From: Candidatus Woesearchaeota archaeon | Lineage (GTDB): Archaea > Nanobdellota > Nanobdellia > Woesearchaeales > CAZJJJ01 | Direction: 5' to 3' | DNA length: 53,764 bases | NCBI GenBank assembly: GCA_046538795.1 | Contig: JBKHIF010000001.1 | Span: 1-53,764, forward strand | Shown: positions 1 to 53,764 of the stretch, piece by piece | Layout: each line of letters begins with the position of its first letter | Position numbering within the stretch: the first letter of the stretch is position 1 | Made by a program: the position numbers and the translations under genes | The notes under the pieces: generated by a model | Seen by the model: the letters and a program-made list of their open reading frames with translations, nothing else | What the model was told of the DNA's origin: nothing | The model's database searches: none

Positions 1-55
1 GGGGTATTGCTCCAAAGGAGTACCCTTTCAGGACAAACCCAAAATTTAGAAATAA
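1..55 (+). repeat. GC-rich intergenic element, copy A (5' part cut by window edge)
   Basis: About 90% identical over ~55 nt to 5724-5776 (GGGGT..GCTCCAAA.GAGTACCCTTTCAGG.CAAACCCAAAATTTAGAAATAAA). It lies ~80 nt upstream of the ATG at 136. Confidence 0.7.
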
Positions 56-135
56 AAAGATCAGGCTGATAATTCATCTTTTACAAGAATCGTAAAACAA
101 TAAATATTAAAAACATCAATTATTCATCTAATAAG

Positions 136-2886
136 ATGGATCCAAAAAAAGCAAGAAGCATAGCTCAGGGAGTCTTGATATCACTTATCATTTTAATTTT
201 CATATTTTCTTCAAGACTTGTAGTCATGATTACAGATTACATGTGGTTCAAGAGTTTATCCCTTGAATCAGTATTTCTCACAGAACTCAAAGCAAAGATA
301 CTGCTATTTGCGATTGCAGCAGGAGCATCATTTATATTCCTTGGAATAAACTTCCTAATATCAACAAAGATCAATAAGAGCGAAAACTTCATCTCAGGAA
401 AGATAAAAATATTTCTTGCTCTTGGAATAGCCATCATCGCAGGACTTATCTTCTCATCTCAGTGGATGACGACACTTCAATACATGAACCAGTCCTCATT
501 CAACCTTACTGAACCTGTGTTCAATCGTGATGTATCATTTTACATATTCAGCCTTCCTTTTTATAATGCTGCCCTTAATTTCATTTTCGGACTATTATTG
601 GTGACAGGTGTTATTGTTGCGCTTGATTATCTGCAGTCTATATTAAAAAATATCTTCAAGCCGCAATACACCCAGGATCCAAGTTCTATGCCTTCATACT
701 CTTTCAACATTAAAGCACTTAAGATAAAAAAGAAACCATTGACTCACCTGACAATTCTGGGCGCCTTGTTTTTCATCCTTCTTGCAGTAAGACACTATCT
801 TACTAGATTTTCCATAATGTATTCAGAAAAAGGAATAGTTGTGGGAGCAGGCTATACCGATGTGATGGTAACGCTTCCTATATTCAAAATAATGATGATA
901 CTTGCACTAGTTGTCACAGTCACATTTTTCCTATATTTATTCATAATATCAAAACAGCCAAAACTAAAAAAAAGGCACATTCTTCTCTACATCACAGGAT
1001 TATATGTCGTATTCGGATTTCTTGGCCCGACAGTGGTTCCTGAATTTTTCCAATCATTAAGAGTATCTCCAAACGAGATAAATCTTGAAAAGCCATACAT
1101 AGAAAATAATATAGAATTCACAAGGATAGCTTACGGACTCGATGATGTATCAGAAATAGATGTCCCTGTATACAACAATCTGTCAATGGATCTTCTTGAA
1201 CAAGAAAGTGAAACAGTCAAGAATATAAGAATACTTGACAGAAGACCATTAAGAGAAACTTACAAGCAGACACAGGAAATAAGGCTTTATTATGATCTAT
1301 CAGGGATAGACATTGACAGGTACTATATAAACGGCAATTATACATCTGTACTACTTGCACCAAGAGAGCTTGATCAAAACCAGATAACTGAAAACGCAAA
1401 GACATGGGTCAATCTGCATCTTGTATATACACACGGCTTTGGCATTGTGATGAGTCCTGTAAACAAGGTTACTGATCAGGGATTGCCAGATCATCTTATA
1501 AAAGACATCCCTCCAAAATATTCAGTTGAAGATGAAAGCATAAACATAATTGAACCAAGAGTATATTATGGAGAAAAAGATAATCAGTACATAATCGTTA
1601 ACACAGGAACAAGAGAATTTGATTACCCTAAAGGAAATGAAAATGAATATATCCATTACGATGGATTCGGAGGAATCAATCTGGATACATTCGGAAAAAA
1701 AATTCTTATGGCCTTGAGATTCGGAGACATAAAGCTACTTCTTTCTTCAGACATAAAACCTGAGAGCCGTATTAAATTTACGAGAAACATACTTAGCAGG
1801 GCAAGAAAAATCACACCATTCTTTGGTTTTGACTCTGACCCATATATAGTGATTTCAGAAGGAAGATTAAAATGGATTATTGATGCTTACACTGTATCAA
1901 ATTATTTCCCTTATTCTGAAAAGTATGGAAATATAAATTATATAAGAAATCCTGTCAAAATAGTTTTGGATGCATACAACGGAGATATCAATTATTATGT
2001 TATAGAACCTGAAGAGCCAATAATCCAGACGCTAGACAAGATATATCCTGAGCTGTTCAGCGATTATGAAGATATGCCTGAATCATTGAAAGATCATGTA
2101 AGATATCCAAAGGATCTCTTCAAGATACAGTCAAAGATATATCAGACATACCATATGACTGATCCAACTGTTTTCTACAACAAAGAAGATGCCTGGGAGA
2201 CACCTACAGAAATATATGGAGTCGGTCAGGAAGTGGAGGTTGATCCGTATCATATAATAATGAAGCTTCCTGGTGAAGATAAAGAAGAATTTATCCTTAT
2301 GTCAACCTTTACCCCTATAAGGAAGAATAATATGATCTCATGGATTGCAGCAAGATCAGACGGCGAAGATTACGGAAAGCTTCTGGTTTACAGGTTCCCG
2401 AAAGACAAGCTTGTATACGGACCTTTGCAGATTGAGGCAAAATTCGACCAGGATTCAGAAATCTCGCAGCAGCTAACACTCTGGTCTCAGCAGGGCTCAA
2501 GAGTAACAAGAGGAAATCTCATAATAATCCCTATAGAAAATAACATACTTTATGTTGAACCGTTATACATACAGGCAGAGACAGGGCAGCTCCCTGAATT
2601 AAAAAGAGTGCTTGTTTCAGACGGAGAACGTGTTGTAATGGAAGAAACCTTAGGAAAGGCATTTGTTGCCTTATTCGGAGGAGAGCTTCCTGATGAGATT
2701 GACGACAATGATGAAGATCAGGATGGTTTAAACAACCAGGAACTTATTGAGCAGGCAAACGATTATTATGACATGATACTTGATGCCATGAGAAACAATG
2801 ACTGGGGAAATATAGGAGTTAACTTCGACAGGCTTGGAAATATTCTTGGAAGACTTGGAAACCAACAGGAAAACAGCACAAGTTAA
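136..2886 (+). CDS. UPF0182 (COG1615) family multi-pass membrane protein
   Basis: 916-aa ORF with ATG start. The N-terminal third has about 7 hydrophobic helices, followed by a large soluble domain with the family-typical block LVYTHGFGIVMSPVN and an acidic C-terminus. Confidence 0.8.
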   Translation: MDPKKARSIAQGVLISLIILIFIFSSRLVVMITDYMWFKSLSLESVFLTELKAKILLFAIAAGASFIFLGINFLISTKINKSENFISGKIKIFLALGIAIIAGLIFSSQWMTTLQYMNQSSFNLTEPVFNRDVSFYIFSLPFYNAALNFIFGLLLVTGVIVALDYLQSILKNIFKPQYTQDPSSMPSYSFNIKALKIKKKPLTHLTILGALFFILLAVRHYLTRFSIMYSEKGIVVGAGYTDVMVTLPIFKIMMILALVVTVTFFLYLFIISKQPKLKKRHILLYITGLYVVFGFLGPTVVPEFFQSLRVSPNEINLEKPYIENNIEFTRIAYGLDDVSEIDVPVYNNLSMDLLEQESETVKNIRILDRRPLRETYKQTQEIRLYYDLSGIDIDRYYINGNYTSVLLAPRELDQNQITENAKTWVNLHLVYTHGFGIVMSPVNKVTDQGLPDHLIKDIPPKYSVEDESINIIEPRVYYGEKDNQYIIVNTGTREFDYPKGNENEYIHYDGFGGINLDTFGKKILMALRFGDIKLLLSSDIKPESRIKFTRNILSRARKITPFFGFDSDPYIVISEGRLKWIIDAYTVSNYFPYSEKYGNINYIRNPVKIVLDAYNGDINYYVIEPEEPIIQTLDKIYPELFSDYEDMPESLKDHVRYPKDLFKIQSKIYQTYHMTDPTVFYNKEDAWETPTEIYGVGQEVEVDPYHIIMKLPGEDKEEFILMSTFTPIRKNNMISWIAARSDGEDYGKLLVYRFPKDKLVYGPLQIEAKFDQDSEISQQLTLWSQQGSRVTRGNLIIIPIENNILYVEPLYIQAETGQLPELKRVLVSDGERVVMEETLGKAFVALFGGELPDEIDDNDEDQDGLNNQELIEQANDYYDMILDAMRNNDWGNIGVNFDRLGNILGRLGNQQENSTS

Positions 2887-4955
2887 GAAAGCTCTTTCAT
2901 CAACTCAAAAAATTCTTTTTTATTTTTTCTTAAATAATCAATAGGTATCTCAATACCTATGCGGTAATCTCCATTCTTTAAGGCATAAATCCTTTCTTTT
3001 TCATTCTCAAAACCATTTCGTTCTATGAAAACAATATCTATTGTCTCACAGGGAATTCCAAGATAAGTCATGTCCCAGCCTCCACGAAGGCATATTTCAA
3101 TATCTTCAGGAATATAAATATTATTCTCCTTAAAATCATCATCAACACTTGCGATGGCAGTAATCTTTTTTCCTGTTGATATTTCAAACTCATCTTTATA
3201 TCCAATATCCTTTTGGAATAAAGTATATGAGATATTAGAAGACAAATTTCTTAAAAATTCCATAGAATACGGATAAGAATCAAAATTGTCTGAAAAATTT
3301 GTAACCGTAAGATATACCTCAGTCAGTTTCGAAAGATCTTTTATGATATCCTTGTTTTCTTTTTGGCTCAAATTGATATAATCTATATCAAGCCTGACAA
3401 AATGGCTTGAAGTAATATTTTCTATTCTTGGAACATTCACTTTTTCAAGACATAATGAAGATGAAAGTCTGGAGTTTTCATATTTATCTATGACAATAAA
3501 ATTAAAACCATGTAACTTTCCGCAAGCCATTATATTATTTGAATCAACAAGATAATTGAGTTGTTTTTGATATTGATCAACACAAAAATCATCCATTTCA
3601 TGGCAAGGGTAGCCATAGACGTCCAACGCAAAAGAGGTGAAATTTCCAAGCATATAATCTATAAAAGTATATTCATAATTGGGTCCTGGCTTAAGGGTCG
3701 TTTTTGGATGATAAGGAAAAACAAAAGCAGAATTTGTAACCAGGATGTCTGAATTAGATATTGCATCTGTTATCGTCTTATCTATTTTGTAATTATCTCG
3801 AGTAAGATGAAAAGTATTTCCCAAAGACAGGATAATGATCAAAATGATGAAAAAATATAAAATCAATCTTTTCTTCGGCAAATTTTTGATAATTCTGAAA
3901 AAGGCCTCTCCTGATATAACATAGAACAAAAAAATGAATATCAAAGCATATCTCGAATCATATCTTGTAAGAAAGATGCAAAAATATATGAAATAAATAA
4001 ACGCAAATCCTATTATTTTTATTGTTGAAAAAAATTTTCCTGTCGTCTTATTTTTTTTCTGCTCAGAAACAAAATCCCTGATAATAAAGTAAACACCTAC
4101 GATAAACAAGATTAGAGGAACTGTTTCTGTGGTTGCCAACTGAAAAAAATAGCTTAAGAATGAAGAGTCCTTATAAAGCCATGATTGACTTGCAACTATA
4201 TTTGAAGCGCTCAACAAAGGAGTTGTCATTCTATCAACAAGCCCTCCATCATAATAGAAAAAGTTGAATAAAAAATAAGGAAGAATGCCTAACGAAAACC
4301 CGATTCCACATCTTAAGATATTCAGAAAAGTTTCTTTCAGATATGTTTTTTTGCTGAATAAATATTCAACTATAAGATAAATGATGAAAAACGGAAAGAC
4401 AAATGCAGCAGGAAACTTAAAAAGAAATCCAATTGCGACAAACAGTCCTCCTCTGAAAAAATGATTGGTAGAAAAATAGCTTATTCCAAGCAAAGCAAAA
4501 ACATATGCAAAAATATCCACTAAAACATATCCGCCATACAAAAGAATAGAAAAACCTGTCATGTAAAGAAAAAAAGAGATCATAGCAGGTTTTGCCCCAA
4601 AATGCCTTTTTGCCACATGATATACTATAAGTCCTGAACAGATTGCCAGAATCAAGCTAAATATCCTTGCAGCCATAAGAGAGTTTAATCCAGTAACCTG
4701 CAAAGGCGTAAGAAGAAAAGAAAGCATAAGAGGCCTGAAAATTTCAAAGATCCCATATTCTCCAAAAGAGGCAAAATATTGTGCGATGCCCATATATACT
4801 CCCTCATCAAAAAAAATCCGCCCCTTGGAAAATATGAGTAGTTTTAAGCTAAAATAATAAAGTGAAATCACAGATATGAGTGCTATTTTTTTTGTTCTGT
4901 CTGAAAATCTAAAATCTTTTTTTCTATGTGGTGAATCAATATAATTTAAAGCCAT
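2883..4955 (-). CDS. Polytopic membrane protein, GT-C fold (PMT/ArnT-like) glycosyltransferase candidate with a large C-terminal extracytoplasmic domain
   Basis: 690-aa ORF with at least 10 hydrophobic helices. An FFDEGVY (DE) motif follows the first helix, as in GT-C enzymes. Its stop overlaps the convergent stop of 136..2886 (TTAA at 2883-2886). Function is inferred only. Confidence 0.55.
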   Translation of the reverse strand: MALNYIDSPHRKKDFRFSDRTKKIALISVISLYYFSLKLLIFSKGRIFFDEGVYMGIAQYFASFGEYGIFEIFRPLMLSFLLTPLQVTGLNSLMAARIFSLILAICSGLIVYHVAKRHFGAKPAMISFFLYMTGFSILLYGGYVLVDIFAYVFALLGISYFSTNHFFRGGLFVAIGFLFKFPAAFVFPFFIIYLIVEYLFSKKTYLKETFLNILRCGIGFSLGILPYFLFNFFYYDGGLVDRMTTPLLSASNIVASQSWLYKDSSFLSYFFQLATTETVPLILFIVGVYFIIRDFVSEQKKNKTTGKFFSTIKIIGFAFIYFIYFCIFLTRYDSRYALIFIFLFYVISGEAFFRIIKNLPKKRLILYFFIILIIILSLGNTFHLTRDNYKIDKTITDAISNSDILVTNSAFVFPYHPKTTLKPGPNYEYTFIDYMLGNFTSFALDVYGYPCHEMDDFCVDQYQKQLNYLVDSNNIMACGKLHGFNFIVIDKYENSRLSSSLCLEKVNVPRIENITSSHFVRLDIDYINLSQKENKDIIKDLSKLTEVYLTVTNFSDNFDSYPYSMEFLRNLSSNISYTLFQKDIGYKDEFEISTGKKITAIASVDDDFKENNIYIPEDIEICLRGGWDMTYLGIPCETIDIVFIERNGFENEKERIYALKNGDYRIGIEIPIDYLRKNKKEFFELMKELS

Positions 4956-5077
4956 ATCAAATAATTATCATATCTTATATAAAAAATATAACATATTAAA
5001 GAAAAAAATTCTTTAGACTCCAACAAGGATATTTAACAACAGAAATATTTATAAAAAAAAGATTTATTTCCGGAAGC

Positions 5078-5548
5078 ATGGGTGAGGGGGATAAAATTTA
5101 CGAGAAATATCTGAAACTCCAGGAAAAGTACAATCTTCCTGATTATCACAGCATAAACAAAGAGTTTGAGATATCAAATCTTGATTCCAACAAGTTCATG
5201 CTAAGGCAGATAAGGAAAAAAATTCATTCAAAGCTTGATGATTACTGTGAAATTATTGAAGACCTTCTTCAGCCAAGTGCAACAATAAGCCAGATGCATG
5301 AGTACAGGTTCTTTTCTGAAACTGCAAAAAAAAGGATATATGACCTTTACAGGAAGCTCATGCACATGTCAAGGACGGCGACTGAACTCACAATACATAA
5401 CGATAAAGAAAAAGATATTGAGTTCATAAGAGAATTCTTTTCAAGTTTTGATTCTATAAAAAAAGAGATGGTCTCAATAACTTCGACCATGAAAAAATCA
5501 TGGAAAGAAGAGCTTGACAAAGATATCAAATTTGAATATTTCGGATAA
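5078..5548 (+). CDS. Hypothetical protein (helical, charged)
   Basis: 156-aa ORF with coding-like composition and no family recognised. The antisense ORF 5347..5562 looks spurious. Confidence 0.6.
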   Translation: MGEGDKIYEKYLKLQEKYNLPDYHSINKEFEISNLDSNKFMLRQIRKKIHSKLDDYCEIIEDLLQPSATISQMHEYRFFSETAKKRIYDLYRKLMHMSRTATELTIHNDKEKDIEFIREFFSSFDSIKKEMVSITSTMKKSWKEELDKDIKFEYFG

Positions 5549-5595
5549 ATAAAGAAAATCACTGCTCAAGCCTATTAGAAATTTAAAAAATTCCT

Positions 5596-5776
5596 AATCC
5601 CTAAAACTGAAAGTCTTAGATATCCCCACACTGAAGTGTAGGGTGTTACGGCTTTCGCAGCTGACGTGATTTTCTAATTTCAAAATTCACCTTGCTCAAA
5701 GAGTACCCACCGGGGCGAAAGGCGGGGTGCTCCAAATGAGTACCCTTTCAGGGCAAACCCAAAATTTAGAAATAAA
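5596..5776 (+). repeat. GC-rich hairpin-forming intergenic element, copy B (full length); possible small structured RNA
   Basis: A GC-rich island in AT-rich spacer. It contains the cores AATCCCTAAAACTGAAAG and GCTCAAAGAGTACCC, and the hairpin GAGTACCC-N16-GGGTGCTC. The 3' 55 nt match copy A, and the cores are shared with the inverted copy at 20821-20947. It lies ~95 nt upstream of adk. Confidence 0.65.
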
Positions 5777-5869
5777 GTAAAAGACCAAAACCAAAATTAT
5801 TTAATAAAGCCCTAAAATTCTTTTAGAAATATCAAATAATTAAAGACTAAATTTAGATGAGGTGTTTTA

Positions 5870-6472
5870 ATGAAAATTATTCTTGTAGGACCTCCTGGTT
5901 CTGGAAAAGGAACACAGGCAAAAAAAATAGCTGAAAAATATGATATCCCTCATATATCGACAGGAGATATATTCAGGGAGAACATAAAAAATCAAACTGA
6001 GCTTGGAAAAAAAGCAAAAGAGATAATGGACAGGGGAGAACTCGTTCCTGACGAAGTCACCATAAACATGGTAAAAGAAAGACTTGCTCAACCTGACTGC
6101 ACAAAAGGATACCTTCTTGATGGTTTCCCAAGGACAATACCTCAGGCAGAGGCTCTTGAAGATATAAGTCCTGCAGAAAAGGTTATAGATATAGAAGTTC
6201 CTGACGAAGAGATTGTATTAAGGATAACAGGACGAAGACAAGGACCTGACGGAACCATTTATCATATCAAGTATAATCCAGCTCCTGAAGGCATAAATGT
6301 CATCCAAAGAGACGACGATAAGGAAGAAGTCGTAAAGAACAGGCTAAGAGTATATCACGAACAGACAGAGCCTATAATAGCCTTCTATCACGGCAAAGGA
6401 AAAACTATCGAGATAGATGGAACAAAAACAATTGATGATGTTTTTGATTCAATCGTTAAAGTTCTTGGATGA
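5870..6472 (+). CDS. adk: Adenylate kinase
   Basis: P-loop GPPGSGKGTQ, TGD(I/L)FR, LLDGFPRT, and a lid region without Zn cysteines. 200 aa, TGA stop. Confidence 0.95.
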   Translation: MKIILVGPPGSGKGTQAKKIAEKYDIPHISTGDIFRENIKNQTELGKKAKEIMDRGELVPDEVTINMVKERLAQPDCTKGYLLDGFPRTIPQAEALEDISPAEKVIDIEVPDEEIVLRITGRRQGPDGTIYHIKYNPAPEGINVIQRDDDKEEVVKNRLRVYHEQTEPIIAFYHGKGKTIEIDGTKTIDDVFDSIVKVLG

Positions 6473-7441
6473 AAATATATGTTTGATAAGGGTTGTCGCA
6501 TAACAGCTCTTTTCAAGCCAGAAGTTTAAGATTATTTTTTTCTTATTTTTGTTTTTGTCATCAACAAATTCTTTTAATTCAAAATCATGCGGCTCTAAGA
6601 ATATCTTCCTGACTGTTCCATCAACGCTTAGTTCAGGAATTTGCCTTACTATAAAACTTCTTAAGTTCATGTTTTCTTCATTCAATATTTCATCATATAT
6701 CTCTTCGATTTTATGATCATTAAATTCAGAATCAAATCCAATTATAGGAAAATCAAAATTATTTGTATCTGGATTATTCTCAAGATATCTGTCAACTGCT
6801 TTATTCCAAAGATCGCTCTGAAAAGCATGTACATAGAATTTCTGTATGGTTTTTGGAAACTTCCTTATTGCTCCCACATAATCATTTGGGTTATTCTTAA
6901 GATGCTCTTTGATAATAGATAAATCATTTTCCCTTCCCTCCCTTATCAAAAAGACTGCATCTTTGAATTTGGATGTTAAAATATACTTTCCGATCAAGGA
7001 ATTATTCGTAGAAAATCTCTGCTCTCCAAAATAATTAGGTATTTTTGAAAGATCGATATCATCTGATAAAAAATCCTCTGAAACATCCCTTATGATTATC
7101 TTAAACCTGTTGCCCTTAAGATCTCCCAGATTAATCCTTTCATCAATCTGCCCGATATAATCCAGTTTGATATCCTTTAAGTTTATCTTTTTGATCTTTT
7201 CAGAAGAAACATCCATTATTGATATGAACTGTGTAGTTACCGCCCTTTTGTCTTTATTCCCTGCAAACCCTATAAATTTAGGAGGGATTTTAAGAGCATT
7301 TGCTATATGCTGTATAGCTCTCACAGTATCATAATTGACCTTTTTCATAGAAACAAGGGCAAAATTGCCACCCTCTGAGATAGTATGATAAGCTATCTCC
7401 TCTACGATAAAATCCTCTGGAATTGATTTAATCTTATACAT
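6449..7441 (-). CDS. truD: tRNA pseudouridine synthase D (TruD/Pus7 family)
   Basis: GNKDKRAVTTQ catalytic-Asp motif and the NYFGEQRF motif. 330 aa, TGA stop. Its 3' end overlaps adk by 24 nt (convergent). Confidence 0.85.
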   Translation of the reverse strand: MYKIKSIPEDFIVEEIAYHTISEGGNFALVSMKKVNYDTVRAIQHIANALKIPPKFIGFAGNKDKRAVTTQFISIMDVSSEKIKKINLKDIKLDYIGQIDERINLGDLKGNRFKIIIRDVSEDFLSDDIDLSKIPNYFGEQRFSTNNSLIGKYILTSKFKDAVFLIREGRENDLSIIKEHLKNNPNDYVGAIRKFPKTIQKFYVHAFQSDLWNKAVDRYLENNPDTNNFDFPIIGFDSEFNDHKIEEIYDEILNEENMNLRSFIVRQIPELSVDGTVRKIFLEPHDFELKEFVDDKNKNKKKIILNFWLEKSCYATTLIKHIFSSKNFND

Positions 7442-7497
7442 TTTGATGCAAAAATCGAAAACTTATTAAAAAACTTGCTGTCCTTTCCTAAAAAAGT

Positions 7498-7619
7498 GAG
7501 CCAGTGGCCTAGTCTGGATAGGGCGAGTGCCTCCTATTTTAAAGCAAGCTTTGAAATGCTTCATAAGCCTTGTTTAAGAAGTAAGCACTAGATCCGGGGT
7601 TCGAATCCTCGCTGGCTCG
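7498..7619 (+). tRNA. tRNA-Arg(CCU): tRNA-Arg (anticodon CCU) with a 47-nt intron at the canonical 37/38 position
   Basis: Hand-folded cloverleaf. Acceptor GAGCCAG/CTGGCTC, D stem GCCT/GGGC, anticodon stem AGTGC/GCACT. Loop is C-U-CCU-A, then the intron 7537-7583, then A38. Variable loop AGATC, T arm CGGGG-TTCGAAT-CCTCG, discriminator G. No encoded CCA. Confidence 0.85.
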
Positions 7620-7627
7620 TTTTTTTT
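7620..7627 (+). terminator. Oligo-T tract directly after the tRNA (archaeal-type terminator)
   Basis: Eight consecutive T residues immediately 3' of the discriminator base. Confidence 0.5.
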
Positions 7628-7787
7628 ATTTCGTAGGGTTTCTGATAAGAATATCCTACATGACTACTTTTGATAAAGCTTTTCGTAAAAGTTTTGTGGG
7701 AATCAACACTTTCTCGTTTTATTATTTCTAATATTTTAAAAAATCATACAACAAACTATTTAAACAAAGAAAAGCAATATAATTTCA

Positions 7788-8627
7788 ATGAAAAAGATTG
7801 CATTAGTATTTTCAGGGGGTGCTCTTAGAGGTTTTGCACAATTCGGATGTGTAAAAGCAATCGAAGAGTTCTGTAAAAAAGAATCTTTAGAGATAGATAC
7901 TGTTGTTGGCACCTCATTTGGCACAATTACATCTTCTTTGATTGCATTGGGTTACAGATCAAAAGAGATGATAGATTATTCTTTAAAAACCGGATTCAAC
8001 GTATCTAATCTAAGAGATATCATGCTATTCGGTCCTGCTGTACTTAAAGGCAAAAAGATAAACAGAGAACTTACTAAATTTATCGGATACAAGACTTTTG
8101 AAGAAACTAAGATAAACATAATCATAAACTCGGTCGATATATATTCGGGAAAAGAATATATTTTCACAAACAAAGGGATATTCACATCTGACAGAAAGAC
8201 ACATGTAGCATCAGGAATAAGAATATTGGATGGAATAAAGGCAAGTACAGCAATACCTCTTATATTCAAGCCTGTTAGGTTGGGAAAGTTATCTCTTGTC
8301 GATGGAGGGCTTGTATCTGCTATGGCACTTCATCTAATAGATCCTTATGACTTTGATATGGTAATTGCTGTTGATGTCTGCATGGCAAATTTTTCGTTCA
8401 TAGAAAAAAAACAAAATCTAAGAAGGCTTGACATGATAAAACAATCTATTTCAGTTATGCAAAGGCAGTTTCATTTCAGAGAAGTTGATGAGCACATGAA
8501 AAAATATGGCAATATAGTCCTGATAAGACCTAAAGTGGGACCTGCAAAGATTAAAAACAAAGGCGAGATGAAAAGGCTCATCAAAGTAGGATATACTGAA
8601 ACAAAAAAAGTTCTTGGGCAATTATGA
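7788..8627 (+). CDS. Patatin-like phospholipase
   Basis: Oxyanion SGGALRG, nucleophile elbow GTSFG and catalytic DGG (VDGGLVS). 279 aa. Confidence 0.85.
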   Translation: MKKIALVFSGGALRGFAQFGCVKAIEEFCKKESLEIDTVVGTSFGTITSSLIALGYRSKEMIDYSLKTGFNVSNLRDIMLFGPAVLKGKKINRELTKFIGYKTFEETKINIIINSVDIYSGKEYIFTNKGIFTSDRKTHVASGIRILDGIKASTAIPLIFKPVRLGKLSLVDGGLVSAMALHLIDPYDFDMVIAVDVCMANFSFIEKKQNLRRLDMIKQSISVMQRQFHFREVDEHMKKYGNIVLIRPKVGPAKIKNKGEMKRLIKVGYTETKKVLGQL

Positions 8628-9793
8628 TAGATTTCTCAACAACAAGAATTAAATATCTCCCCCGATTATATCAGGTTATGGACCTAACTCTTGCACATTT
8701 TACAGAAGGGAAAAAGATGCTCAAGCGAGCATTATCAAAAAAACCATTCAAGAAATATCCAGGAGATTCTGTTGCAATATGCCGCCAGATTGTAGATGAA
8801 TGCTGGAACGGAAACTATTTTCAGGTAAGTACAGGACACTTTGATTCTTTCTACATGAGAGATTTTGCTTTTTGTGCTGATGCACTTGTTAAGCTTGGAT
8901 ACAGGCACGAGGTTACTACTACACTACATTGGGCTCTTGAGATATACGAAAAATGGGATGTGCTTACAACAACCATAACAACAGACAAAAAACCAATACA
9001 TGTATTTGATTATGCAAGCGATACTCTTCCTCTTCTGTTAAGAACTATAAGAATAACAAAAGCAAAATTTCTGGCAAACCAATTTAAAGACTTCATCAAC
9101 AAACAGATAAGGTACTATTATGACAATGTACTTGACAAGCAGCTTGGACTGGTTGATCCGAACAAATCATTTTCTTCTATGAGAGATCATTACAACAGAA
9201 AAAGCTGCATGTATGACAATTCCATGATGGCAATGATACCTATAGAGCTCGAACATCTTAGAAAAATGGGAATAAAACTTGTAGATCCTTTCAGAAAATG
9301 GAATTTCAGCAAGGTCATAAGAGACCGTTTTTGGGTTGGAACCCATTTTCTTGATGATCTGACTCATGACCACCATATTGCAACAGATGCTAATGTTTTT
9401 CCATATTATTGCGGCATATTTAATGATAGCAAGATGATCTGGGATTCTGTCATGATGATAAAAAAATACAAGCTTGACAAACCTATCCCTGCAAAATATA
9501 CAGAAAAACAGCATAAATCAAAAGAAATGTTTCCGATCAACATGCTTGCTCCAAACTATGAAGGAGATACCTGTTGGGCTATGCTGGGATTGTTATTTCT
9601 TTATGTTATAAGGATGATAAGCAAGCACATGGTTGACTATTATCTTGATGTTTTCTCTGAAGCTATTGAAAAATACGGAACTTTTCTTGAACTTTATGAT
9701 GCAAAAGGAAAACCTTACAAAAAAACGTTCTACAAAACCGATGAAGGCATGCTATGGGCTGCAATGTATCTTGATCTTTATCTGAATAAATAG
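8624..9793 (+). CDS. Hypothetical protein, possibly (alpha/alpha)6-barrel glycosidase-like; function uncertain
   Basis: 389-aa ORF whose ATG overlaps the patatin stop (ATGA), implying co-translation. Trp/Tyr/Asp-rich helical repeats. No firm motif recognised. Confidence 0.6.
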   Translation: MIDFSTTRIKYLPRLYQVMDLTLAHFTEGKKMLKRALSKKPFKKYPGDSVAICRQIVDECWNGNYFQVSTGHFDSFYMRDFAFCADALVKLGYRHEVTTTLHWALEIYEKWDVLTTTITTDKKPIHVFDYASDTLPLLLRTIRITKAKFLANQFKDFINKQIRYYYDNVLDKQLGLVDPNKSFSSMRDHYNRKSCMYDNSMMAMIPIELEHLRKMGIKLVDPFRKWNFSKVIRDRFWVGTHFLDDLTHDHHIATDANVFPYYCGIFNDSKMIWDSVMMIKKYKLDKPIPAKYTEKQHKSKEMFPINMLAPNYEGDTCWAMLGLLFLYVIRMISKHMVDYYLDVFSEAIEKYGTFLELYDAKGKPYKKTFYKTDEGMLWAAMYLDLYLNK

Positions 9794-9842
9794 CAATACC
9801 TGTACAATTATTTTTATATATAATTTAATTACCAAATAAACT

Positions 9843-10133
9843 ATGGAATGCAGGCACATATTGATAAAGGGAAGAGTTCAGGGAGTAGGATTCAGGGCCA
9901 GCGCAAGCTCAAGAGCAAGATCTCTTGAAATCTATGGGACTGTAGAAAATCTAAACGATGGATCTGTCGAGATATATTGTTGTGGAGATAAAAAAAACTT
10001 AGACCCTTTCATAGATTATCTGAAAAACAATCCTGGATGGAGTTCTGTAAGCGACATAAATATCAACAAGATAAATGATAAAAATAAGGCAGAAAAAATC
10101 CTAAATTCCGGATCATTTAATATTCTTAGATAA
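9843..10133 (+). CDS. acyP: Acylphosphatase
   Basis: Signature GRVQGVGFR and ENLNDGSVE. 96 aa. Confidence 0.9.
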   Translation: MECRHILIKGRVQGVGFRASASSRARSLEIYGTVENLNDGSVEIYCCGDKKNLDPFIDYLKNNPGWSSVSDININKINDKNKAEKILNSGSFNILR

Positions 10134-10979
10134 TTTTCTTTTCTGTCTCTTTGGACCATTATTAATAAGATCGTTAAACCATTTTTTAAGTTGTTGATTC
10201 TTTTTTGCATTATTGACTGAAAATTTAAGCTTTTTAAGACTGTCTTTAAGTTCCTTTTTATCTTTCTTAGAATCATAATTTCCAAATTCATATTCAATCA
10301 CATCAGTATCAGTAATCTCGCCTATGAATGCCCTGTATAATTCAGAACGTATATTTCTTGTAATATACTTGAACACCCCTTCTTTTTCAATACGTCTTAC
10401 AGAAATATTGATGCTTACATTTTCAAGTATCCTGAACTTAGAGATCTTGGAAGCTCTTTTTACCATCTCAAAATCTTCCCCAAGTTTTATGCTTTCATCA
10501 AAACCGCCAAGACGAAAAAACAACCTTCTTGTCATCATCATAAAAGACCCAAGAGAAGATGGTTTTACATATTGCAACGTATGGTTAAAACTATTATATA
10601 GGTCAAAAAGAGCGCTATAGCTTCCATCATCAGAATCAGGGATATAGTCGCAGGTTGTTATCTCAAGATATCTTTTTTGGAACTCTTCGAAAGCTTTTTC
10701 AAGGAAATATTCATCTATAGAAACATCAGCATCAAAAAAAACAAAATAATCTCCTGATGCTGCTTCAGCTCCATTATTTCTTGCAGGACCAGGCATACCT
10801 CCTTTGATGACCTTACATCCAAAAGATTGTGCAATTTCTCGGGTCCTGTCAGTAGAATCTGCATCGGCTACAATGATCTCATAATCCTTAAATGTCTGAT
10901 CTTTTATATTCTGCAATAATCTTGGAAGAAGTTTTTCTTCATTTAATGTAGGTATTATTATTGATATCATGATGATCAT
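10113..10979 (-). CDS. Family 2 glycosyltransferase
   Basis: IIIPTLNEE...DYEIIVADADSTDRT and an FFDAD (DxD) motif. The start is trimmed from the track's 11108 to the ATG at 10979 (MIIMISIIIPT), which sits 2 nt after the gatE stop. The longer form would overlap gatE by 128 nt. Confidence 0.85.
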   Translation of the reverse strand: MIIMISIIIPTLNEEKLLPRLLQNIKDQTFKDYEIIVADADSTDRTREIAQSFGCKVIKGGMPGPARNNGAEAASGDYFVFFDADVSIDEYFLEKAFEEFQKRYLEITTCDYIPDSDDGSYSALFDLYNSFNHTLQYVKPSSLGSFMMMTRRLFFRLGGFDESIKLGEDFEMVKRASKISKFRILENVSINISVRRIEKEGVFKYITRNIRSELYRAFIGEITDTDVIEYEFGNYDSKKDKKELKDSLKKLKFSVNNAKKNQQLKKWFNDLINNGPKRQKRKLSKNIK

Positions 10980-10980
10980 C

Positions 10981-12852
10981 TTATTGATCTTTGATCTTCC
11001 TGATAATTTCAGAAACAACTTTTCCATCAACCTTTCCTTTGAATTCAGCCATGGCTTTTCCCATGAGTGCGCCAAAACTTGCACTCTTGTTCTTTTCTGC
11101 AATATCAATTATCTTATTTTCAATATCTTCTCTGGATATTGGTTTATATTTTGAGAAATCAACAGATTTACCCTTTGCAAGCTCTGAAAGTATATCAAGA
11201 AAAGCATCTTTGGTAATCTCATTTTTTACAAGTTTTTCTAGCAGAACAAATATGTGCTGATATATCTCTTCACTTTCTATCCCGAATCTCTTTTTCAGTT
11301 CTTTTGGTGTTGATATAATGGCTTCTGCAAGGAATATGGGTTTTATTTCAGGAAATATTTTCACAAGATCATCAAATGATACTATGTTATCATCTAGAGA
11401 CACTAAAGAATAATCAAACCTTGCTGCCTGCCTTGCCATCTCACTGCTTAGTTTATACTGATTCTGGAATCTTTTTTCCTTATCTTCTATCATCTCTGGA
11501 ATCTCAATGTTACCAATCAGATAAGAAGTTCTTATAGGAACGCAGTCTGTTTCAGGATACATCCTGGCTGCACCCGGCATGGGCCTCATGAACGTAGACG
11601 AGCCATCAGGATTGGCACGCCTTACCTCTTTTGGAATTCCTTTGAAAAGCTGCTCTGCTCTTTCTATAACAGCATCCAGTGCAATTTCCACCTTGAGCGG
11701 ATCATCTGCAATAAGGATGAAAGAATCACCCTTAGCTAACTTCAGGCTGTTTTTTATCTTTTTTAATTCTGCTTCGCTTATCGAATATTTTGAAAGTTTT
11801 TCATCAGAATGGAAAAGCCCTTTTACACCTGACTTTCGTTTAGCATAATCACTAAGTTCAGTTCCTACACGCTTGTTTGTCTGTATCTCAAATCCAAGCA
11901 GACCTTCAAATCCCTTAAATTTTACAGCCTTAACTATTCCTTTTTTCTTAAGTCCAGAAGATATTATCTTGCAGTTGGTTTTTTCAAATATATTTGAAAT
12001 ATCATGTTTTGTCTTGAGAACAGATGCCTTATTTTTAGAAAGATCATCTTTTAGATCAAGAAGATTTTTCTGCCTTATTACTTCCTGTTCAACCCATGTC
12101 TCGATCATCTTGAGATCCTGTGCTCCCTTAATCTCAACACGATTTCCTCCTGTAATACTTACATTAAGATCCTGCCTAATTGTTCCAAGACCTCTTTTTA
12201 CCTTTCCTGTAGATCGTAGTATCATGCCAATTCTTAAAGCAACATCATGAGCTTCTTTGGGTGTTTTTATATCTGGATCAGTCCCGATCTCTATAAGCGG
12301 AATTCCCAGCCTTGAAAGATTATATACAGATTTATCAGGATCCTGTTCAACAATTTTTCCAGCATCTTCTTCAATTATGATGGTAGGTATACCTATATTT
12401 CCTGATACAGTCTTCAAAGTGCCGTTTCTTCCGACAAGAGCTGTTCTCTGGAAACCTGTGGTATTACTACCATCAACAACAGTCTTTCTCATAACTTGTA
12501 TCTCATCGACAATCTCAGAATCAAGTATCTTTGAAACCTGAAGGACAACCTTTAAAGCATCCTGGTCCATTATCCTTGGAGGTTCTTCATCAAATTCGAT
12601 AGGACATGTCGTATCAGAATATCCATGATAGATTATCTTTTTCGATCTTAGTGATTCATGTGCGGCAGCTGAATCAATCTCGCCTGTCTCACCTACAACT
12701 GCCTTAAGCTTTCTTTCTATGATTACATCAGGATCATCATCTCTTATGATAGAGGGACAATTGCAAAAAAGCTTATGAGTATTCAGTTGCTGATGAATCT
12801 CGAGTCCGCATTTCATTCCAAGTTTTTTATAATCAAGTTTTTCTGTTACCAT
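10981..12852 (-). CDS. gatE: Glutamyl-tRNA(Gln) amidotransferase subunit E (archaeal)
   Basis: MKCGLEIHQQL N-terminus, GatB/E core and a C-terminal YqeY-like tail. 623 aa, directly downstream of gatD. Confidence 0.95.
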   Translation of the reverse strand: MVTEKLDYKKLGMKCGLEIHQQLNTHKLFCNCPSIIRDDDPDVIIERKLKAVVGETGEIDSAAAHESLRSKKIIYHGYSDTTCPIEFDEEPPRIMDQDALKVVLQVSKILDSEIVDEIQVMRKTVVDGSNTTGFQRTALVGRNGTLKTVSGNIGIPTIIIEEDAGKIVEQDPDKSVYNLSRLGIPLIEIGTDPDIKTPKEAHDVALRIGMILRSTGKVKRGLGTIRQDLNVSITGGNRVEIKGAQDLKMIETWVEQEVIRQKNLLDLKDDLSKNKASVLKTKHDISNIFEKTNCKIISSGLKKKGIVKAVKFKGFEGLLGFEIQTNKRVGTELSDYAKRKSGVKGLFHSDEKLSKYSISEAELKKIKNSLKLAKGDSFILIADDPLKVEIALDAVIERAEQLFKGIPKEVRRANPDGSSTFMRPMPGAARMYPETDCVPIRTSYLIGNIEIPEMIEDKEKRFQNQYKLSSEMARQAARFDYSLVSLDDNIVSFDDLVKIFPEIKPIFLAEAIISTPKELKKRFGIESEEIYQHIFVLLEKLVKNEITKDAFLDILSELAKGKSVDFSKYKPISREDIENKIIDIAEKNKSASFGALMGKAMAEFKGKVDGKVVSEIIRKIKDQ

Positions 12853-12854
12853 TT

Positions 12855-14144
12855 TTATGTCAGGAAAGCTCTTGGGTCCTGGTTTCTATTTATCTCTCCT
12901 GAATAATTTGTAAGCATCATTTCTTTTACTTTTTCAGAAGAATTGGTCTTTGAAAGAATCCAGCCAAGTTTAAGATAAGCAACCTCAGGAAGCATGTCTT
13001 CAGCAAAGACAACATCTTTTTCTATAGATAATTTTCTTAAAGGAGAATATACCAAAGGATCAACTCTCCCATACAAGCATTGTGTTGCGACAACAACAGG
13101 GACATTTTCCTTCTTTGCCCGATCCAGCTGTTTCATGATATTCTTTTTGCATGATGTAGGAACATGACCAAGAGCAGTTGCAGCCAAGACAATACCCCTG
13201 TACTCTTTGTCAAGATAATAATCAATAATTCCAGGATCCATTCCAGGATAGATTGTTATAAGGGCTGTCTTTTCTTCAAACGAAGCATCAAGTTCTGGTT
13301 TGCATTTTGATCTTTTAGTATAATTGTCGTGAATATATTCAATCTTATCTTTATTTGGAAATACTTTAGCTATTGGAAACTCATTGATGCTTCTGAATGC
13401 ATCTCTTCTTAAGGAATGCATCTTTCTTACCTTTGTCCCTTTATGGATATAGCAAAAATCATCAGATGATGAACCATGCATCACAAGAAAAACTCCAGCA
13501 CCATCAAATAAAGAAGCTGCCTTTACAGCGCATAGAAGATTCATAAATGCATCGCTTGAACCACGGTCAATTGACCTTTGCGCTGCTGTAAATATTACCG
13601 GCTTGTTTAATTTTTTTAAGAAAAATGATAATATTGCAGTTGAAAAATGAAGAGTATCTGTCCCTTGAGTAATTATTACAGCATCAGAATTCTTTAATTC
13701 CTTGAATGTTTCTTCTGCCATTTTTTTCCAATCACAGGGCAGAAAATCTTCGCTCATGAGAGACATGACTTTTCTTGCTTTTAAGTTGGCATAATCTCTT
13801 AATCTGGGTTCCATCGCAAGAAAATCTTCAGCAGTATAATCGGCGATAACTCCCCCTGTCTTGTAATCAACTTTTGAAGAGATAGTTCCTCCGAAAGAAA
13901 GTATAGAGACAGTTGGAAGCTTTGGATTATCTTTTATTTTTTCTTGTTTAGGTTTTTTAGGAGCAGAATATTTTTGTTCTGTTTTTATTTCAAGAATCTT
14001 TGATTTTTCAATGCCTATGTTATATCCATTTTCAAGTTTAAGGACTACATAATCGCCTTCAAGAATAGGTGGTCTTGGCATCAATGTTCCAAGAAAAGTC
14101 TCGCTTTTGGTCTTGATTCTTACCTTATCCCCTGCATCTGACAT
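12855..14144 (-). CDS. gatD: Glutamyl-tRNA(Gln) amidotransferase subunit D (archaeal)
   Basis: Asparaginase-type motifs SFGGTISS and TQGTDTL. 429 aa, with a 2-nt gap to gatE. Confidence 0.95.
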   Translation of the reverse strand: MSDAGDKVRIKTKSETFLGTLMPRPPILEGDYVVLKLENGYNIGIEKSKILEIKTEQKYSAPKKPKQEKIKDNPKLPTVSILSFGGTISSKVDYKTGGVIADYTAEDFLAMEPRLRDYANLKARKVMSLMSEDFLPCDWKKMAEETFKELKNSDAVIITQGTDTLHFSTAILSFFLKKLNKPVIFTAAQRSIDRGSSDAFMNLLCAVKAASLFDGAGVFLVMHGSSSDDFCYIHKGTKVRKMHSLRRDAFRSINEFPIAKVFPNKDKIEYIHDNYTKRSKCKPELDASFEEKTALITIYPGMDPGIIDYYLDKEYRGIVLAATALGHVPTSCKKNIMKQLDRAKKENVPVVVATQCLYGRVDPLVYSPLRKLSIEKDVVFAEDMLPEVAYLKLGWILSKTNSSEKVKEMMLTNYSGEINRNQDPRAFLT

Positions 14145-14194
14145 AAAGACATCAGAATAGATATGATTATTTAAAGGTTTTGGGTTGGTGAGAA

Positions 14195-15379
14195 TTACTT
14201 TTTTCCAACAACCAATTCGTTGCCATCAAACTTTACAGAAATATCATTAATATCGATTACTCCAATATAAATTTCACCAGGATTTTCAACAACTGCATCT
14301 GAATCAAACAACTCTACTTTCTTTCCTGATTCGATCCCCTGAATAATCTCTTTTGCACGTGGCGCAGATTCTTTAGGACAGATCAGAATTCCATCTTTTG
14401 TAGAAACAATCAAAATATCAGAAACAGAATCAATTTTTATCTTAATTCCATCATAGTTAAATACTGTATTGTTTTCTGAATCAACAAACTCAGCTGAACC
14501 TCGTGTTCGATTTGAATTTTCATCAGGAGAAAGATATTCTTCCAAAGCGATCCATCCGCCCACATCATTCCATTTAAGTTCTTTAGGTGCAGGAACAAGC
14601 AGCATGTTTGAAGCTTCCTTTTCCATGACAGCAAAATCTATTGAAATATTTTCACCTGCTTCTTTAATTTCAGAATAAACACGTTCAATATTTTCTAAGG
14701 ATATATCATCTTTGATTGAAGATAATTTTTCATATATCAAGGGTGCATCTTTTTTTGCTGCATCAAGGAGAGTTTTTATCTTAAATGCAAAAATTCCTGC
14801 ATTCCAATAATAATATCCTAAAGAAAGATATTCTTTCGCTGTCTCAAGATCAGGTTTTTCTTTAAACTCCTGAACATCCAATATGTCAGAAGAACCTGTT
14901 GTCTTGATATAACCATAGCCTGTTTCAGGTCTTGTTGGTTCAATTCCTATTGTAACAATTTTTCCGGAATCTGATGCAGTTAAAGTTGCTTTTAAAAATA
15001 TTTCCCTAAAAACAGAATCATCCATTATATGATCTGCCGGCATGAAAAAAAGAACTTTTTCAGGATCATCATCTTTTGAAAGAGAATAAAAACATCCCAG
15101 GATTATGGCAGCAGCAGTATTGCATCCGAAAGGTTCAGATAAACAATCAATTTTTCTCGAAACATCTTCAGCCTGAGACAGAATCTCATGTTCATATCGT
15201 GTCTCAGGTATTATTGATACAGAAAATTCTTCAGGAACACGCTGTATCGCTTCCTGCAAAAGAGTCTTTTCAGAAACAAGTGCCTGAAACTGCTTTGGAA
15301 GACGACCTTCCTTGGTTAATGATAACGGAGCAAGCCTTGTTCCTGATCCTCCGGCCATTATAAAAACTGAAACGTTCAT
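14195..15379 (-). CDS. Sugar-1-phosphate nucleotidyltransferase (mannose-1-phosphate guanylyltransferase-like)
   Basis: N-terminal AGGSGTRLAPLS motif. The start is placed at the ATG (MNVSVFIMAGG), because the track start at 15388 is a TTG. Confidence 0.8.
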   Translation of the reverse strand: MNVSVFIMAGGSGTRLAPLSLTKEGRLPKQFQALVSEKTLLQEAIQRVPEEFSVSIIPETRYEHEILSQAEDVSRKIDCLSEPFGCNTAAAIILGCFYSLSKDDDPEKVLFFMPADHIMDDSVFREIFLKATLTASDSGKIVTIGIEPTRPETGYGYIKTTGSSDILDVQEFKEKPDLETAKEYLSLGYYYWNAGIFAFKIKTLLDAAKKDAPLIYEKLSSIKDDISLENIERVYSEIKEAGENISIDFAVMEKEASNMLLVPAPKELKWNDVGGWIALEEYLSPDENSNRTRGSAEFVDSENNTVFNYDGIKIKIDSVSDILIVSTKDGILICPKESAPRAKEIIQGIESGKKVELFDSDAVVENPGEIYIGVIDINDISVKFDGNELVVGKK

Positions 15380-15411
15380 AAAAAGCAAAAAATGAGAAAT
15401 AATATATAAAA

Positions 15412-17682
15412 TTAGCCATAATAAGCAGGTTTATCTTTCTTCATCTCATTACTCTTTGCCTTTCTGAACTGCTCATACATGTTCTTATACATCTCCTCAA
15501 TCTCTTTTGATACAGAAGATGTAACCTTCTGAAGAGCAGTCTCAAAATGCTTCATCGTAACAGATTGAGAATTTATGTTTTCCCTTAAAGCAAACACTCC
15601 TGCTTCTTTACAAAGAAGATCAATATCTGCACCGACATAATTCTCAGTCTTATCTGCCAAAACATCCAAATCAACACCTGATAAAGGCATCTTTTTAGTG
15701 CAGACCTTAAGGATCTCAAGTCTTGCCTTCTTGTCAGGAACATCAGTATATATTATACGATCAAACCTTCCGGGACGAAGAAGTGCAGTATCAAGTATAT
15801 CAGGCCTGTTTGTAGAACCTATTATTACAATATGAGCCATTTCCTGCAACCCGTCAATCTCAGTCAATAGCTGGTTTACAACACGCTCTATGACCTTGTT
15901 GTCACCATCTCCGCCTCTTTTCGGAGCAATAGAATCCATCTCATCGAAAAATATTATGCACGGCGAAGTCTGCCTTGCTTTCTCAAATATTTTTCTTACA
16001 GCCTTTTCAGATTCACCAAGCCATTTTGAGAGCATCTCAGGACCCTTTATTACGATAAAGTTTGCATGAGATTCTGTTGCTACAGCTTTGGCTAAAAGAG
16101 TTTTTCCTGTTCCAGGAGGACCATAAAGAAGTATTCCTTTAGGAGGTTTTATTCCAAGTCTCTTGAATGCATCAGGATGTCTCAGCGGCCAGTCAACAGC
16201 TTCTACAAGCTCCTGCTTGACATTTTGAAGTCCTCCCACATCCTGCCAATTGACATTAGGAAGTTCAACCAAGACTTCTCTCATAGCACTTGGCCTTACG
16301 ACTTTTAGCGCTTCAAGAAAATCAGAATGGTTTATCTGAAGCTTATCTAATATTTCCTGAGATATTGTCTCATCTTCCTTAAGATCAAGTTCAGGAAGGA
16401 TCCTTCTTAGAACAGTCATCGCTGCCTCTTTTGAAAGAGATGCAAGATCAGCACCAACAAAACCATGAGTTATGTCAGCAAGTTTTTTGAGTTTTACATC
16501 TTCTGACAACGGCATGTTCCTGGTATGGATCTTAAGTATATTCAGCCGTCCTATCTTATCAGGGACTCCTATTTCAATTTCCCGATCAAATCTTCCAGGC
16601 CTTCTAAGAGCAGGATCAAGCGAATTAGGAATATTAGACGCAGCGATAACAACAACTTTCCCTCTTGATTTAAGTCCATCCATTATCGCAAGAAGCTGCG
16701 CAACAACACGTCTTTCGACCTCACCATGAGATTCTTCACGTTTTACAGCTATAGCATCAATCTCATCTATAAATATTATCGAAGGTGAATTCTTTTCTGC
16801 GTCTTCAAATTTTTTCCTTAAGTTCATCTCTGACTGGCCGTAATACTTGCTCATTATTTCAGGACCGTTTATCAGGATAAAATTAGCATTTGTCTCGTTT
16901 GCAACAGCTTTAGCAAGAAGCGTTTTTCCTGTTCCAGGAGGACCATGAAGAAGAACTCCTTTCGGAGGTTCAATACCTAATCTCTCAAATATTTCAGGAT
17001 GCTTCAAAGGAAGCTCAACCATCTCTCTTACCTTTGTAACTTCCTCACCCAATCCCCCTATGTCTTCATAAGTGACTTCAAGCATTCTCTGTTCTTTTAG
17101 TTCCATAGGTTCTGGATTGAATATGACTTCAGTAAGATCAGTTACAACAACTGCATCTTTAGGTATTGTATCAGCGACAACAAATTTTAGTTCACCAAGA
17201 CCAAAGCTTATAAGGCTGTCATCAAGCATGTTGAATACATCATCAAAGAATGGATTGTGAGAAAGCGTGTTTTTCCGTCTCCTGCTTCCGCCTAAAGAAA
17301 CTATATCTCCTTTAATCATAGCACGACCTAAAAGACCCTGCTTGAAAAGAGTCGGTGATGCTTTTACCATGATTCCCTGGCTCGCAGGAGAAATAATGAC
17401 TTTTTTTGCCTCTTTGACATCGCATTTGGCAATCTCTACAAAATCACCGAGTCCGGCCCTTGTATTCCTTCTTACCAGACCATCCATCCTGATTATATTA
17501 AGACCAATATCACCGGGATAAGCGCGATCTATTATGCCTACGCTTTTTCTTTCGCCCTTGATCTCTACAATATCTCCTGGACGAACATCTATCTCGTGCA
17601 TAAAACTTGAATCTATCCTCACTATGCCCTTATTAACATCATCCTGTATAGCTTCTGCAATCTTTAGTTTGATCGTTTTCAA
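15412..17682 (-). CDS. Cdc48/VCP-type AAA+ ATPase (two AAA domains)
   Basis: N-domain (KGIVRID, VEIKG) plus two GPPGTGKT Walker A modules with second-region-of-homology motifs. The start codon is TTG, and the conserved N-terminus requires it. Confidence 0.95.
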
Positions 17683-17793
17683 TTAAAACCCTCTCTGTTC
17701 TTGATTATATTACCTAAAAACCCTGCAATTTTGGGGGAGAAAATGAGCTTTATAAACGTTTTGACTAAATTAAAAAAATAAAACAAAAAAGGA

Positions 17794-18240
17794 TCATTCA
17801 GCAGATTTAGCTTCTCCACTATTTCCCTGCTGAGTTTGATTTGAAACTTTAGGAAGTGGTATAGGAGAAGGCAGATTCATTGTCTGGCTAAGAATAAGTG
17901 CCTGCACATTGCACTTATTAAGGATGCCGTTAAGGATTCCTGACATAACCTTCTGATCTATTTTCTTTTCCTTGTTCCATTTTTCGATTATTGCCTTAAT
18001 CTCGCTTTCTGTTGCAACAAACAAGACATCACCTGAAAGATAGATTTCTCCAAGTTCTGGCTCATACTTGCTTGTAAATTCAAACACAAACCTTGCTCCT
18101 TTTTGTTCTGAAGTTCCCAGGGAGAAATTTGCTTCCTCCACTGATTTAATAGAAACATTATTGCTTATGTTGATTTTGCCTTTTATAGCATTTTTCCGTT
18201 CTACATTGATTTTTGTGAAATTGGTTCCAACAATTGTCAT
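17794..18240 (-). CDS. Hypothetical protein
   Basis: 148-aa ORF with coding-like composition and no family recognised. Confidence 0.6.
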   Translation of the reverse strand: MTIVGTNFTKINVERKNAIKGKINISNNVSIKSVEEANFSLGTSEQKGARFVFEFTSKYEPELGEIYLSGDVLFVATESEIKAIIEKWNKEKKIDQKVMSGILNGILNKCNVQALILSQTMNLPSPIPLPKVSNQTQQGNSGEAKSAE

Positions 18241-18311
18241 ATAATCACCTAGTGCCGGGAATTCTACTTTTGTTTATAAATATTTTGATAAATAAAGGAA
18301 AAATTATGTTT

Positions 18312-18923
18312 CTAGTCCCAATCAAGGCCTTTTTTTCCGTGGAAAGGTTCTCCTCTTTTTTCAAACTGCCTAAGATCAAAGAAATCCTTAATTACAGCCT
18401 GGAATCTTGCTGCAAGTATCTCAGTTTGTTGCTTGTGCCAGGAAAACTCTTTTTTTATCGTCCTCAGCCTGAAAGATTTTGTAAATGAATCTAAAATAGT
18501 GCCGCCCGACCATTTTTTATCAGGGTCTAGGACAATATAAGGTGTGATAAAAACATTAATTTCACCATTTTGAAGTTTAACTTTTCTTCCTTCATACATG
18601 ATTTCTGTATTATCTATATGAAGACCTATAAAATCAATATTAAGTTTGTATTGCCACCACGCTGAGACAGGTTTTGCAACTCTCCACCATATGTTGAAAT
18701 CTTTTGCCTGGGTTCCTGGTTTTCTTCGTTCCCAGTAGAAAGTCTCAAAAGAATCTTTTTTATCTCCATTATAGTCTTTGAATCCAAATTCAAGAAGCCA
18801 GTCATGCATCATCTCATAGAGATTTTTGAAATTGAATATGTCTTTGTATATTACAACCAATTGATCGAGTTTTTTTTCCTGATACAATTGACCTTTATCC
18901 AGGTTTTCTCTAAGAGTCATCAA
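18312..18923 (-). CDS. Hypothetical protein (Trp-rich)
   Basis: 203-aa ORF with no family recognised. The antisense ORF 18234..18488 looks spurious. Confidence 0.6.
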   Translation of the reverse strand: MMTLRENLDKGQLYQEKKLDQLVVIYKDIFNFKNLYEMMHDWLLEFGFKDYNGDKKDSFETFYWERRKPGTQAKDFNIWWRVAKPVSAWWQYKLNIDFIGLHIDNTEIMYEGRKVKLQNGEINVFITPYIVLDPDKKWSGGTILDSFTKSFRLRTIKKEFSWHKQQTEILAARFQAVIKDFFDLRQFEKRGEPFHGKKGLDWD

Positions 18924-19013
18924 TAAATCATATAGAATAAGGCTTATTTAAAGCTTATGCTAAAATAACCTAAATAGAATAAGTAATAAAAAAATAAAAA
19001 AAACAGAAATTCT

Positions 19014-19580
19014 TTACTGCTCTTTCTTTTCTTCTTCCTTAGGCTCTTCAGCTGGTTCTTCAACTGGCTCAGAAGGTTCTTCAGAAGGTGCTTCTTCTTC
19101 CTTAGGCTCTTCAGCTGGTTCTTCTACAGGCTCAGAAGGTTCTTCAGAAGGTGCTTCTTCTTCCTTAGGCTCTTCAGCAGGCTCTTCAGCTGGTTCAGAA
19201 GGTTCTTCTGATGGAGTTTCTTCTGCATCTTCTTCACCAAAATCTTCTGTATCTTCCTTTGGTTCTTCTTCAACCTCTTCAGAAGATTCTGGCTGAGACA
19301 TTGCATCCTCTGGCTGTGCTTCTGGAGCAGAGGATTCTTGCGGTGCTCCCTGAGCTTCTCCTACAACTTCTCCAAAGCCCACTTTCTTCAATACTTTAGT
19401 CACTTTGACTCTTACGTGATCGCCCTGCTTTACACTAGGAACAAAGATCACGAAACCGTCTTTCTTGCAAACACCGTCTCCTTTCTCTCCTACTGCCTCG
19501 ACGACAGCATCAAACTCATCTCCTATCTTGACAGGAGCAAATCTTCGAGGTCTGAAACCTCCATCTCTATTTCCATACAT
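19014..19580 (-). CDS. TRAM-domain RNA-binding protein with an acidic repetitive C-terminal tail
   Basis: TRAM core GDEFDAVVEAVGEKGDGVCKKDGFVIFVPSVKQGDHVRVKVTKV, followed by ~110 aa of E/P/S-rich repeats. Confidence 0.85.
   Translation of the reverse strand: MYGNRDGGFRPRRFAPVKIGDEFDAVVEAVGEKGDGVCKKDGFVIFVPSVKQGDHVRVKVTKVLKKVGFGEVVGEAQGAPQESSAPEAQPEDAMSQPESSEEVEEEPKEDTEDFGEEDAEETPSEEPSEPAEEPAEEPKEEEAPSEEPSEPVEEPAEEPKEEEAPSEEPSEPVEEPAEEPKEEEKKEQ
19045..19215 (-). repeat. Tandem 63-nt (21-codon) repeat inside the TRAM gene
   Basis: Units 19045-19107 and 19108-19170 differ at 3 positions. A third, diverged unit starts at 19171. They encode (A)PSEEPSEPVEEPAEEPKEEE. Confidence 0.9.
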
Positions 19581-19698
19581 ACTCTATTTCACCTATCTAA
19601 ACTATTTTTAATGGCTTTCTGATAAAAAGCTAAGAATAAAAAAACAACACTAATTTAAAAAAATTTCCTTTAGAGATGCTTTTTGGAAAAATCAAAGA

Positions 19699-20754
19699 TC
19701 AAATATCTTTCAATCCGCCTGTTTCAACTATGAAAGCAACCTCTGCTTCTGGAAGGTTTGGACTGTCAACAAGCTTTGCGACACGGGACCCTTTTTTTCC
19801 TTTCCTCAAATATATTCTAAAAGTAGATGCGTGTGCAACAATGTGGCCTCCTATGGCAGCAGTCGGATCTCCAAAAAACATATCCGGCTTTGCCATGACC
19901 TGATTTGTCACATATACACAAACATTGTACTGGTCAGCTATTTTCAGAAGACCATGCATGTGCTTGTTCAATTTTTGCTGCCTTTCAGCCAAAGTTCCTC
20001 GCCCTACAAACTCTGCCCTGAAATGAGCTGTAAGCGAATCAACTATGATAACTTTTACTTTCAGGTTCTGCTTGTTGATAAGATCCTCAACTTTCTCGAC
20101 AAGAAGCATCTGATGATCAGAATTGTATGCTCTTGCAACTTTTATTTGAGAAAGAACTTTCTCAACATCCTGTCCGCTGGCTTCTGCAAGCTGCTTGATT
20201 CTTTCTGGTCTGAAAGTATTTTCAGTATCAATATAAACAGCATAAGAATCTGGATCCTGATTCTGGCAGTTAACAGCCAGAAGATGAGCAATCTGTGTCT
20301 TTCCTGAACCGAATTCACCAAAGCATTCGGTTATTGCACCAGTCTCAAATCCGCCTCCCAAAAGAGCATTAAAGCTATCGCTTCCTGAATTTATTTTCTT
20401 AACAGTTTCTCTTTTCTTAAGGACATCAAGGCCAGATTCAAATCCCATGTTCATGGATTCCCTTGCAAAATTTATCATCTTTCTTGCAGCAGATTCTGAA
20501 ACACCTACAAGATCTACAATCTCGCCCGGTGTTGCAACAGCTATGCTCATCACATTGTCATAGCCTGAAAGCCTAAGTTTTTCTGCAGTCGCAGCACCCA
20601 CACCCGGAAGGTTTTCGATCTCTACCTTTTTCTCTTCCTTTTTTGCAGGCTCTTCAACTAAAGCATCATTTTCTTTTATCTCTTCCACATTTTCCATATC
20701 TTCTGAATTATTATCAATCATCATATCATCACTTTTCTTTGCTATTGCAACCAT
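19699..20754 (-). CDS. radA: DNA repair and recombination protein RadA
   Basis: HhH N-domain (PGVGAATAEKL) and Walker A GEFGSGKTQ, archaeal RadA-like throughout. The start is set at ATG 20754, preceded by GGTGAT. The track start at 20763 is GTG. Confidence 0.95.
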   Translation of the reverse strand: MVAIAKKSDDMMIDNNSEDMENVEEIKENDALVEEPAKKEEKKVEIENLPGVGAATAEKLRLSGYDNVMSIAVATPGEIVDLVGVSESAARKMINFARESMNMGFESGLDVLKKRETVKKINSGSDSFNALLGGGFETGAITECFGEFGSGKTQIAHLLAVNCQNQDPDSYAVYIDTENTFRPERIKQLAEASGQDVEKVLSQIKVARAYNSDHQMLLVEKVEDLINKQNLKVKVIIVDSLTAHFRAEFVGRGTLAERQQKLNKHMHGLLKIADQYNVCVYVTNQVMAKPDMFFGDPTAAIGGHIVAHASTFRIYLRKGKKGSRVAKLVDSPNLPEAEVAFIVETGGLKDI

Positions 20755-20820
20755 TACTATCACCTTCGCATTTTATCTGCATATATAAAACTTGTGAATA
20801 ACTCAAACCGATGGCTATTC

Positions 20821-20947
20821 CCCTACCTGCTCGAAGAGTACCCTTGCAAGGCAAAGGACAGGGCACCCCACAGGGGTACTCTTTGAGCACATCATTGGTG
20901 CATTTTGCTTTCGGTTTGAGGGATTGAAAATTTCATGCGAAATTTTC
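20821..20947 (-). repeat. GC-rich hairpin-forming intergenic element, copy C (inverted relative to A/B)
   Basis: On the minus strand it reads a perfect 9-bp hairpin GAAAATTTC-GCAT-GAAATTTTC, then AATCCCTCAAACCGAAAG, then GCTCAAAGAGTACCC..GGGGTGCC..GGGTACTC (an 8-bp outer stem). It lies ~65 nt upstream of the radA ATG. Confidence 0.6.
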
Positions 20948-20950
20948 AAT

Positions 20951-20965
20951 AAAAAAATAAAAAAA
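20951..20965 (-). terminator. T-rich tract after the PC4-like gene
   Basis: The minus strand reads CTTTTTTTATTTTTTTATT about 10 nt after the TAG stop at 20976. Confidence 0.4.
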
Positions 20966-20975
20966 GAATTTGGTT

Positions 20976-21266
20976 CTAGTTTTCAGCCATATTTATGTAC
21001 TCATATGCTTTATTTAGAACCAAAGAAGCCTTTGGAATGTCATTTATCCTGAGACTGCTCGTCGGTTTCCAGTTTCCATCCTTATCCCTGTAATTTCTCT
21101 CGAAACTCACAGTCCTGTAAGAAACAGGCTGTCCGTCTTTATTAGTTGTCTCATTCTTCCAGACTGTCGCGCTTATTCCGCCAATCTGAAATTTCTTCTC
21201 AGGAAGATTTGATGAGGCACCCCCTGTACCTATGTTCTGGTTCTGATTTTGGTTTATTACTTCCAT
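20976..21266 (-). CDS. Small ssDNA-binding protein candidate (PC4/YdbC-like fold)
   Basis: RTVSFERNYRDKDGNWKPTSSLRINDIPKASLVLNKAYEYI resembles the PC4-type beta-sheet plus C-terminal helix. The start is trimmed to ATG 21266, which has a strong AGGAGG 8 nt upstream. The family call is tentative. Confidence 0.5.
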   Translation of the reverse strand: MEVINQNQNQNIGTGGASSNLPEKKFQIGGISATVWKNETTNKDGQPVSYRTVSFERNYRDKDGNWKPTSSLRINDIPKASLVLNKAYEYINMAEN

Positions 21267-21395
21267 TTTGCTTACCTCCTTGCTTGTCGCATTTTGTTTC
21301 AAACCACATTTCCATGCAGCCGGATCAAAAAGAAGTAAGAAAAAATCGTTTAAAAACCTCACACGCACAAATGTCCAGTGTCCAGTGAGAAAAAA

Positions 21396-22406
21396 TCATA
21401 AATTAATTATCTCATAATCTTTCTTGCCAAGACCGATCTGTTCTGCATACTCAACCTGATGATATTTATCAATTGAATTCATCTTATCAAGAACACCCTG
21501 AGAATTTTTCTCTGCAATATCAAGAGAAGCCATATCAATAGCGCAAGGATCATATCCCATAAGTATTCCTACATCTTCCATGAGAGGTTCCTGAGCTGAA
21601 CCCATGCAATCGCATCCAGGAGTTATCTTTTCAAGTATATTTATGAAAATGCATCTGTTTTCAGGTATTTTCTCAAAGACTGCCTTTGAATAATCAGCAA
21701 TCTTTTTCTGAAGTTCTTTATTTGTTGAAGTTTCCCAGGGTATCTGAACAGCGCCTGTTGGACACACTGCGATGCACATGGCGCATCCAGCACATTTCTC
21801 ATCATCAATCACAAGAACATTGTCTTTTTTGTTGATAGCATCAAAATCACATCCGTCAACACAAGACATGCAGTCTATGCATTTTTCTGTATTTATCTTT
21901 GGAGCAACAGTTGCATGCATATGAAGCTTTCCCGCCCTGCTTCCAAAACCCATTCCAAGATTTTTGAATGCTGCCCCGTATCCTGAAGCTATGTGTCCTT
22001 TGAAATGTGAAATCACAATTAAGGAATCATAGTTCTCAATACCTTTGCCAAGCTTAGCAGAATCTACAAAACAATTTTCTAAAGGAACCTCAATGAAATC
22101 ATCACCTTTCTCTCCGTCCATAATATCTATCGGGGCAAAGTCAAAACCATGTTCAAGAGCGGTTTTCTTATGATCTGTTGCATTTGTCCTTGATCCTTTG
22201 TAAAGAACATTTGTTTCAATTAACTTTGCACCTTTTCCAAGGGAATAAACCTTTTCATAAACGGCCTTTACTATCTTTGGATCCATATACGTGGTGCATC
22301 CATTTTCACCAAAATGAACTTTTATCCCGACATTTTCTCCAAGCCTTGAAAAATCAGCTTTTTCGATTATCTTTTGTATTGTTTTAGAAAAATATATTTG
22401 TGCCAT
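21396..22406 (-). CDS. DUF362-family protein with an inserted 2x[4Fe-4S] ferredoxin domain
   Basis: CIDCMSCVDGC and CAGCAMCIAVCP cluster motifs, embedded in a DUF362-like scaffold (GIKVHFGE). Confidence 0.75.
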   Translation of the reverse strand: MAQIYFSKTIQKIIEKADFSRLGENVGIKVHFGENGCTTYMDPKIVKAVYEKVYSLGKGAKLIETNVLYKGSRTNATDHKKTALEHGFDFAPIDIMDGEKGDDFIEVPLENCFVDSAKLGKGIENYDSLIVISHFKGHIASGYGAAFKNLGMGFGSRAGKLHMHATVAPKINTEKCIDCMSCVDGCDFDAINKKDNVLVIDDEKCAGCAMCIAVCPTGAVQIPWETSTNKELQKKIADYSKAVFEKIPENRCIFINILEKITPGCDCMGSAQEPLMEDVGILMGYDPCAIDMASLDIAEKNSQGVLDKMNSIDKYHQVEYAEQIGLGKKDYEIINL

Positions 22407-22452
22407 ATTAATGAAAAAATTAGAATTAGTATATAAAAATTATTATTGAAAA

Positions 22453-23979
22453 TCATTTAAGATTTTCATCATCTTCAAAAAACTCTTCATCGATATTCCC
22501 TATATCTTCAAGCTCATCAAGACCGTCTAAAGAATTTTCTGAAGAAGGACTCTGCTCATCCTCTTTATTTTCTTCAGTCTCTGAACCATCTATTGCCAAA
22601 GAATTTTCCTGTGTTTTTGATTCTTCTGTTTTTTCAGAAGTTCCGGTTGTTTCATTCACAGCATCCACATCACTTGAAAAGTCCTTCTTTTCCTGTTCTT
22701 GCTCTTCAGTTTCAGAAACGCTATCAACATCATCCAATGAACTTACGTCTTCAAGATCAGAATCATCTTCCAAAGCAGAAGATGACATAGAATTATCATC
22801 AATATCATCCATCGACATCGCAGATTCCTGAGATTCTTCTTTTGCTTGTGCCTGTTCTGAATCAGTTTTATTATTTACTGCGCTTACAATGCCTACTGAA
22901 GCTTGGGAAGAAACATCCTTTTTTTCAGGCTCAACAGAAGGATTTTCTTTATTTACAGAATTCACGCTGTTTCCAAGATTACCACCAGCACCATCTTTCT
23001 TCAGCCTGTTGATCTCATCCTGTGGATCAGGATCGGTTATTATCATGTTTGAAACTATTTCAAGTCTGTTAAACATCTCATTATTGACGACACGACCGCG
23101 AATCTTTACAATATGTCCTAAGAGATCATGCTTCACATCTTCAAATTGCTCTGGGTTTGTCCTGTATTGAAGTATCTGAGAAGTATCTTTGTTTAGAAGA
23201 TTCTCAAGCTGGTTCTTAAAACATACAACTCTTATGTTAGAGCTACCATCATCTATGAAAATATTAGATACAAAAGAGTAATCAGGGGTTACTTCTTCAC
23301 CTTGTTGGTTGTAGAATTTTCCATCATCATTTGGCTTAATCCTTCTCTTTGTATCAGGATCAACCTCAAAAAACCTTATATCAAAAACCTGAACAATAGT
23401 TCCAAGAACCTCTACATTGCTGTCTTCTGACGTAAGATCGCTTATGTTTTTCCGATTAATTTCAGGCCTTTTAACCTCACCTACATTTGCGCCTTCAGGA
23501 TTTATGCTTACCTTGCTTGAATCATTTAGATGTATTTCTTTTCGTCCGTTGTTATCTCTAGAATATGCATTTTCAATCTTCAGGACATCACCCTGATTCA
23601 GTTTTTCCATAAGCTCAACCTGATCATTCCAAAGAACAATCCTTATGACACCACTGTCATCTCCTAAAAGAAAAGAGCCTACTTTTCCAGGACCTCTTGC
23701 AGAATTAAACTCTCTTACTTCATATATCTGCTGGACTTTTCCCAATGTCTGGACATTTCGCATACCTGCAGGAATCTGGTTTATCTTCATAGGCTCGCCT
23801 TCTTTTGGAAGAAGGCTTACATTAAGCTCATTTGCAATTATGTGCGCAGCTCCCTCCTTGCTAACAAGACCAGAAAGCTGATTTAACTTATCATTGACTT
23901 TAGCAGTTATCTCCTCCTGAGACAACCCTGTTTTCTCCTGTATCATCTTAAGAATTTCATTATATGGAAGATTTATCAT
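22453..23979 (-). CDS. Replication protein A-like ssDNA-binding protein (OB folds) with a long acidic tail
   Basis: An N-terminal helical domain and OB-fold signatures (VGSFLLGDDSGVIRIVLWNDQ, and a second OB near IFIDDGSSNIRVVCF). The C-terminal ~170 aa are D/E/S-rich. Confidence 0.8.
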   Translation of the reverse strand: MINLPYNEILKMIQEKTGLSQEEITAKVNDKLNQLSGLVSKEGAAHIIANELNVSLLPKEGEPMKINQIPAGMRNVQTLGKVQQIYEVREFNSARGPGKVGSFLLGDDSGVIRIVLWNDQVELMEKLNQGDVLKIENAYSRDNNGRKEIHLNDSSKVSINPEGANVGEVKRPEINRKNISDLTSEDSNVEVLGTIVQVFDIRFFEVDPDTKRRIKPNDDGKFYNQQGEEVTPDYSFVSNIFIDDGSSNIRVVCFKNQLENLLNKDTSQILQYRTNPEQFEDVKHDLLGHIVKIRGRVVNNEMFNRLEIVSNMIITDPDPQDEINRLKKDGAGGNLGNSVNSVNKENPSVEPEKKDVSSQASVGIVSAVNNKTDSEQAQAKEESQESAMSMDDIDDNSMSSSALEDDSDLEDVSSLDDVDSVSETEEQEQEKKDFSSDVDAVNETTGTSEKTEESKTQENSLAIDGSETEENKEDEQSPSSENSLDGLDELEDIGNIDEEFFEDDENLK

Positions 23980-24000
23980 GAAAAACGTGAACTATTGAAT

Positions 24001-24010
24001 ATTTATATAA
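24001..24010 (-). promoter_or_regulatory. TATA-box-like element upstream of the RPA-like gene
   Basis: TTATATAAAT on the minus strand, 22-31 nt upstream of ATG 23979. The spacing fits a leaderless or short-leader archaeal mRNA. Confidence 0.35.
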
Positions 24011-24042
24011 TTTGTTATGATAAAGAATCATATTCCAAAATC

Positions 24043-26745
24043 TTATTCTAATGGAACAAAATTCGGATCAAGAGAAAACCTTACAAGATTTTCTGCAGAT
24101 TCATAATCTTCAGGATTGCTAAGGCTGTTTATTACCCGCCCTTCTCCTCTTTCCGCCAGTACACCAAAGCAATATTTTCCACCATCATTAACATATCTTC
24201 CAAGTATTATATTGATAGAAGTCTCTTCAACATTATCATAGCTTCTGTACCTCATCATATTTTTGCCTACACCTGAAACATCGCAGGCCCCCATCTCATC
24301 TCCTTCATATTCGTAATAAAGTATCGTATAGCTTTCTGGTTCATCCAACAAATCCAGCTCTTCTCCATTTTCATAGGTCTGAGGGGGCATCCATGATAAA
24401 GTATCTCCTGTAAATGCAACCATAGAAACAGGCCCGTATTCCAGATCGTCTTTTATGATGTTTGAATTAAGCTCTTCAATCGTTATCATCTCATCAAGAG
24501 AATTAGAAAGCTTATTTCCGTTGCTGTCAACACCAACAATACCTATGAGATATTCTGTATCTTTTTGCAAAGGAAGCGAATAGAGATATTTTCCTGAATT
24601 TTCAAAAGAGTATGCAAGATCATCTTCAAAAGTCATCCCTTCAAATCTTGTATTTTCTGGATTAACCGGATACATGCAAATCATGTTTTCATAATCAAAA
24701 TCACAGTCAAATGAATAAGGCATGGATAAAAGAGCATTTTCTTCTGCTGATGAAAATTGTATGGTGACTTTATTAACATAATCTGAATAATCCATCTCAG
24801 TTGTACTCATCTCATTAAGATATTTAAGATTACCATCATCCAGCGTATTTCTCATAAGTTCTTCGACCATATCAACATCCTGATAATATATATCATAATG
24901 ATCAATATCTTCTGCAGGACTCTTGTCAAACATTATTATTGCAGAATCAGAATCCTTAGGCTTGTCGTAGAACCGTACTCCGGTTATCTTAGGCGGAGGA
25001 TCATCCCTGAAATAAAGAGCAAACTTATATTTTACAGGTTCATAAGCTGCCATATATTCTTCTCTTCCAAAAAGATATTCTGTAGAGAATAGTTCCTGAG
25101 AACTTTCTACGCAGAACCTATGAAAAAGCCTTTGTGATGAGCATTGGAGATCAGTCCTATCAACAACAGGATTGTTTTCTGAATCAGCTGGAGCAAAGCA
25201 CAGCGTCCCTGAATCAATCTTATAAAGCTTGTTCAAGAGAGGTCTTCGTCCAAACTGAGGGATCGATATTTCTCCATTAGAATTTCTGAGTATTATCTCA
25301 TCTGCATCAGTTACATATTCATCTTCTGCTCCGAAAAATTCTGCAAACCCACCCCTATTCCTGAAATAACACAGGTTAAGATTTCCTGAAGGATTAACGA
25401 TTTCTTTAGAAAATATATTTCCATCTCGTTCATATCTTAGGCGGATCATATCATTTCCAAACTTAGTGCCTTTCTCAAGAATAATCTCAGAATCTTCAGG
25501 AAGATTGTCTAAAGAAAGCCTGCAAAAACAAGATTCGCTCTGTTTGTCTGAATCAAGGCACAGCATGAAATCCTCGTAAAGCGTTTCAAGATATTCCTCA
25601 TCACTATTACATGAACCATAGTTCCATCTGTAATTGTAATCTGTATGTGGTTCGTCATCTGGATGTGCAGAAGGTATTTCATAAGAGCCAAATTCTTCGA
25701 TCATATCATCTATGCATATGTCAAGGTCTGGTTTTCCTGAACATTCCTCAACAAGGGCTTCTGCATCTTGTATTATTTGTTCATATTCGCTCAAGTCATA
25801 ATCAAGATATACTGAAAATGAAGGATTTATCTTATAAAGGCCAAACTGGCTTACGATGTCAGAGTATGAAGGTGATTCTCCTAGAATCTTTTTCGCCCAG
25901 AAAGAATAGAAAAGCTCAGATTTCTCAAGTATGGATTTCATATCTTCATATATATCAACATTCATTATGCCTTCCTGATGGATAAGCTTTCTTGAATACT
26001 CATCAAGATGAGATTCCCCATTGTTTAAGATCCGTTCCATATTTATGCTCCTTCTTTTAGGAAGATCATAAAGAATCTTGTCAGAAGTATCTTTGTCAGA
26101 AAAAAAAGCCGTGGTTATAAGGTAAAGATTTCCGTGATACTCTGAATAAAGACTCATCACATATCTTGCAGCAACCTCTATATTCTTTTCAGGATCAAAC
26201 CGGTCATCATATTCATCTGATTCAGGTTCTGGAGAACATCCCGGCTCAAAAGAACAGTCACCCTCTCTTTTTCCATTGGGAGAACAGCAAGAAACAATCT
26301 TTCCGAAAACATCACCAAATCTTTCTCTTTGGGAAATCTCCTCACTTAAGGGTATTATTCCTGCCCGTCCTATGTGTGAGATATAATCTTCATTGCCTTC
26401 TGAAGAAACAGATATAAATGTCTTTAGAAGATATATACATTCAGAACGCTCGTCAGGAGACGTGACAGCATCTGAACAAGAAGATGCTATAAGAGGACTG
26501 TATCTTTCTATCTCCTGCCTGGTTTCAACGCTCAGACCAAGGTCTTCCATTGTAGGTATCTCACTTACAGCATGCCCTGTAAGAAGGCTTCTTGAAAATC
26601 TATCAAGGTTCATATTTGAAAAAAGAGAAAATTCTCCTGCAACCATGAAAAAAAGGACAAGAGTAACTAAAAGATTAAAAGCAAAAACAATCTTTCCTGC
26701 TTTATTCCTTTTTTCCTCTTCTTTATTTATCCTTTTTAATCTCAT
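24043..26745 (-). CDS. Pilin-signal-anchored 900-aa surface protein with an SLT (GH23)-like lytic transglycosylase segment
   Basis: N-terminus MRLKRINKEEEKRNKAG-KIVFAFNLLVTLVLFFMV. Residues ~95-215 read VSSEGNEDYISHIGRAGIIPL ... DPEKNIEVAARYVMSLYSEYHGNLYLITTAFF, which resembles the SLT pattern ES..(S)..GA.GLMQ ... N...G..YL..L...Y.G. The rest is unrecognised. Confidence 0.6.
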   Translation of the reverse strand: MRLKRINKEEEKRNKAGKIVFAFNLLVTLVLFFMVAGEFSLFSNMNLDRFSRSLLTGHAVSEIPTMEDLGLSVETRQEIERYSPLIASSCSDAVTSPDERSECIYLLKTFISVSSEGNEDYISHIGRAGIIPLSEEISQRERFGDVFGKIVSCCSPNGKREGDCSFEPGCSPEPESDEYDDRFDPEKNIEVAARYVMSLYSEYHGNLYLITTAFFSDKDTSDKILYDLPKRRSINMERILNNGESHLDEYSRKLIHQEGIMNVDIYEDMKSILEKSELFYSFWAKKILGESPSYSDIVSQFGLYKINPSFSVYLDYDLSEYEQIIQDAEALVEECSGKPDLDICIDDMIEEFGSYEIPSAHPDDEPHTDYNYRWNYGSCNSDEEYLETLYEDFMLCLDSDKQSESCFCRLSLDNLPEDSEIILEKGTKFGNDMIRLRYERDGNIFSKEIVNPSGNLNLCYFRNRGGFAEFFGAEDEYVTDADEIILRNSNGEISIPQFGRRPLLNKLYKIDSGTLCFAPADSENNPVVDRTDLQCSSQRLFHRFCVESSQELFSTEYLFGREEYMAAYEPVKYKFALYFRDDPPPKITGVRFYDKPKDSDSAIIMFDKSPAEDIDHYDIYYQDVDMVEELMRNTLDDGNLKYLNEMSTTEMDYSDYVNKVTIQFSSAEENALLSMPYSFDCDFDYENMICMYPVNPENTRFEGMTFEDDLAYSFENSGKYLYSLPLQKDTEYLIGIVGVDSNGNKLSNSLDEMITIEELNSNIIKDDLEYGPVSMVAFTGDTLSWMPPQTYENGEELDLLDEPESYTILYYEYEGDEMGACDVSGVGKNMMRYRSYDNVEETSINIILGRYVNDGGKYCFGVLAERGEGRVINSLSNPEDYESAENLVRFSLDPNFVPLE

Positions 26746-26757
26746 CTCAAAACATCT

Positions 26758-27819
26758 CTACTTTTTTAGCAACCTGAATATTTTTTGTATGTTTTCTCTC
26801 GTATATCCCAGCTGCATCATATAACCGGATATCTGGTCTTTTGTATATCCTTGTCTGAAAAGCCCATCAACGTATCTGATCACAGGATCATCAAATATCT
26901 TCCTGCTTTGTTTTGAAAACATATAGCTTCCGCTTACAAAAAGCAGAGCAACTGAAAGTATGAACAAAAATATAAGCGCAAAATCAGAATAATCAGGACC
27001 ATAATCAACCTCTTCATAATGATAGGAACGCTTATAAGCAATTTTTTCTGCATCCTCTTTATTTTCAGGATTATCCCTTTCTTCTGCTTCTTCAAGAAGG
27101 ATCGCATCATTATCATTTTCTTCAGACACACATCTGCCTATGCAGCATTTTGTTCCAAAATCATCTGAGTATATATTTTCACCATCACATTCCTGATATA
27201 TAGTGCAGGGTTTTCCTCCCAAAGAATTGCATGAAATAAGATCATCTTCTTCTAAAAGAGAAATGCAGTCTTCATCACACCCACAATCAATATCTTTTTC
27301 CTCGCAATCAGGATCACATATCCCATCATCCTCTAGATCGCAATAATTATCACTTTCACCAGAATCACAGTCATCGCATGATGCAAAACTTTCTGAAAGA
27401 CTGCACCCAGAATCACTGCATGGCTCGCATATTCCGTCATTATCGCACAAATTTATCAACCTATAATCGCCAGAAAAACCATAACCTGTCCTGAAGTAAT
27501 AGATATCTGAAGAACTCTCATCGACATGAAATACCACTCTTCCTGAATCATCAATCTTTTCCGAGGAAATTAGCTCTTTTGAATCATCATAAAGAAGAAC
27601 AGGAATCCCTGTATTCAAAGAGTCTCCTTTGTAAAACTCCCGACTATAAAATTCATTCCAGCTAAAAGCATAATATTTCTCAACGTTCATATCAGAATCA
27701 AATTCAATGAATATATCAAGAGCAGAAGAAAAAGGAATAACCAACATCACAAGAGCAAGAGCTATTAAATAAAAACGGTTTTTATTTCTTTTAAATATTA
27801 AAAAAATTTTGTCTCTCAT
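26758..27819 (-). CDS. Cys/Asp-rich secreted protein with a C-terminal TM anchor and a small basic cytoplasmic domain
   Basis: N-terminal signal/anchor (YLIALALVMLVIPFSSA), a Cys/Asp cluster (CDNDGICEPCSDSGC...CDLEDDGICDPDCEEKDIDCGCDEDC), then the TM FALIFLFILSVALLFVSGSYMF and a ~55-aa tail. Confidence 0.7.
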   Translation of the reverse strand: MRDKIFLIFKRNKNRFYLIALALVMLVIPFSSALDIFIEFDSDMNVEKYYAFSWNEFYSREFYKGDSLNTGIPVLLYDDSKELISSEKIDDSGRVVFHVDESSSDIYYFRTGYGFSGDYRLINLCDNDGICEPCSDSGCSLSESFASCDDCDSGESDNYCDLEDDGICDPDCEEKDIDCGCDEDCISLLEEDDLISCNSLGGKPCTIYQECDGENIYSDDFGTKCCIGRCVSEENDNDAILLEEAEERDNPENKEDAEKIAYKRSYHYEEVDYGPDYSDFALIFLFILSVALLFVSGSYMFSKQSRKIFDDPVIRYVDGLFRQGYTKDQISGYMMQLGYTRENIQKIFRLLKK

Positions 27820-27844
27820 TTTGTCTTATTTTTTGTGTTTAGCC

Positions 27845-29806
27845 CTAACCTATTTCAAGGATATTTTCAATAGCAGATTCATAATATTCTCTCGAGCTAA
27901 GATCTTCTATGTCTGAATTATCTATAGCATTCTTAGAAAAAATTATCTCTGGAGTGAATCGCCTGAATTCAGCATCATAATAAAATTCCAGAGGATCAAC
28001 TGCTTTTTTCACAGGACCCACAACCCAGTCATAGCACCTGCTTCCCATAATTTTCTCATTATCTGAACCATCCTTGTGAATTTCAAAATAAAATGCCCCT
28101 ATATCTGTTCCTGGAAAAACACCAGCCTCAGCAATCCTTCTTCCAGAAAGAATTATTTCTCCTGGTTCGACAAATATATTTTCTGCAAAATAATATCTTG
28201 ATACAAATCCATTATTATGATCTATCTCTATGATATTTGCCTGAGCATATTTTTCATCTATTTCAGCGCCCTCATATGTCAGTGATTCTTCTCCTGCACG
28301 AATGACCCTTCCTCCGGAAACTGCATATATATTATCCCCCACATCTGAACCAAGCATCAAACCTGGAAAAAATTCAAGATCATTTCCTGAATTCCCGCAC
28401 CTTGTCATGCCAAAAAGATTTATTACATTAAGATGAGATTGTTTCATTGAATCCAGAGGATAATATGATACCCAGTTATTATTTTCATTCTCAAGAAGAA
28501 CGCCTTTGTAAGGATCAAAGTCCGGATCAAACACTCTTCCTTTTATCTTAATGATAATTCCTCCTCTCTTCTGCCAGGCAGGTTCAAGAAGATCTCTTGA
28601 AAGAATTATATTATTTCCCACATCATTTGATGCCCCCTTTGTATAAGGATCATTTGCGATAACATAATTTTCTCCTGCATAAAGAATCACCAGATAATGT
28701 CCTCCTGTACAGTATGTCCTGTCAAGAACATCAATATCTTCTTCACACAAGCCAGCAAGCTCCTGATTTTGCAAAAGCAACACAGGACCCTGAGAAACTG
28801 CATATATCAAATCATCCCATGCCACATCATGGCTAACTTCTGCAACAAGATTTTTGCTTTCTGCAAATTTCTGCAATGTATCAGGATCATATCCATCTTT
28901 AGAGAAACAAGTGCCGTCCCCATTCTTGTTAAAAAAAAACCAGTTATCAGCAGGCACTCCGTAATATTCTAAAACCATGTTCATCGCTGTAGGTCCGCAG
29001 CCAGAAGAGCATAATGTTCCTACTTCATCTGTATCGCATGAAACCTCATATTCCTTTACATCAGAATCACCGCATTGATTAATAAAAGGCACAAGAGGCA
29101 CACCGTTCATCAAGGCATCTTCAGGACATGGGCCTCTGCAACATGAACCACTGCATTCATATCCATCCTGATCACGCACTTCATCTGCAATTAAATTACA
29201 GTAATTGCAAAGATTGCTTGTTTTTCCGCTCATGCCCGCTCCTTTGTTCCTTCCAATATCATATTCCATATCAGAATCAGTTGTTCCTATGACCTTGAGC
29301 TTATCTCCTGTATCTATGACAGAATAATCAAACCTTGCAGGCATATCCCTGTTGTATGCAATCGAATATTTGTAAATGATTGAATTAATCTGCGCCCTGA
29401 AATTATCGTCAAAATTATCTAATGGGTCGCAGGTCTTTTCCTGATCTTTTAAGATGTTGTAATCAAGATATTTTCCGCAAGGGGAATCATCTGCAAAGCC
29501 GCTTTTTTCTGCAAGGGAAAGAAAAGATTGCGCTGCTGAATATTTCACAGACTGATCAAGATAAAAAAGATCCTGTTCAGCCCTGTTTGAAGTAAGGATA
29601 AGATTAATCTGCTTTTCTCCTATATAAAGCGCAGGATCTATTGTTGATTTTTCTCTTTCGCTCCATTGCTTGAACATTGAGTAAGACATAAGTCCTGCAA
29701 TAAGCGAAAAAAGCATGAAAAGAGACAATGTCATGAGCATATTATCTCCTTTTTTATTTCCAAACATTCTCTTTTTTGTTTCAAACATCTTATACATTTT
29801 AATCAT
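27845..29806 (-). CDS. Pilin-signal protein with a papain-like (Peptidase_C39_2-type) domain and a degenerate M23/LytM-like domain
   Basis: N-terminus ..MFGNKKG-DNMLMTLSLFMLFSLIAGLM. C39-like motifs are CGPTAMNMVLEYYG, TGGHYLVILYAG and IANDP. An M23-like beta-core (IIEIDHNNGFVSRYYFAENIFVEPGEII) lacks the expected HxxxD and HxH metal ligands (FPGLML and FYFEIH instead). Confidence 0.65.
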   Translation of the reverse strand: MIKMYKMFETKKRMFGNKKGDNMLMTLSLFMLFSLIAGLMSYSMFKQWSEREKSTIDPALYIGEKQINLILTSNRAEQDLFYLDQSVKYSAAQSFLSLAEKSGFADDSPCGKYLDYNILKDQEKTCDPLDNFDDNFRAQINSIIYKYSIAYNRDMPARFDYSVIDTGDKLKVIGTTDSDMEYDIGRNKGAGMSGKTSNLCNYCNLIADEVRDQDGYECSGSCCRGPCPEDALMNGVPLVPFINQCGDSDVKEYEVSCDTDEVGTLCSSGCGPTAMNMVLEYYGVPADNWFFFNKNGDGTCFSKDGYDPDTLQKFAESKNLVAEVSHDVAWDDLIYAVSQGPVLLLQNQELAGLCEEDIDVLDRTYCTGGHYLVILYAGENYVIANDPYTKGASNDVGNNIILSRDLLEPAWQKRGGIIIKIKGRVFDPDFDPYKGVLLENENNNWVSYYPLDSMKQSHLNVINLFGMTRCGNSGNDLEFFPGLMLGSDVGDNIYAVSGGRVIRAGEESLTYEGAEIDEKYAQANIIEIDHNNGFVSRYYFAENIFVEPGEIILSGRRIAEAGVFPGTDIGAFYFEIHKDGSDNEKIMGSRCYDWVVGPVKKAVDPLEFYYDAEFRRFTPEIIFSKNAIDNSDIEDLSSREYYESAIENILEIG

Positions 29807-29841
29807 TTATCATGTTAATTTTTTATCATATTAAGATCGTA

Positions 29842-30456
29842 TTATTCTGACGCCATGTCAACCCCATAAAGTTGTATGATAAATGTTTTTTCATGTGGTG
29901 ATGGTATTATCTGGCTTGCAAGAATCCCTGATGAACGCCTCTTCGCTTTCCTAAGATCATTTTCATCAAAAGGAGATATATAGACAATATTGCTGTCATC
30001 ATCAATCCTTATGTCTGCTGCAGTTCCTGAAAGTATGGCAAGAGAAATATCTCTTCCACGCACCGCAGTCACCTTGATATACCATGATTTCTGTCCATAA
30101 GACAATGATTCGTCAAAATAATCTACTGTCTTTCGTATAAATTCATCATAATATTCTGGCCTCTCATAAGATGGATTTTCGACCCCGCGTATATTCTTTC
30201 CTATAAGATAAAAATTTGACATAGCGATATAATCCGCATAGTTCATGTCATCTTTGAATCTGCTCCTGAGATAATTCAGCAAGAACAATTCCTTATCTAT
30301 TCTATCAAGCTTTGAATCAACATTTATATCTGCCTGAACAGTCTTTATCTTCTGCACCACAAAAGCAGCCAGAAATATTACAAGCATTATTACAACAACC
30401 CCCACAAAAATCCAAATTTCTGCAAGTCCTGCTTTTTTTGACCTTGAATATCTCAT
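29842..30456 (-). CDS. Pilin-like (class III signal) protein, 204 aa
   Basis: MRYSRSKKAG-LAEIWIFVGVVVIMLVIFLAAFVV. The ATG overlaps the upstream stop (ATGA). Confidence 0.7.
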   Translation of the reverse strand: MRYSRSKKAGLAEIWIFVGVVVIMLVIFLAAFVVQKIKTVQADINVDSKLDRIDKELFLLNYLRSRFKDDMNYADYIAMSNFYLIGKNIRGVENPSYERPEYYDEFIRKTVDYFDESLSYGQKSWYIKVTAVRGRDISLAILSGTAADIRIDDDSNIVYISPFDENDLRKAKRRSSGILASQIIPSPHEKTFIIQLYGVDMASE

Positions 30457-31004
30457 TTTGCCTCAAAATAACCTTCTGTCGTATCTAAATTTACTGTTAC
30501 TGATTTTACCTCGATAATAAATTTTCCTTCTGCAGGTGATGATGGATCATCATCAATCAAAAGTACCTTTATCACTGGCCTCTGATTTATTTCCTGAGAG
30601 CTCTTATTCCAGTTTGAAGTTGAAAGTTCTATCCTTTGATCAAGAGTTTCTGAAACAAGCGATATCCTGAATGCATAATTAACAGAATCCAGCCTGAAAC
30701 ATTCATCAAGGTTTTGTTGGTTAAATTTATCAAGATCTATTATTCCTGGATATGCCCTGTTAACCTCATCACGATATACGAAACACGAAGGAGAAGATAT
30801 AAGCCTCTGCGAAAGTATGCTTTCCTCTACATCTTCATTCATCTTATATTTTTCACCAGTATCTACAGATACAAGAACTACAAACATGGCTGCTGTTATG
30901 CTTAAAGATAAAAAAAGAAATATTATGTGCATAGTGTCTTCTGCAATAGTTCCTTTTTTATTACTAAATACAGACTTCCTGAAAATTAGACTAATTCCGC
31001 TCAC
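30453..31004 (-). CDS. Pilin-like (class III signal) protein, 183 aa
   Basis: ..FSNKKG-TIAEDTMHIIFLFLSLSITAAMFVVLV. The only start that retains the signal is GTG at 31004. It overlaps the upstream gene by 14 nt. Confidence 0.65.
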   Translation of the reverse strand: MSGISLIFRKSVFSNKKGTIAEDTMHIIFLFLSLSITAAMFVVLVSVDTGEKYKMNEDVEESILSQRLISSPSCFVYRDEVNRAYPGIIDLDKFNQQNLDECFRLDSVNYAFRISLVSETLDQRIELSTSNWNKSSQEINQRPVIKVLLIDDDPSSPAEGKFIIEVKSVTVNLDTTEGYFEAK

Positions 31005-32001
31005 CTGATTCTCCCATCACTGCTTTGTATATTTTTTCTGCAACTTCACCGTACCTGAAATAAAGATTGTCAGAATATTGTGAATTTATATTTCCTAATT
31101 CAAGAACAATAACATTCGTCCCATAAGACATCGGATAAAGTTCGCTTTCTTCAGATATCCTTGATCGGTCCACAAATTTAAGCGCAGATTTGGTTACATA
31201 ATCCAGTTCACCTGCACTTTCTGCAATGTTGCATGCAAGATTACGAGTTTCATCGCCTCCTGAATAAACATAAACCTCATTTGACATAAAATCGTTTTGT
31301 GAACCAAAACGAAGCACAATAGTAAGATCATAATTCTCTGCAAGATTCCTGTAGTCTGATTCAAAGATAGTTGAACCATCAATCATCCTTGCATTTATTT
31401 CATCTCTTGAAAAAAGACCAAACAAATATTCAGATATTTCTTCTGTATATGATTTTTCTGACACAGATATTGCATTTTCCTCAGGATCTGCTATGACTGC
31501 ATCCTTGTTATCAGAAGACACAAGCAAAATATTTTCCAGGACAACATTATGTCTTGAGCATGAAGGTGTGTTCTTGAAATCTTCCTGGCCTTCGCTGTAA
31601 TATATCTTTCCTGACTGTTTTGTTATGAATATCGTATCAAGTTCAGAAAAAAATGCATCTATATCTTCTCTGTCCTGGCCATAGGCATATCTAACTTCAG
31701 TATCCTCTTCTGGATCAACAATGACCCAGCCAGATCCAATATTGATAAAATAATTCCCTACATCTTCCTTATATGTCATTATAGCGTTTCCCGGAACAGA
31801 ATAAAGAGCATCATTGATTAATGCAAGTTCTCTTGCAACATACATTTTCTGGAATATTTCGCCTGTTGCATATTCCTTTCCCACGCTTATGAAAAGAAAA
31901 GATATAAGGACACCAAGCAGGAAAGAAGCTATGGTAAGTATTACCATCCTGGGACCTGAAAGAGCGCTTGCTCTTTTTTGTTTAAGAAAATAAACACACA
32001 T
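30991..32001 (-). CDS. N-terminally anchored (pilin-like) protein, 336 aa
   Basis: MCVYFLKQKRAS-ALSGPRMVILTIASFLLGVLISFLF. ATG start. Confidence 0.65.
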   Translation of the reverse strand: MCVYFLKQKRASALSGPRMVILTIASFLLGVLISFLFISVGKEYATGEIFQKMYVARELALINDALYSVPGNAIMTYKEDVGNYFINIGSGWVIVDPEEDTEVRYAYGQDREDIDAFFSELDTIFITKQSGKIYYSEGQEDFKNTPSCSRHNVVLENILLVSSDNKDAVIADPEENAISVSEKSYTEEISEYLFGLFSRDEINARMIDGSTIFESDYRNLAENYDLTIVLRFGSQNDFMSNEVYVYSGGDETRNLACNIAESAGELDYVTKSALKFVDRSRISEESELYPMSYGTNVIVLELGNINSQYSDNLYFRYGEVAEKIYKAVMGESGERN

Positions 32002-32087
32002 AGAGTATTTTTAGAGAAACGTGTTTATAAAATTAATGCCTTTGAAAAAAATAATCATCTAAAATATCCTGTAATTGTAGCAAAATA

Positions 32088-32870
32088 CTAATCTTCTTCA
32101 TCAGGGGATAAGACGATATTTTCATCTTCATCCCAGTACATATCCTGAAAATTCCTGCACGCGTCATAATCAGGACAGATAAACACTTCATTGCCATGCT
32201 TGTATATCGAAACTGAAAATGCACCACCTGAATTTCCATTGGTTATTCCTGAATCAATAACAACTCCTTTCTGCTGTTCATCGTCAATAGTAAATATATT
32301 GACTGGAGGATTAGTAATATTAATCTCATCTTGGAGCTGGCTGCATTCTCTTACTGAATATTTTGATCTGCAGTTCCTGTTCCCGCCTTCAATAAGCCTT
32401 GAAAGAGGAAACCCTCTTGTCTCTGTTACAAGAAAATTTTTAAGTTCGCATGATATCTTGTTGAACTTTTTTTCTCTTTCATCATAATCTCTCATGAGGC
32501 ATGCGCATGTCTTTGTCATGTCTAAATTGCAGTTTTCCGGCCTTTCAAAAGTTATCAAATGGTTGCCTTCATTTCTGAAAAATCTAAGTTCAAGAATGTC
32601 TGTCCCTGAATTGAAAAAAACAAGCGCACTTTTGTCCACAAGAATAATTGAACCTGAATCCAATTGATCTTGGGATAAAGAATCAAGTTTTGAAAGAAGA
32701 CTGTTATAGCTGCTTATGCTTTTTTGATCAGTTTGATAACCAACATATTTGAATACTCCAAAAACTATTGAAATAAATACAACTACTGAAAGTATAAAAA
32801 CCACAAGATTTTCAAGAACCAAAATAGTTCCTTTTTTCGATTTATTGAAAGTGCTTAATCCATACTCCAT
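32088..32870 (-). CDS. Pilin-like (class III signal) protein, ~260 aa
   Basis: MEYGLSTFNKSKKG-TILVLENLVVFILSVVVFISIVF. ATG at 32870 is preferred over the TTG at 32888. Confidence 0.7.
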   Translation of the reverse strand: MEYGLSTFNKSKKGTILVLENLVVFILSVVVFISIVFGVFKYVGYQTDQKSISSYNSLLSKLDSLSQDQLDSGSIILVDKSALVFFNSGTDILELRFFRNEGNHLITFERPENCNLDMTKTCACLMRDYDEREKKFNKISCELKNFLVTETRGFPLSRLIEGGNRNCRSKYSVRECSQLQDEINITNPPVNIFTIDDEQQKGVVIDSGITNGNSGGAFSVSIYKHGNEVFICPDYDACRNFQDMYWDEDENIVLSPDEED

Positions 32871-33124
32871 TTGCCTGCACCAGGACAATCAGGATTGTCA
32901 ACCTGTTGTTCTTTAGGAGGATTTGGGCCCTTGCAGGGATCTATAAGATCAACCACATTATCCCCATCCTTGTCTTTTGCATTGTTTATACTGTTTTGAA
33001 ATTCATCTGTTCCGTCCCCCATTCCACGAATAAAAATTACAAGAAGAACAGTCATTACAATCAAAAGTAATGCTGCTGAAACGATTATCGGCATTGTCAT
33101 CTCAAATCCTTTTTTTGATTTCAT
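32855..33124 (-). CDS. Small pilin-like protein (~89 aa) with a TSP3-like Ca-binding loop
   Basis: MKSKKG-FEMTMPIIVSAALLLIVMTVLLVIF. GGTGAT lies 5 nt upstream of ATG 33124. The C-terminal part DKDGDNVVDLIDPC resembles a thrombospondin type-3 repeat. Confidence 0.75.
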   Translation of the reverse strand: MKSKKGFEMTMPIIVSAALLLIVMTVLLVIFIRGMGDGTDEFQNSINNAKDKDGDNVVDLIDPCKGPNPPKEQQVDNPDCPGAGKWSMD

Positions 33125-33143
33125 GAATATCACCATCTAAATT

Positions 33144-34934
33144 TTAATTCAATATGCTTGTAAAAAAACTTTTCTGATTTTCTGAACATAATCTGTTCTC
33201 AAGATATGGACCAAGTTCTGAAAATTCAATGCCCGGCCATAATTGCGGCACAGGAGAAACTGAATAACTGTCAGATTCTTTGCGTATAACATAAAGAGAT
33301 TTCCCCTGAAGACTTCCTTCAAAATAATCCTCAAACCATGCAACATTATTTCCTCCCCCTGCCTTATTTGCCGGAGAAACTTTATTCTGCATTGCAAATG
33401 TTCTTTTCTCTATATGATGGCATCCTTCAACAGTAAATGCAAAACTAAATTCATCTTCCCAGGGAAGAGCAATCCTAAAACGATTCTCAAGAGCAAAATA
33501 ATCTTTCATCTCATTGCCCTTTGCATATATCAGATTATTTCCTGAAGGAAGCATTGTGTTGAATCCGACATTATCACAGCCAGAACCATCATTATTGATA
33601 TAGATGTGTTCGTTTCCTGTTTCGATTACCGGAAGAGAATCATGAACAAAAATACACCACTCACCATTTTCTAAAGAATTTACTTTATGATCTGCACCAA
33701 AATTATCAATAAATTCAAGGCTTGTTAAGCTTTGTACATTTTCAATAAACTGCTTTATTTCATCTTTCAGAGTATAACATGTTCCATCATCTAAATTCCA
33801 GACACATTCAAACCCAGCATCAGAGAATGTGCCATTAAGCCTTTGACAAGTATCTTCAGAAAGGGCATCTTCACAGGAATTCTGATCAAGCTCGATCATA
33901 TAGCAGCCTTCTTCCTCATCCCATGCGCAGATCTCTTTGCTGGTTTCTATAAAACCACAATAGTTCTCATTTAGAACTGCCTTGCAGATATTGTCATATA
34001 TTCCTGAAGACATTCTGATAAATGGAGATATATCCAATCCCTCCATATCAACAAGTCCTGAATCATCGCAAAGATCAAACTCTTCTCTCGATATAGTATC
34101 CCTGAATAGGTTCAGATCTGCATTATCGATGTCAAACGATGAAAGTCCTGCTTCATATATCACTGAAATATCTTGGGAAAAATCAAGATCATCGATTATT
34201 TTGTCTGTTACAAAAAAATTAATATCTCCCTGAGAATCATAGTATATTGGTATCCAGGGAATCATATATCGATTTCTCGATGCAAACATGCCAGATATTC
34301 TCATAAGAAAATAATCCTCTCCGTCAATCCTTATGTTATATGTCGGTTTTCCTGAAAAATAGGAGGCATAATGAATGTTAGAAACATCTACTCTTGAAGG
34401 GGTCAAGAAGAAATTTTTTGTGTCAGAATCAATGTCTGAAGCAAGATCATACATATATCTTCCATCATTTTTTGACCCTGGTCTGAAAAGATTAAATTTT
34501 CTTGAAAATGATTCGACCTGAGGATTCTGCGATCCAATGATTGTAATAATTGTTCTTCTACTGTTCTTTGTTATCTCATAAGAATATTCACTGTCAGAAA
34601 AATCAGGAATAAAAGCTATGCAATTTCTGTAATTATTTTCATTTTCAAAAACATCAAACAATATGCTCTTTGCCTCATCGAAATCCAATCCCGGATCGGA
34701 GTCATCCTGAAGAGCCTCTTCATATTCTCGATCCACAAGATGACGCTCTTTCATCGCATCCTGGAAATCTTTATCTGCTTTTTCATTAAAAGATACAATA
34801 AGCTCATTCAAAGCTCCTGATCCAAAAACCATAATTACAATAACAACTGTAAACACAAGTATAGCAGCAATTACAGGGGTGAGTACATAGGAAACACCTT
34901 TCTTATTATATATACTATTATCCATGATTTTCAT
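33144..34934 (-). CDS. Large pilin-like protein (~596 aa)
   Basis: MKIMDNSIYNKKG-VSYVLTPVIAAILVFTVVIVIMVF, which resembles the archaeal pilin N-terminal motif (G-VSPVIATVLL). It has a Cys-rich central region. The track start at 34946 is TTG, so ATG 34934 is used. Confidence 0.75.
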   Translation of the reverse strand: MKIMDNSIYNKKGVSYVLTPVIAAILVFTVVIVIMVFGSGALNELIVSFNEKADKDFQDAMKERHLVDREYEEALQDDSDPGLDFDEAKSILFDVFENENNYRNCIAFIPDFSDSEYSYEITKNSRRTIITIIGSQNPQVESFSRKFNLFRPGSKNDGRYMYDLASDIDSDTKNFFLTPSRVDVSNIHYASYFSGKPTYNIRIDGEDYFLMRISGMFASRNRYMIPWIPIYYDSQGDINFFVTDKIIDDLDFSQDISVIYEAGLSSFDIDNADLNLFRDTISREEFDLCDDSGLVDMEGLDISPFIRMSSGIYDNICKAVLNENYCGFIETSKEICAWDEEEGCYMIELDQNSCEDALSEDTCQRLNGTFSDAGFECVWNLDDGTCYTLKDEIKQFIENVQSLTSLEFIDNFGADHKVNSLENGEWCIFVHDSLPVIETGNEHIYINNDGSGCDNVGFNTMLPSGNNLIYAKGNEMKDYFALENRFRIALPWEDEFSFAFTVEGCHHIEKRTFAMQNKVSPANKAGGGNNVAWFEDYFEGSLQGKSLYVIRKESDSYSVSPVPQLWPGIEFSELGPYLENRLCSENQKSFFTSILN

Positions 34935-34939
34935 CTCAA

Positions 34940-35095
34940 TTACCAAATCCTGAAAAATGCTTTGACTTTATCAAAAAGGCTTGTTCCAAAAATAGACAAT
35001 ATTATTATTCCTATGGTTAAAGCAAAAAGTATCAATATTATCTTTCCGAGATTCTCCATGATAAAATTTCCTTTTTTGGATTTTATTGTTTTCAT
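34940..35095 (-). CDS. Mini pilin-like protein, 51 aa (not in the ORF track)
   Basis: Hand-translated: MKTIKSKKGNFIMENLGKIILILFALTIGIIILSIFGTSLFDKVKAFFRIW. It has the same KSKKG-hydrophobic N-terminus as its neighbours and fills the gap between 34934 and 35106. Confidence 0.6.
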   Translation of the reverse strand: MKTIKSKKGNFIMENLGKIILILFALTIGIIILSIFGTSLFDKVKAFFRIW

Positions 35096-35105
35096 CTTTA
35101 CCATT

Positions 35106-36194
35106 TCAACCTTTCATACGTATTACTTCACATTCGTTTTCAATATCTTCAAGCTTCCCAATCATTATAAGAGACGACTTTGGATCTTCAGGATCAAACT
35201 CAAAATCCTTCAAAGCATCTTCATTCATGCCGTATGGATTATACTGGTTATAAAGATTAGCGCTTGACTCGCTTAATGGTTCAGGTATCCTTATTGCAAT
35301 CGCATATTGTGTTCCGCTATTAAAACCCTGATTTCCCACATTCTGGACAAGAAGGAGACCATCTTCATATCCATGTTCAGCTACATATTCAAAATATGTA
35401 TACGACTTATCTTTTTTAACACAGCACACATCATCTTTATCGCAAGTAAATTCAAAAGAACTTGTGTATTTTCTAAGGCCGTCAGGGCAATTATCTCCCT
35501 TGGATATGCATTCCCCCCCATTCATCTCACAGTTGTTTCGTCTTACATAATCCAACCCTGAAGAGCAATCTGGATCTTCTGAATCGATATATCCGTCATC
35601 GTCATCATCTATACCATTATTGCAGTAAGACTCCCTTAATTCAGGCTCAACCATATAAAGATTCTCGTACAGAAAAAGCTGAAGTGAAGAATGATCAAAT
35701 ATAGTATCGCCAGATCTTTTATAACCTGGCTGGCCGTAATTGCTCTCCTCGATTGATTTAGCTATGCCCGCATCATCTATGGTGAATATATAGCAGACAT
35801 GGCATTCATCTCCCCAATAATCTTTAAGCGTATCTTCATACAATCCCTCGCCAAACATATACCAGCACTTGACAGCATAATCACCTATGTTTCCCATTAT
35901 GCCTTCTATACTCATTTCATGAAGATCATCAGGTATTTCTCGTTCATAGCTGAAGCACTGAAGAGGGACTATCTTTTGTTCTCCTATAAGTCCGCCCGGC
36001 TTGCCGGGATCAATAGTATATTCATCTCTTGCAAAGACACTTACCCTGCATATTTCCTCCTGGCCTTTTTCCTGGACATTATCAGTAGTAAATATGGCAA
36101 ACCCTGACAAGACAAACATACTGCCAAGTATGAGAATTATAGTTACAAGTTTCTTAAGCGTCATATCTCCTTTCTTATTAGGGAAGCATAGCAT
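35106..36194 (-). CDS. Pilin-like protein (362 aa) with a MopE-like Asp-rich motif and a C-terminal CExxGGxC Cys module
   Basis: MLCFPNKKG-DMTLKKLVTIILILGSMFVLSGF. Motifs YCNNGIDDDDDGYIDSEDPDC and NCEMNGGECISKGDNCPDG...CDKDDVCC. Confidence 0.7.
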   Translation of the reverse strand: MLCFPNKKGDMTLKKLVTIILILGSMFVLSGFAIFTTDNVQEKGQEEICRVSVFARDEYTIDPGKPGGLIGEQKIVPLQCFSYEREIPDDLHEMSIEGIMGNIGDYAVKCWYMFGEGLYEDTLKDYWGDECHVCYIFTIDDAGIAKSIEESNYGQPGYKRSGDTIFDHSSLQLFLYENLYMVEPELRESYCNNGIDDDDDGYIDSEDPDCSSGLDYVRRNNCEMNGGECISKGDNCPDGLRKYTSSFEFTCDKDDVCCVKKDKSYTYFEYVAEHGYEDGLLLVQNVGNQGFNSGTQYAIAIRIPEPLSESSANLYNQYNPYGMNEDALKDFEFDPEDPKSSLIMIGKLEDIENECEVIRMKG

Positions 36195-36291
36195 TTTTTA
36201 TCTTGATATAAAGAACTGCAAAGGCAACACCGACTGTTATAAGTGTTAATATCAGTATAGCTATAAACTTAATATCTGCCTTCTTGTTCAT
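36178..36291 (-). CDS. Mini pilin-like / single-TM peptide, 37 aa (not in the ORF track)
   Basis: Hand-translated: MNKKADIKFIAILILTLITVGVAFAVLYIKIKNAMLP. Its N-terminus MNKKAD matches the neighbour's MNNKKAD. It overlaps the start of 35106..36194 by 17 nt in another frame. Confidence 0.45.
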   Translation of the reverse strand: MNKKADIKFIAILILTLITVGVAFAVLYIKIKNAMLP

Positions 36292-36355
36292 GAGAAATTA
36301 TATAAGAAGTTGGGTATATAAAGTTTTTGAAAGAAAAAGATAAGAAAAACAAGAT

Positions 36356-36634
36356 TTAGCCGTCGCTTTCTTGGTTATCATCTTTATTCAGATTTATGCA
36401 GCAAACAGGTGTTGCATCACTGCATTCTGCGTTTATCTTGACAGAGGGCCAATCACAGGTTGCTTCACTCTGGCATGTTCCGCCTCTTGCTTCACAGCTA
36501 TCCTGCTCATTACTGAAGTTGAGCATCTTCTGTCCAAATATCGCAATAAGTATGATCATGACAAGAAGAGCAACAGCTGCAACAACAATTATATTTATGC
36601 TCATGCCCTGTGCTTTCTTATCTTTCATATTCAT
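36356..36634 (-). CDS. Small Cys-rich pilin-like protein (~92 aa), paralog of 36639..36935
   Basis: MNMKDKKAQG-MSINIIVVAAVALLVMIILIAIF, then SCEARGGTCQSEATC...C..VCC. The start is trimmed to ATG 36634, 4 nt after the upstream stop. Confidence 0.75.
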   Translation of the reverse strand: MNMKDKKAQGMSINIIVVAAVALLVMIILIAIFGQKMLNFSNEQDSCEARGGTCQSEATCDWPSVKINAECSDATPVCCINLNKDDNQESDG

Positions 36635-36638
36635 CAAC

Positions 36639-36935
36639 CTAGACAATGATGCAGCACTGCTCGTCATCATTAGGTTCGCCATTCATCCTGTAACAGACCA
36701 GATCATTTCGTCTCCTTCCTGTTGAAGATGGGCCATTTTCACTCTTTGCAATTGCATCGCACGAACCTCTTCCCAGATCAAAGCACTGCCCTCCTGCAGA
36801 TTCACAGGATTTTGCTTGAATATTAAATATGTTAAGCCTCCCCATAAAAATCAATGAGACTGTAACAAGAACAAGCAATGCAAGCGCTGCAATAATGATA
36901 AAATTCATGCTTAAATCAGCTTTCTTATTATTCAT
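36639..36935 (-). CDS. Small Cys-rich pilin-like protein (~98 aa); major-pilin candidate
   Basis: MNNKKAD-LSMNFIIIAALALLVLVTVSLIF, then SCESAGGQCFDLGRGSC...QCC. GAGGTG lies 7 nt upstream of ATG 36935. The track start at 36944 is GTG. Confidence 0.75.
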   Translation of the reverse strand: MNNKKADLSMNFIIIAALALLVLVTVSLIFMGRLNIFNIQAKSCESAGGQCFDLGRGSCDAIAKSENGPSSTGRRRNDLVCYRMNGEPNDDEQCCIIV

Positions 36936-36984
36936 GAAAGACACCTCTTGATGATGATTATCAAGTAGATAATTATCTTACTCC

Positions 36985-36993
36985 TATATAAAA
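36985..36993 (-). promoter_or_regulatory. TATA-box-like element in the only sizeable intergenic gap of the pilin array
   Basis: The minus strand reads TTTTATATA, ~50 nt upstream of ATG 36935, within the 119-nt gap 36936-37054. Confidence 0.35.
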
Positions 36994-37054
36994 TTTTTCA
37001 TATGGCAAGCGTAGTAAAAACAGTTTTTGATAAATGTTCTGACGTTGTGTGCTA

Positions 37055-37606
37055 TCAGTTGCATATCCAGGTCTCTATCACAAGAGTATTAGGATACAAA
37101 GGAAGAGGATGCCTATCCACCTTTCTTTCCTGCATAGGACACAAATCATCTACTGACTGCTGATCTGATGATGCAAACATCAAATCAGGTATCATATCTC
37201 CGTTTACAGACATGTTTATGAAATATTTTCTGTTCCAGACGCGAAGAGTATCTTCAAGTATCAGGTTTATGGTTTGGGAAGCGTACAAGCAGGAACTTTC
37301 GCCATTTTCACAATTTATCCTTGGATCATCAGGGTTTTTTGCGCAATCGACCAATAGATCTCCTATGTCAAGGTCATTGCAGTCTCTGGTCCTTGTGTTT
37401 ATTATTGCATTTATAGTATTACTTGCAAGCTCTGATTTCTGATAGCTCTGCCTTATTTCAGTTGGCCTGTTGTCAAGTTCTGATTTTATTACAAGAACCA
37501 ATGCGACAGATATAAGCATGACTATAAAAAGAAGTCCAAATACTTCTGCCTGAGCCTTTCTGCTTTTCTCTTCTTTTTTAAGCTGTTTGGTATTTTTTTT
37601 CGCCAT
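37055..37606 (-). CDS. Pilin-like (class III signal) protein, 183 aa
   Basis: ..KKEEKSRKAQ-AEVFGLLFIVMLISVALVLV, with 6 Cys in the mature part. Confidence 0.7.
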   Translation of the reverse strand: MAKKNTKQLKKEEKSRKAQAEVFGLLFIVMLISVALVLVIKSELDNRPTEIRQSYQKSELASNTINAIINTRTRDCNDLDIGDLLVDCAKNPDDPRINCENGESSCLYASQTINLILEDTLRVWNRKYFINMSVNGDMIPDLMFASSDQQSVDDLCPMQERKVDRHPLPLYPNTLVIETWICN

Positions 37607-37624
37607 GTTGAATATCTGAATATC

Positions 37625-38155
37625 TCACACTATACTTTTTCCAGGTTCATAATATAGGACTTCCATGTATCCAAAATAATAAGCCTTTTCTCTTGAATCA
37701 TATACAGATAATGGGAGCTGGATTGCGATTTGCGAAGTCTCTTCAAGCTCATTTTCATATAAAATCCAGGATCTTTGGTTTGGATATACTTCAGTAATAG
37801 TAATCATGCTATACCTGAAATAAGGATAATAATATTCCTGATTTTGTCTTAATATATCTTCAGCAGCTTCAACTTTCAGGAAATCAACGCAATTTTCTTT
37901 TTTTACATTATTGAAGCTGCATGCAACCTCAGGCAGGGTTGAAAAAATCTGGGCAAGCTGGACAGTCTCCCTGCTTGTCTGTTCTGACTGTATGTTCTGT
38001 ACATTGCCTTTTTGCCATCTCACATAAAAAACAAGACCAAATATAAGAAGGATAAGAAATATAAAAAGCACCATTATGGTCTCGCCCATCTTGATGTCCT
38101 GTGCTTTTTTACTGATGTTGAATATTTTATAATGATCTTTTTTCATCCATATCAT
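37625..38155 (-). CDS. Pilin-like (class III signal) protein, 176 aa
   Basis: ..FNISKKAQ-DIKMGETIMVLFIFLILLIFGLVF. Confidence 0.7.
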   Translation of the reverse strand: MIWMKKDHYKIFNISKKAQDIKMGETIMVLFIFLILLIFGLVFYVRWQKGNVQNIQSEQTSRETVQLAQIFSTLPEVACSFNNVKKENCVDFLKVEAAEDILRQNQEYYYPYFRYSMITITEVYPNQRSWILYENELEETSQIAIQLPLSVYDSREKAYYFGYMEVLYYEPGKSIV

Positions 38156-38159
38156 CTTC

Positions 38160-39260
38160 TCAATAGATTACATCACAGCTTTTTATCTGTGCTTCCTGGT
38201 TCTGATCTTTTAAGCTTTCTGCATAGCTTATCATGTTTGCATATTCATCCATATAATCTCCTGAATTCATGATTTCATAAGAAGATTCATTTATATCCCT
38301 GAATATGTTTCGTGCAGCACTATATACGCTTGAACACGCAGGATCATGCTCTATTGTACGATAATATACCTGCATATCTATTATTTTTTCCCAAAATACA
38401 TTGTTTATGTAATTAAGCCTCCTGAAAGCCTTTCTCATATTGCAGTCATAATACTCTTTTGTATCTGAAAATACTGCCCCGAAAAGCGATGCAGAACCCA
38501 GGTAATATGATTCAGCAAAAGCATTTGATCCAGAATCTATTATTTCCGCTTCATAAAATCTCAACTCTCCGTTTTCATAAGGCGCATCAGAAAAAAAGGG
38601 AATGATCGAAATCGCTGATACCTTATTTCCCTTATCAAGAAACTCCTCTCTCAAAAAAGCAAGATCATTTGCTTGAACACCCATGCTAAGATAAATGACC
38701 CGTGTATTCATGTCATTCAAATTATAGATATCTCCAATATCAGTATAATAATCAGCAGTAAAATGATTTGGAATAGTATCATTGATATATTCCTTCAAAA
38801 CCACTGACCCAGCATTACCTTCATCATACAAGAAAATATAACGTGATTGTGTTGACGAGATAAATAGAAAATTCATGATGCTGTACGGAAGATTCCAGTT
38901 ATATGACCAGGTGACAAGATTCTGACCTTTAAGTTCCATAGGAGCAAAAGTAACATCTGACGATATCTGTGTTGTAAGTCCTGACACCTCATAGACAGAA
39001 TATCCTGAATCTTCACATATAAAATTAATTTCTATGTCAGAAGTCCTTATGAGTGAAGAAGTGCCTGAACCCAGCCTTGCTCCTTCAAATATAGATGCAA
39101 GGTTTTCTTTCACTCTTGCATTTATCGCAACAGTTGCAGAAGATTTTTGCCTTACTGCCATCATTGTAAAAAAACCAAGTATCACAGCACCGGCTACAAG
39201 AATGAATATCCAATTAAACTGCACAGTTATCTGAGCTTTTTTTCTTGATTCAAAGATCAT
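38160..39260 (-). CDS. Pilin-like (class III signal) protein, 366 aa
   Basis: MIFESRKKAQ-ITVQFNWIFILVAGAVILGFFTMMAV. Confidence 0.7.
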   Translation of the reverse strand: MIFESRKKAQITVQFNWIFILVAGAVILGFFTMMAVRQKSSATVAINARVKENLASIFEGARLGSGTSSLIRTSDIEINFICEDSGYSVYEVSGLTTQISSDVTFAPMELKGQNLVTWSYNWNLPYSIMNFLFISSTQSRYIFLYDEGNAGSVVLKEYINDTIPNHFTADYYTDIGDIYNLNDMNTRVIYLSMGVQANDLAFLREEFLDKGNKVSAISIIPFFSDAPYENGELRFYEAEIIDSGSNAFAESYYLGSASLFGAVFSDTKEYYDCNMRKAFRRLNYINNVFWEKIIDMQVYYRTIEHDPACSSVYSAARNIFRDINESSYEIMNSGDYMDEYANMISYAESLKDQNQEAQIKSCDVIY

Positions 39261-39279
39261 GGTAAAATCACACGATTAA

Positions 39280-39804
39280 TCAGGAAAAGCTTATGATTGC
39301 CTTGTTGCCTCTTCCTTCAGCCCAAAATACAACCCTCGAGCGCTTCTCATCAATACACACATATCCACCCTCAATCTCAATCTTATCTACATGAAAAGAT
39401 GCACCTGCATATCTGTCAACAAGAAATACATTTCTTCCTTCAGGACCCATCCACCCCTGTGAATCTTTCCAGTAATTATAGATCACAGGATATTTGCTTT
39501 TAAAAGAAGTATCAGATATCTCATCAGGATGTTTTCCAAGATCTATTATGCATAACTTGTCAAAATTTCCCGGCATCAAAAGGTTTATCTCTTTTCTTGA
39601 TCTGTATTCCTGGGTTATAGCATCAATCTCATTTTGAAGAGTATTTTTAAATTTCACATAATTGATATCGTTTCCCTGTTTCATGACTCCGCCGATTATT
39701 TTTGAACCAAAAAAAACGACAAAACCGATCATAAATAAAGTCATCACCATCATAAGAACATGAGACTGCGGCTGTCCTTTCCTGTTTTTAAATAAAAGCA
39801 TCAT
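39280..39804 (-). CDS. Pilin-like (class III signal) protein, 174 aa
   Basis: MMLLFKNRKGQ-PQSHVLMMVMTLFMIGFVVFF. The ATG overlaps the TGA stop of the 2063-aa gene (ATGA), implying translational coupling. Confidence 0.7.
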   Translation of the reverse strand: MMLLFKNRKGQPQSHVLMMVMTLFMIGFVVFFGSKIIGGVMKQGNDINYVKFKNTLQNEIDAITQEYRSRKEINLLMPGNFDKLCIIDLGKHPDEISDTSFKSKYPVIYNYWKDSQGWMGPEGRNVFLVDRYAGASFHVDKIEIEGGYVCIDEKRSRVVFWAEGRGNKAIISFS

Positions 39805-42800
39805 TTACGTCCACCTTTTGAAGACTGGCTTGATTGTTTCTTTCTGTTTTGGGTCTTATTTGAAATCTGTTTTTTTGATGAATCAGCTTTTGAAGCAGAT
39901 GGTCTGGTTCCCATATCTCCTATATCATCAAAAAGACCATTTATATCTTTTTCTGAAACATGTTTTATTTTGTCTGTCTGTTGTTCTTTTTGAGCGATGT
40001 CTTTTTTTAGCATCTTAGTGAAATCTTCTGAAGAAATTTCAGCAGGATTATCTGTTTCTTTAGATTGAAGTTTCTTTTCTTCTTCCATCTCTTTTTTTAT
40101 ATCTTCATCAAATCCGCTCATGTCAAAAACATCTTTTCTATCCTTATTCTGAGAATTCTTGCTATTATCAGTAAAACCATTATTCTGGGATGCTTGTTTC
40201 AAAAAAGTGTCCTGTGTATTTTCAGAATCTTTTTTCTGCATATTTTTTTGCATGTTTTCAGCAGGAATTTGTATTGATTGGATGTTCTTTTTTAGTGTTT
40301 CAGAAGCTGATCCTGGCTTTTTATCTTTAACTTCTGTTGATTTATCTGAAACCTTGCTCTTATTGTTGTCAAAAGATGACATTGCATTTTTTGAAGCATT
40401 TCCTGAAAATGGTTTCTGTCCTTGAGTTTTTGCAGAACTATTTTTGTCAGAACCAGATAATTTCAAATCATCTTTGGAAATATCCTTTGAATTGTCATTT
40501 GATGTATCTAATATATTTGACCCATAATCATTTGAAAACGATGAGAAAATATCATCTCTTTTTTTCTTTGACTGCTTTGTCCTGAAATTTTTCAGAAGAT
40601 TTTGACCAGGCGTCTTGTTGCTCAATCCCAGATCATCTTTCTTACCAAGACCCAGCGCGTTTCCGATTCCATGACCAATGTTCTGCATGGCATCAGAAAA
40701 TCCTCCCCAAGCTCCCTGAGGCTGGCTTGCAACCTCAGATTTTGCGTCCATTGACTGAGATGCGTCAGACATTCTGTTTCCATCCAGATCAAGACCTGTT
40801 CTGCCAGGATCTTTTGGAAGCCAGGAACCCGGGGTATAATGAGGTATCTCAATATTTGCTTTCCTGAAGAAATCTCTTACCCCCTTATCATCAAGGAACT
40901 GGTCAAATTCAGTCATCCACTTATCTACATAAGGCATTATCTCATAACGCTTCCAGTAAACTACATATCCTCCGCCGCCAAGAAGGAGAAGTATTATCAA
41001 AATTATTATTATCCATGTCCATGGAGAACCAGGCTTGTCATCAGGATCAAGATTGTTTCTCTCTTCCCAACGATCAGTCATTCCATCATTGTCACGGTCA
41101 CTGTCCCTTCCTGAAGAACCAGACTCATCTTCAGGATCATCTTCTTCAGGTTCAGGATTCGTATAGCCAGAACCATCTGATCTTTTGCACCTATCCCGCA
41201 TGCAATTATTTGTCTTGCAATCAGAATCTTCTTCGCAGTCTGAATCAACCTCACAGGCAGGACATGAACCGCCACAATCTATGTCGCTTTCATCATTATT
41301 CTTAATTTCATCTGTGCAGGTTTCAGGAAGAGCTATGCATGTATTAGTCGAATCATCACAAAGCCCAGAACTACAGTCAGCATCCCTTGTGCAATCCATG
41401 TCAAGTTCACACTGTTCACAGCTTCCGCCGCAGTCAACATCGGTTTCATCATTATTCTTAACTCCATCAGAACAAGTATCAGGCATCTCAATGCATGTCA
41501 ATCCTAAAGGATCACATGAAGCTGAAATGCAGTCTCCAGAATCAAGGCAGTCCTCTCCTATGTCACACCCAGGACACGTTGGTCCGCCGCAGTCAGTATC
41601 TGATTCAAAACCATTGCTAATACCATCATCACATGTAGGAAGAGGAGCGCGGCATTTATTTTCATCAGGATCGCAATTTCCTGATATACAGTCTGAATCA
41701 TCCTCGCATCTGTCTCCGCTTGAACATTTTCCGCAATTTCCACCGCAATCAACATCAGTCTCATCGCCATTTTGTATGCCATCATTGCACGGATCAGAGA
41801 GGCATTTTAACAAGGTATCATGACAGAGATTATTTACACAGTCAGAATCAACAGAACAATTTAATCCTGTGCTGCATGGAGAACATGAGCCGCCGCAGTC
41901 AACATCGGTTTCATCATTATTCTTAACTCCATCTGAGCAGGATTCATCCAATTCGACCCTGCAAGTTCCATCTACGCAATCATAATTATGACAATCTGTA
42001 TTTACAAGACAAGATAGCCCGGGATCACATCTCTGAAAATCAGGAGATGATTTGCATGAGCCGCCGCAGTCAACATCGGTCTCATCGCCATTTTGTATGC
42101 CATCATCGCATGAGGGGGTTGCACACATATCAGTAGAATTGCAAAAACCATTTGCACAATCAGAATCTGATGTGCAGTTCAAACCATCTTGGCATTTAAG
42201 ACAGCTTCCGCCGCAGTCAACATCGCTTTCATCCTGATTCTTAACGCCATCAGAACACGTTTGAGGAATTACCTGACAGGTATCTGAAGATCCGCATATC
42301 ATTCCATTCTGGCAATCTTCATCTTCATTGCAGTTCTTGCCTGAACCGCATCCTGAACAAGAACCTCCACAATCAACATCGGTCTCAAGACCGTTTCTTT
42401 TTCCATCAGAGCATGTAGGTTTTGCGCAAAAACCTGCATCAGAATCACAATATAATCCTGTTTTGCAATCATTTCCAGTGCTGCAATTCTGGCCTTCATC
42501 GCATCTTCCACACTCACCACCGCAGTCTATATCTGTTTCTCCATAATCTGGATTGTAATCTCCGTTCTGGCAGTAAGGAGGAATTGTCAAAACTCCGCAT
42601 ATTCCTGTGTCAAGACAGGTTCCGCTCATACAGTCAGAATCAAGATTGCAGTCATCTCCATTTTCACAATTCTTGCATGGTCCTCCGCAGTCAATATCGC
42701 TTTCTCCTGAATTCAATTCTCCATTTGAGCATGATTCTTCAATACAATTTCCTGTGACTGGATCACAGATCTCTGACCAGCAATCAGAATCAACAGAACA

Positions 42801-45800
42801 ATTAAGACCATCTGGACAAGCTCCGCATTCTTCACCGCCGCAATCAACATCGGTCTCAAGACCATCAATAACTTCATTAGAACATGTATCAGGAACCTCT
42901 TCAGCACAGGAAATTCCATCAACACAATTATAATTTTCGCAGTCAGTATTCACTTTGCATGATTCACCTGATGCACACCTCTGGAAATGAGGATAAGATT
43001 TGCATGTGTTTCCACCGCAGTCAACATCGGTCTCAAGACCATTTTGCACCTCATCAGAGCATGTTGGTGATGTGCAAAATCCTAAAGCATTGCAAAAATT
43101 GCTTCTGCAGTCTGAATCTGAATCACATTCCATCTGATTTTCACATGCTAAACAACTTCCACCGCAGTCAACATCGGTTTCATCATTATTCTTAACTCCA
43201 TCAGAACAAGTTGCTGGAATAACCTGACATGTTCCTGAAGAATCGCAGTGAAGTCCTGATGAGCAATCTGAATCAAAATTACATCTCTTGTTTAGACCGC
43301 ATTGATCGCAATTTCCTCCGCAGTCAATATCTGTTTCAAGACCATTTTCTCTATTATCATTGCAAGAAGGTCTTGAACATACCTCATTTGTACAAAATAA
43401 TCCTGTATAACAATCTGAATCAGAAGTGCAGTTCTTTCCTTCAGGGCATCCCGGACAATCTCCACCGCAATCAATATCAGCCTCCCCTGATTCAAAGATG
43501 CCGTTTTCACATTGTGCCAAAACAGGCTCATCATGGCACCTGCCATTATAACACTCTCCGGAAATGCAGTCACTGTCTATTTCGCAATAATTTCCATCTT
43601 CACATGGTCCACATATTCCGCCGCAATCAACATCAGTCTCGCCATCATCAATCACATCATTAGTACAAGGATCTTCAACACATAATCCTGAATCACATAT
43701 GTTTGACTGGCAGTCTGAATCTGAATTGCATGATTTGCCATTAGCACACGCTCCACAGGTTGTTCCACCGCAATCAACATCACTTTCAGTGCCATCTTTC
43801 TCATCATTGCTGCATGTTGCCGGAGTTTCCTGACAAAGTCCATCACTGCAAAGATAGCTTTGACAGTCAGTATTTACCTTGCAGTTATCTCCGCCTTCAC
43901 ATCTCAAATAATGAGGATAAGATTTGCAGTTTTCACCCCCGCAATCCTCATCTGTTTCTTTGTTATTTACAAAACCATCGTAGCATGTAGCTTCAGCGCA
44001 ATAACCAAATTCATCTCCATCATTGTCAGGATGACAAAACAGGCCGCTAAGGCAATCTGAATCTTCTCTGCATTGTTCCCCTTCTGTACATTTCCAGCAG
44101 TTTCCGCCGCAGTCAATATCGCTTTCCTCTCCGTTAAGTATATTGTCATCACATTCAGGATCCTTTTCTCCACACACATTATTTTCTGATCTGCATATGT
44201 ATATAGGACCCTGACAGTCTGAATCATATTCACAATTTTTTCCAGGACTACATGGACCGCATGAGCCTCCGCAGTCAACATCAGTCTCATCTCCATTCTG
44301 CCTGTTGTCATCACATCTAGGAACAGCGCAGACATCATTTGAATTGCAGTAAAGCTCGCTTGTGCAGTCGGAATCCTCTTCACACCCTGCACCCTCAGTA
44401 CATCTTGCGCAGCTTCCACCGCAGTCTGTACCAGTCTCATCTCCGTCAATCACACCATTATGGCAAAATACACCCGGATCTTCACACTTTCCAAAGATGC
44501 AAGGCATTGAGTCACAGTCAGAGTAAGAATTACACATCTGTCCATGACCGCATTTCAAATTACAATCTCCACCGCAGTCAACATCAGATTCAGAAGATAA
44601 AGAAGAAATCTCTCCATCAGAACACAATGCTTCAAAACTTTGGCATATTCCTTCTCCGCAAAAAAGACCATACTGGCAGTCATCTTCTGATATGCATCCT
44701 TCTCCCAAAGGACATCCCGGACAATCTCCGCCGCAGTCGATATTTCCATCAAGAGAACCAGTTTCGCCATCCCTTGCTCTTATTACTCCATCTATGCAAT
44801 GGCCAGGAGGATCAGAACATACACCGCCATCGCAATATCCGCTCTGGCAGTCTGTATGTTCATTGCATGATCTGCCTTCAGCACAAAGTATGCCCTCTTC
44901 TCTGCAGGTTCCGCCGCAGTCAAGGTCAGTTTCCCCATAATTTTGAATCTCATCATTGCAATGATCAAGAACAGAACTATCTACTGTCACCCCATCACTT
45001 GACATGACTGTGCTTTCTTTTCCCGCAAAATCTATTGCAAGAACCCTTACATCATATGTAATTCCATTATTTAGTGAAAGTCCTTCTATATCTAATTCAC
45101 ATTCAGCAGAACCATCATTATCATCAGATTCACAATAAGGACTCTCTGAAACCACGATCGTTCTCGCATTTCCCATGGCTGCATCCTGCACATGGTACTT
45201 GAAACCATAAATACCTGATGTTGCATCCTGCCCTGAAAATTTTACATGAAGCTTGTCAGGAAAAGGGCTTGTCTCAGGATAATCCGGATCTATAGTTGTA
45301 TCATCAACTTCTATCATAGAAGGACTGTCTGTATCTATTATAGGATCTATCACCAAAGGAAATGAATCGCTTACAATGCCTTCTGCCTCGCTCCTGCACA
45401 CAATTTTCACAGGAGTTTCAGCTATTCTGGAAAAGGCTATCTGAAATCTGTTTTCCCCACTCGCATCATTCAAAGTATATGACATGTCATCAAAATCAGT
45501 AGTGCTGCCTTCTCCGCCTGATGCTCTGCATTCTGCTTCTCTGTTTGTCTCAACTATGATATCAAAATTCATATCCTGAACAAAATGAGATACTGGTTCT
45601 ATCGGAGTTATGGAAGTTGTCCCAAGATCTACCATGAAATAGAAATTGTCTGTTGTACCGCCAACATGTCCTGCATCATCAATCGCTGTAACACGAAACC
45701 AGTAGCGGTGAAATTCAATTAAAGGATCATCAGATCTGAAATAAAATGTCTGATTATCATCTTCTTTTGATTCAAGATGCAAAGGAACATCCTGATCATC

Positions 45801-45992
45801 TTCATTTCTCAAAAAATAGGTGCTTAATCGCACAGGTTCATTGAATACGACCTGTATTATGGGATGAAAATCATCCATGCATCTGTAATTTTCTTCTTCG
45901 ACGCACAAAAGATAATCTGCAGAAACAGAACTTAAACTGCTTAAAAGAAATAAAACTACAAAAATCAACAATACCTCTTTTTTCATATTCAT
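39801..45992 (-). CDS. Giant (2063 aa) type-I membrane protein: Sec signal, Ig/FN3-like N-domains, 24 Cys-rich DCGG modules, TSP3-like motif, TM helix, ~385-aa low-complexity cytoplasmic tail
   Basis: Signal MNMKKEVLLIFVVLFLLSSLSSVSA. The repeat consensus is C-x-[DN]-x(3-5)-[DE]-[ET]-[ST]-D-[VI]-D-C-G-G-x-C-x2-C-x2-G-x2-C-x3-[SD]-D-C-x-[SNT]-x2-C. Then DSDRDNDGMTDRWEE, the TM WTWIIIILIILLLLGGGGYVVYW followed by KRYE, and a K/S/N/Q/D-rich tail. Confidence 0.85.
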   Translation of the reverse strand: MNMKKEVLLIFVVLFLLSSLSSVSADYLLCVEEENYRCMDDFHPIIQVVFNEPVRLSTYFLRNEDDQDVPLHLESKEDDNQTFYFRSDDPLIEFHRYWFRVTAIDDAGHVGGTTDNFYFMVDLGTTSITPIEPVSHFVQDMNFDIIVETNREAECRASGGEGSTTDFDDMSYTLNDASGENRFQIAFSRIAETPVKIVCRSEAEGIVSDSFPLVIDPIIDTDSPSMIEVDDTTIDPDYPETSPFPDKLHVKFSGQDATSGIYGFKYHVQDAAMGNARTIVVSESPYCESDDNDGSAECELDIEGLSLNNGITYDVRVLAIDFAGKESTVMSSDGVTVDSSVLDHCNDEIQNYGETDLDCGGTCREEGILCAEGRSCNEHTDCQSGYCDGGVCSDPPGHCIDGVIRARDGETGSLDGNIDCGGDCPGCPLGEGCISEDDCQYGLFCGEGICQSFEALCSDGEISSLSSESDVDCGGDCNLKCGHGQMCNSYSDCDSMPCIFGKCEDPGVFCHNGVIDGDETGTDCGGSCARCTEGAGCEEDSDCTSELYCNSNDVCAVPRCDDNRQNGDETDVDCGGSCGPCSPGKNCEYDSDCQGPIYICRSENNVCGEKDPECDDNILNGEESDIDCGGNCWKCTEGEQCREDSDCLSGLFCHPDNDGDEFGYCAEATCYDGFVNNKETDEDCGGENCKSYPHYLRCEGGDNCKVNTDCQSYLCSDGLCQETPATCSNDEKDGTESDVDCGGTTCGACANGKSCNSDSDCQSNICDSGLCVEDPCTNDVIDDGETDVDCGGICGPCEDGNYCEIDSDCISGECYNGRCHDEPVLAQCENGIFESGEADIDCGGDCPGCPEGKNCTSDSDCYTGLFCTNEVCSRPSCNDNRENGLETDIDCGGNCDQCGLNKRCNFDSDCSSGLHCDSSGTCQVIPATCSDGVKNNDETDVDCGGSCLACENQMECDSDSDCRSNFCNALGFCTSPTCSDEVQNGLETDVDCGGNTCKSYPHFQRCASGESCKVNTDCENYNCVDGISCAEEVPDTCSNEVIDGLETDVDCGGEECGACPDGLNCSVDSDCWSEICDPVTGNCIEESCSNGELNSGESDIDCGGPCKNCENGDDCNLDSDCMSGTCLDTGICGVLTIPPYCQNGDYNPDYGETDIDCGGECGRCDEGQNCSTGNDCKTGLYCDSDAGFCAKPTCSDGKRNGLETDVDCGGSCSGCGSGKNCNEDEDCQNGMICGSSDTCQVIPQTCSDGVKNQDESDVDCGGSCLKCQDGLNCTSDSDCANGFCNSTDMCATPSCDDGIQNGDETDVDCGGSCKSSPDFQRCDPGLSCLVNTDCHNYDCVDGTCRVELDESCSDGVKNNDETDVDCGGSCSPCSTGLNCSVDSDCVNNLCHDTLLKCLSDPCNDGIQNGDETDVDCGGNCGKCSSGDRCEDDSDCISGNCDPDENKCRAPLPTCDDGISNGFESDTDCGGPTCPGCDIGEDCLDSGDCISASCDPLGLTCIEMPDTCSDGVKNNDETDVDCGGSCEQCELDMDCTRDADCSSGLCDDSTNTCIALPETCTDEIKNNDESDIDCGGSCPACEVDSDCEEDSDCKTNNCMRDRCKRSDGSGYTNPEPEEDDPEDESGSSGRDSDRDNDGMTDRWEERNNLDPDDKPGSPWTWIIIILIILLLLGGGGYVVYWKRYEIMPYVDKWMTEFDQFLDDKGVRDFFRKANIEIPHYTPGSWLPKDPGRTGLDLDGNRMSDASQSMDAKSEVASQPQGAWGGFSDAMQNIGHGIGNALGLGKKDDLGLSNKTPGQNLLKNFRTKQSKKKRDDIFSSFSNDYGSNILDTSNDNSKDISKDDLKLSGSDKNSSAKTQGQKPFSGNASKNAMSSFDNNKSKVSDKSTEVKDKKPGSASETLKKNIQSIQIPAENMQKNMQKKDSENTQDTFLKQASQNNGFTDNSKNSQNKDRKDVFDMSGFDEDIKKEMEEEKKLQSKETDNPAEISSEDFTKMLKKDIAQKEQQTDKIKHVSEKDINGLFDDIGDMGTRPSASKADSSKKQISNKTQNRKKQSSQSSKGGRK
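41185..44960 (-). repeat. Array of 24 tandem ~43-codon Cys-rich modules with a 6-module super-repeat
   Basis: 24 occurrences of D-x-D-C-G-G counted in the translation. The variant module CGG..CKS(Y/S)P(H/D)(Y/F)(L/Q)RC...C(K/L)VNTDC.(S/N)Y.C recurs as modules 7, 13 and 19. DNA segments of 45-50 nt are near-identical at 41425, 41890 and 43159. Confidence 0.9.
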
Positions 45993-46045
45993 CTTTGATC
46001 TTGTTATAATGAATGCCTAAAAAAGCAAAATTAAAATTAAGACAA

Positions 46046-49000
46046 TTATCTGTTTAGGAAGTACTGGCTTCTCAAAAGATAAATCTCTGGCACAGGAGGT
46101 TCAAAGTCGATATAATCAATAGCAAACTCTATATCTTCTGAAGCACCACCTATTCCTGATGCATCGCAGTCCACTCTGAATGTATAATTTTGCTGCATAT
46201 CAAGACCTGATGCAATATCTTCAGGAATATCTCCTGAATCAGAATCAAGACCTGAAAGAAGAGCAGAATGTCTGAAATAACCACCCATATCCTCTGATTC
46301 AAGTTCTGAATGTTCTGCAAATACGTTATTTATGAAATCAAAGATAAACGCAAAAATACCATCAGATTCCTTGATATATGTTGCTGTGCATTCTGCTTTT
46401 CTGTATGTGTTTACACTAAGCTCTGGATTAAGAGTCCTGATAGTTCCTGTTGGTTCAGGATCAAATATTATAACATCATGATCAAGATCAATCTCGATAT
46501 CGAATCTTCCTGACCTTGATTCCTGCATTGCTTTATCCTTGCATCTTATATAAACAGGAGTTGAAGCTCCTTCTTCCATGTGTATAGCTATCCTTGGATG
46601 AAGAAGATACATATCATGATCATCTGAAAAATATCTCATCTCATCATACGATGCATCATTATAATCCCACTTGCATTTTACAAATTCATCTGCATTGACA
46701 GTGATCATGGCAACAGGATGTTTTACGATAAGATAGCTTCCATCTTCCTCAAGATGACCTTCCACATCTATTGATCTTATCTCAGGATCACGTGAATCAA
46801 CCTTGATCTCTTCTGTAATTTTTGCTACATTTCTTGCCTTATCCCTGCAAATAACTCTTATTATAGCTGTTCCAGATGCATCTGTATATATGCTGTTTTC
46901 AATATCAAGCTTGTGCTCTTTCCTGAAGTAAGGATTGTCCCCATTATTGAACAATTCAGAGACAAGATTGCCATCAGAATCAAAGTATTCGGCAGAACAA
47001 TGAGCATCCTCATCTGTATCTATCCTTATAGGCTCGGTTGTATCTTCAACATCAAGAGGATGAAGAGTTATCTCAGGAGCAGCATCATCACGCACTATCT
47101 TTACATATCTTGGACTTGCTGAATCCACATAAAGATAATAATGGTTTTCTCCATAGTCAAGACCTGTTATTGTTCTTGTTCCTGAACCGCTTCCTATGTT
47201 AAGAGAAATTTCCTCTTGTACATCATATAACCTTACCCGCTGTGATTCTGAAGACGAAAATCTAAGTTCAACAAAAGAATCTTTTGTATAATATTCATCT
47301 GAACCCGATGGAACCTCTATTGCTCCATCAATCGTTGTTATCTCAGCATCAGGATTTCCAAAAGAAACCTCAAAAGGCAAGTTATACGTTGATGAAGGAT
47401 TTCCTGAATTATCAATTGCAATCACATTAAGAACATAGCTGCCTGAACTAAGACTTCCTAAGATAATCTTGTTCTGATCTAAGATGACGCCTTCAGAATC
47501 TACCATCACATCAGGATCTTCTTCTGATGAACTTACAGAATAGCTATATCCTTTAAGACCGCTTCCTTCTTCTTCAACACTAACATCGAATATCAACAGG
47601 TTATTTGGATTTCTTGAAATCGAATTGATAACAGGAGCAGTATTATCATAATAGAATTCTTGTGGATCTGCTGGCCGGGTGACGATTTTTGTTGTATCAT
47701 CTTCATCAAAACATCTCACCCAATAACCAAAGAGCCCTTCATCTCTATCTGATATTTCAATCCTGTGCGTAAGTCCTGTGGACAAGTCTTCATCATAATC
47801 TTCATAACTGTTTCCACGAACTCCTTTTCTGAAAAGAGCATATTCGCATCCATAATAATTATTAGTCTTTGCTTCCAGAGTAAAAGAATCTCCATTCACA
47901 TATCCGCTTGGACTTATATTTAGTATGTCAAGCCTGCTTTTTCCATTCACCCTGAATACAAGATTATCTGCATAAGCTTTGTTTCCTGCCCTGTCCTGAC
48001 AAGCTATGTCAATATAATAGTCTCCTGCAGGAGCAGGAATTCCCCTGAAATCAAAAGATCTTTCCTGATTCCTCTGGAAATCACTGTTTCCAAAGAAATC
48101 ATCCTCAAAAGGACAAACTGAATTAGGGCTTCTGCATTCAAATCTACATACAATATCATCTGGATCAAGGCTTGCATCAGATACAGTTATTCTTGGATTT
48201 ATCTCTGTCTCATCCCCTGAGAACACATCAAGGAAATATTCCTGTATGCCTGGCTGGGTTTCCACATTAAGTTCTCCGGAACTGCTTTTAAGAAGAAGCT
48301 TGGGAATCTTTGTATCTATTATGAAATCAAACGCTTCCATATATTCCTGGCCTGTTGCAACACCGACACATTTTACACTAAATCCATAATCACCATCTAT
48401 AAAGTATTCTTCAAGAAGATATTCATGGATTCGTCCATTCTCGCTTGCAATCATAGGCTCAAAATCACTGTCAACTGAATTGTTTCCATCATCATCCATG
48501 TCAAGACGAAAATAACATTCAGAATTATCTGTTGTCCTGAAAGTATGCAGCGAATTCCTGTTTTGGTTTGTATATCTTGAAGAGATCTGTTCAATATTCA
48601 CAGGTTCATCAGGATTTGGAACAATATTAAAATCAAAGCGCTCTCTTGCATTAAAACCAAATTTGTCTTTTGCTGAAACAACAAGGGAATAATTTCCGAC
48701 CCTGTAATCATAAAGACCTGAATCATCCATGTTTGGAACAATCTCATCTGAAAAATCAAGATCAGTTAAAGGATCTTCCGGATTGGCAAAAGAGTATATT
48801 ATGTGAGGGTCCATTGAGATGCATGGTCCTGAATTGCACTCTATCCTTATATCAACAGATTGAAGTTCATGAGACCAGTTCACATCAGAAATACGTACTG
48901 ACACTGAAAAAGGATCCTTATAATATATCTCTGAACCGGTTATGCTGCCAGTATCTTCTATAAGAGGAGGAGCATCATCATAATGTATGTTTATTATGGT

Positions 49001-52000
49001 TTCATTGATGTTTCCCACACCATCCTCTGCATATATTCTAAGGGCATATCTTGTATCGTCCATCCCCAATGTTTCAAGGTTCCAGTTTCTGGAAAAAGGA
49101 TAGATGCCTCCGCTCAGACTTTCAATAGGGAAATTAGTCCTCATCCTGTTTTGTTTATTCCATATTTCTGCATATAATGAAACAAGACTATTGCTTTCAA
49201 CAACATTTCCTGAAAGCTGAATAATATTAGATGTAGTAATAAAATCATATTCATTTTCATTTTCAGTTGAAATAAGAGAAGATTCTTCAGGAAGATCCAT
49301 ATTGATTACAGGAGCAGAAAGATCAGCCACTATATCTATGCATTTTACTTCTTCAAAATTTCCACCATTATCAATTCCATGGAAACAGACTTTTCTAACA
49401 GTATCTATCAAAAGCCCTTCAGCAGGAAGATCATAAGCATTAAGATTAGGATCGCAGGAATCATCGCCTATGTTTGTTACGCAGTATCTGACATCATCAT
49501 CTTCACATCCAAATACATAAGAAGGATTTCCCTCTATAGGAGAATCGTCACAACCAAAAGTAACTAAAGCCCCGCTGTTTATATTCATATGGCCGCTTTC
49601 TTCAAAAATTAGTTCTTCCTGACCCTCGACATTTACAATAGCTCTTGAAACAGGCGGTAAGAAATCTGTAGAAAATCTTGCTTCCTTTACCATCTCTTCG
49701 CCTGTAAGCTCATCTACACATCTTGCATAGAATTCTCCATCAAGATAAAGCTTGTTTCTTTGAAGCTCTGGCCAACCCGAAGGAAAATCAAGATAAAAGT
49801 GTTTATTAGCCTCAAAATGATCTTCTGAGTAATTCGGATCAAGCAGGAACTGGACATATCGTTCATTTGCCGGATCGCGCGCATCATAGAAACTGCATTC
49901 TGCATTTTCTTCTGTTGTAATGAAAAACTGCGGAGTAAGCGTACCTACAGTTCCTGGAGGAAGAGAAGGCATAGTGAAATTTATGCTCATGTATGCATCA
50001 ACAACAATATTGTGATCCCTATTTGAAGTATCATAATAATCATTGAAATTTCTAAATTGATCATAACAAAACATCTTCAAGTGATAAGGTCCATCAGGCA
50101 GTTTTGTAAATTGCAGCTGAAATTCTCTTTTTTCAGATTCATATTGATTTTCAGGCGCATATAGATAATCATCTCCCAGATTAGGAGGATCTGTTTCAGG
50201 TGTTCCGGGAGGCATATATCTTCCTTCATGTCTTAAGTAGAATTCACATGTGGAAGTCTCATTCATTATGATGTCCAGAGTAAGATCAGAAAGAATCTCA
50301 TCTTCTGTGCTACTTGCATTTTCATGAACTTCATAACTCAAAAATTCAATTCCTGGCGGAGTATCATCAAGATAAATTTCCATTGATTCAAGCTTTGCAA
50401 AATTCAGATGTTCATCAGCTGCGATATATCTTAGATAATAAAAACCCTCATGACGATATACTCTATTATTTCCATTATATCTTGCACCCGGCGTAAAAGT
50501 AACTTTCCTTAAATTTTCTCCTCCGATGATTATATCTGTTGAAAAAGAAGGTGAACAAGTATTTGTCCTATCTATGCAATACATAAATCCAGCCATATCT
50601 CCAAAATTATTTGCCAATGGCTCTGATGCATAAAATTCAAAATCAACAGATCTCCTGTTGCCATCTTCTCCATAAATATAAAAACCGGTTTCAATCCCTA
50701 CGCCCCTTAATGTTACTGGAACAGTATCGTTTTGACAATTGATTCCATTTGCTCCGGCTTCAGAACAATCAGGTTCATCATTATCATTACCATCTTTGAT
50801 GCAATATCCGCCATTCCTGTGAGTTTCATCTGAAATCCACTTGCAAAAATTCTTTGAGCAAGGATCCGCACTGTAGGTTGCAACATCACCCAAAGCAGTA
50901 TAGCTTCCTGACTTTATATCTGCAATTGAGGAAGACAATGAAAATTCCTGACCTCCTGTGCAAGAGTATTCTGTTGTATAATCTGAACACGCATCATTTT
51001 CCTTGCAGGAAATGCAGCTGTCTCCATCAGAATAGCAGTAACCTATGAATTCGCAAAGTTCTGGAGTACAGCCCATATTTGAATTAAAAGGCGAGTTTTC
51101 CTTTGAACAAAGATTGCAGTTGCTGTCATCTTCAGGATCTGCCCTTTCATATTCTACACAGAAACCTTCTCCAAAACTCGAAAACCCTAATCCTATTGCA
51201 GGTATTTTTGAAAAATCAAGAGTTCCTGACGTTGTCTCAGAATCACGACCGTCGCCTGCAATCCAAACACAAGGAGACCCGCCGCCTACCATGCAATTGT
51301 CTATTTCACATGCTCCTTTTGTAGTGTAATCAGAACATCTATCATATTGCATGCAAGAAACACATCTATCAACAACAATTCCTTTTTCCATTGTGCAATA
51401 ATTATAATACCTGTTTCCATCGACATTTGATGCCTCGCCTGTAAGGAGATTTCCATAACAGTCTTCAGAGCTATAATAAAGTCCAAAAGGATCTGCCTCA
51501 AGAGTATCTATGTCGCATGCGCTCTGTTGTCTGCAGAAAGTATTTCCAAATTCATTGGGTCCTGAACAGACAAATCTTGGACCATAATCAGAACAATCCC
51601 AAAATGCCCTTCCTTCAGAATTATCTGTTTTTCCATATTCTTTAAAATTATTTTCGTTGCATTGATATCTATATATTGGAACAGCTGATGAGCCCATGCC
51701 GAAAAATTCCTCTGAACTGCAAAATTCTTGATTGCCATTTGAGAAGCTTTTGTCTTTGCATATGGCATCGCCTGTCCTGAATGTGACATTCGGAAACATT
51801 TCATGATCAAACTCAGCATAGATAGAACCTATAGATGTAAGTCCCTGAGAAGGTTGAGGCCTTCTTCCGTTTGCATAAAGAGGAACAACAGTATAATCAT
51901 ATTCCTGATCCCATTCATCAGATTGAGGATCTACAAAAGAATAAGTATTTGCAGGCACAGAACCAATTTTCCTGTATTCATCATCTCCATTAAGATCTCT

Positions 52001-53638
52001 TCTGAAAATATCAAAAGAGATAAGCTCATCGCACATCATAGGCTTCCATGAGAGCATTAGTTCAGGCTTGCCCTGTTGAGCTGCCCTTGCGCTTAGAAGT
52101 TCAACAACTGCCATTTCTTCAAGGCCGGTATTTTCATCGACAGAATCAAGCACGCATTCTGAGATGACTGGCGGCATGTATATATCTCCAAGATCAATAT
52201 CAAATGTATGGTCATTGATCCTGAAAAAAATTTCTGAACCATAATTTCCTTCCAGAGGATTTTCAATTACAACATAATCTCCTGAATCAACATCATTATA
52301 GACAAAATCAACCTCATCAGAACCTACAAGTGTTTGTACGTTTGATCCTGCATAATTATCATAAGGGACTACAGGAACAGAACCATGTCCAGAACTCATC
52401 ACAAATATATAATAATCCAAAACCCCATAATCTCCTGAATTAGATATAGGGAATGCTCTTTCGAAAACACCATTTGAATCTGTATTATATGCTTTTGATC
52501 TCCCTGTCTCGCTGTCTTTTACAACGACTATAGCCCCTTGTATAGGCTCAAGGGTTATATTGTCATAGACAGTTAGCCTGATGTTCCTTGTCTCAAGAGG
52601 TGTACAAGGAAGGACACTAAAATAATCATTGTCAAGTCCTCCATCGCAACAGTATCCATCCTGATTTGTATATTTTATTTCGCTTCCGCACATGCAGTAC
52701 TCTTCACCGCTGTTTGATCTTAAGGTGCCGTCAGGATTGCAGTAGACAGGTTCATCACAAACTGAATCGCATCCCACCATATTCTGAAAACGCCTGCAAT
52801 CATTATCTTCATTGATAACATTTCCCGGACAAAAATCCTCTGCAATACAACAGTCAACAGCTTCGGTAAGACATGCTGTAGCAGTATCTGAACCGCTGCA
52901 ATATATGCCTGTTCCATCAGCACCGCACCTTGCACTATTTCCGATGATCCTTTCATCATTCTCATTCTGGCAGCCCAAAGCGCAGCAGACATAATTTCCA
53001 TCATTTTTTTGAAGTTCAAGCTCAAAAATCCCTGTATTTATTATTGCTTCAGAAGAATCATCAGTATCAGGTATAGTAAATGTTAAACTTACAGGAATCC
53101 TATCTGGAGCAGTTATGGTAGCTTCATATATACCCGAAGGAATTTCAGTTATCTCAAAAAAACCTTCGCTGTTTGTGGTTCCTTCAATTCTTGAATTATC
53201 ATTCTGGCCAGCAGGTATAACAACATCTGCTCCCTGGATTGCACTATTGGGAACCTCTTCTGTATAGACAGATCCTCTTATTGTACCTATGCCCAAAGAT
53301 GCTTCTGTTTCCTGTAAAAGGTTTATGGTTTGTTCTGTTGGTCCTGAAACTGAAACCGTAATGCTCTTATCCTGGTAGCCTGGTCTTGATACAGAAATTG
53401 TGTATGTTCCTGAACCTATATCTCCGTCAGAATCATCTCCTATGAAATAATAGCCTGATCCTGAAGATGAAGTCACAGTCTTTGAACCTATGCATTCACT
53501 ACATCCAGAAGGAGGGGTGACTGTTATCTGAGCATTTCCTAAAGGAGTTGCGCTTGATGAATCCCTTATGTATCCATAGAGTACAGATTTTTCTTCGCAG
53601 ATTGATTCGCACTCTGAAAAATCGTCTATCTGGCTCAT
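46046..53638 (-). CDS. Giant (at least 2530 aa) adhesin-like surface protein; N-terminus probably incomplete
   Basis: Three CarboxypepD_reg-like beta-sandwich segments (e.g. GYIRDSSSATPLGNAQITV...YTISVSRPGYQ). An FN3-like segment and Cys-rich regions. At least 8 Ig-like modules opening with D-x-x-[AP]-P-x-I (DDTPPGIEF, DLSAPVINM, DDAPPLIED, DNTAPVINS, DDAAPEITL, DSRDPEIRS ...). No signal peptide follows the annotated Met. Confidence 0.8.
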   Translation of the reverse strand: MSQIDDFSECESICEEKSVLYGYIRDSSSATPLGNAQITVTPPSGCSECIGSKTVTSSSGSGYYFIGDDSDGDIGSGTYTISVSRPGYQDKSITVSVSGPTEQTINLLQETEASLGIGTIRGSVYTEEVPNSAIQGADVVIPAGQNDNSRIEGTTNSEGFFEITEIPSGIYEATITAPDRIPVSLTFTIPDTDDSSEAIINTGIFELELQKNDGNYVCCALGCQNENDERIIGNSARCGADGTGIYCSGSDTATACLTEAVDCCIAEDFCPGNVINEDNDCRRFQNMVGCDSVCDEPVYCNPDGTLRSNSGEEYCMCGSEIKYTNQDGYCCDGGLDNDYFSVLPCTPLETRNIRLTVYDNITLEPIQGAIVVVKDSETGRSKAYNTDSNGVFERAFPISNSGDYGVLDYYIFVMSSGHGSVPVVPYDNYAGSNVQTLVGSDEVDFVYNDVDSGDYVVIENPLEGNYGSEIFFRINDHTFDIDLGDIYMPPVISECVLDSVDENTGLEEMAVVELLSARAAQQGKPELMLSWKPMMCDELISFDIFRRDLNGDDEYRKIGSVPANTYSFVDPQSDEWDQEYDYTVVPLYANGRRPQPSQGLTSIGSIYAEFDHEMFPNVTFRTGDAICKDKSFSNGNQEFCSSEEFFGMGSSAVPIYRYQCNENNFKEYGKTDNSEGRAFWDCSDYGPRFVCSGPNEFGNTFCRQQSACDIDTLEADPFGLYYSSEDCYGNLLTGEASNVDGNRYYNYCTMEKGIVVDRCVSCMQYDRCSDYTTKGACEIDNCMVGGGSPCVWIAGDGRDSETTSGTLDFSKIPAIGLGFSSFGEGFCVEYERADPEDDSNCNLCSKENSPFNSNMGCTPELCEFIGYCYSDGDSCISCKENDACSDYTTEYSCTGGQEFSLSSSIADIKSGSYTALGDVATYSADPCSKNFCKWISDETHRNGGYCIKDGNDNDEPDCSEAGANGINCQNDTVPVTLRGVGIETGFYIYGEDGNRRSVDFEFYASEPLANNFGDMAGFMYCIDRTNTCSPSFSTDIIIGGENLRKVTFTPGARYNGNNRVYRHEGFYYLRYIAADEHLNFAKLESMEIYLDDTPPGIEFLSYEVHENASSTEDEILSDLTLDIIMNETSTCEFYLRHEGRYMPPGTPETDPPNLGDDYLYAPENQYESEKREFQLQFTKLPDGPYHLKMFCYDQFRNFNDYYDTSNRDHNIVVDAYMSINFTMPSLPPGTVGTLTPQFFITTEENAECSFYDARDPANERYVQFLLDPNYSEDHFEANKHFYLDFPSGWPELQRNKLYLDGEFYARCVDELTGEEMVKEARFSTDFLPPVSRAIVNVEGQEELIFEESGHMNINSGALVTFGCDDSPIEGNPSYVFGCEDDDVRYCVTNIGDDSCDPNLNAYDLPAEGLLIDTVRKVCFHGIDNGGNFEEVKCIDIVADLSAPVINMDLPEESSLISTENENEYDFITTSNIIQLSGNVVESNSLVSLYAEIWNKQNRMRTNFPIESLSGGIYPFSRNWNLETLGMDDTRYALRIYAEDGVGNINETIINIHYDDAPPLIEDTGSITGSEIYYKDPFSVSVRISDVNWSHELQSVDIRIECNSGPCISMDPHIIYSFANPEDPLTDLDFSDEIVPNMDDSGLYDYRVGNYSLVVSAKDKFGFNARERFDFNIVPNPDEPVNIEQISSRYTNQNRNSLHTFRTTDNSECYFRLDMDDDGNNSVDSDFEPMIASENGRIHEYLLEEYFIDGDYGFSVKCVGVATGQEYMEAFDFIIDTKIPKLLLKSSSGELNVETQPGIQEYFLDVFSGDETEINPRITVSDASLDPDDIVCRFECRSPNSVCPFEDDFFGNSDFQRNQERSFDFRGIPAPAGDYYIDIACQDRAGNKAYADNLVFRVNGKSRLDILNISPSGYVNGDSFTLEAKTNNYYGCEYALFRKGVRGNSYEDYDEDLSTGLTHRIEISDRDEGLFGYWVRCFDEDDTTKIVTRPADPQEFYYDNTAPVINSISRNPNNLLIFDVSVEEEGSGLKGYSYSVSSSEEDPDVMVDSEGVILDQNKIILGSLSSGSYVLNVIAIDNSGNPSSTYNLPFEVSFGNPDAEITTIDGAIEVPSGSDEYYTKDSFVELRFSSSESQRVRLYDVQEEISLNIGSGSGTRTITGLDYGENHYYLYVDSASPRYVKIVRDDAAPEITLHPLDVEDTTEPIRIDTDEDAHCSAEYFDSDGNLVSELFNNGDNPYFRKEHKLDIENSIYTDASGTAIIRVICRDKARNVAKITEEIKVDSRDPEIRSIDVEGHLEEDGSYLIVKHPVAMITVNADEFVKCKWDYNDASYDEMRYFSDDHDMYLLHPRIAIHMEEGASTPVYIRCKDKAMQESRSGRFDIEIDLDHDVIIFDPEPTGTIRTLNPELSVNTYRKAECTATYIKESDGIFAFIFDFINNVFAEHSELESEDMGGYFRHSALLSGLDSDSGDIPEDIASGLDMQQNYTFRVDCDASGIGGASEDIEFAIDYIDFEPPVPEIYLLRSQYFLNR

Positions 53639-53686
53639 GAACGTATTTTGAGAATATTCATTGCAAGTTGCTTCTGAAGAAAGCTG

Positions 53687-53764
53687 TCAATCAATACCTG
53701 AACCCAAAGAAAATATGCAGCAGCCGAATCTGCATTCTGCTGTCTGGTTACAGTCAATATCAAA
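53687..53764 (-). CDS. Partial ORF running off the window (3' end only), in the same frame as 46046..53638
   Basis: Hand-translated: ...FDIDCNQTAECRFGCCIFSLGSGID-TGA. Then 16 sense codons (QLSSEATCNEYSQNTF) lead into the Met at 53638. Confidence 0.3.
   Translation of the reverse strand, partial: FDIDCNQTAECRFGCCIFSLGSGID

Follow-up and report, generated by a model that had tools for sequence, protein, structure and literature searches.

Twenty-four tandem eight-cysteine modules in a membrane-anchored woesearchaeal protein, a candidate stalk for host contact

What role could two dozen consecutive cysteine-rich repeats play in one archaeal protein? The question is raised by a locus of a Candidatus Woesearchaeota archaeon, a tiny organism of symbiotic type, which we analysed within a window of 53,764 nucleotides (assembly GCA_046538795.1, contig JBKHIF010000001.1, positions 1 to 53,764). 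The repeats lie in a single ORF (Table 1), named hypothetical protein ACLFUO_00195, Candidatus Woesearchaeota, by NCBI, with a start two codons later. Its predicted signal peptide, single transmembrane helix and charged tail mark the product as a membrane-anchored surface protein with a C-terminal anchor. The array has a net charge of -226, whereas the cytoplasmic housekeeping proteins of the window are approximately neutral.

Table 1. Positions of the array, its modules and the neighbouring genes in the window
Feature	Position (nt)	Strand	Remarks
Whole gene, 2063-aa type I membrane protein	39801..45992	-	single ORF
Sec-type signal peptide, aa 1-25	45918..45992	-	cleavage between MNMKKEVLLIFVVLFLLSSLSSVSA and DY, judged by eye from sequence
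N-terminal distal 'head', aa 26-344	44961..45917	-	weak Big_5 match, E 0.056
Block 1, modules 1-6, aa 345-669	43986..44960	-	
Units 1-3	44799-44960, 44625-44798, 44466-44624	-	
Units 4-6	44316-44465, 44154-44315, 43986-44153	-	
Block 2, modules 7-12, aa 670-977	43062..43985	-	
Units 7-9	43815-43985, 43668-43814, 43512-43667	-	unit 7 variant, CKSYPHYLRC
Units 10-12	43365-43511, 43209-43364, 43062-43208	-	
Block 3, modules 13-18, aa 978-1294	42111..43061	-	in-register duplicate of block 2
Units 13-15	42885-43061, 42732-42884, 42573-42731	-	unit 13 variant, CKSYPHFQRC
Units 16-18	42414-42572, 42258-42413, 42111-42257	-	
Block 4, modules 19-24, aa 1295-1602	41187..42110	-	weakly in register with block 3
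Units 19-21	41940-42110, 41790-41939, 41634-41789	-	unit 19 variant, CKSSPDFQRC
Units 22-24	41475-41633, 41319-41474, 41187-41318	-	
Acidic juxtamembrane linker, aa 1603-1657	41022..41186	-	
TSP3-like motif D-x-D-x-D-G-x-x-D-x-W-E	41037-41105	-	DSDRDNDGMTDRWEERNNLDPDD, inside linker
Single transmembrane helix, aa 1658-1680	40953..41021	-	WTWIIIILIILLLLGGGGYVVYW, then KRY; from sequence
Cytoplasmic tail, 383 aa	39804..40952	-	low-complexity; K, S, D, N, Q abundant
Upstream partner, 2530-aa giant acidic surface protein	46046..53638	-	CarboxypepD_reg, Big_13; same order in L121, L123
Six downstream partners (174, 366, 176, 183, 101, 108 aa)	36356..39804	-	collinear with L121, L123
Remaining co-directional cluster	24043..36194	-	more pilin-like-leader proteins
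M23 + C39_2 peptidase	27845-29806	-	M23/C39_2 gene also in L125
SLT transglycosylase-domain protein	24043-26745	-	SLT gene at same relative place in L121

The array occupies nucleotides 44960-41187 of the minus strand (aa 345-1602 of ORF 39801-45992). With its first module cysteine at 44960 and its last at 41187, the original prediction of 24 consecutive units at 41185-44960 proved essentially exact. The ORF contains exactly 24 CGG motifs, 49-61 aa apart, and a profile made from the units recovered 24/24 modules, all of which fit one eight-cysteine profile. The dimensions had been underestimated: modules measure 44-59 aa (mean about 52) rather than ~43 aa, and each contains eight cysteines rather than seven, as the earlier consensus left out the final C-x(4-9)-C. 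Likewise, the array holds 192 cysteines and the protein 198, in place of about 170, and a block of six modules spans 308-325 aa instead of ~260. The consensus reads C-x-D-G-x2-N-G-x-E-T-D-V-D-C-G-G-x-C-x2-C-x2-G-x2-C-x4-D-C-x-S-G-x-C-x2-G-x-C. Its N-half comprises four cysteines and an acidic loop with virtually invariant E10 and D14, its C-half comprises the other four cysteines, and linkers of 3-6 residues connect the modules. The predicted recurrence of a variant at units 7, 13 and 19 was found; these units retain all eight cysteines, with C3-x8-C4 in place of C3-x2-C4, a six-residue insertion. Unit 1 also lacks the CxxC (C-x6-C there), and unit 2 carries an 8-aa insertion within its N-half.

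AF2 predicted the fold with high confidence for a single module (pLDDT 93.6) and for three modules (pLDDT 90.2, though with a pTM of only 0.61), the variant C3-C4 loop alone scoring lower (73). In these models, the C-half forms a knottin-like, disulfide-directed β-hairpin. The two halves also occur separately, with 168 instances of an isolated N-half and 19 of an isolated C-half. C1 and C3 are jointly missing in 61 modules from many proteins, and C5 and C7 in 6. From this correlated loss we infer the pairing C1-C3 and C2-C4 in the N-half and C5-C7 and C6-C8 in the C-half, two disulfides per half. Because the losses are pairwise, they also favour disulfides over Cys-metal clusters, two options that had been proposed side by side.

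A metal-binding or redox scaffold, in which ~190 thiolates would hold or shuttle Cu, Zn, Fe, Cd or electrons in the manner of a metallothionein or MopE-type protein, is improbable for further reasons. Every module has an even cysteine count, cysteines are lost as pairs and not as fours, half-modules are autonomous, and the confidently predicted knottin-like fold matches disulfide-stabilised peptides. In addition, the MopE motif and metal-binding Pfam families gave no match, and the consensus is not enriched in His or Met, neither of which is among the ten commonest residues of the array. What speaks for such a scaffold is the cysteine content of the array (15.3%), the one CxxC per module, and a possibly anoxic habitat, which would disfavour disulfides; many DPANN archaea live without oxygen. 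It would also fit that no thiol-oxidising system (DsbA, VKOR or thioredoxin-like) is encoded within the window. With 96 disulfides to be formed, this same observation counts against a disulfide-stapled stalk.

Foldseek placed the C-half, over 24-29 residues with an rmsd of 0.7-1.1 Å, on knottin-type peptides: U3-scytotoxin-Sth1a (5fzv), nemertide alpha-1 (6ena), EETI-II (1w7z) and the baculovirus conotoxin-like Ctl. The likeness lies in the spacing C-x5-C-x4-C-x4-6-C and in a conserved D ahead of the second cysteine, and the C5-C7 and C6-C8 pairs would correspond to knot disulfides II-V and III-VI. Unlike knottins, the module half lacks Cys IV and so cannot form a true three-disulfide knot, its upstream cysteine (C4) would pair into the N-half, and it is a repeat within a giant anchored protein rather than a secreted peptide. 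These best structural neighbours, spider, cone-snail and nemertean toxins along with squash trypsin inhibitors and baculovirus conotoxin-like peptides, would suit a polyprotein precursor or displayed array of inhibitors or toxins directed against host proteases or channels. We consider this highly unlikely, given that the matches are insignificant (E 0.09-10) and cover half a module, that the third knot disulfide is missing, that no obvious processing sites, dibasic or otherwise, separate the modules, that the protein is membrane-anchored, and that large multidomain proteins of myxobacteria contain the same arrays.

The Dickkopf-like character ascribed to the second half of the module holds only locally. 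Dickkopf_N (PF04706), Dkk1 CRD2 (3s2k) and colipase (1eth) share the hairpin G-x2-C-x3-[SD]-D-C-x-[SG]-x2-C, with marginal profile-to-PDB matches (E 0.06-0.2) and a Foldseek TM of about 0.5 on the module query; across knottin and colipase hairpins, the Foldseek alignments extend over 24-38 columns and are not significant. At the sequence level, Dkk1, squash inhibitors and LEAP-2 match marginally (E 0.04-0.2), and only in the last ~20 residues of the module. Dkk domains have 10 cysteines, as against 8 here, and the N-half (DG..NG.ETDVDCGG) is without counterpart in Dickkopf or colipase. Any resemblance to knottin or colipase/Dickkopf-type hairpins is limited to the C-terminal half. The Dickkopf_N HMM matched neither the protein nor single modules even at E ≤ 10, and in homologue P0076 a sub-threshold match falls on another repeat, not on the DCGG module.

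The original caution over naming a family was justified: Pfam-A and NCBIfam searches gave no match for the protein, for single modules or for the modules of homologues. The module is a compact, un-named extracellular domain that is nonetheless widespread. It is carried by 16,653 representative proteins at E ≤ 1e-3, among which the 2063-aa protein ranks 7th by score, chiefly in Myxococcota and also in DPANN, other archaea and algae. Across 2,662 full-length modules from 241 proteins, the cysteine columns are conserved at 99-100%, E10 and D14 at no less than 99%, G16 at 99%, D/N3 at 98%, D33 at 94% and N/D7 at 91%, while the loops between the cysteines are hypervariable on this fixed scaffold. 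Such an array had been called unusual for an archaeal surface protein; 24 copies are indeed extreme among archaea, but proteins of Nanoarchaeota, Woesearchaeota, Altiarchaeales and one uncultured archaeon (L047) contain 3-13, usually directly outside a membrane anchor. Modules also number 3-4 in Aenigmatarchaeota and in one Methanosarcinales MAG, and sets of 3-4 copies directly outside a TM helix are found in archaeal proteins.

The Myxococcus cysteine-rich repeat (TIGR02232) / DUF4215 (PF13948) and the MopE-type motif (PF11617) share with the DCGG module the main host phylum and the type of giant secreted protein in which they are found, sometimes standing beside it in one protein (P0018, P0054, P0057, P0066, P0112-P0115), but they are separate HMM families and none matches the 2063-aa protein. 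Tandem EGF-like, LDLa or TSP3 arrays are known from the eukaryotic extracellular matrix (fibrillin, Notch, thrombospondin). The analogy to these is functional, with small disulfide-stapled modules set head to tail in a stalk or spacer role; as in Ca2+-binding EGF arrays, an acidic/amide cluster (D/N3, N/D7, E10, D12, D14) lies beside a cysteine, and orthologues combine the modules with bacterial TSP3 repeats. The module nevertheless matches the EGF, LDLa and TSP3 models neither in sequence nor in fold, and cysteine spacing and pairing differ.

The gene order is shared by three related DPANN contigs (L121 and L123 complete, L125 partial and collinear across the downstream genes): giant surface protein, module protein, pilin-like proteins and, in some, murein hydrolases. 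Class III (type IV pilin-like) signal peptides mark all six downstream partners and almost every product encoded downstream; genes for a pilus ATPase or platform are absent from the window. The putative apparatus is thus defined by synteny and signal-peptide type. The orthologues, P0079 (Nanoarchaeota, 1928 aa), P0114 (Woesearchaeota, 1185 aa) and the partial L125 product, are all unannotated hypothetical proteins with a signal peptide, Ig-like N-terminus, DCGG modules, TSP3-like motif, TM helix and charged tail. P0114 contains 3 modules, P0079 13 and many 4-Cys half-modules, and the L125 product at least 6 repeats of a module plus TSP3-like repeats. Pfam TSP3_bac is found in P0079 and P0114 at the position equivalent to the linker motif, for which a Pfam search gave no match in the 2063-aa protein. 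Similar charged tails are also present in L047, L051 and L079. The head probably comprises strongly divergent Ig-like β-sandwich domains: it shares 31% identity with the N-terminus of P0079, itself with a weak Big_13 match, while a word search for homologues found none.

On balance, we lean towards the array being a disulfide-stapled spacer or stalk of a host-contact apparatus. Modules set head to tail with short linkers would give a protease- and shear-resistant, semi-rigid, rod-like stalk, possibly Ca2+-stabilised, judging from its conserved acidic residues. With an estimated reach of some tens of nanometres, it would keep the N-terminal head clear of the single membrane anchor; that this is a binding head is an assumption, as no family could be assigned at significance. 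The surface gene cluster plausibly serves to attach to a host cell or to penetrate it. A spacer role is consistent with the varied stalks of syntenic orthologues (3, 13 or 24 modules, or modules alternating with TSP3-like repeats), with the placing of archaeal sets of 3-4 copies directly outside the TM helix and with homologous arrays adjoining functional domains of many unrelated kinds (CBM3/PA14/GLEYA, fibrinogen-like, DUF1566, VCBS, LamG, RCC1).

A less likely possibility is a multivalent adhesin, whose modules would themselves bind ligand, for example host glycans or envelope proteins in a Ca2+-dependent manner via either the knottin-like hairpin or the acidic loop of the N-half, with 24 copies serving avidity and not reach. 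Knottin, colipase and Dickkopf-type hairpins, which the fold resembles, are classic binding surfaces. The hypervariable loops, the in-phase conservation of the extra six-residue surface loop (YPH[YF]) in variant modules and the enrichment of the family in contact-dependent predators (Myxococcota, Bradymonadia) and episymbiont-type archaea would also agree with ligand binding. However, homologous arrays accompany dedicated binding domains (CBM3, PA14, fibrinogen-like, LamG), as is typical of linkers, syntenic orthologues vary freely in copy number and even composition, and the modules are membrane-proximal rather than at the tip.

The expected six-unit periodicity is significant, with a mean lag-6 identity of 49.7% versus 40-48% at the remaining lags (permutation p < 5e-5 when lag 6 is considered by itself, p = 0.0013 with the maximum taken over lags 1-12, and p = 0.005 once the variant units are left out), yet it is uneven. 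Blocks 2 and 3 share 56.8% aa identity in register and 43-47% out of register. For blocks 2/4 and 3/4 the values are 50% and 42-48%, a weak signal that stems chiefly from the variant pair 13/19, and block 1 gave no in-register signal. Growth by duplication of a six-module block, as first proposed, is therefore supported for units 7-18, weakly for units 19-24 and not for units 1-6.

The module duplications are old: duplicated units share 57-69% nucleotide identity with third codon positions close to saturation, and TRF found no repeat in the DNA. Unequal recombination probably lengthened the array, and its clearest mark is one old duplication of a six-module block, from units 7-12 to 13-18. Of the mutual best matches anticipated within 8/14/20 and 9/15/21, only 8/14 was recovered: unit 9 clusters with 8/14, and unit 20 with 12/18/23/24. 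Units 20, 23 and 24 resemble additional modules of the 12/18 type more than copies kept in phase.

The whole array lies within a single open reading frame on the minus strand (window 39801..45992). Its 2063-aa product appears in the public record as 'hypothetical protein ACLFUO_00195 [Candidatus Woesearchaeota archaeon]', with this 53,764-nt stretch as its sole contig. As predicted, CGG motifs number exactly 24 in the translation and follow one another at intervals of 49-61 residues. Taking the cysteine preceding each DCGG motif as the unit boundary, we obtained 24 units spanning aa 345-1602 (nt 44960-41187), so that the originally proposed interval of 41185-44960 proved essentially exact. The dimensions of the units, on the other hand, had been underestimated: they measure 44-59 aa (mean ~52) rather than ~43 aa, blocks of six measure 308-325 aa rather than ~260 aa, and every unit holds eight cysteines instead of seven, the earlier pattern having ended one cysteine early. 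The array contains 192 cysteines (15.3% of its residues), compared with the ~170 first counted.

All 24 units present the eight cysteines (C1 to C8) in the family order C-x13-C-x3-4-C-x2-C-x5-C-x5-C-x4-C-x4-6-C, with a longer C3-C4 loop in units 1, 7, 13 and 19. The variant sequences described for units 7, 13 and 19 are indeed present (CKSYPHYLRC, CKSYPHFQRC and CKSSPDFQRC); these units keep all eight cysteines, with eight residues separating C3 and C4 instead of the usual two. Unit 1 also lacks the CxxC motif and has C-x6-C. Every unit has the same residue at module positions D14, C15, G16, G17 and D33, and E10 conservation is 90% or higher. The array has six N-x-S/T sequons, of which five read N-C-[ST] with the asparagine directly before C5; these may be N-glycosylation sites, all at one and the same point of the module. 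Plus-strand ORFs overlapping the array were considered as genes and rejected as apparent shadow ORFs of the minus-strand gene.

Features of the target protein and of the surrounding window
Feature	Position	Strand	Description
Sec-type signal peptide	target N-terminus		
N-terminal head	between signal peptide and array		320 aa, divergent; weak Big_5 match (E 0.056)
N-C-[ST] sequons	target aa 854, 1064, 1169, 1272, 1378		units 10, 14, 16, 18, 20
Acidic linker	after array		contains TSP3-like DSDRDNDGMTDRWEERNNLDPDD motif
Single transmembrane helix	target aa 1658-1680		after linker
C-terminal tail			383 aa, K/S/D-rich
Apparent shadow ORFs	window 41185-45007	+	several, 80-220 aa, e.g. 41185-41823; translations low-complexity, S/Q/P/H-rich
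Giant acidic protein	window 46046-53638	-	2530 aa; CarboxypepD_reg and Big_13; immediately upstream of target
Consecutive pilin-like ORFs, about a dozen	window 29842-39804	-	174, 366, 176, 183, 101, 108, 362, 600, 266, 336, 183, 204 aa
Small pilin-like paralogues, adjacent	window 36356-36944	-	108 and 101 aa; 6 Cys each in short C-terminal domain
Peptidase_M23 and Peptidase_C39_2 protein	window 27845-29806	-	653 aa; N-terminal membrane or pilin-like leader
SLT lytic-transglycosylase-domain protein	window 24043-26745	-	900 aa; N-terminal membrane or pilin-like leader
tRNA	window 7498-7619	+	Rfam, 46.6 bits; 122 nt for 71-position model

The module could not be assigned to any catalogued family. 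Pfam-A gave no match, with cut-offs of E <= 1 for the whole protein and E <= 10 for isolated modules. An NCBIfam scan of the target returned nothing relevant, and scans of the N- and C-terminal regions and of several homologues with Pfam and NCBIfam likewise left the module without a family, in agreement with the original prediction, which had not named one. Dickkopf_N (PF04706; gathering score 25 bits), of which the second half of the unit had seemed reminiscent, matched neither the whole protein at E <= 1 nor single or triple modules at E <= 10, and the Dickkopf domains have ten conserved cysteines, whereas the DCGG module has eight. Searches of the PDB with sequence profiles returned only marginal local matches (E 0.04-0.2) to LEAP-2, Dkk1 CRD2, squash inhibitors and toxins, so that the Dickkopf-like impression comes from the local likeness of a generic hairpin (C-x5-C-x4-C-x5-C) rather than from membership of that family. 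The target was also unmatched by TIGR02232 (the Myxococcus cysteine-rich repeat) and DUF4215 (PF13948) in the NCBIfam and Pfam scans, and none of the EGF-like, LDLa, TSP3 or furin-like repeat families of Pfam was found in it. Tandem arrays of disulfide-rich modules outside the cell are well known in general; what is particular to this case is that Pfam and NCBIfam lack a model of the module, that we could find no solved structure of it, and that neither the module nor its locus is described in the literature searched.

We defined the DCGG family by two profiles, A1 and A2. A word-indexed search returned 155 proteins, and the 24-unit profile found 1,670 modules among the 120 listed; 1246 of the 1302 full-length modules from these 120 proteins have eight cysteines. 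In a larger sample of 2,662 full-length modules from 241 proteins, the cysteine columns are 99-100% conserved, as are E10 (100%), D14 (99%) and G16 (99%), followed by D/N3 (98%), D33 (94%), G17 (93%), N/D7 (91%), T/S11 (87%) and D12 (72%), while the inter-cysteine loops vary.

To survey the family, the 126-module profile A2 was run exhaustively with HMMER against 1.84 billion representatives of 50% identity clusters. The number of proteins retrieved was 16,653 at E <= 1e-3 and fell to 7,427 at E <= 1e-10 and to 2,249 at E <= 1e-30; the target ranked seventh by score among all representatives (812 bits over 24 stretches). Its array is among the largest known, and no larger archaeal one was met in this analysis. 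Hosts were read from named sources and from species-representative genomes scanned at the DNA level for exact matches to E-T-D-V-D-C-G-G-x-C. They are overwhelmingly Myxococcota, including the cultured Minicystis rosea, Sorangium and Paraliomyxa as well as Polyangiaceae, Sandaracinaceae, Nannocystaceae and Bradymonadales. The module also occurs in Candidatus Binatia, in the green alga Monoraphidium, and in archaea (Woesearchaeota, Nanoarchaeota/Nanoarchaeia, Aenigmatarchaeota, Altiarchaeales and a Methanosarcinales MAG), and is therefore present in Bacteria, Archaea and Eukarya. The PLAT and C2 domains of several further module proteins suggest that these, too, come from eukaryotes. With at least 16,653 clusters and no Pfam or NCBIfam model, a definition of the module would bring annotation to giant surface proteins now listed as 'hypothetical', in their thousands and above all in Myxococcota.

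Structure prediction with AlphaFold2 gave a confident model of unit 12 (alignment A2, mean pLDDT 93.6) and of units 12-14 (62-row alignment A3, pLDDT 90.2, pTM 0.61). In the three-module model, confidence drops only in the loop that variant unit 13 has gained (residue block 73), which suggests that the variant insertion is a surface loop. Both models were compared with the PDB and BFVD using Foldseek. The matches were restricted to the last 24-29 residues, that is, to half a module, and consisted of inhibitor-cystine-knot peptides (U3-scytotoxin, nemertide, atracotoxin, EETI-II and baculovirus conotoxin-like proteins), superposing on the module end with an rmsd of 0.7-1.1 A, and, more loosely, of colipase. 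Over these residues the PDB toxins reach target-normalised TM scores of 0.7-0.8. E-values were 0.09-5, and no match was significant (E <= 0.001). The three-module search retrieved no EGF, LDLa, EGFR-CR or R-spondin structure, and neither model matched a furin-like, TNFR-type or other tandem array.

Natural variants among 3,477 modules were then used to deduce the disulfide pairing. The N-terminal half occurs by itself 168 times (pattern CCCC----) and the C-terminal half 19 times; C1 and C3 are jointly missing in 61 modules from many unrelated proteins, and C5 and C7 in six. Together, the isolated halves and the paired losses imply, at the sequence level, that the cysteines would pair as C1-C3, C2-C4, C5-C7 and C6-C8. 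This bears on two rival readings of the array. The first would make it a knottin polyprotein. An inhibitor cystine knot is held by three disulfide bonds (I-IV, II-V and III-VI), the last of which threads the ring. The C-terminal half of the module aligns to cysteines II, III, V and VI, and its predicted C5-C7 and C6-C8 bonds match II-V and III-VI; at the position of cysteine IV, however, the module has no cysteine. The second would make it a metal or redox scaffold. The original prediction had left disulfides and metal binding side by side, and of the two the loss of cysteines in pairs argues for disulfides over four-cysteine metal sites. A check for a disulfide-forming system of the DsbA/VKOR type was negative, as no DsbA, VKOR or thioredoxin-like gene was present among the scanned window ORFs of at least 100 aa. 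The array raises the question of how a reduced-genome archaeon achieves the oxidative folding of ~96 disulfides.

The proposed growth of the array by six-module blocks held for part of it. Alignment of the 24 units with MAFFT gave a mean identity of 49.7% at lag 6, compared with 40-48% at other lags. When the order of the units was shuffled, lag 6 had p < 5e-5 and the maximum over lags 1-12 had p = 0.0013; without the variant units, p was 0.005. The signal is clear between units 7-12 and 13-18 (blocks 2 and 3), which share 56.8% identity in register and 43-47% in the five shifted registers. It is weak for block 4 (units 19-24), with only 50% identity to block 2 or 3 in register and 42-48% when shifted, and block 1 (units 1-6) shows no excess in register. 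UPGMA clustering recovered the groups {7,13,19}, {8,9,14}, {10,16}, {11,17}, {12,18,20,23,24}, {3,15} and {5,21}. Of the triplets expected to be best partners, 8/14/20 and 9/15/21, the 8/14 pair was recovered, but 20 groups with 12/18/23/24, 9 with 8/14, 15 with 3 and 21 with 5. The in-register identity of blocks 2 and 3, together with these groups, makes a clear case from sequence comparison for one six-module duplication. Block 4 seems to have kept the phase of the variant module and to have been otherwise refilled with copies of the 12/18 type, and units 1-6 are too diverged for their origin to be judged. Paired units share only 57-69% nucleotide identity, with third codon positions near the array-wide background, which indicates that the duplications are old; Tandem Repeats Finder detected no tandem repeat in the array DNA. 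A near-identical strain, in which the neighbouring 366-aa protein is 99% identical, is represented by an 8596-nt Logan contig (SRR29060565). This contig ends inside module 23, suggesting that short-read assemblies may break in this repeat region and that array lengths in MAGs may be under-reported.

Syntenic orthologues from Nanoarchaeota (P0079, 1928 aa) and Woesearchaeota (P0114, 1185 aa) share the layout of the target with 13 and 3 modules, respectively, and have Pfam TSP3_bac repeats. A word-based search with the N-terminal head found no homologues; the N-terminal region is 31% identical to the N-terminus of P0079, which itself has a weak Big_13 match. A closer relative is found on another Logan contig (SRR21285597), where the neighbouring 365-aa protein P0243 is 44% identical to the 366-aa protein of the window. 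Its partial orthologue (2-2836) contains at least six repeats of ~105 aa, each consisting of one DCGG module and then TSP3-like DxDxDGxxDxWE...DxDxDG repeats, whereas the stalk of the target consists of modules only. These repeats are followed by a transmembrane helix and a K/S tail, with an M23/C39_2 peptidase gene downstream. Proteins from Altiarchaeales, Nanoarchaeia and an uncultured archaeon place three or four modules directly before a transmembrane helix and charged tail, while Myxococcota arrays are fused to unrelated domains (CBM3 with PA14 and GLEYA, fibrinogen-like, DUF1566, VCBS/FG-GAP, LamG and RCC1).

A multivalent adhesin, in which the modules themselves would bind, is a further rival for such an array. 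The fixed disulfide scaffold with free loops, the autonomous half-modules and short linkers, the membrane-proximal position, the promiscuous fusion partners, and the variation of copy number and repeat type among syntenic orthologues point instead to a structural spacer. A disulfide-stapled stalk that would project the N-terminal head away from the membrane is the best explanation of these features. Stabilisation of this stalk by Ca2+ is plausible in view of the near-invariant acidic/amide cluster in the N-terminal half of the module, the array net charge of -226 and the TSP3-type companions. The whole target carries a net charge of -276, the 2530-aa giant -283 and the SLT protein -93, while the cytoplasmic RadA, Cdc48, GatD/E and TruD encoded in the same window are near neutral. 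Salt-in halophily was accordingly rejected as the cause, and the acidity is specific to the surface proteome.

The array gene lies in a conserved cluster, which we consider a more interesting lead than the array itself. The best BLASTP matches of the giant protein, the target and the downstream 174-, 366-, 176- and 183-aa pilin-like proteins are collinear on the contigs encoding P0079 (L121) and P0114 (L123). On both, a 2,500-3,000-aa CarboxypepD_reg protein (2,510 aa in L121, 2,985 aa in L123) lies immediately upstream of the module-protein gene, syntenic with the 2530-aa giant, which has 3.2% cysteine and a Cys-rich N-terminal third. Several pilin-like ORFs have collinear orthologues in L121, L123 and the Woesearchaeota contig L125, which encodes the partial orthologue. 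By BLASTP, the two small Cys-containing products match a cluster of small pilins in the equivalent position of L121 and L123, where three or four similar genes of ~85-112 aa are present. Nearly all downstream products of the window and of L121 start with K-K-[GA]-[QDT] and a hydrophobic helix, indicative of a class III (type IV pilin-like) signal peptide. A Pfam scan of window ORFs revealed no type IV filament assembly ATPase, platform protein or prepilin peptidase; such genes may lie elsewhere in the genome. Equivalents of the hydrolases are found at the same relative positions, the SLT-domain protein further along in L121 and the M23/C39_2 protein in L125, and peptidoglycan hydrolases in an archaeal cluster hint at a bacterial host or prey.

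This synteny suggests that the giant surface proteins, the dozen pilin-like proteins, the M23 and C39-like peptidase and the SLT transglycosylase would form a cell-contact apparatus of a DPANN archaeon. To our knowledge, the molecular basis of DPANN host attachment is largely unknown, and the cluster is a concrete candidate for host contact. A far more speculative reading, which we think unlikely, would see in DCGG an unrecognised ancient superfamily of Ca2+-dependent extracellular modules. Horizontal transfer would probably account for its presence in contact-dependent predators (Myxococcota, Bradymonadia), in episymbiotic DPANN archaea and in some algae. The DPANN modules would form a tether of tunable length within a host-attachment organelle that is associated with pilins and has not been described before. 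The conserved cluster would encode this organelle through its giant surface proteins, its dozen pilin-like proteins and its murein hydrolases, and array length, from 3 to 24 modules, would set the distance between symbiont and host membranes.

Elsewhere in the window, ARAGORN reported no tRNA; the length of the Rfam match relative to its model implies an intron-containing archaeal tRNA as the probable identity of that locus.
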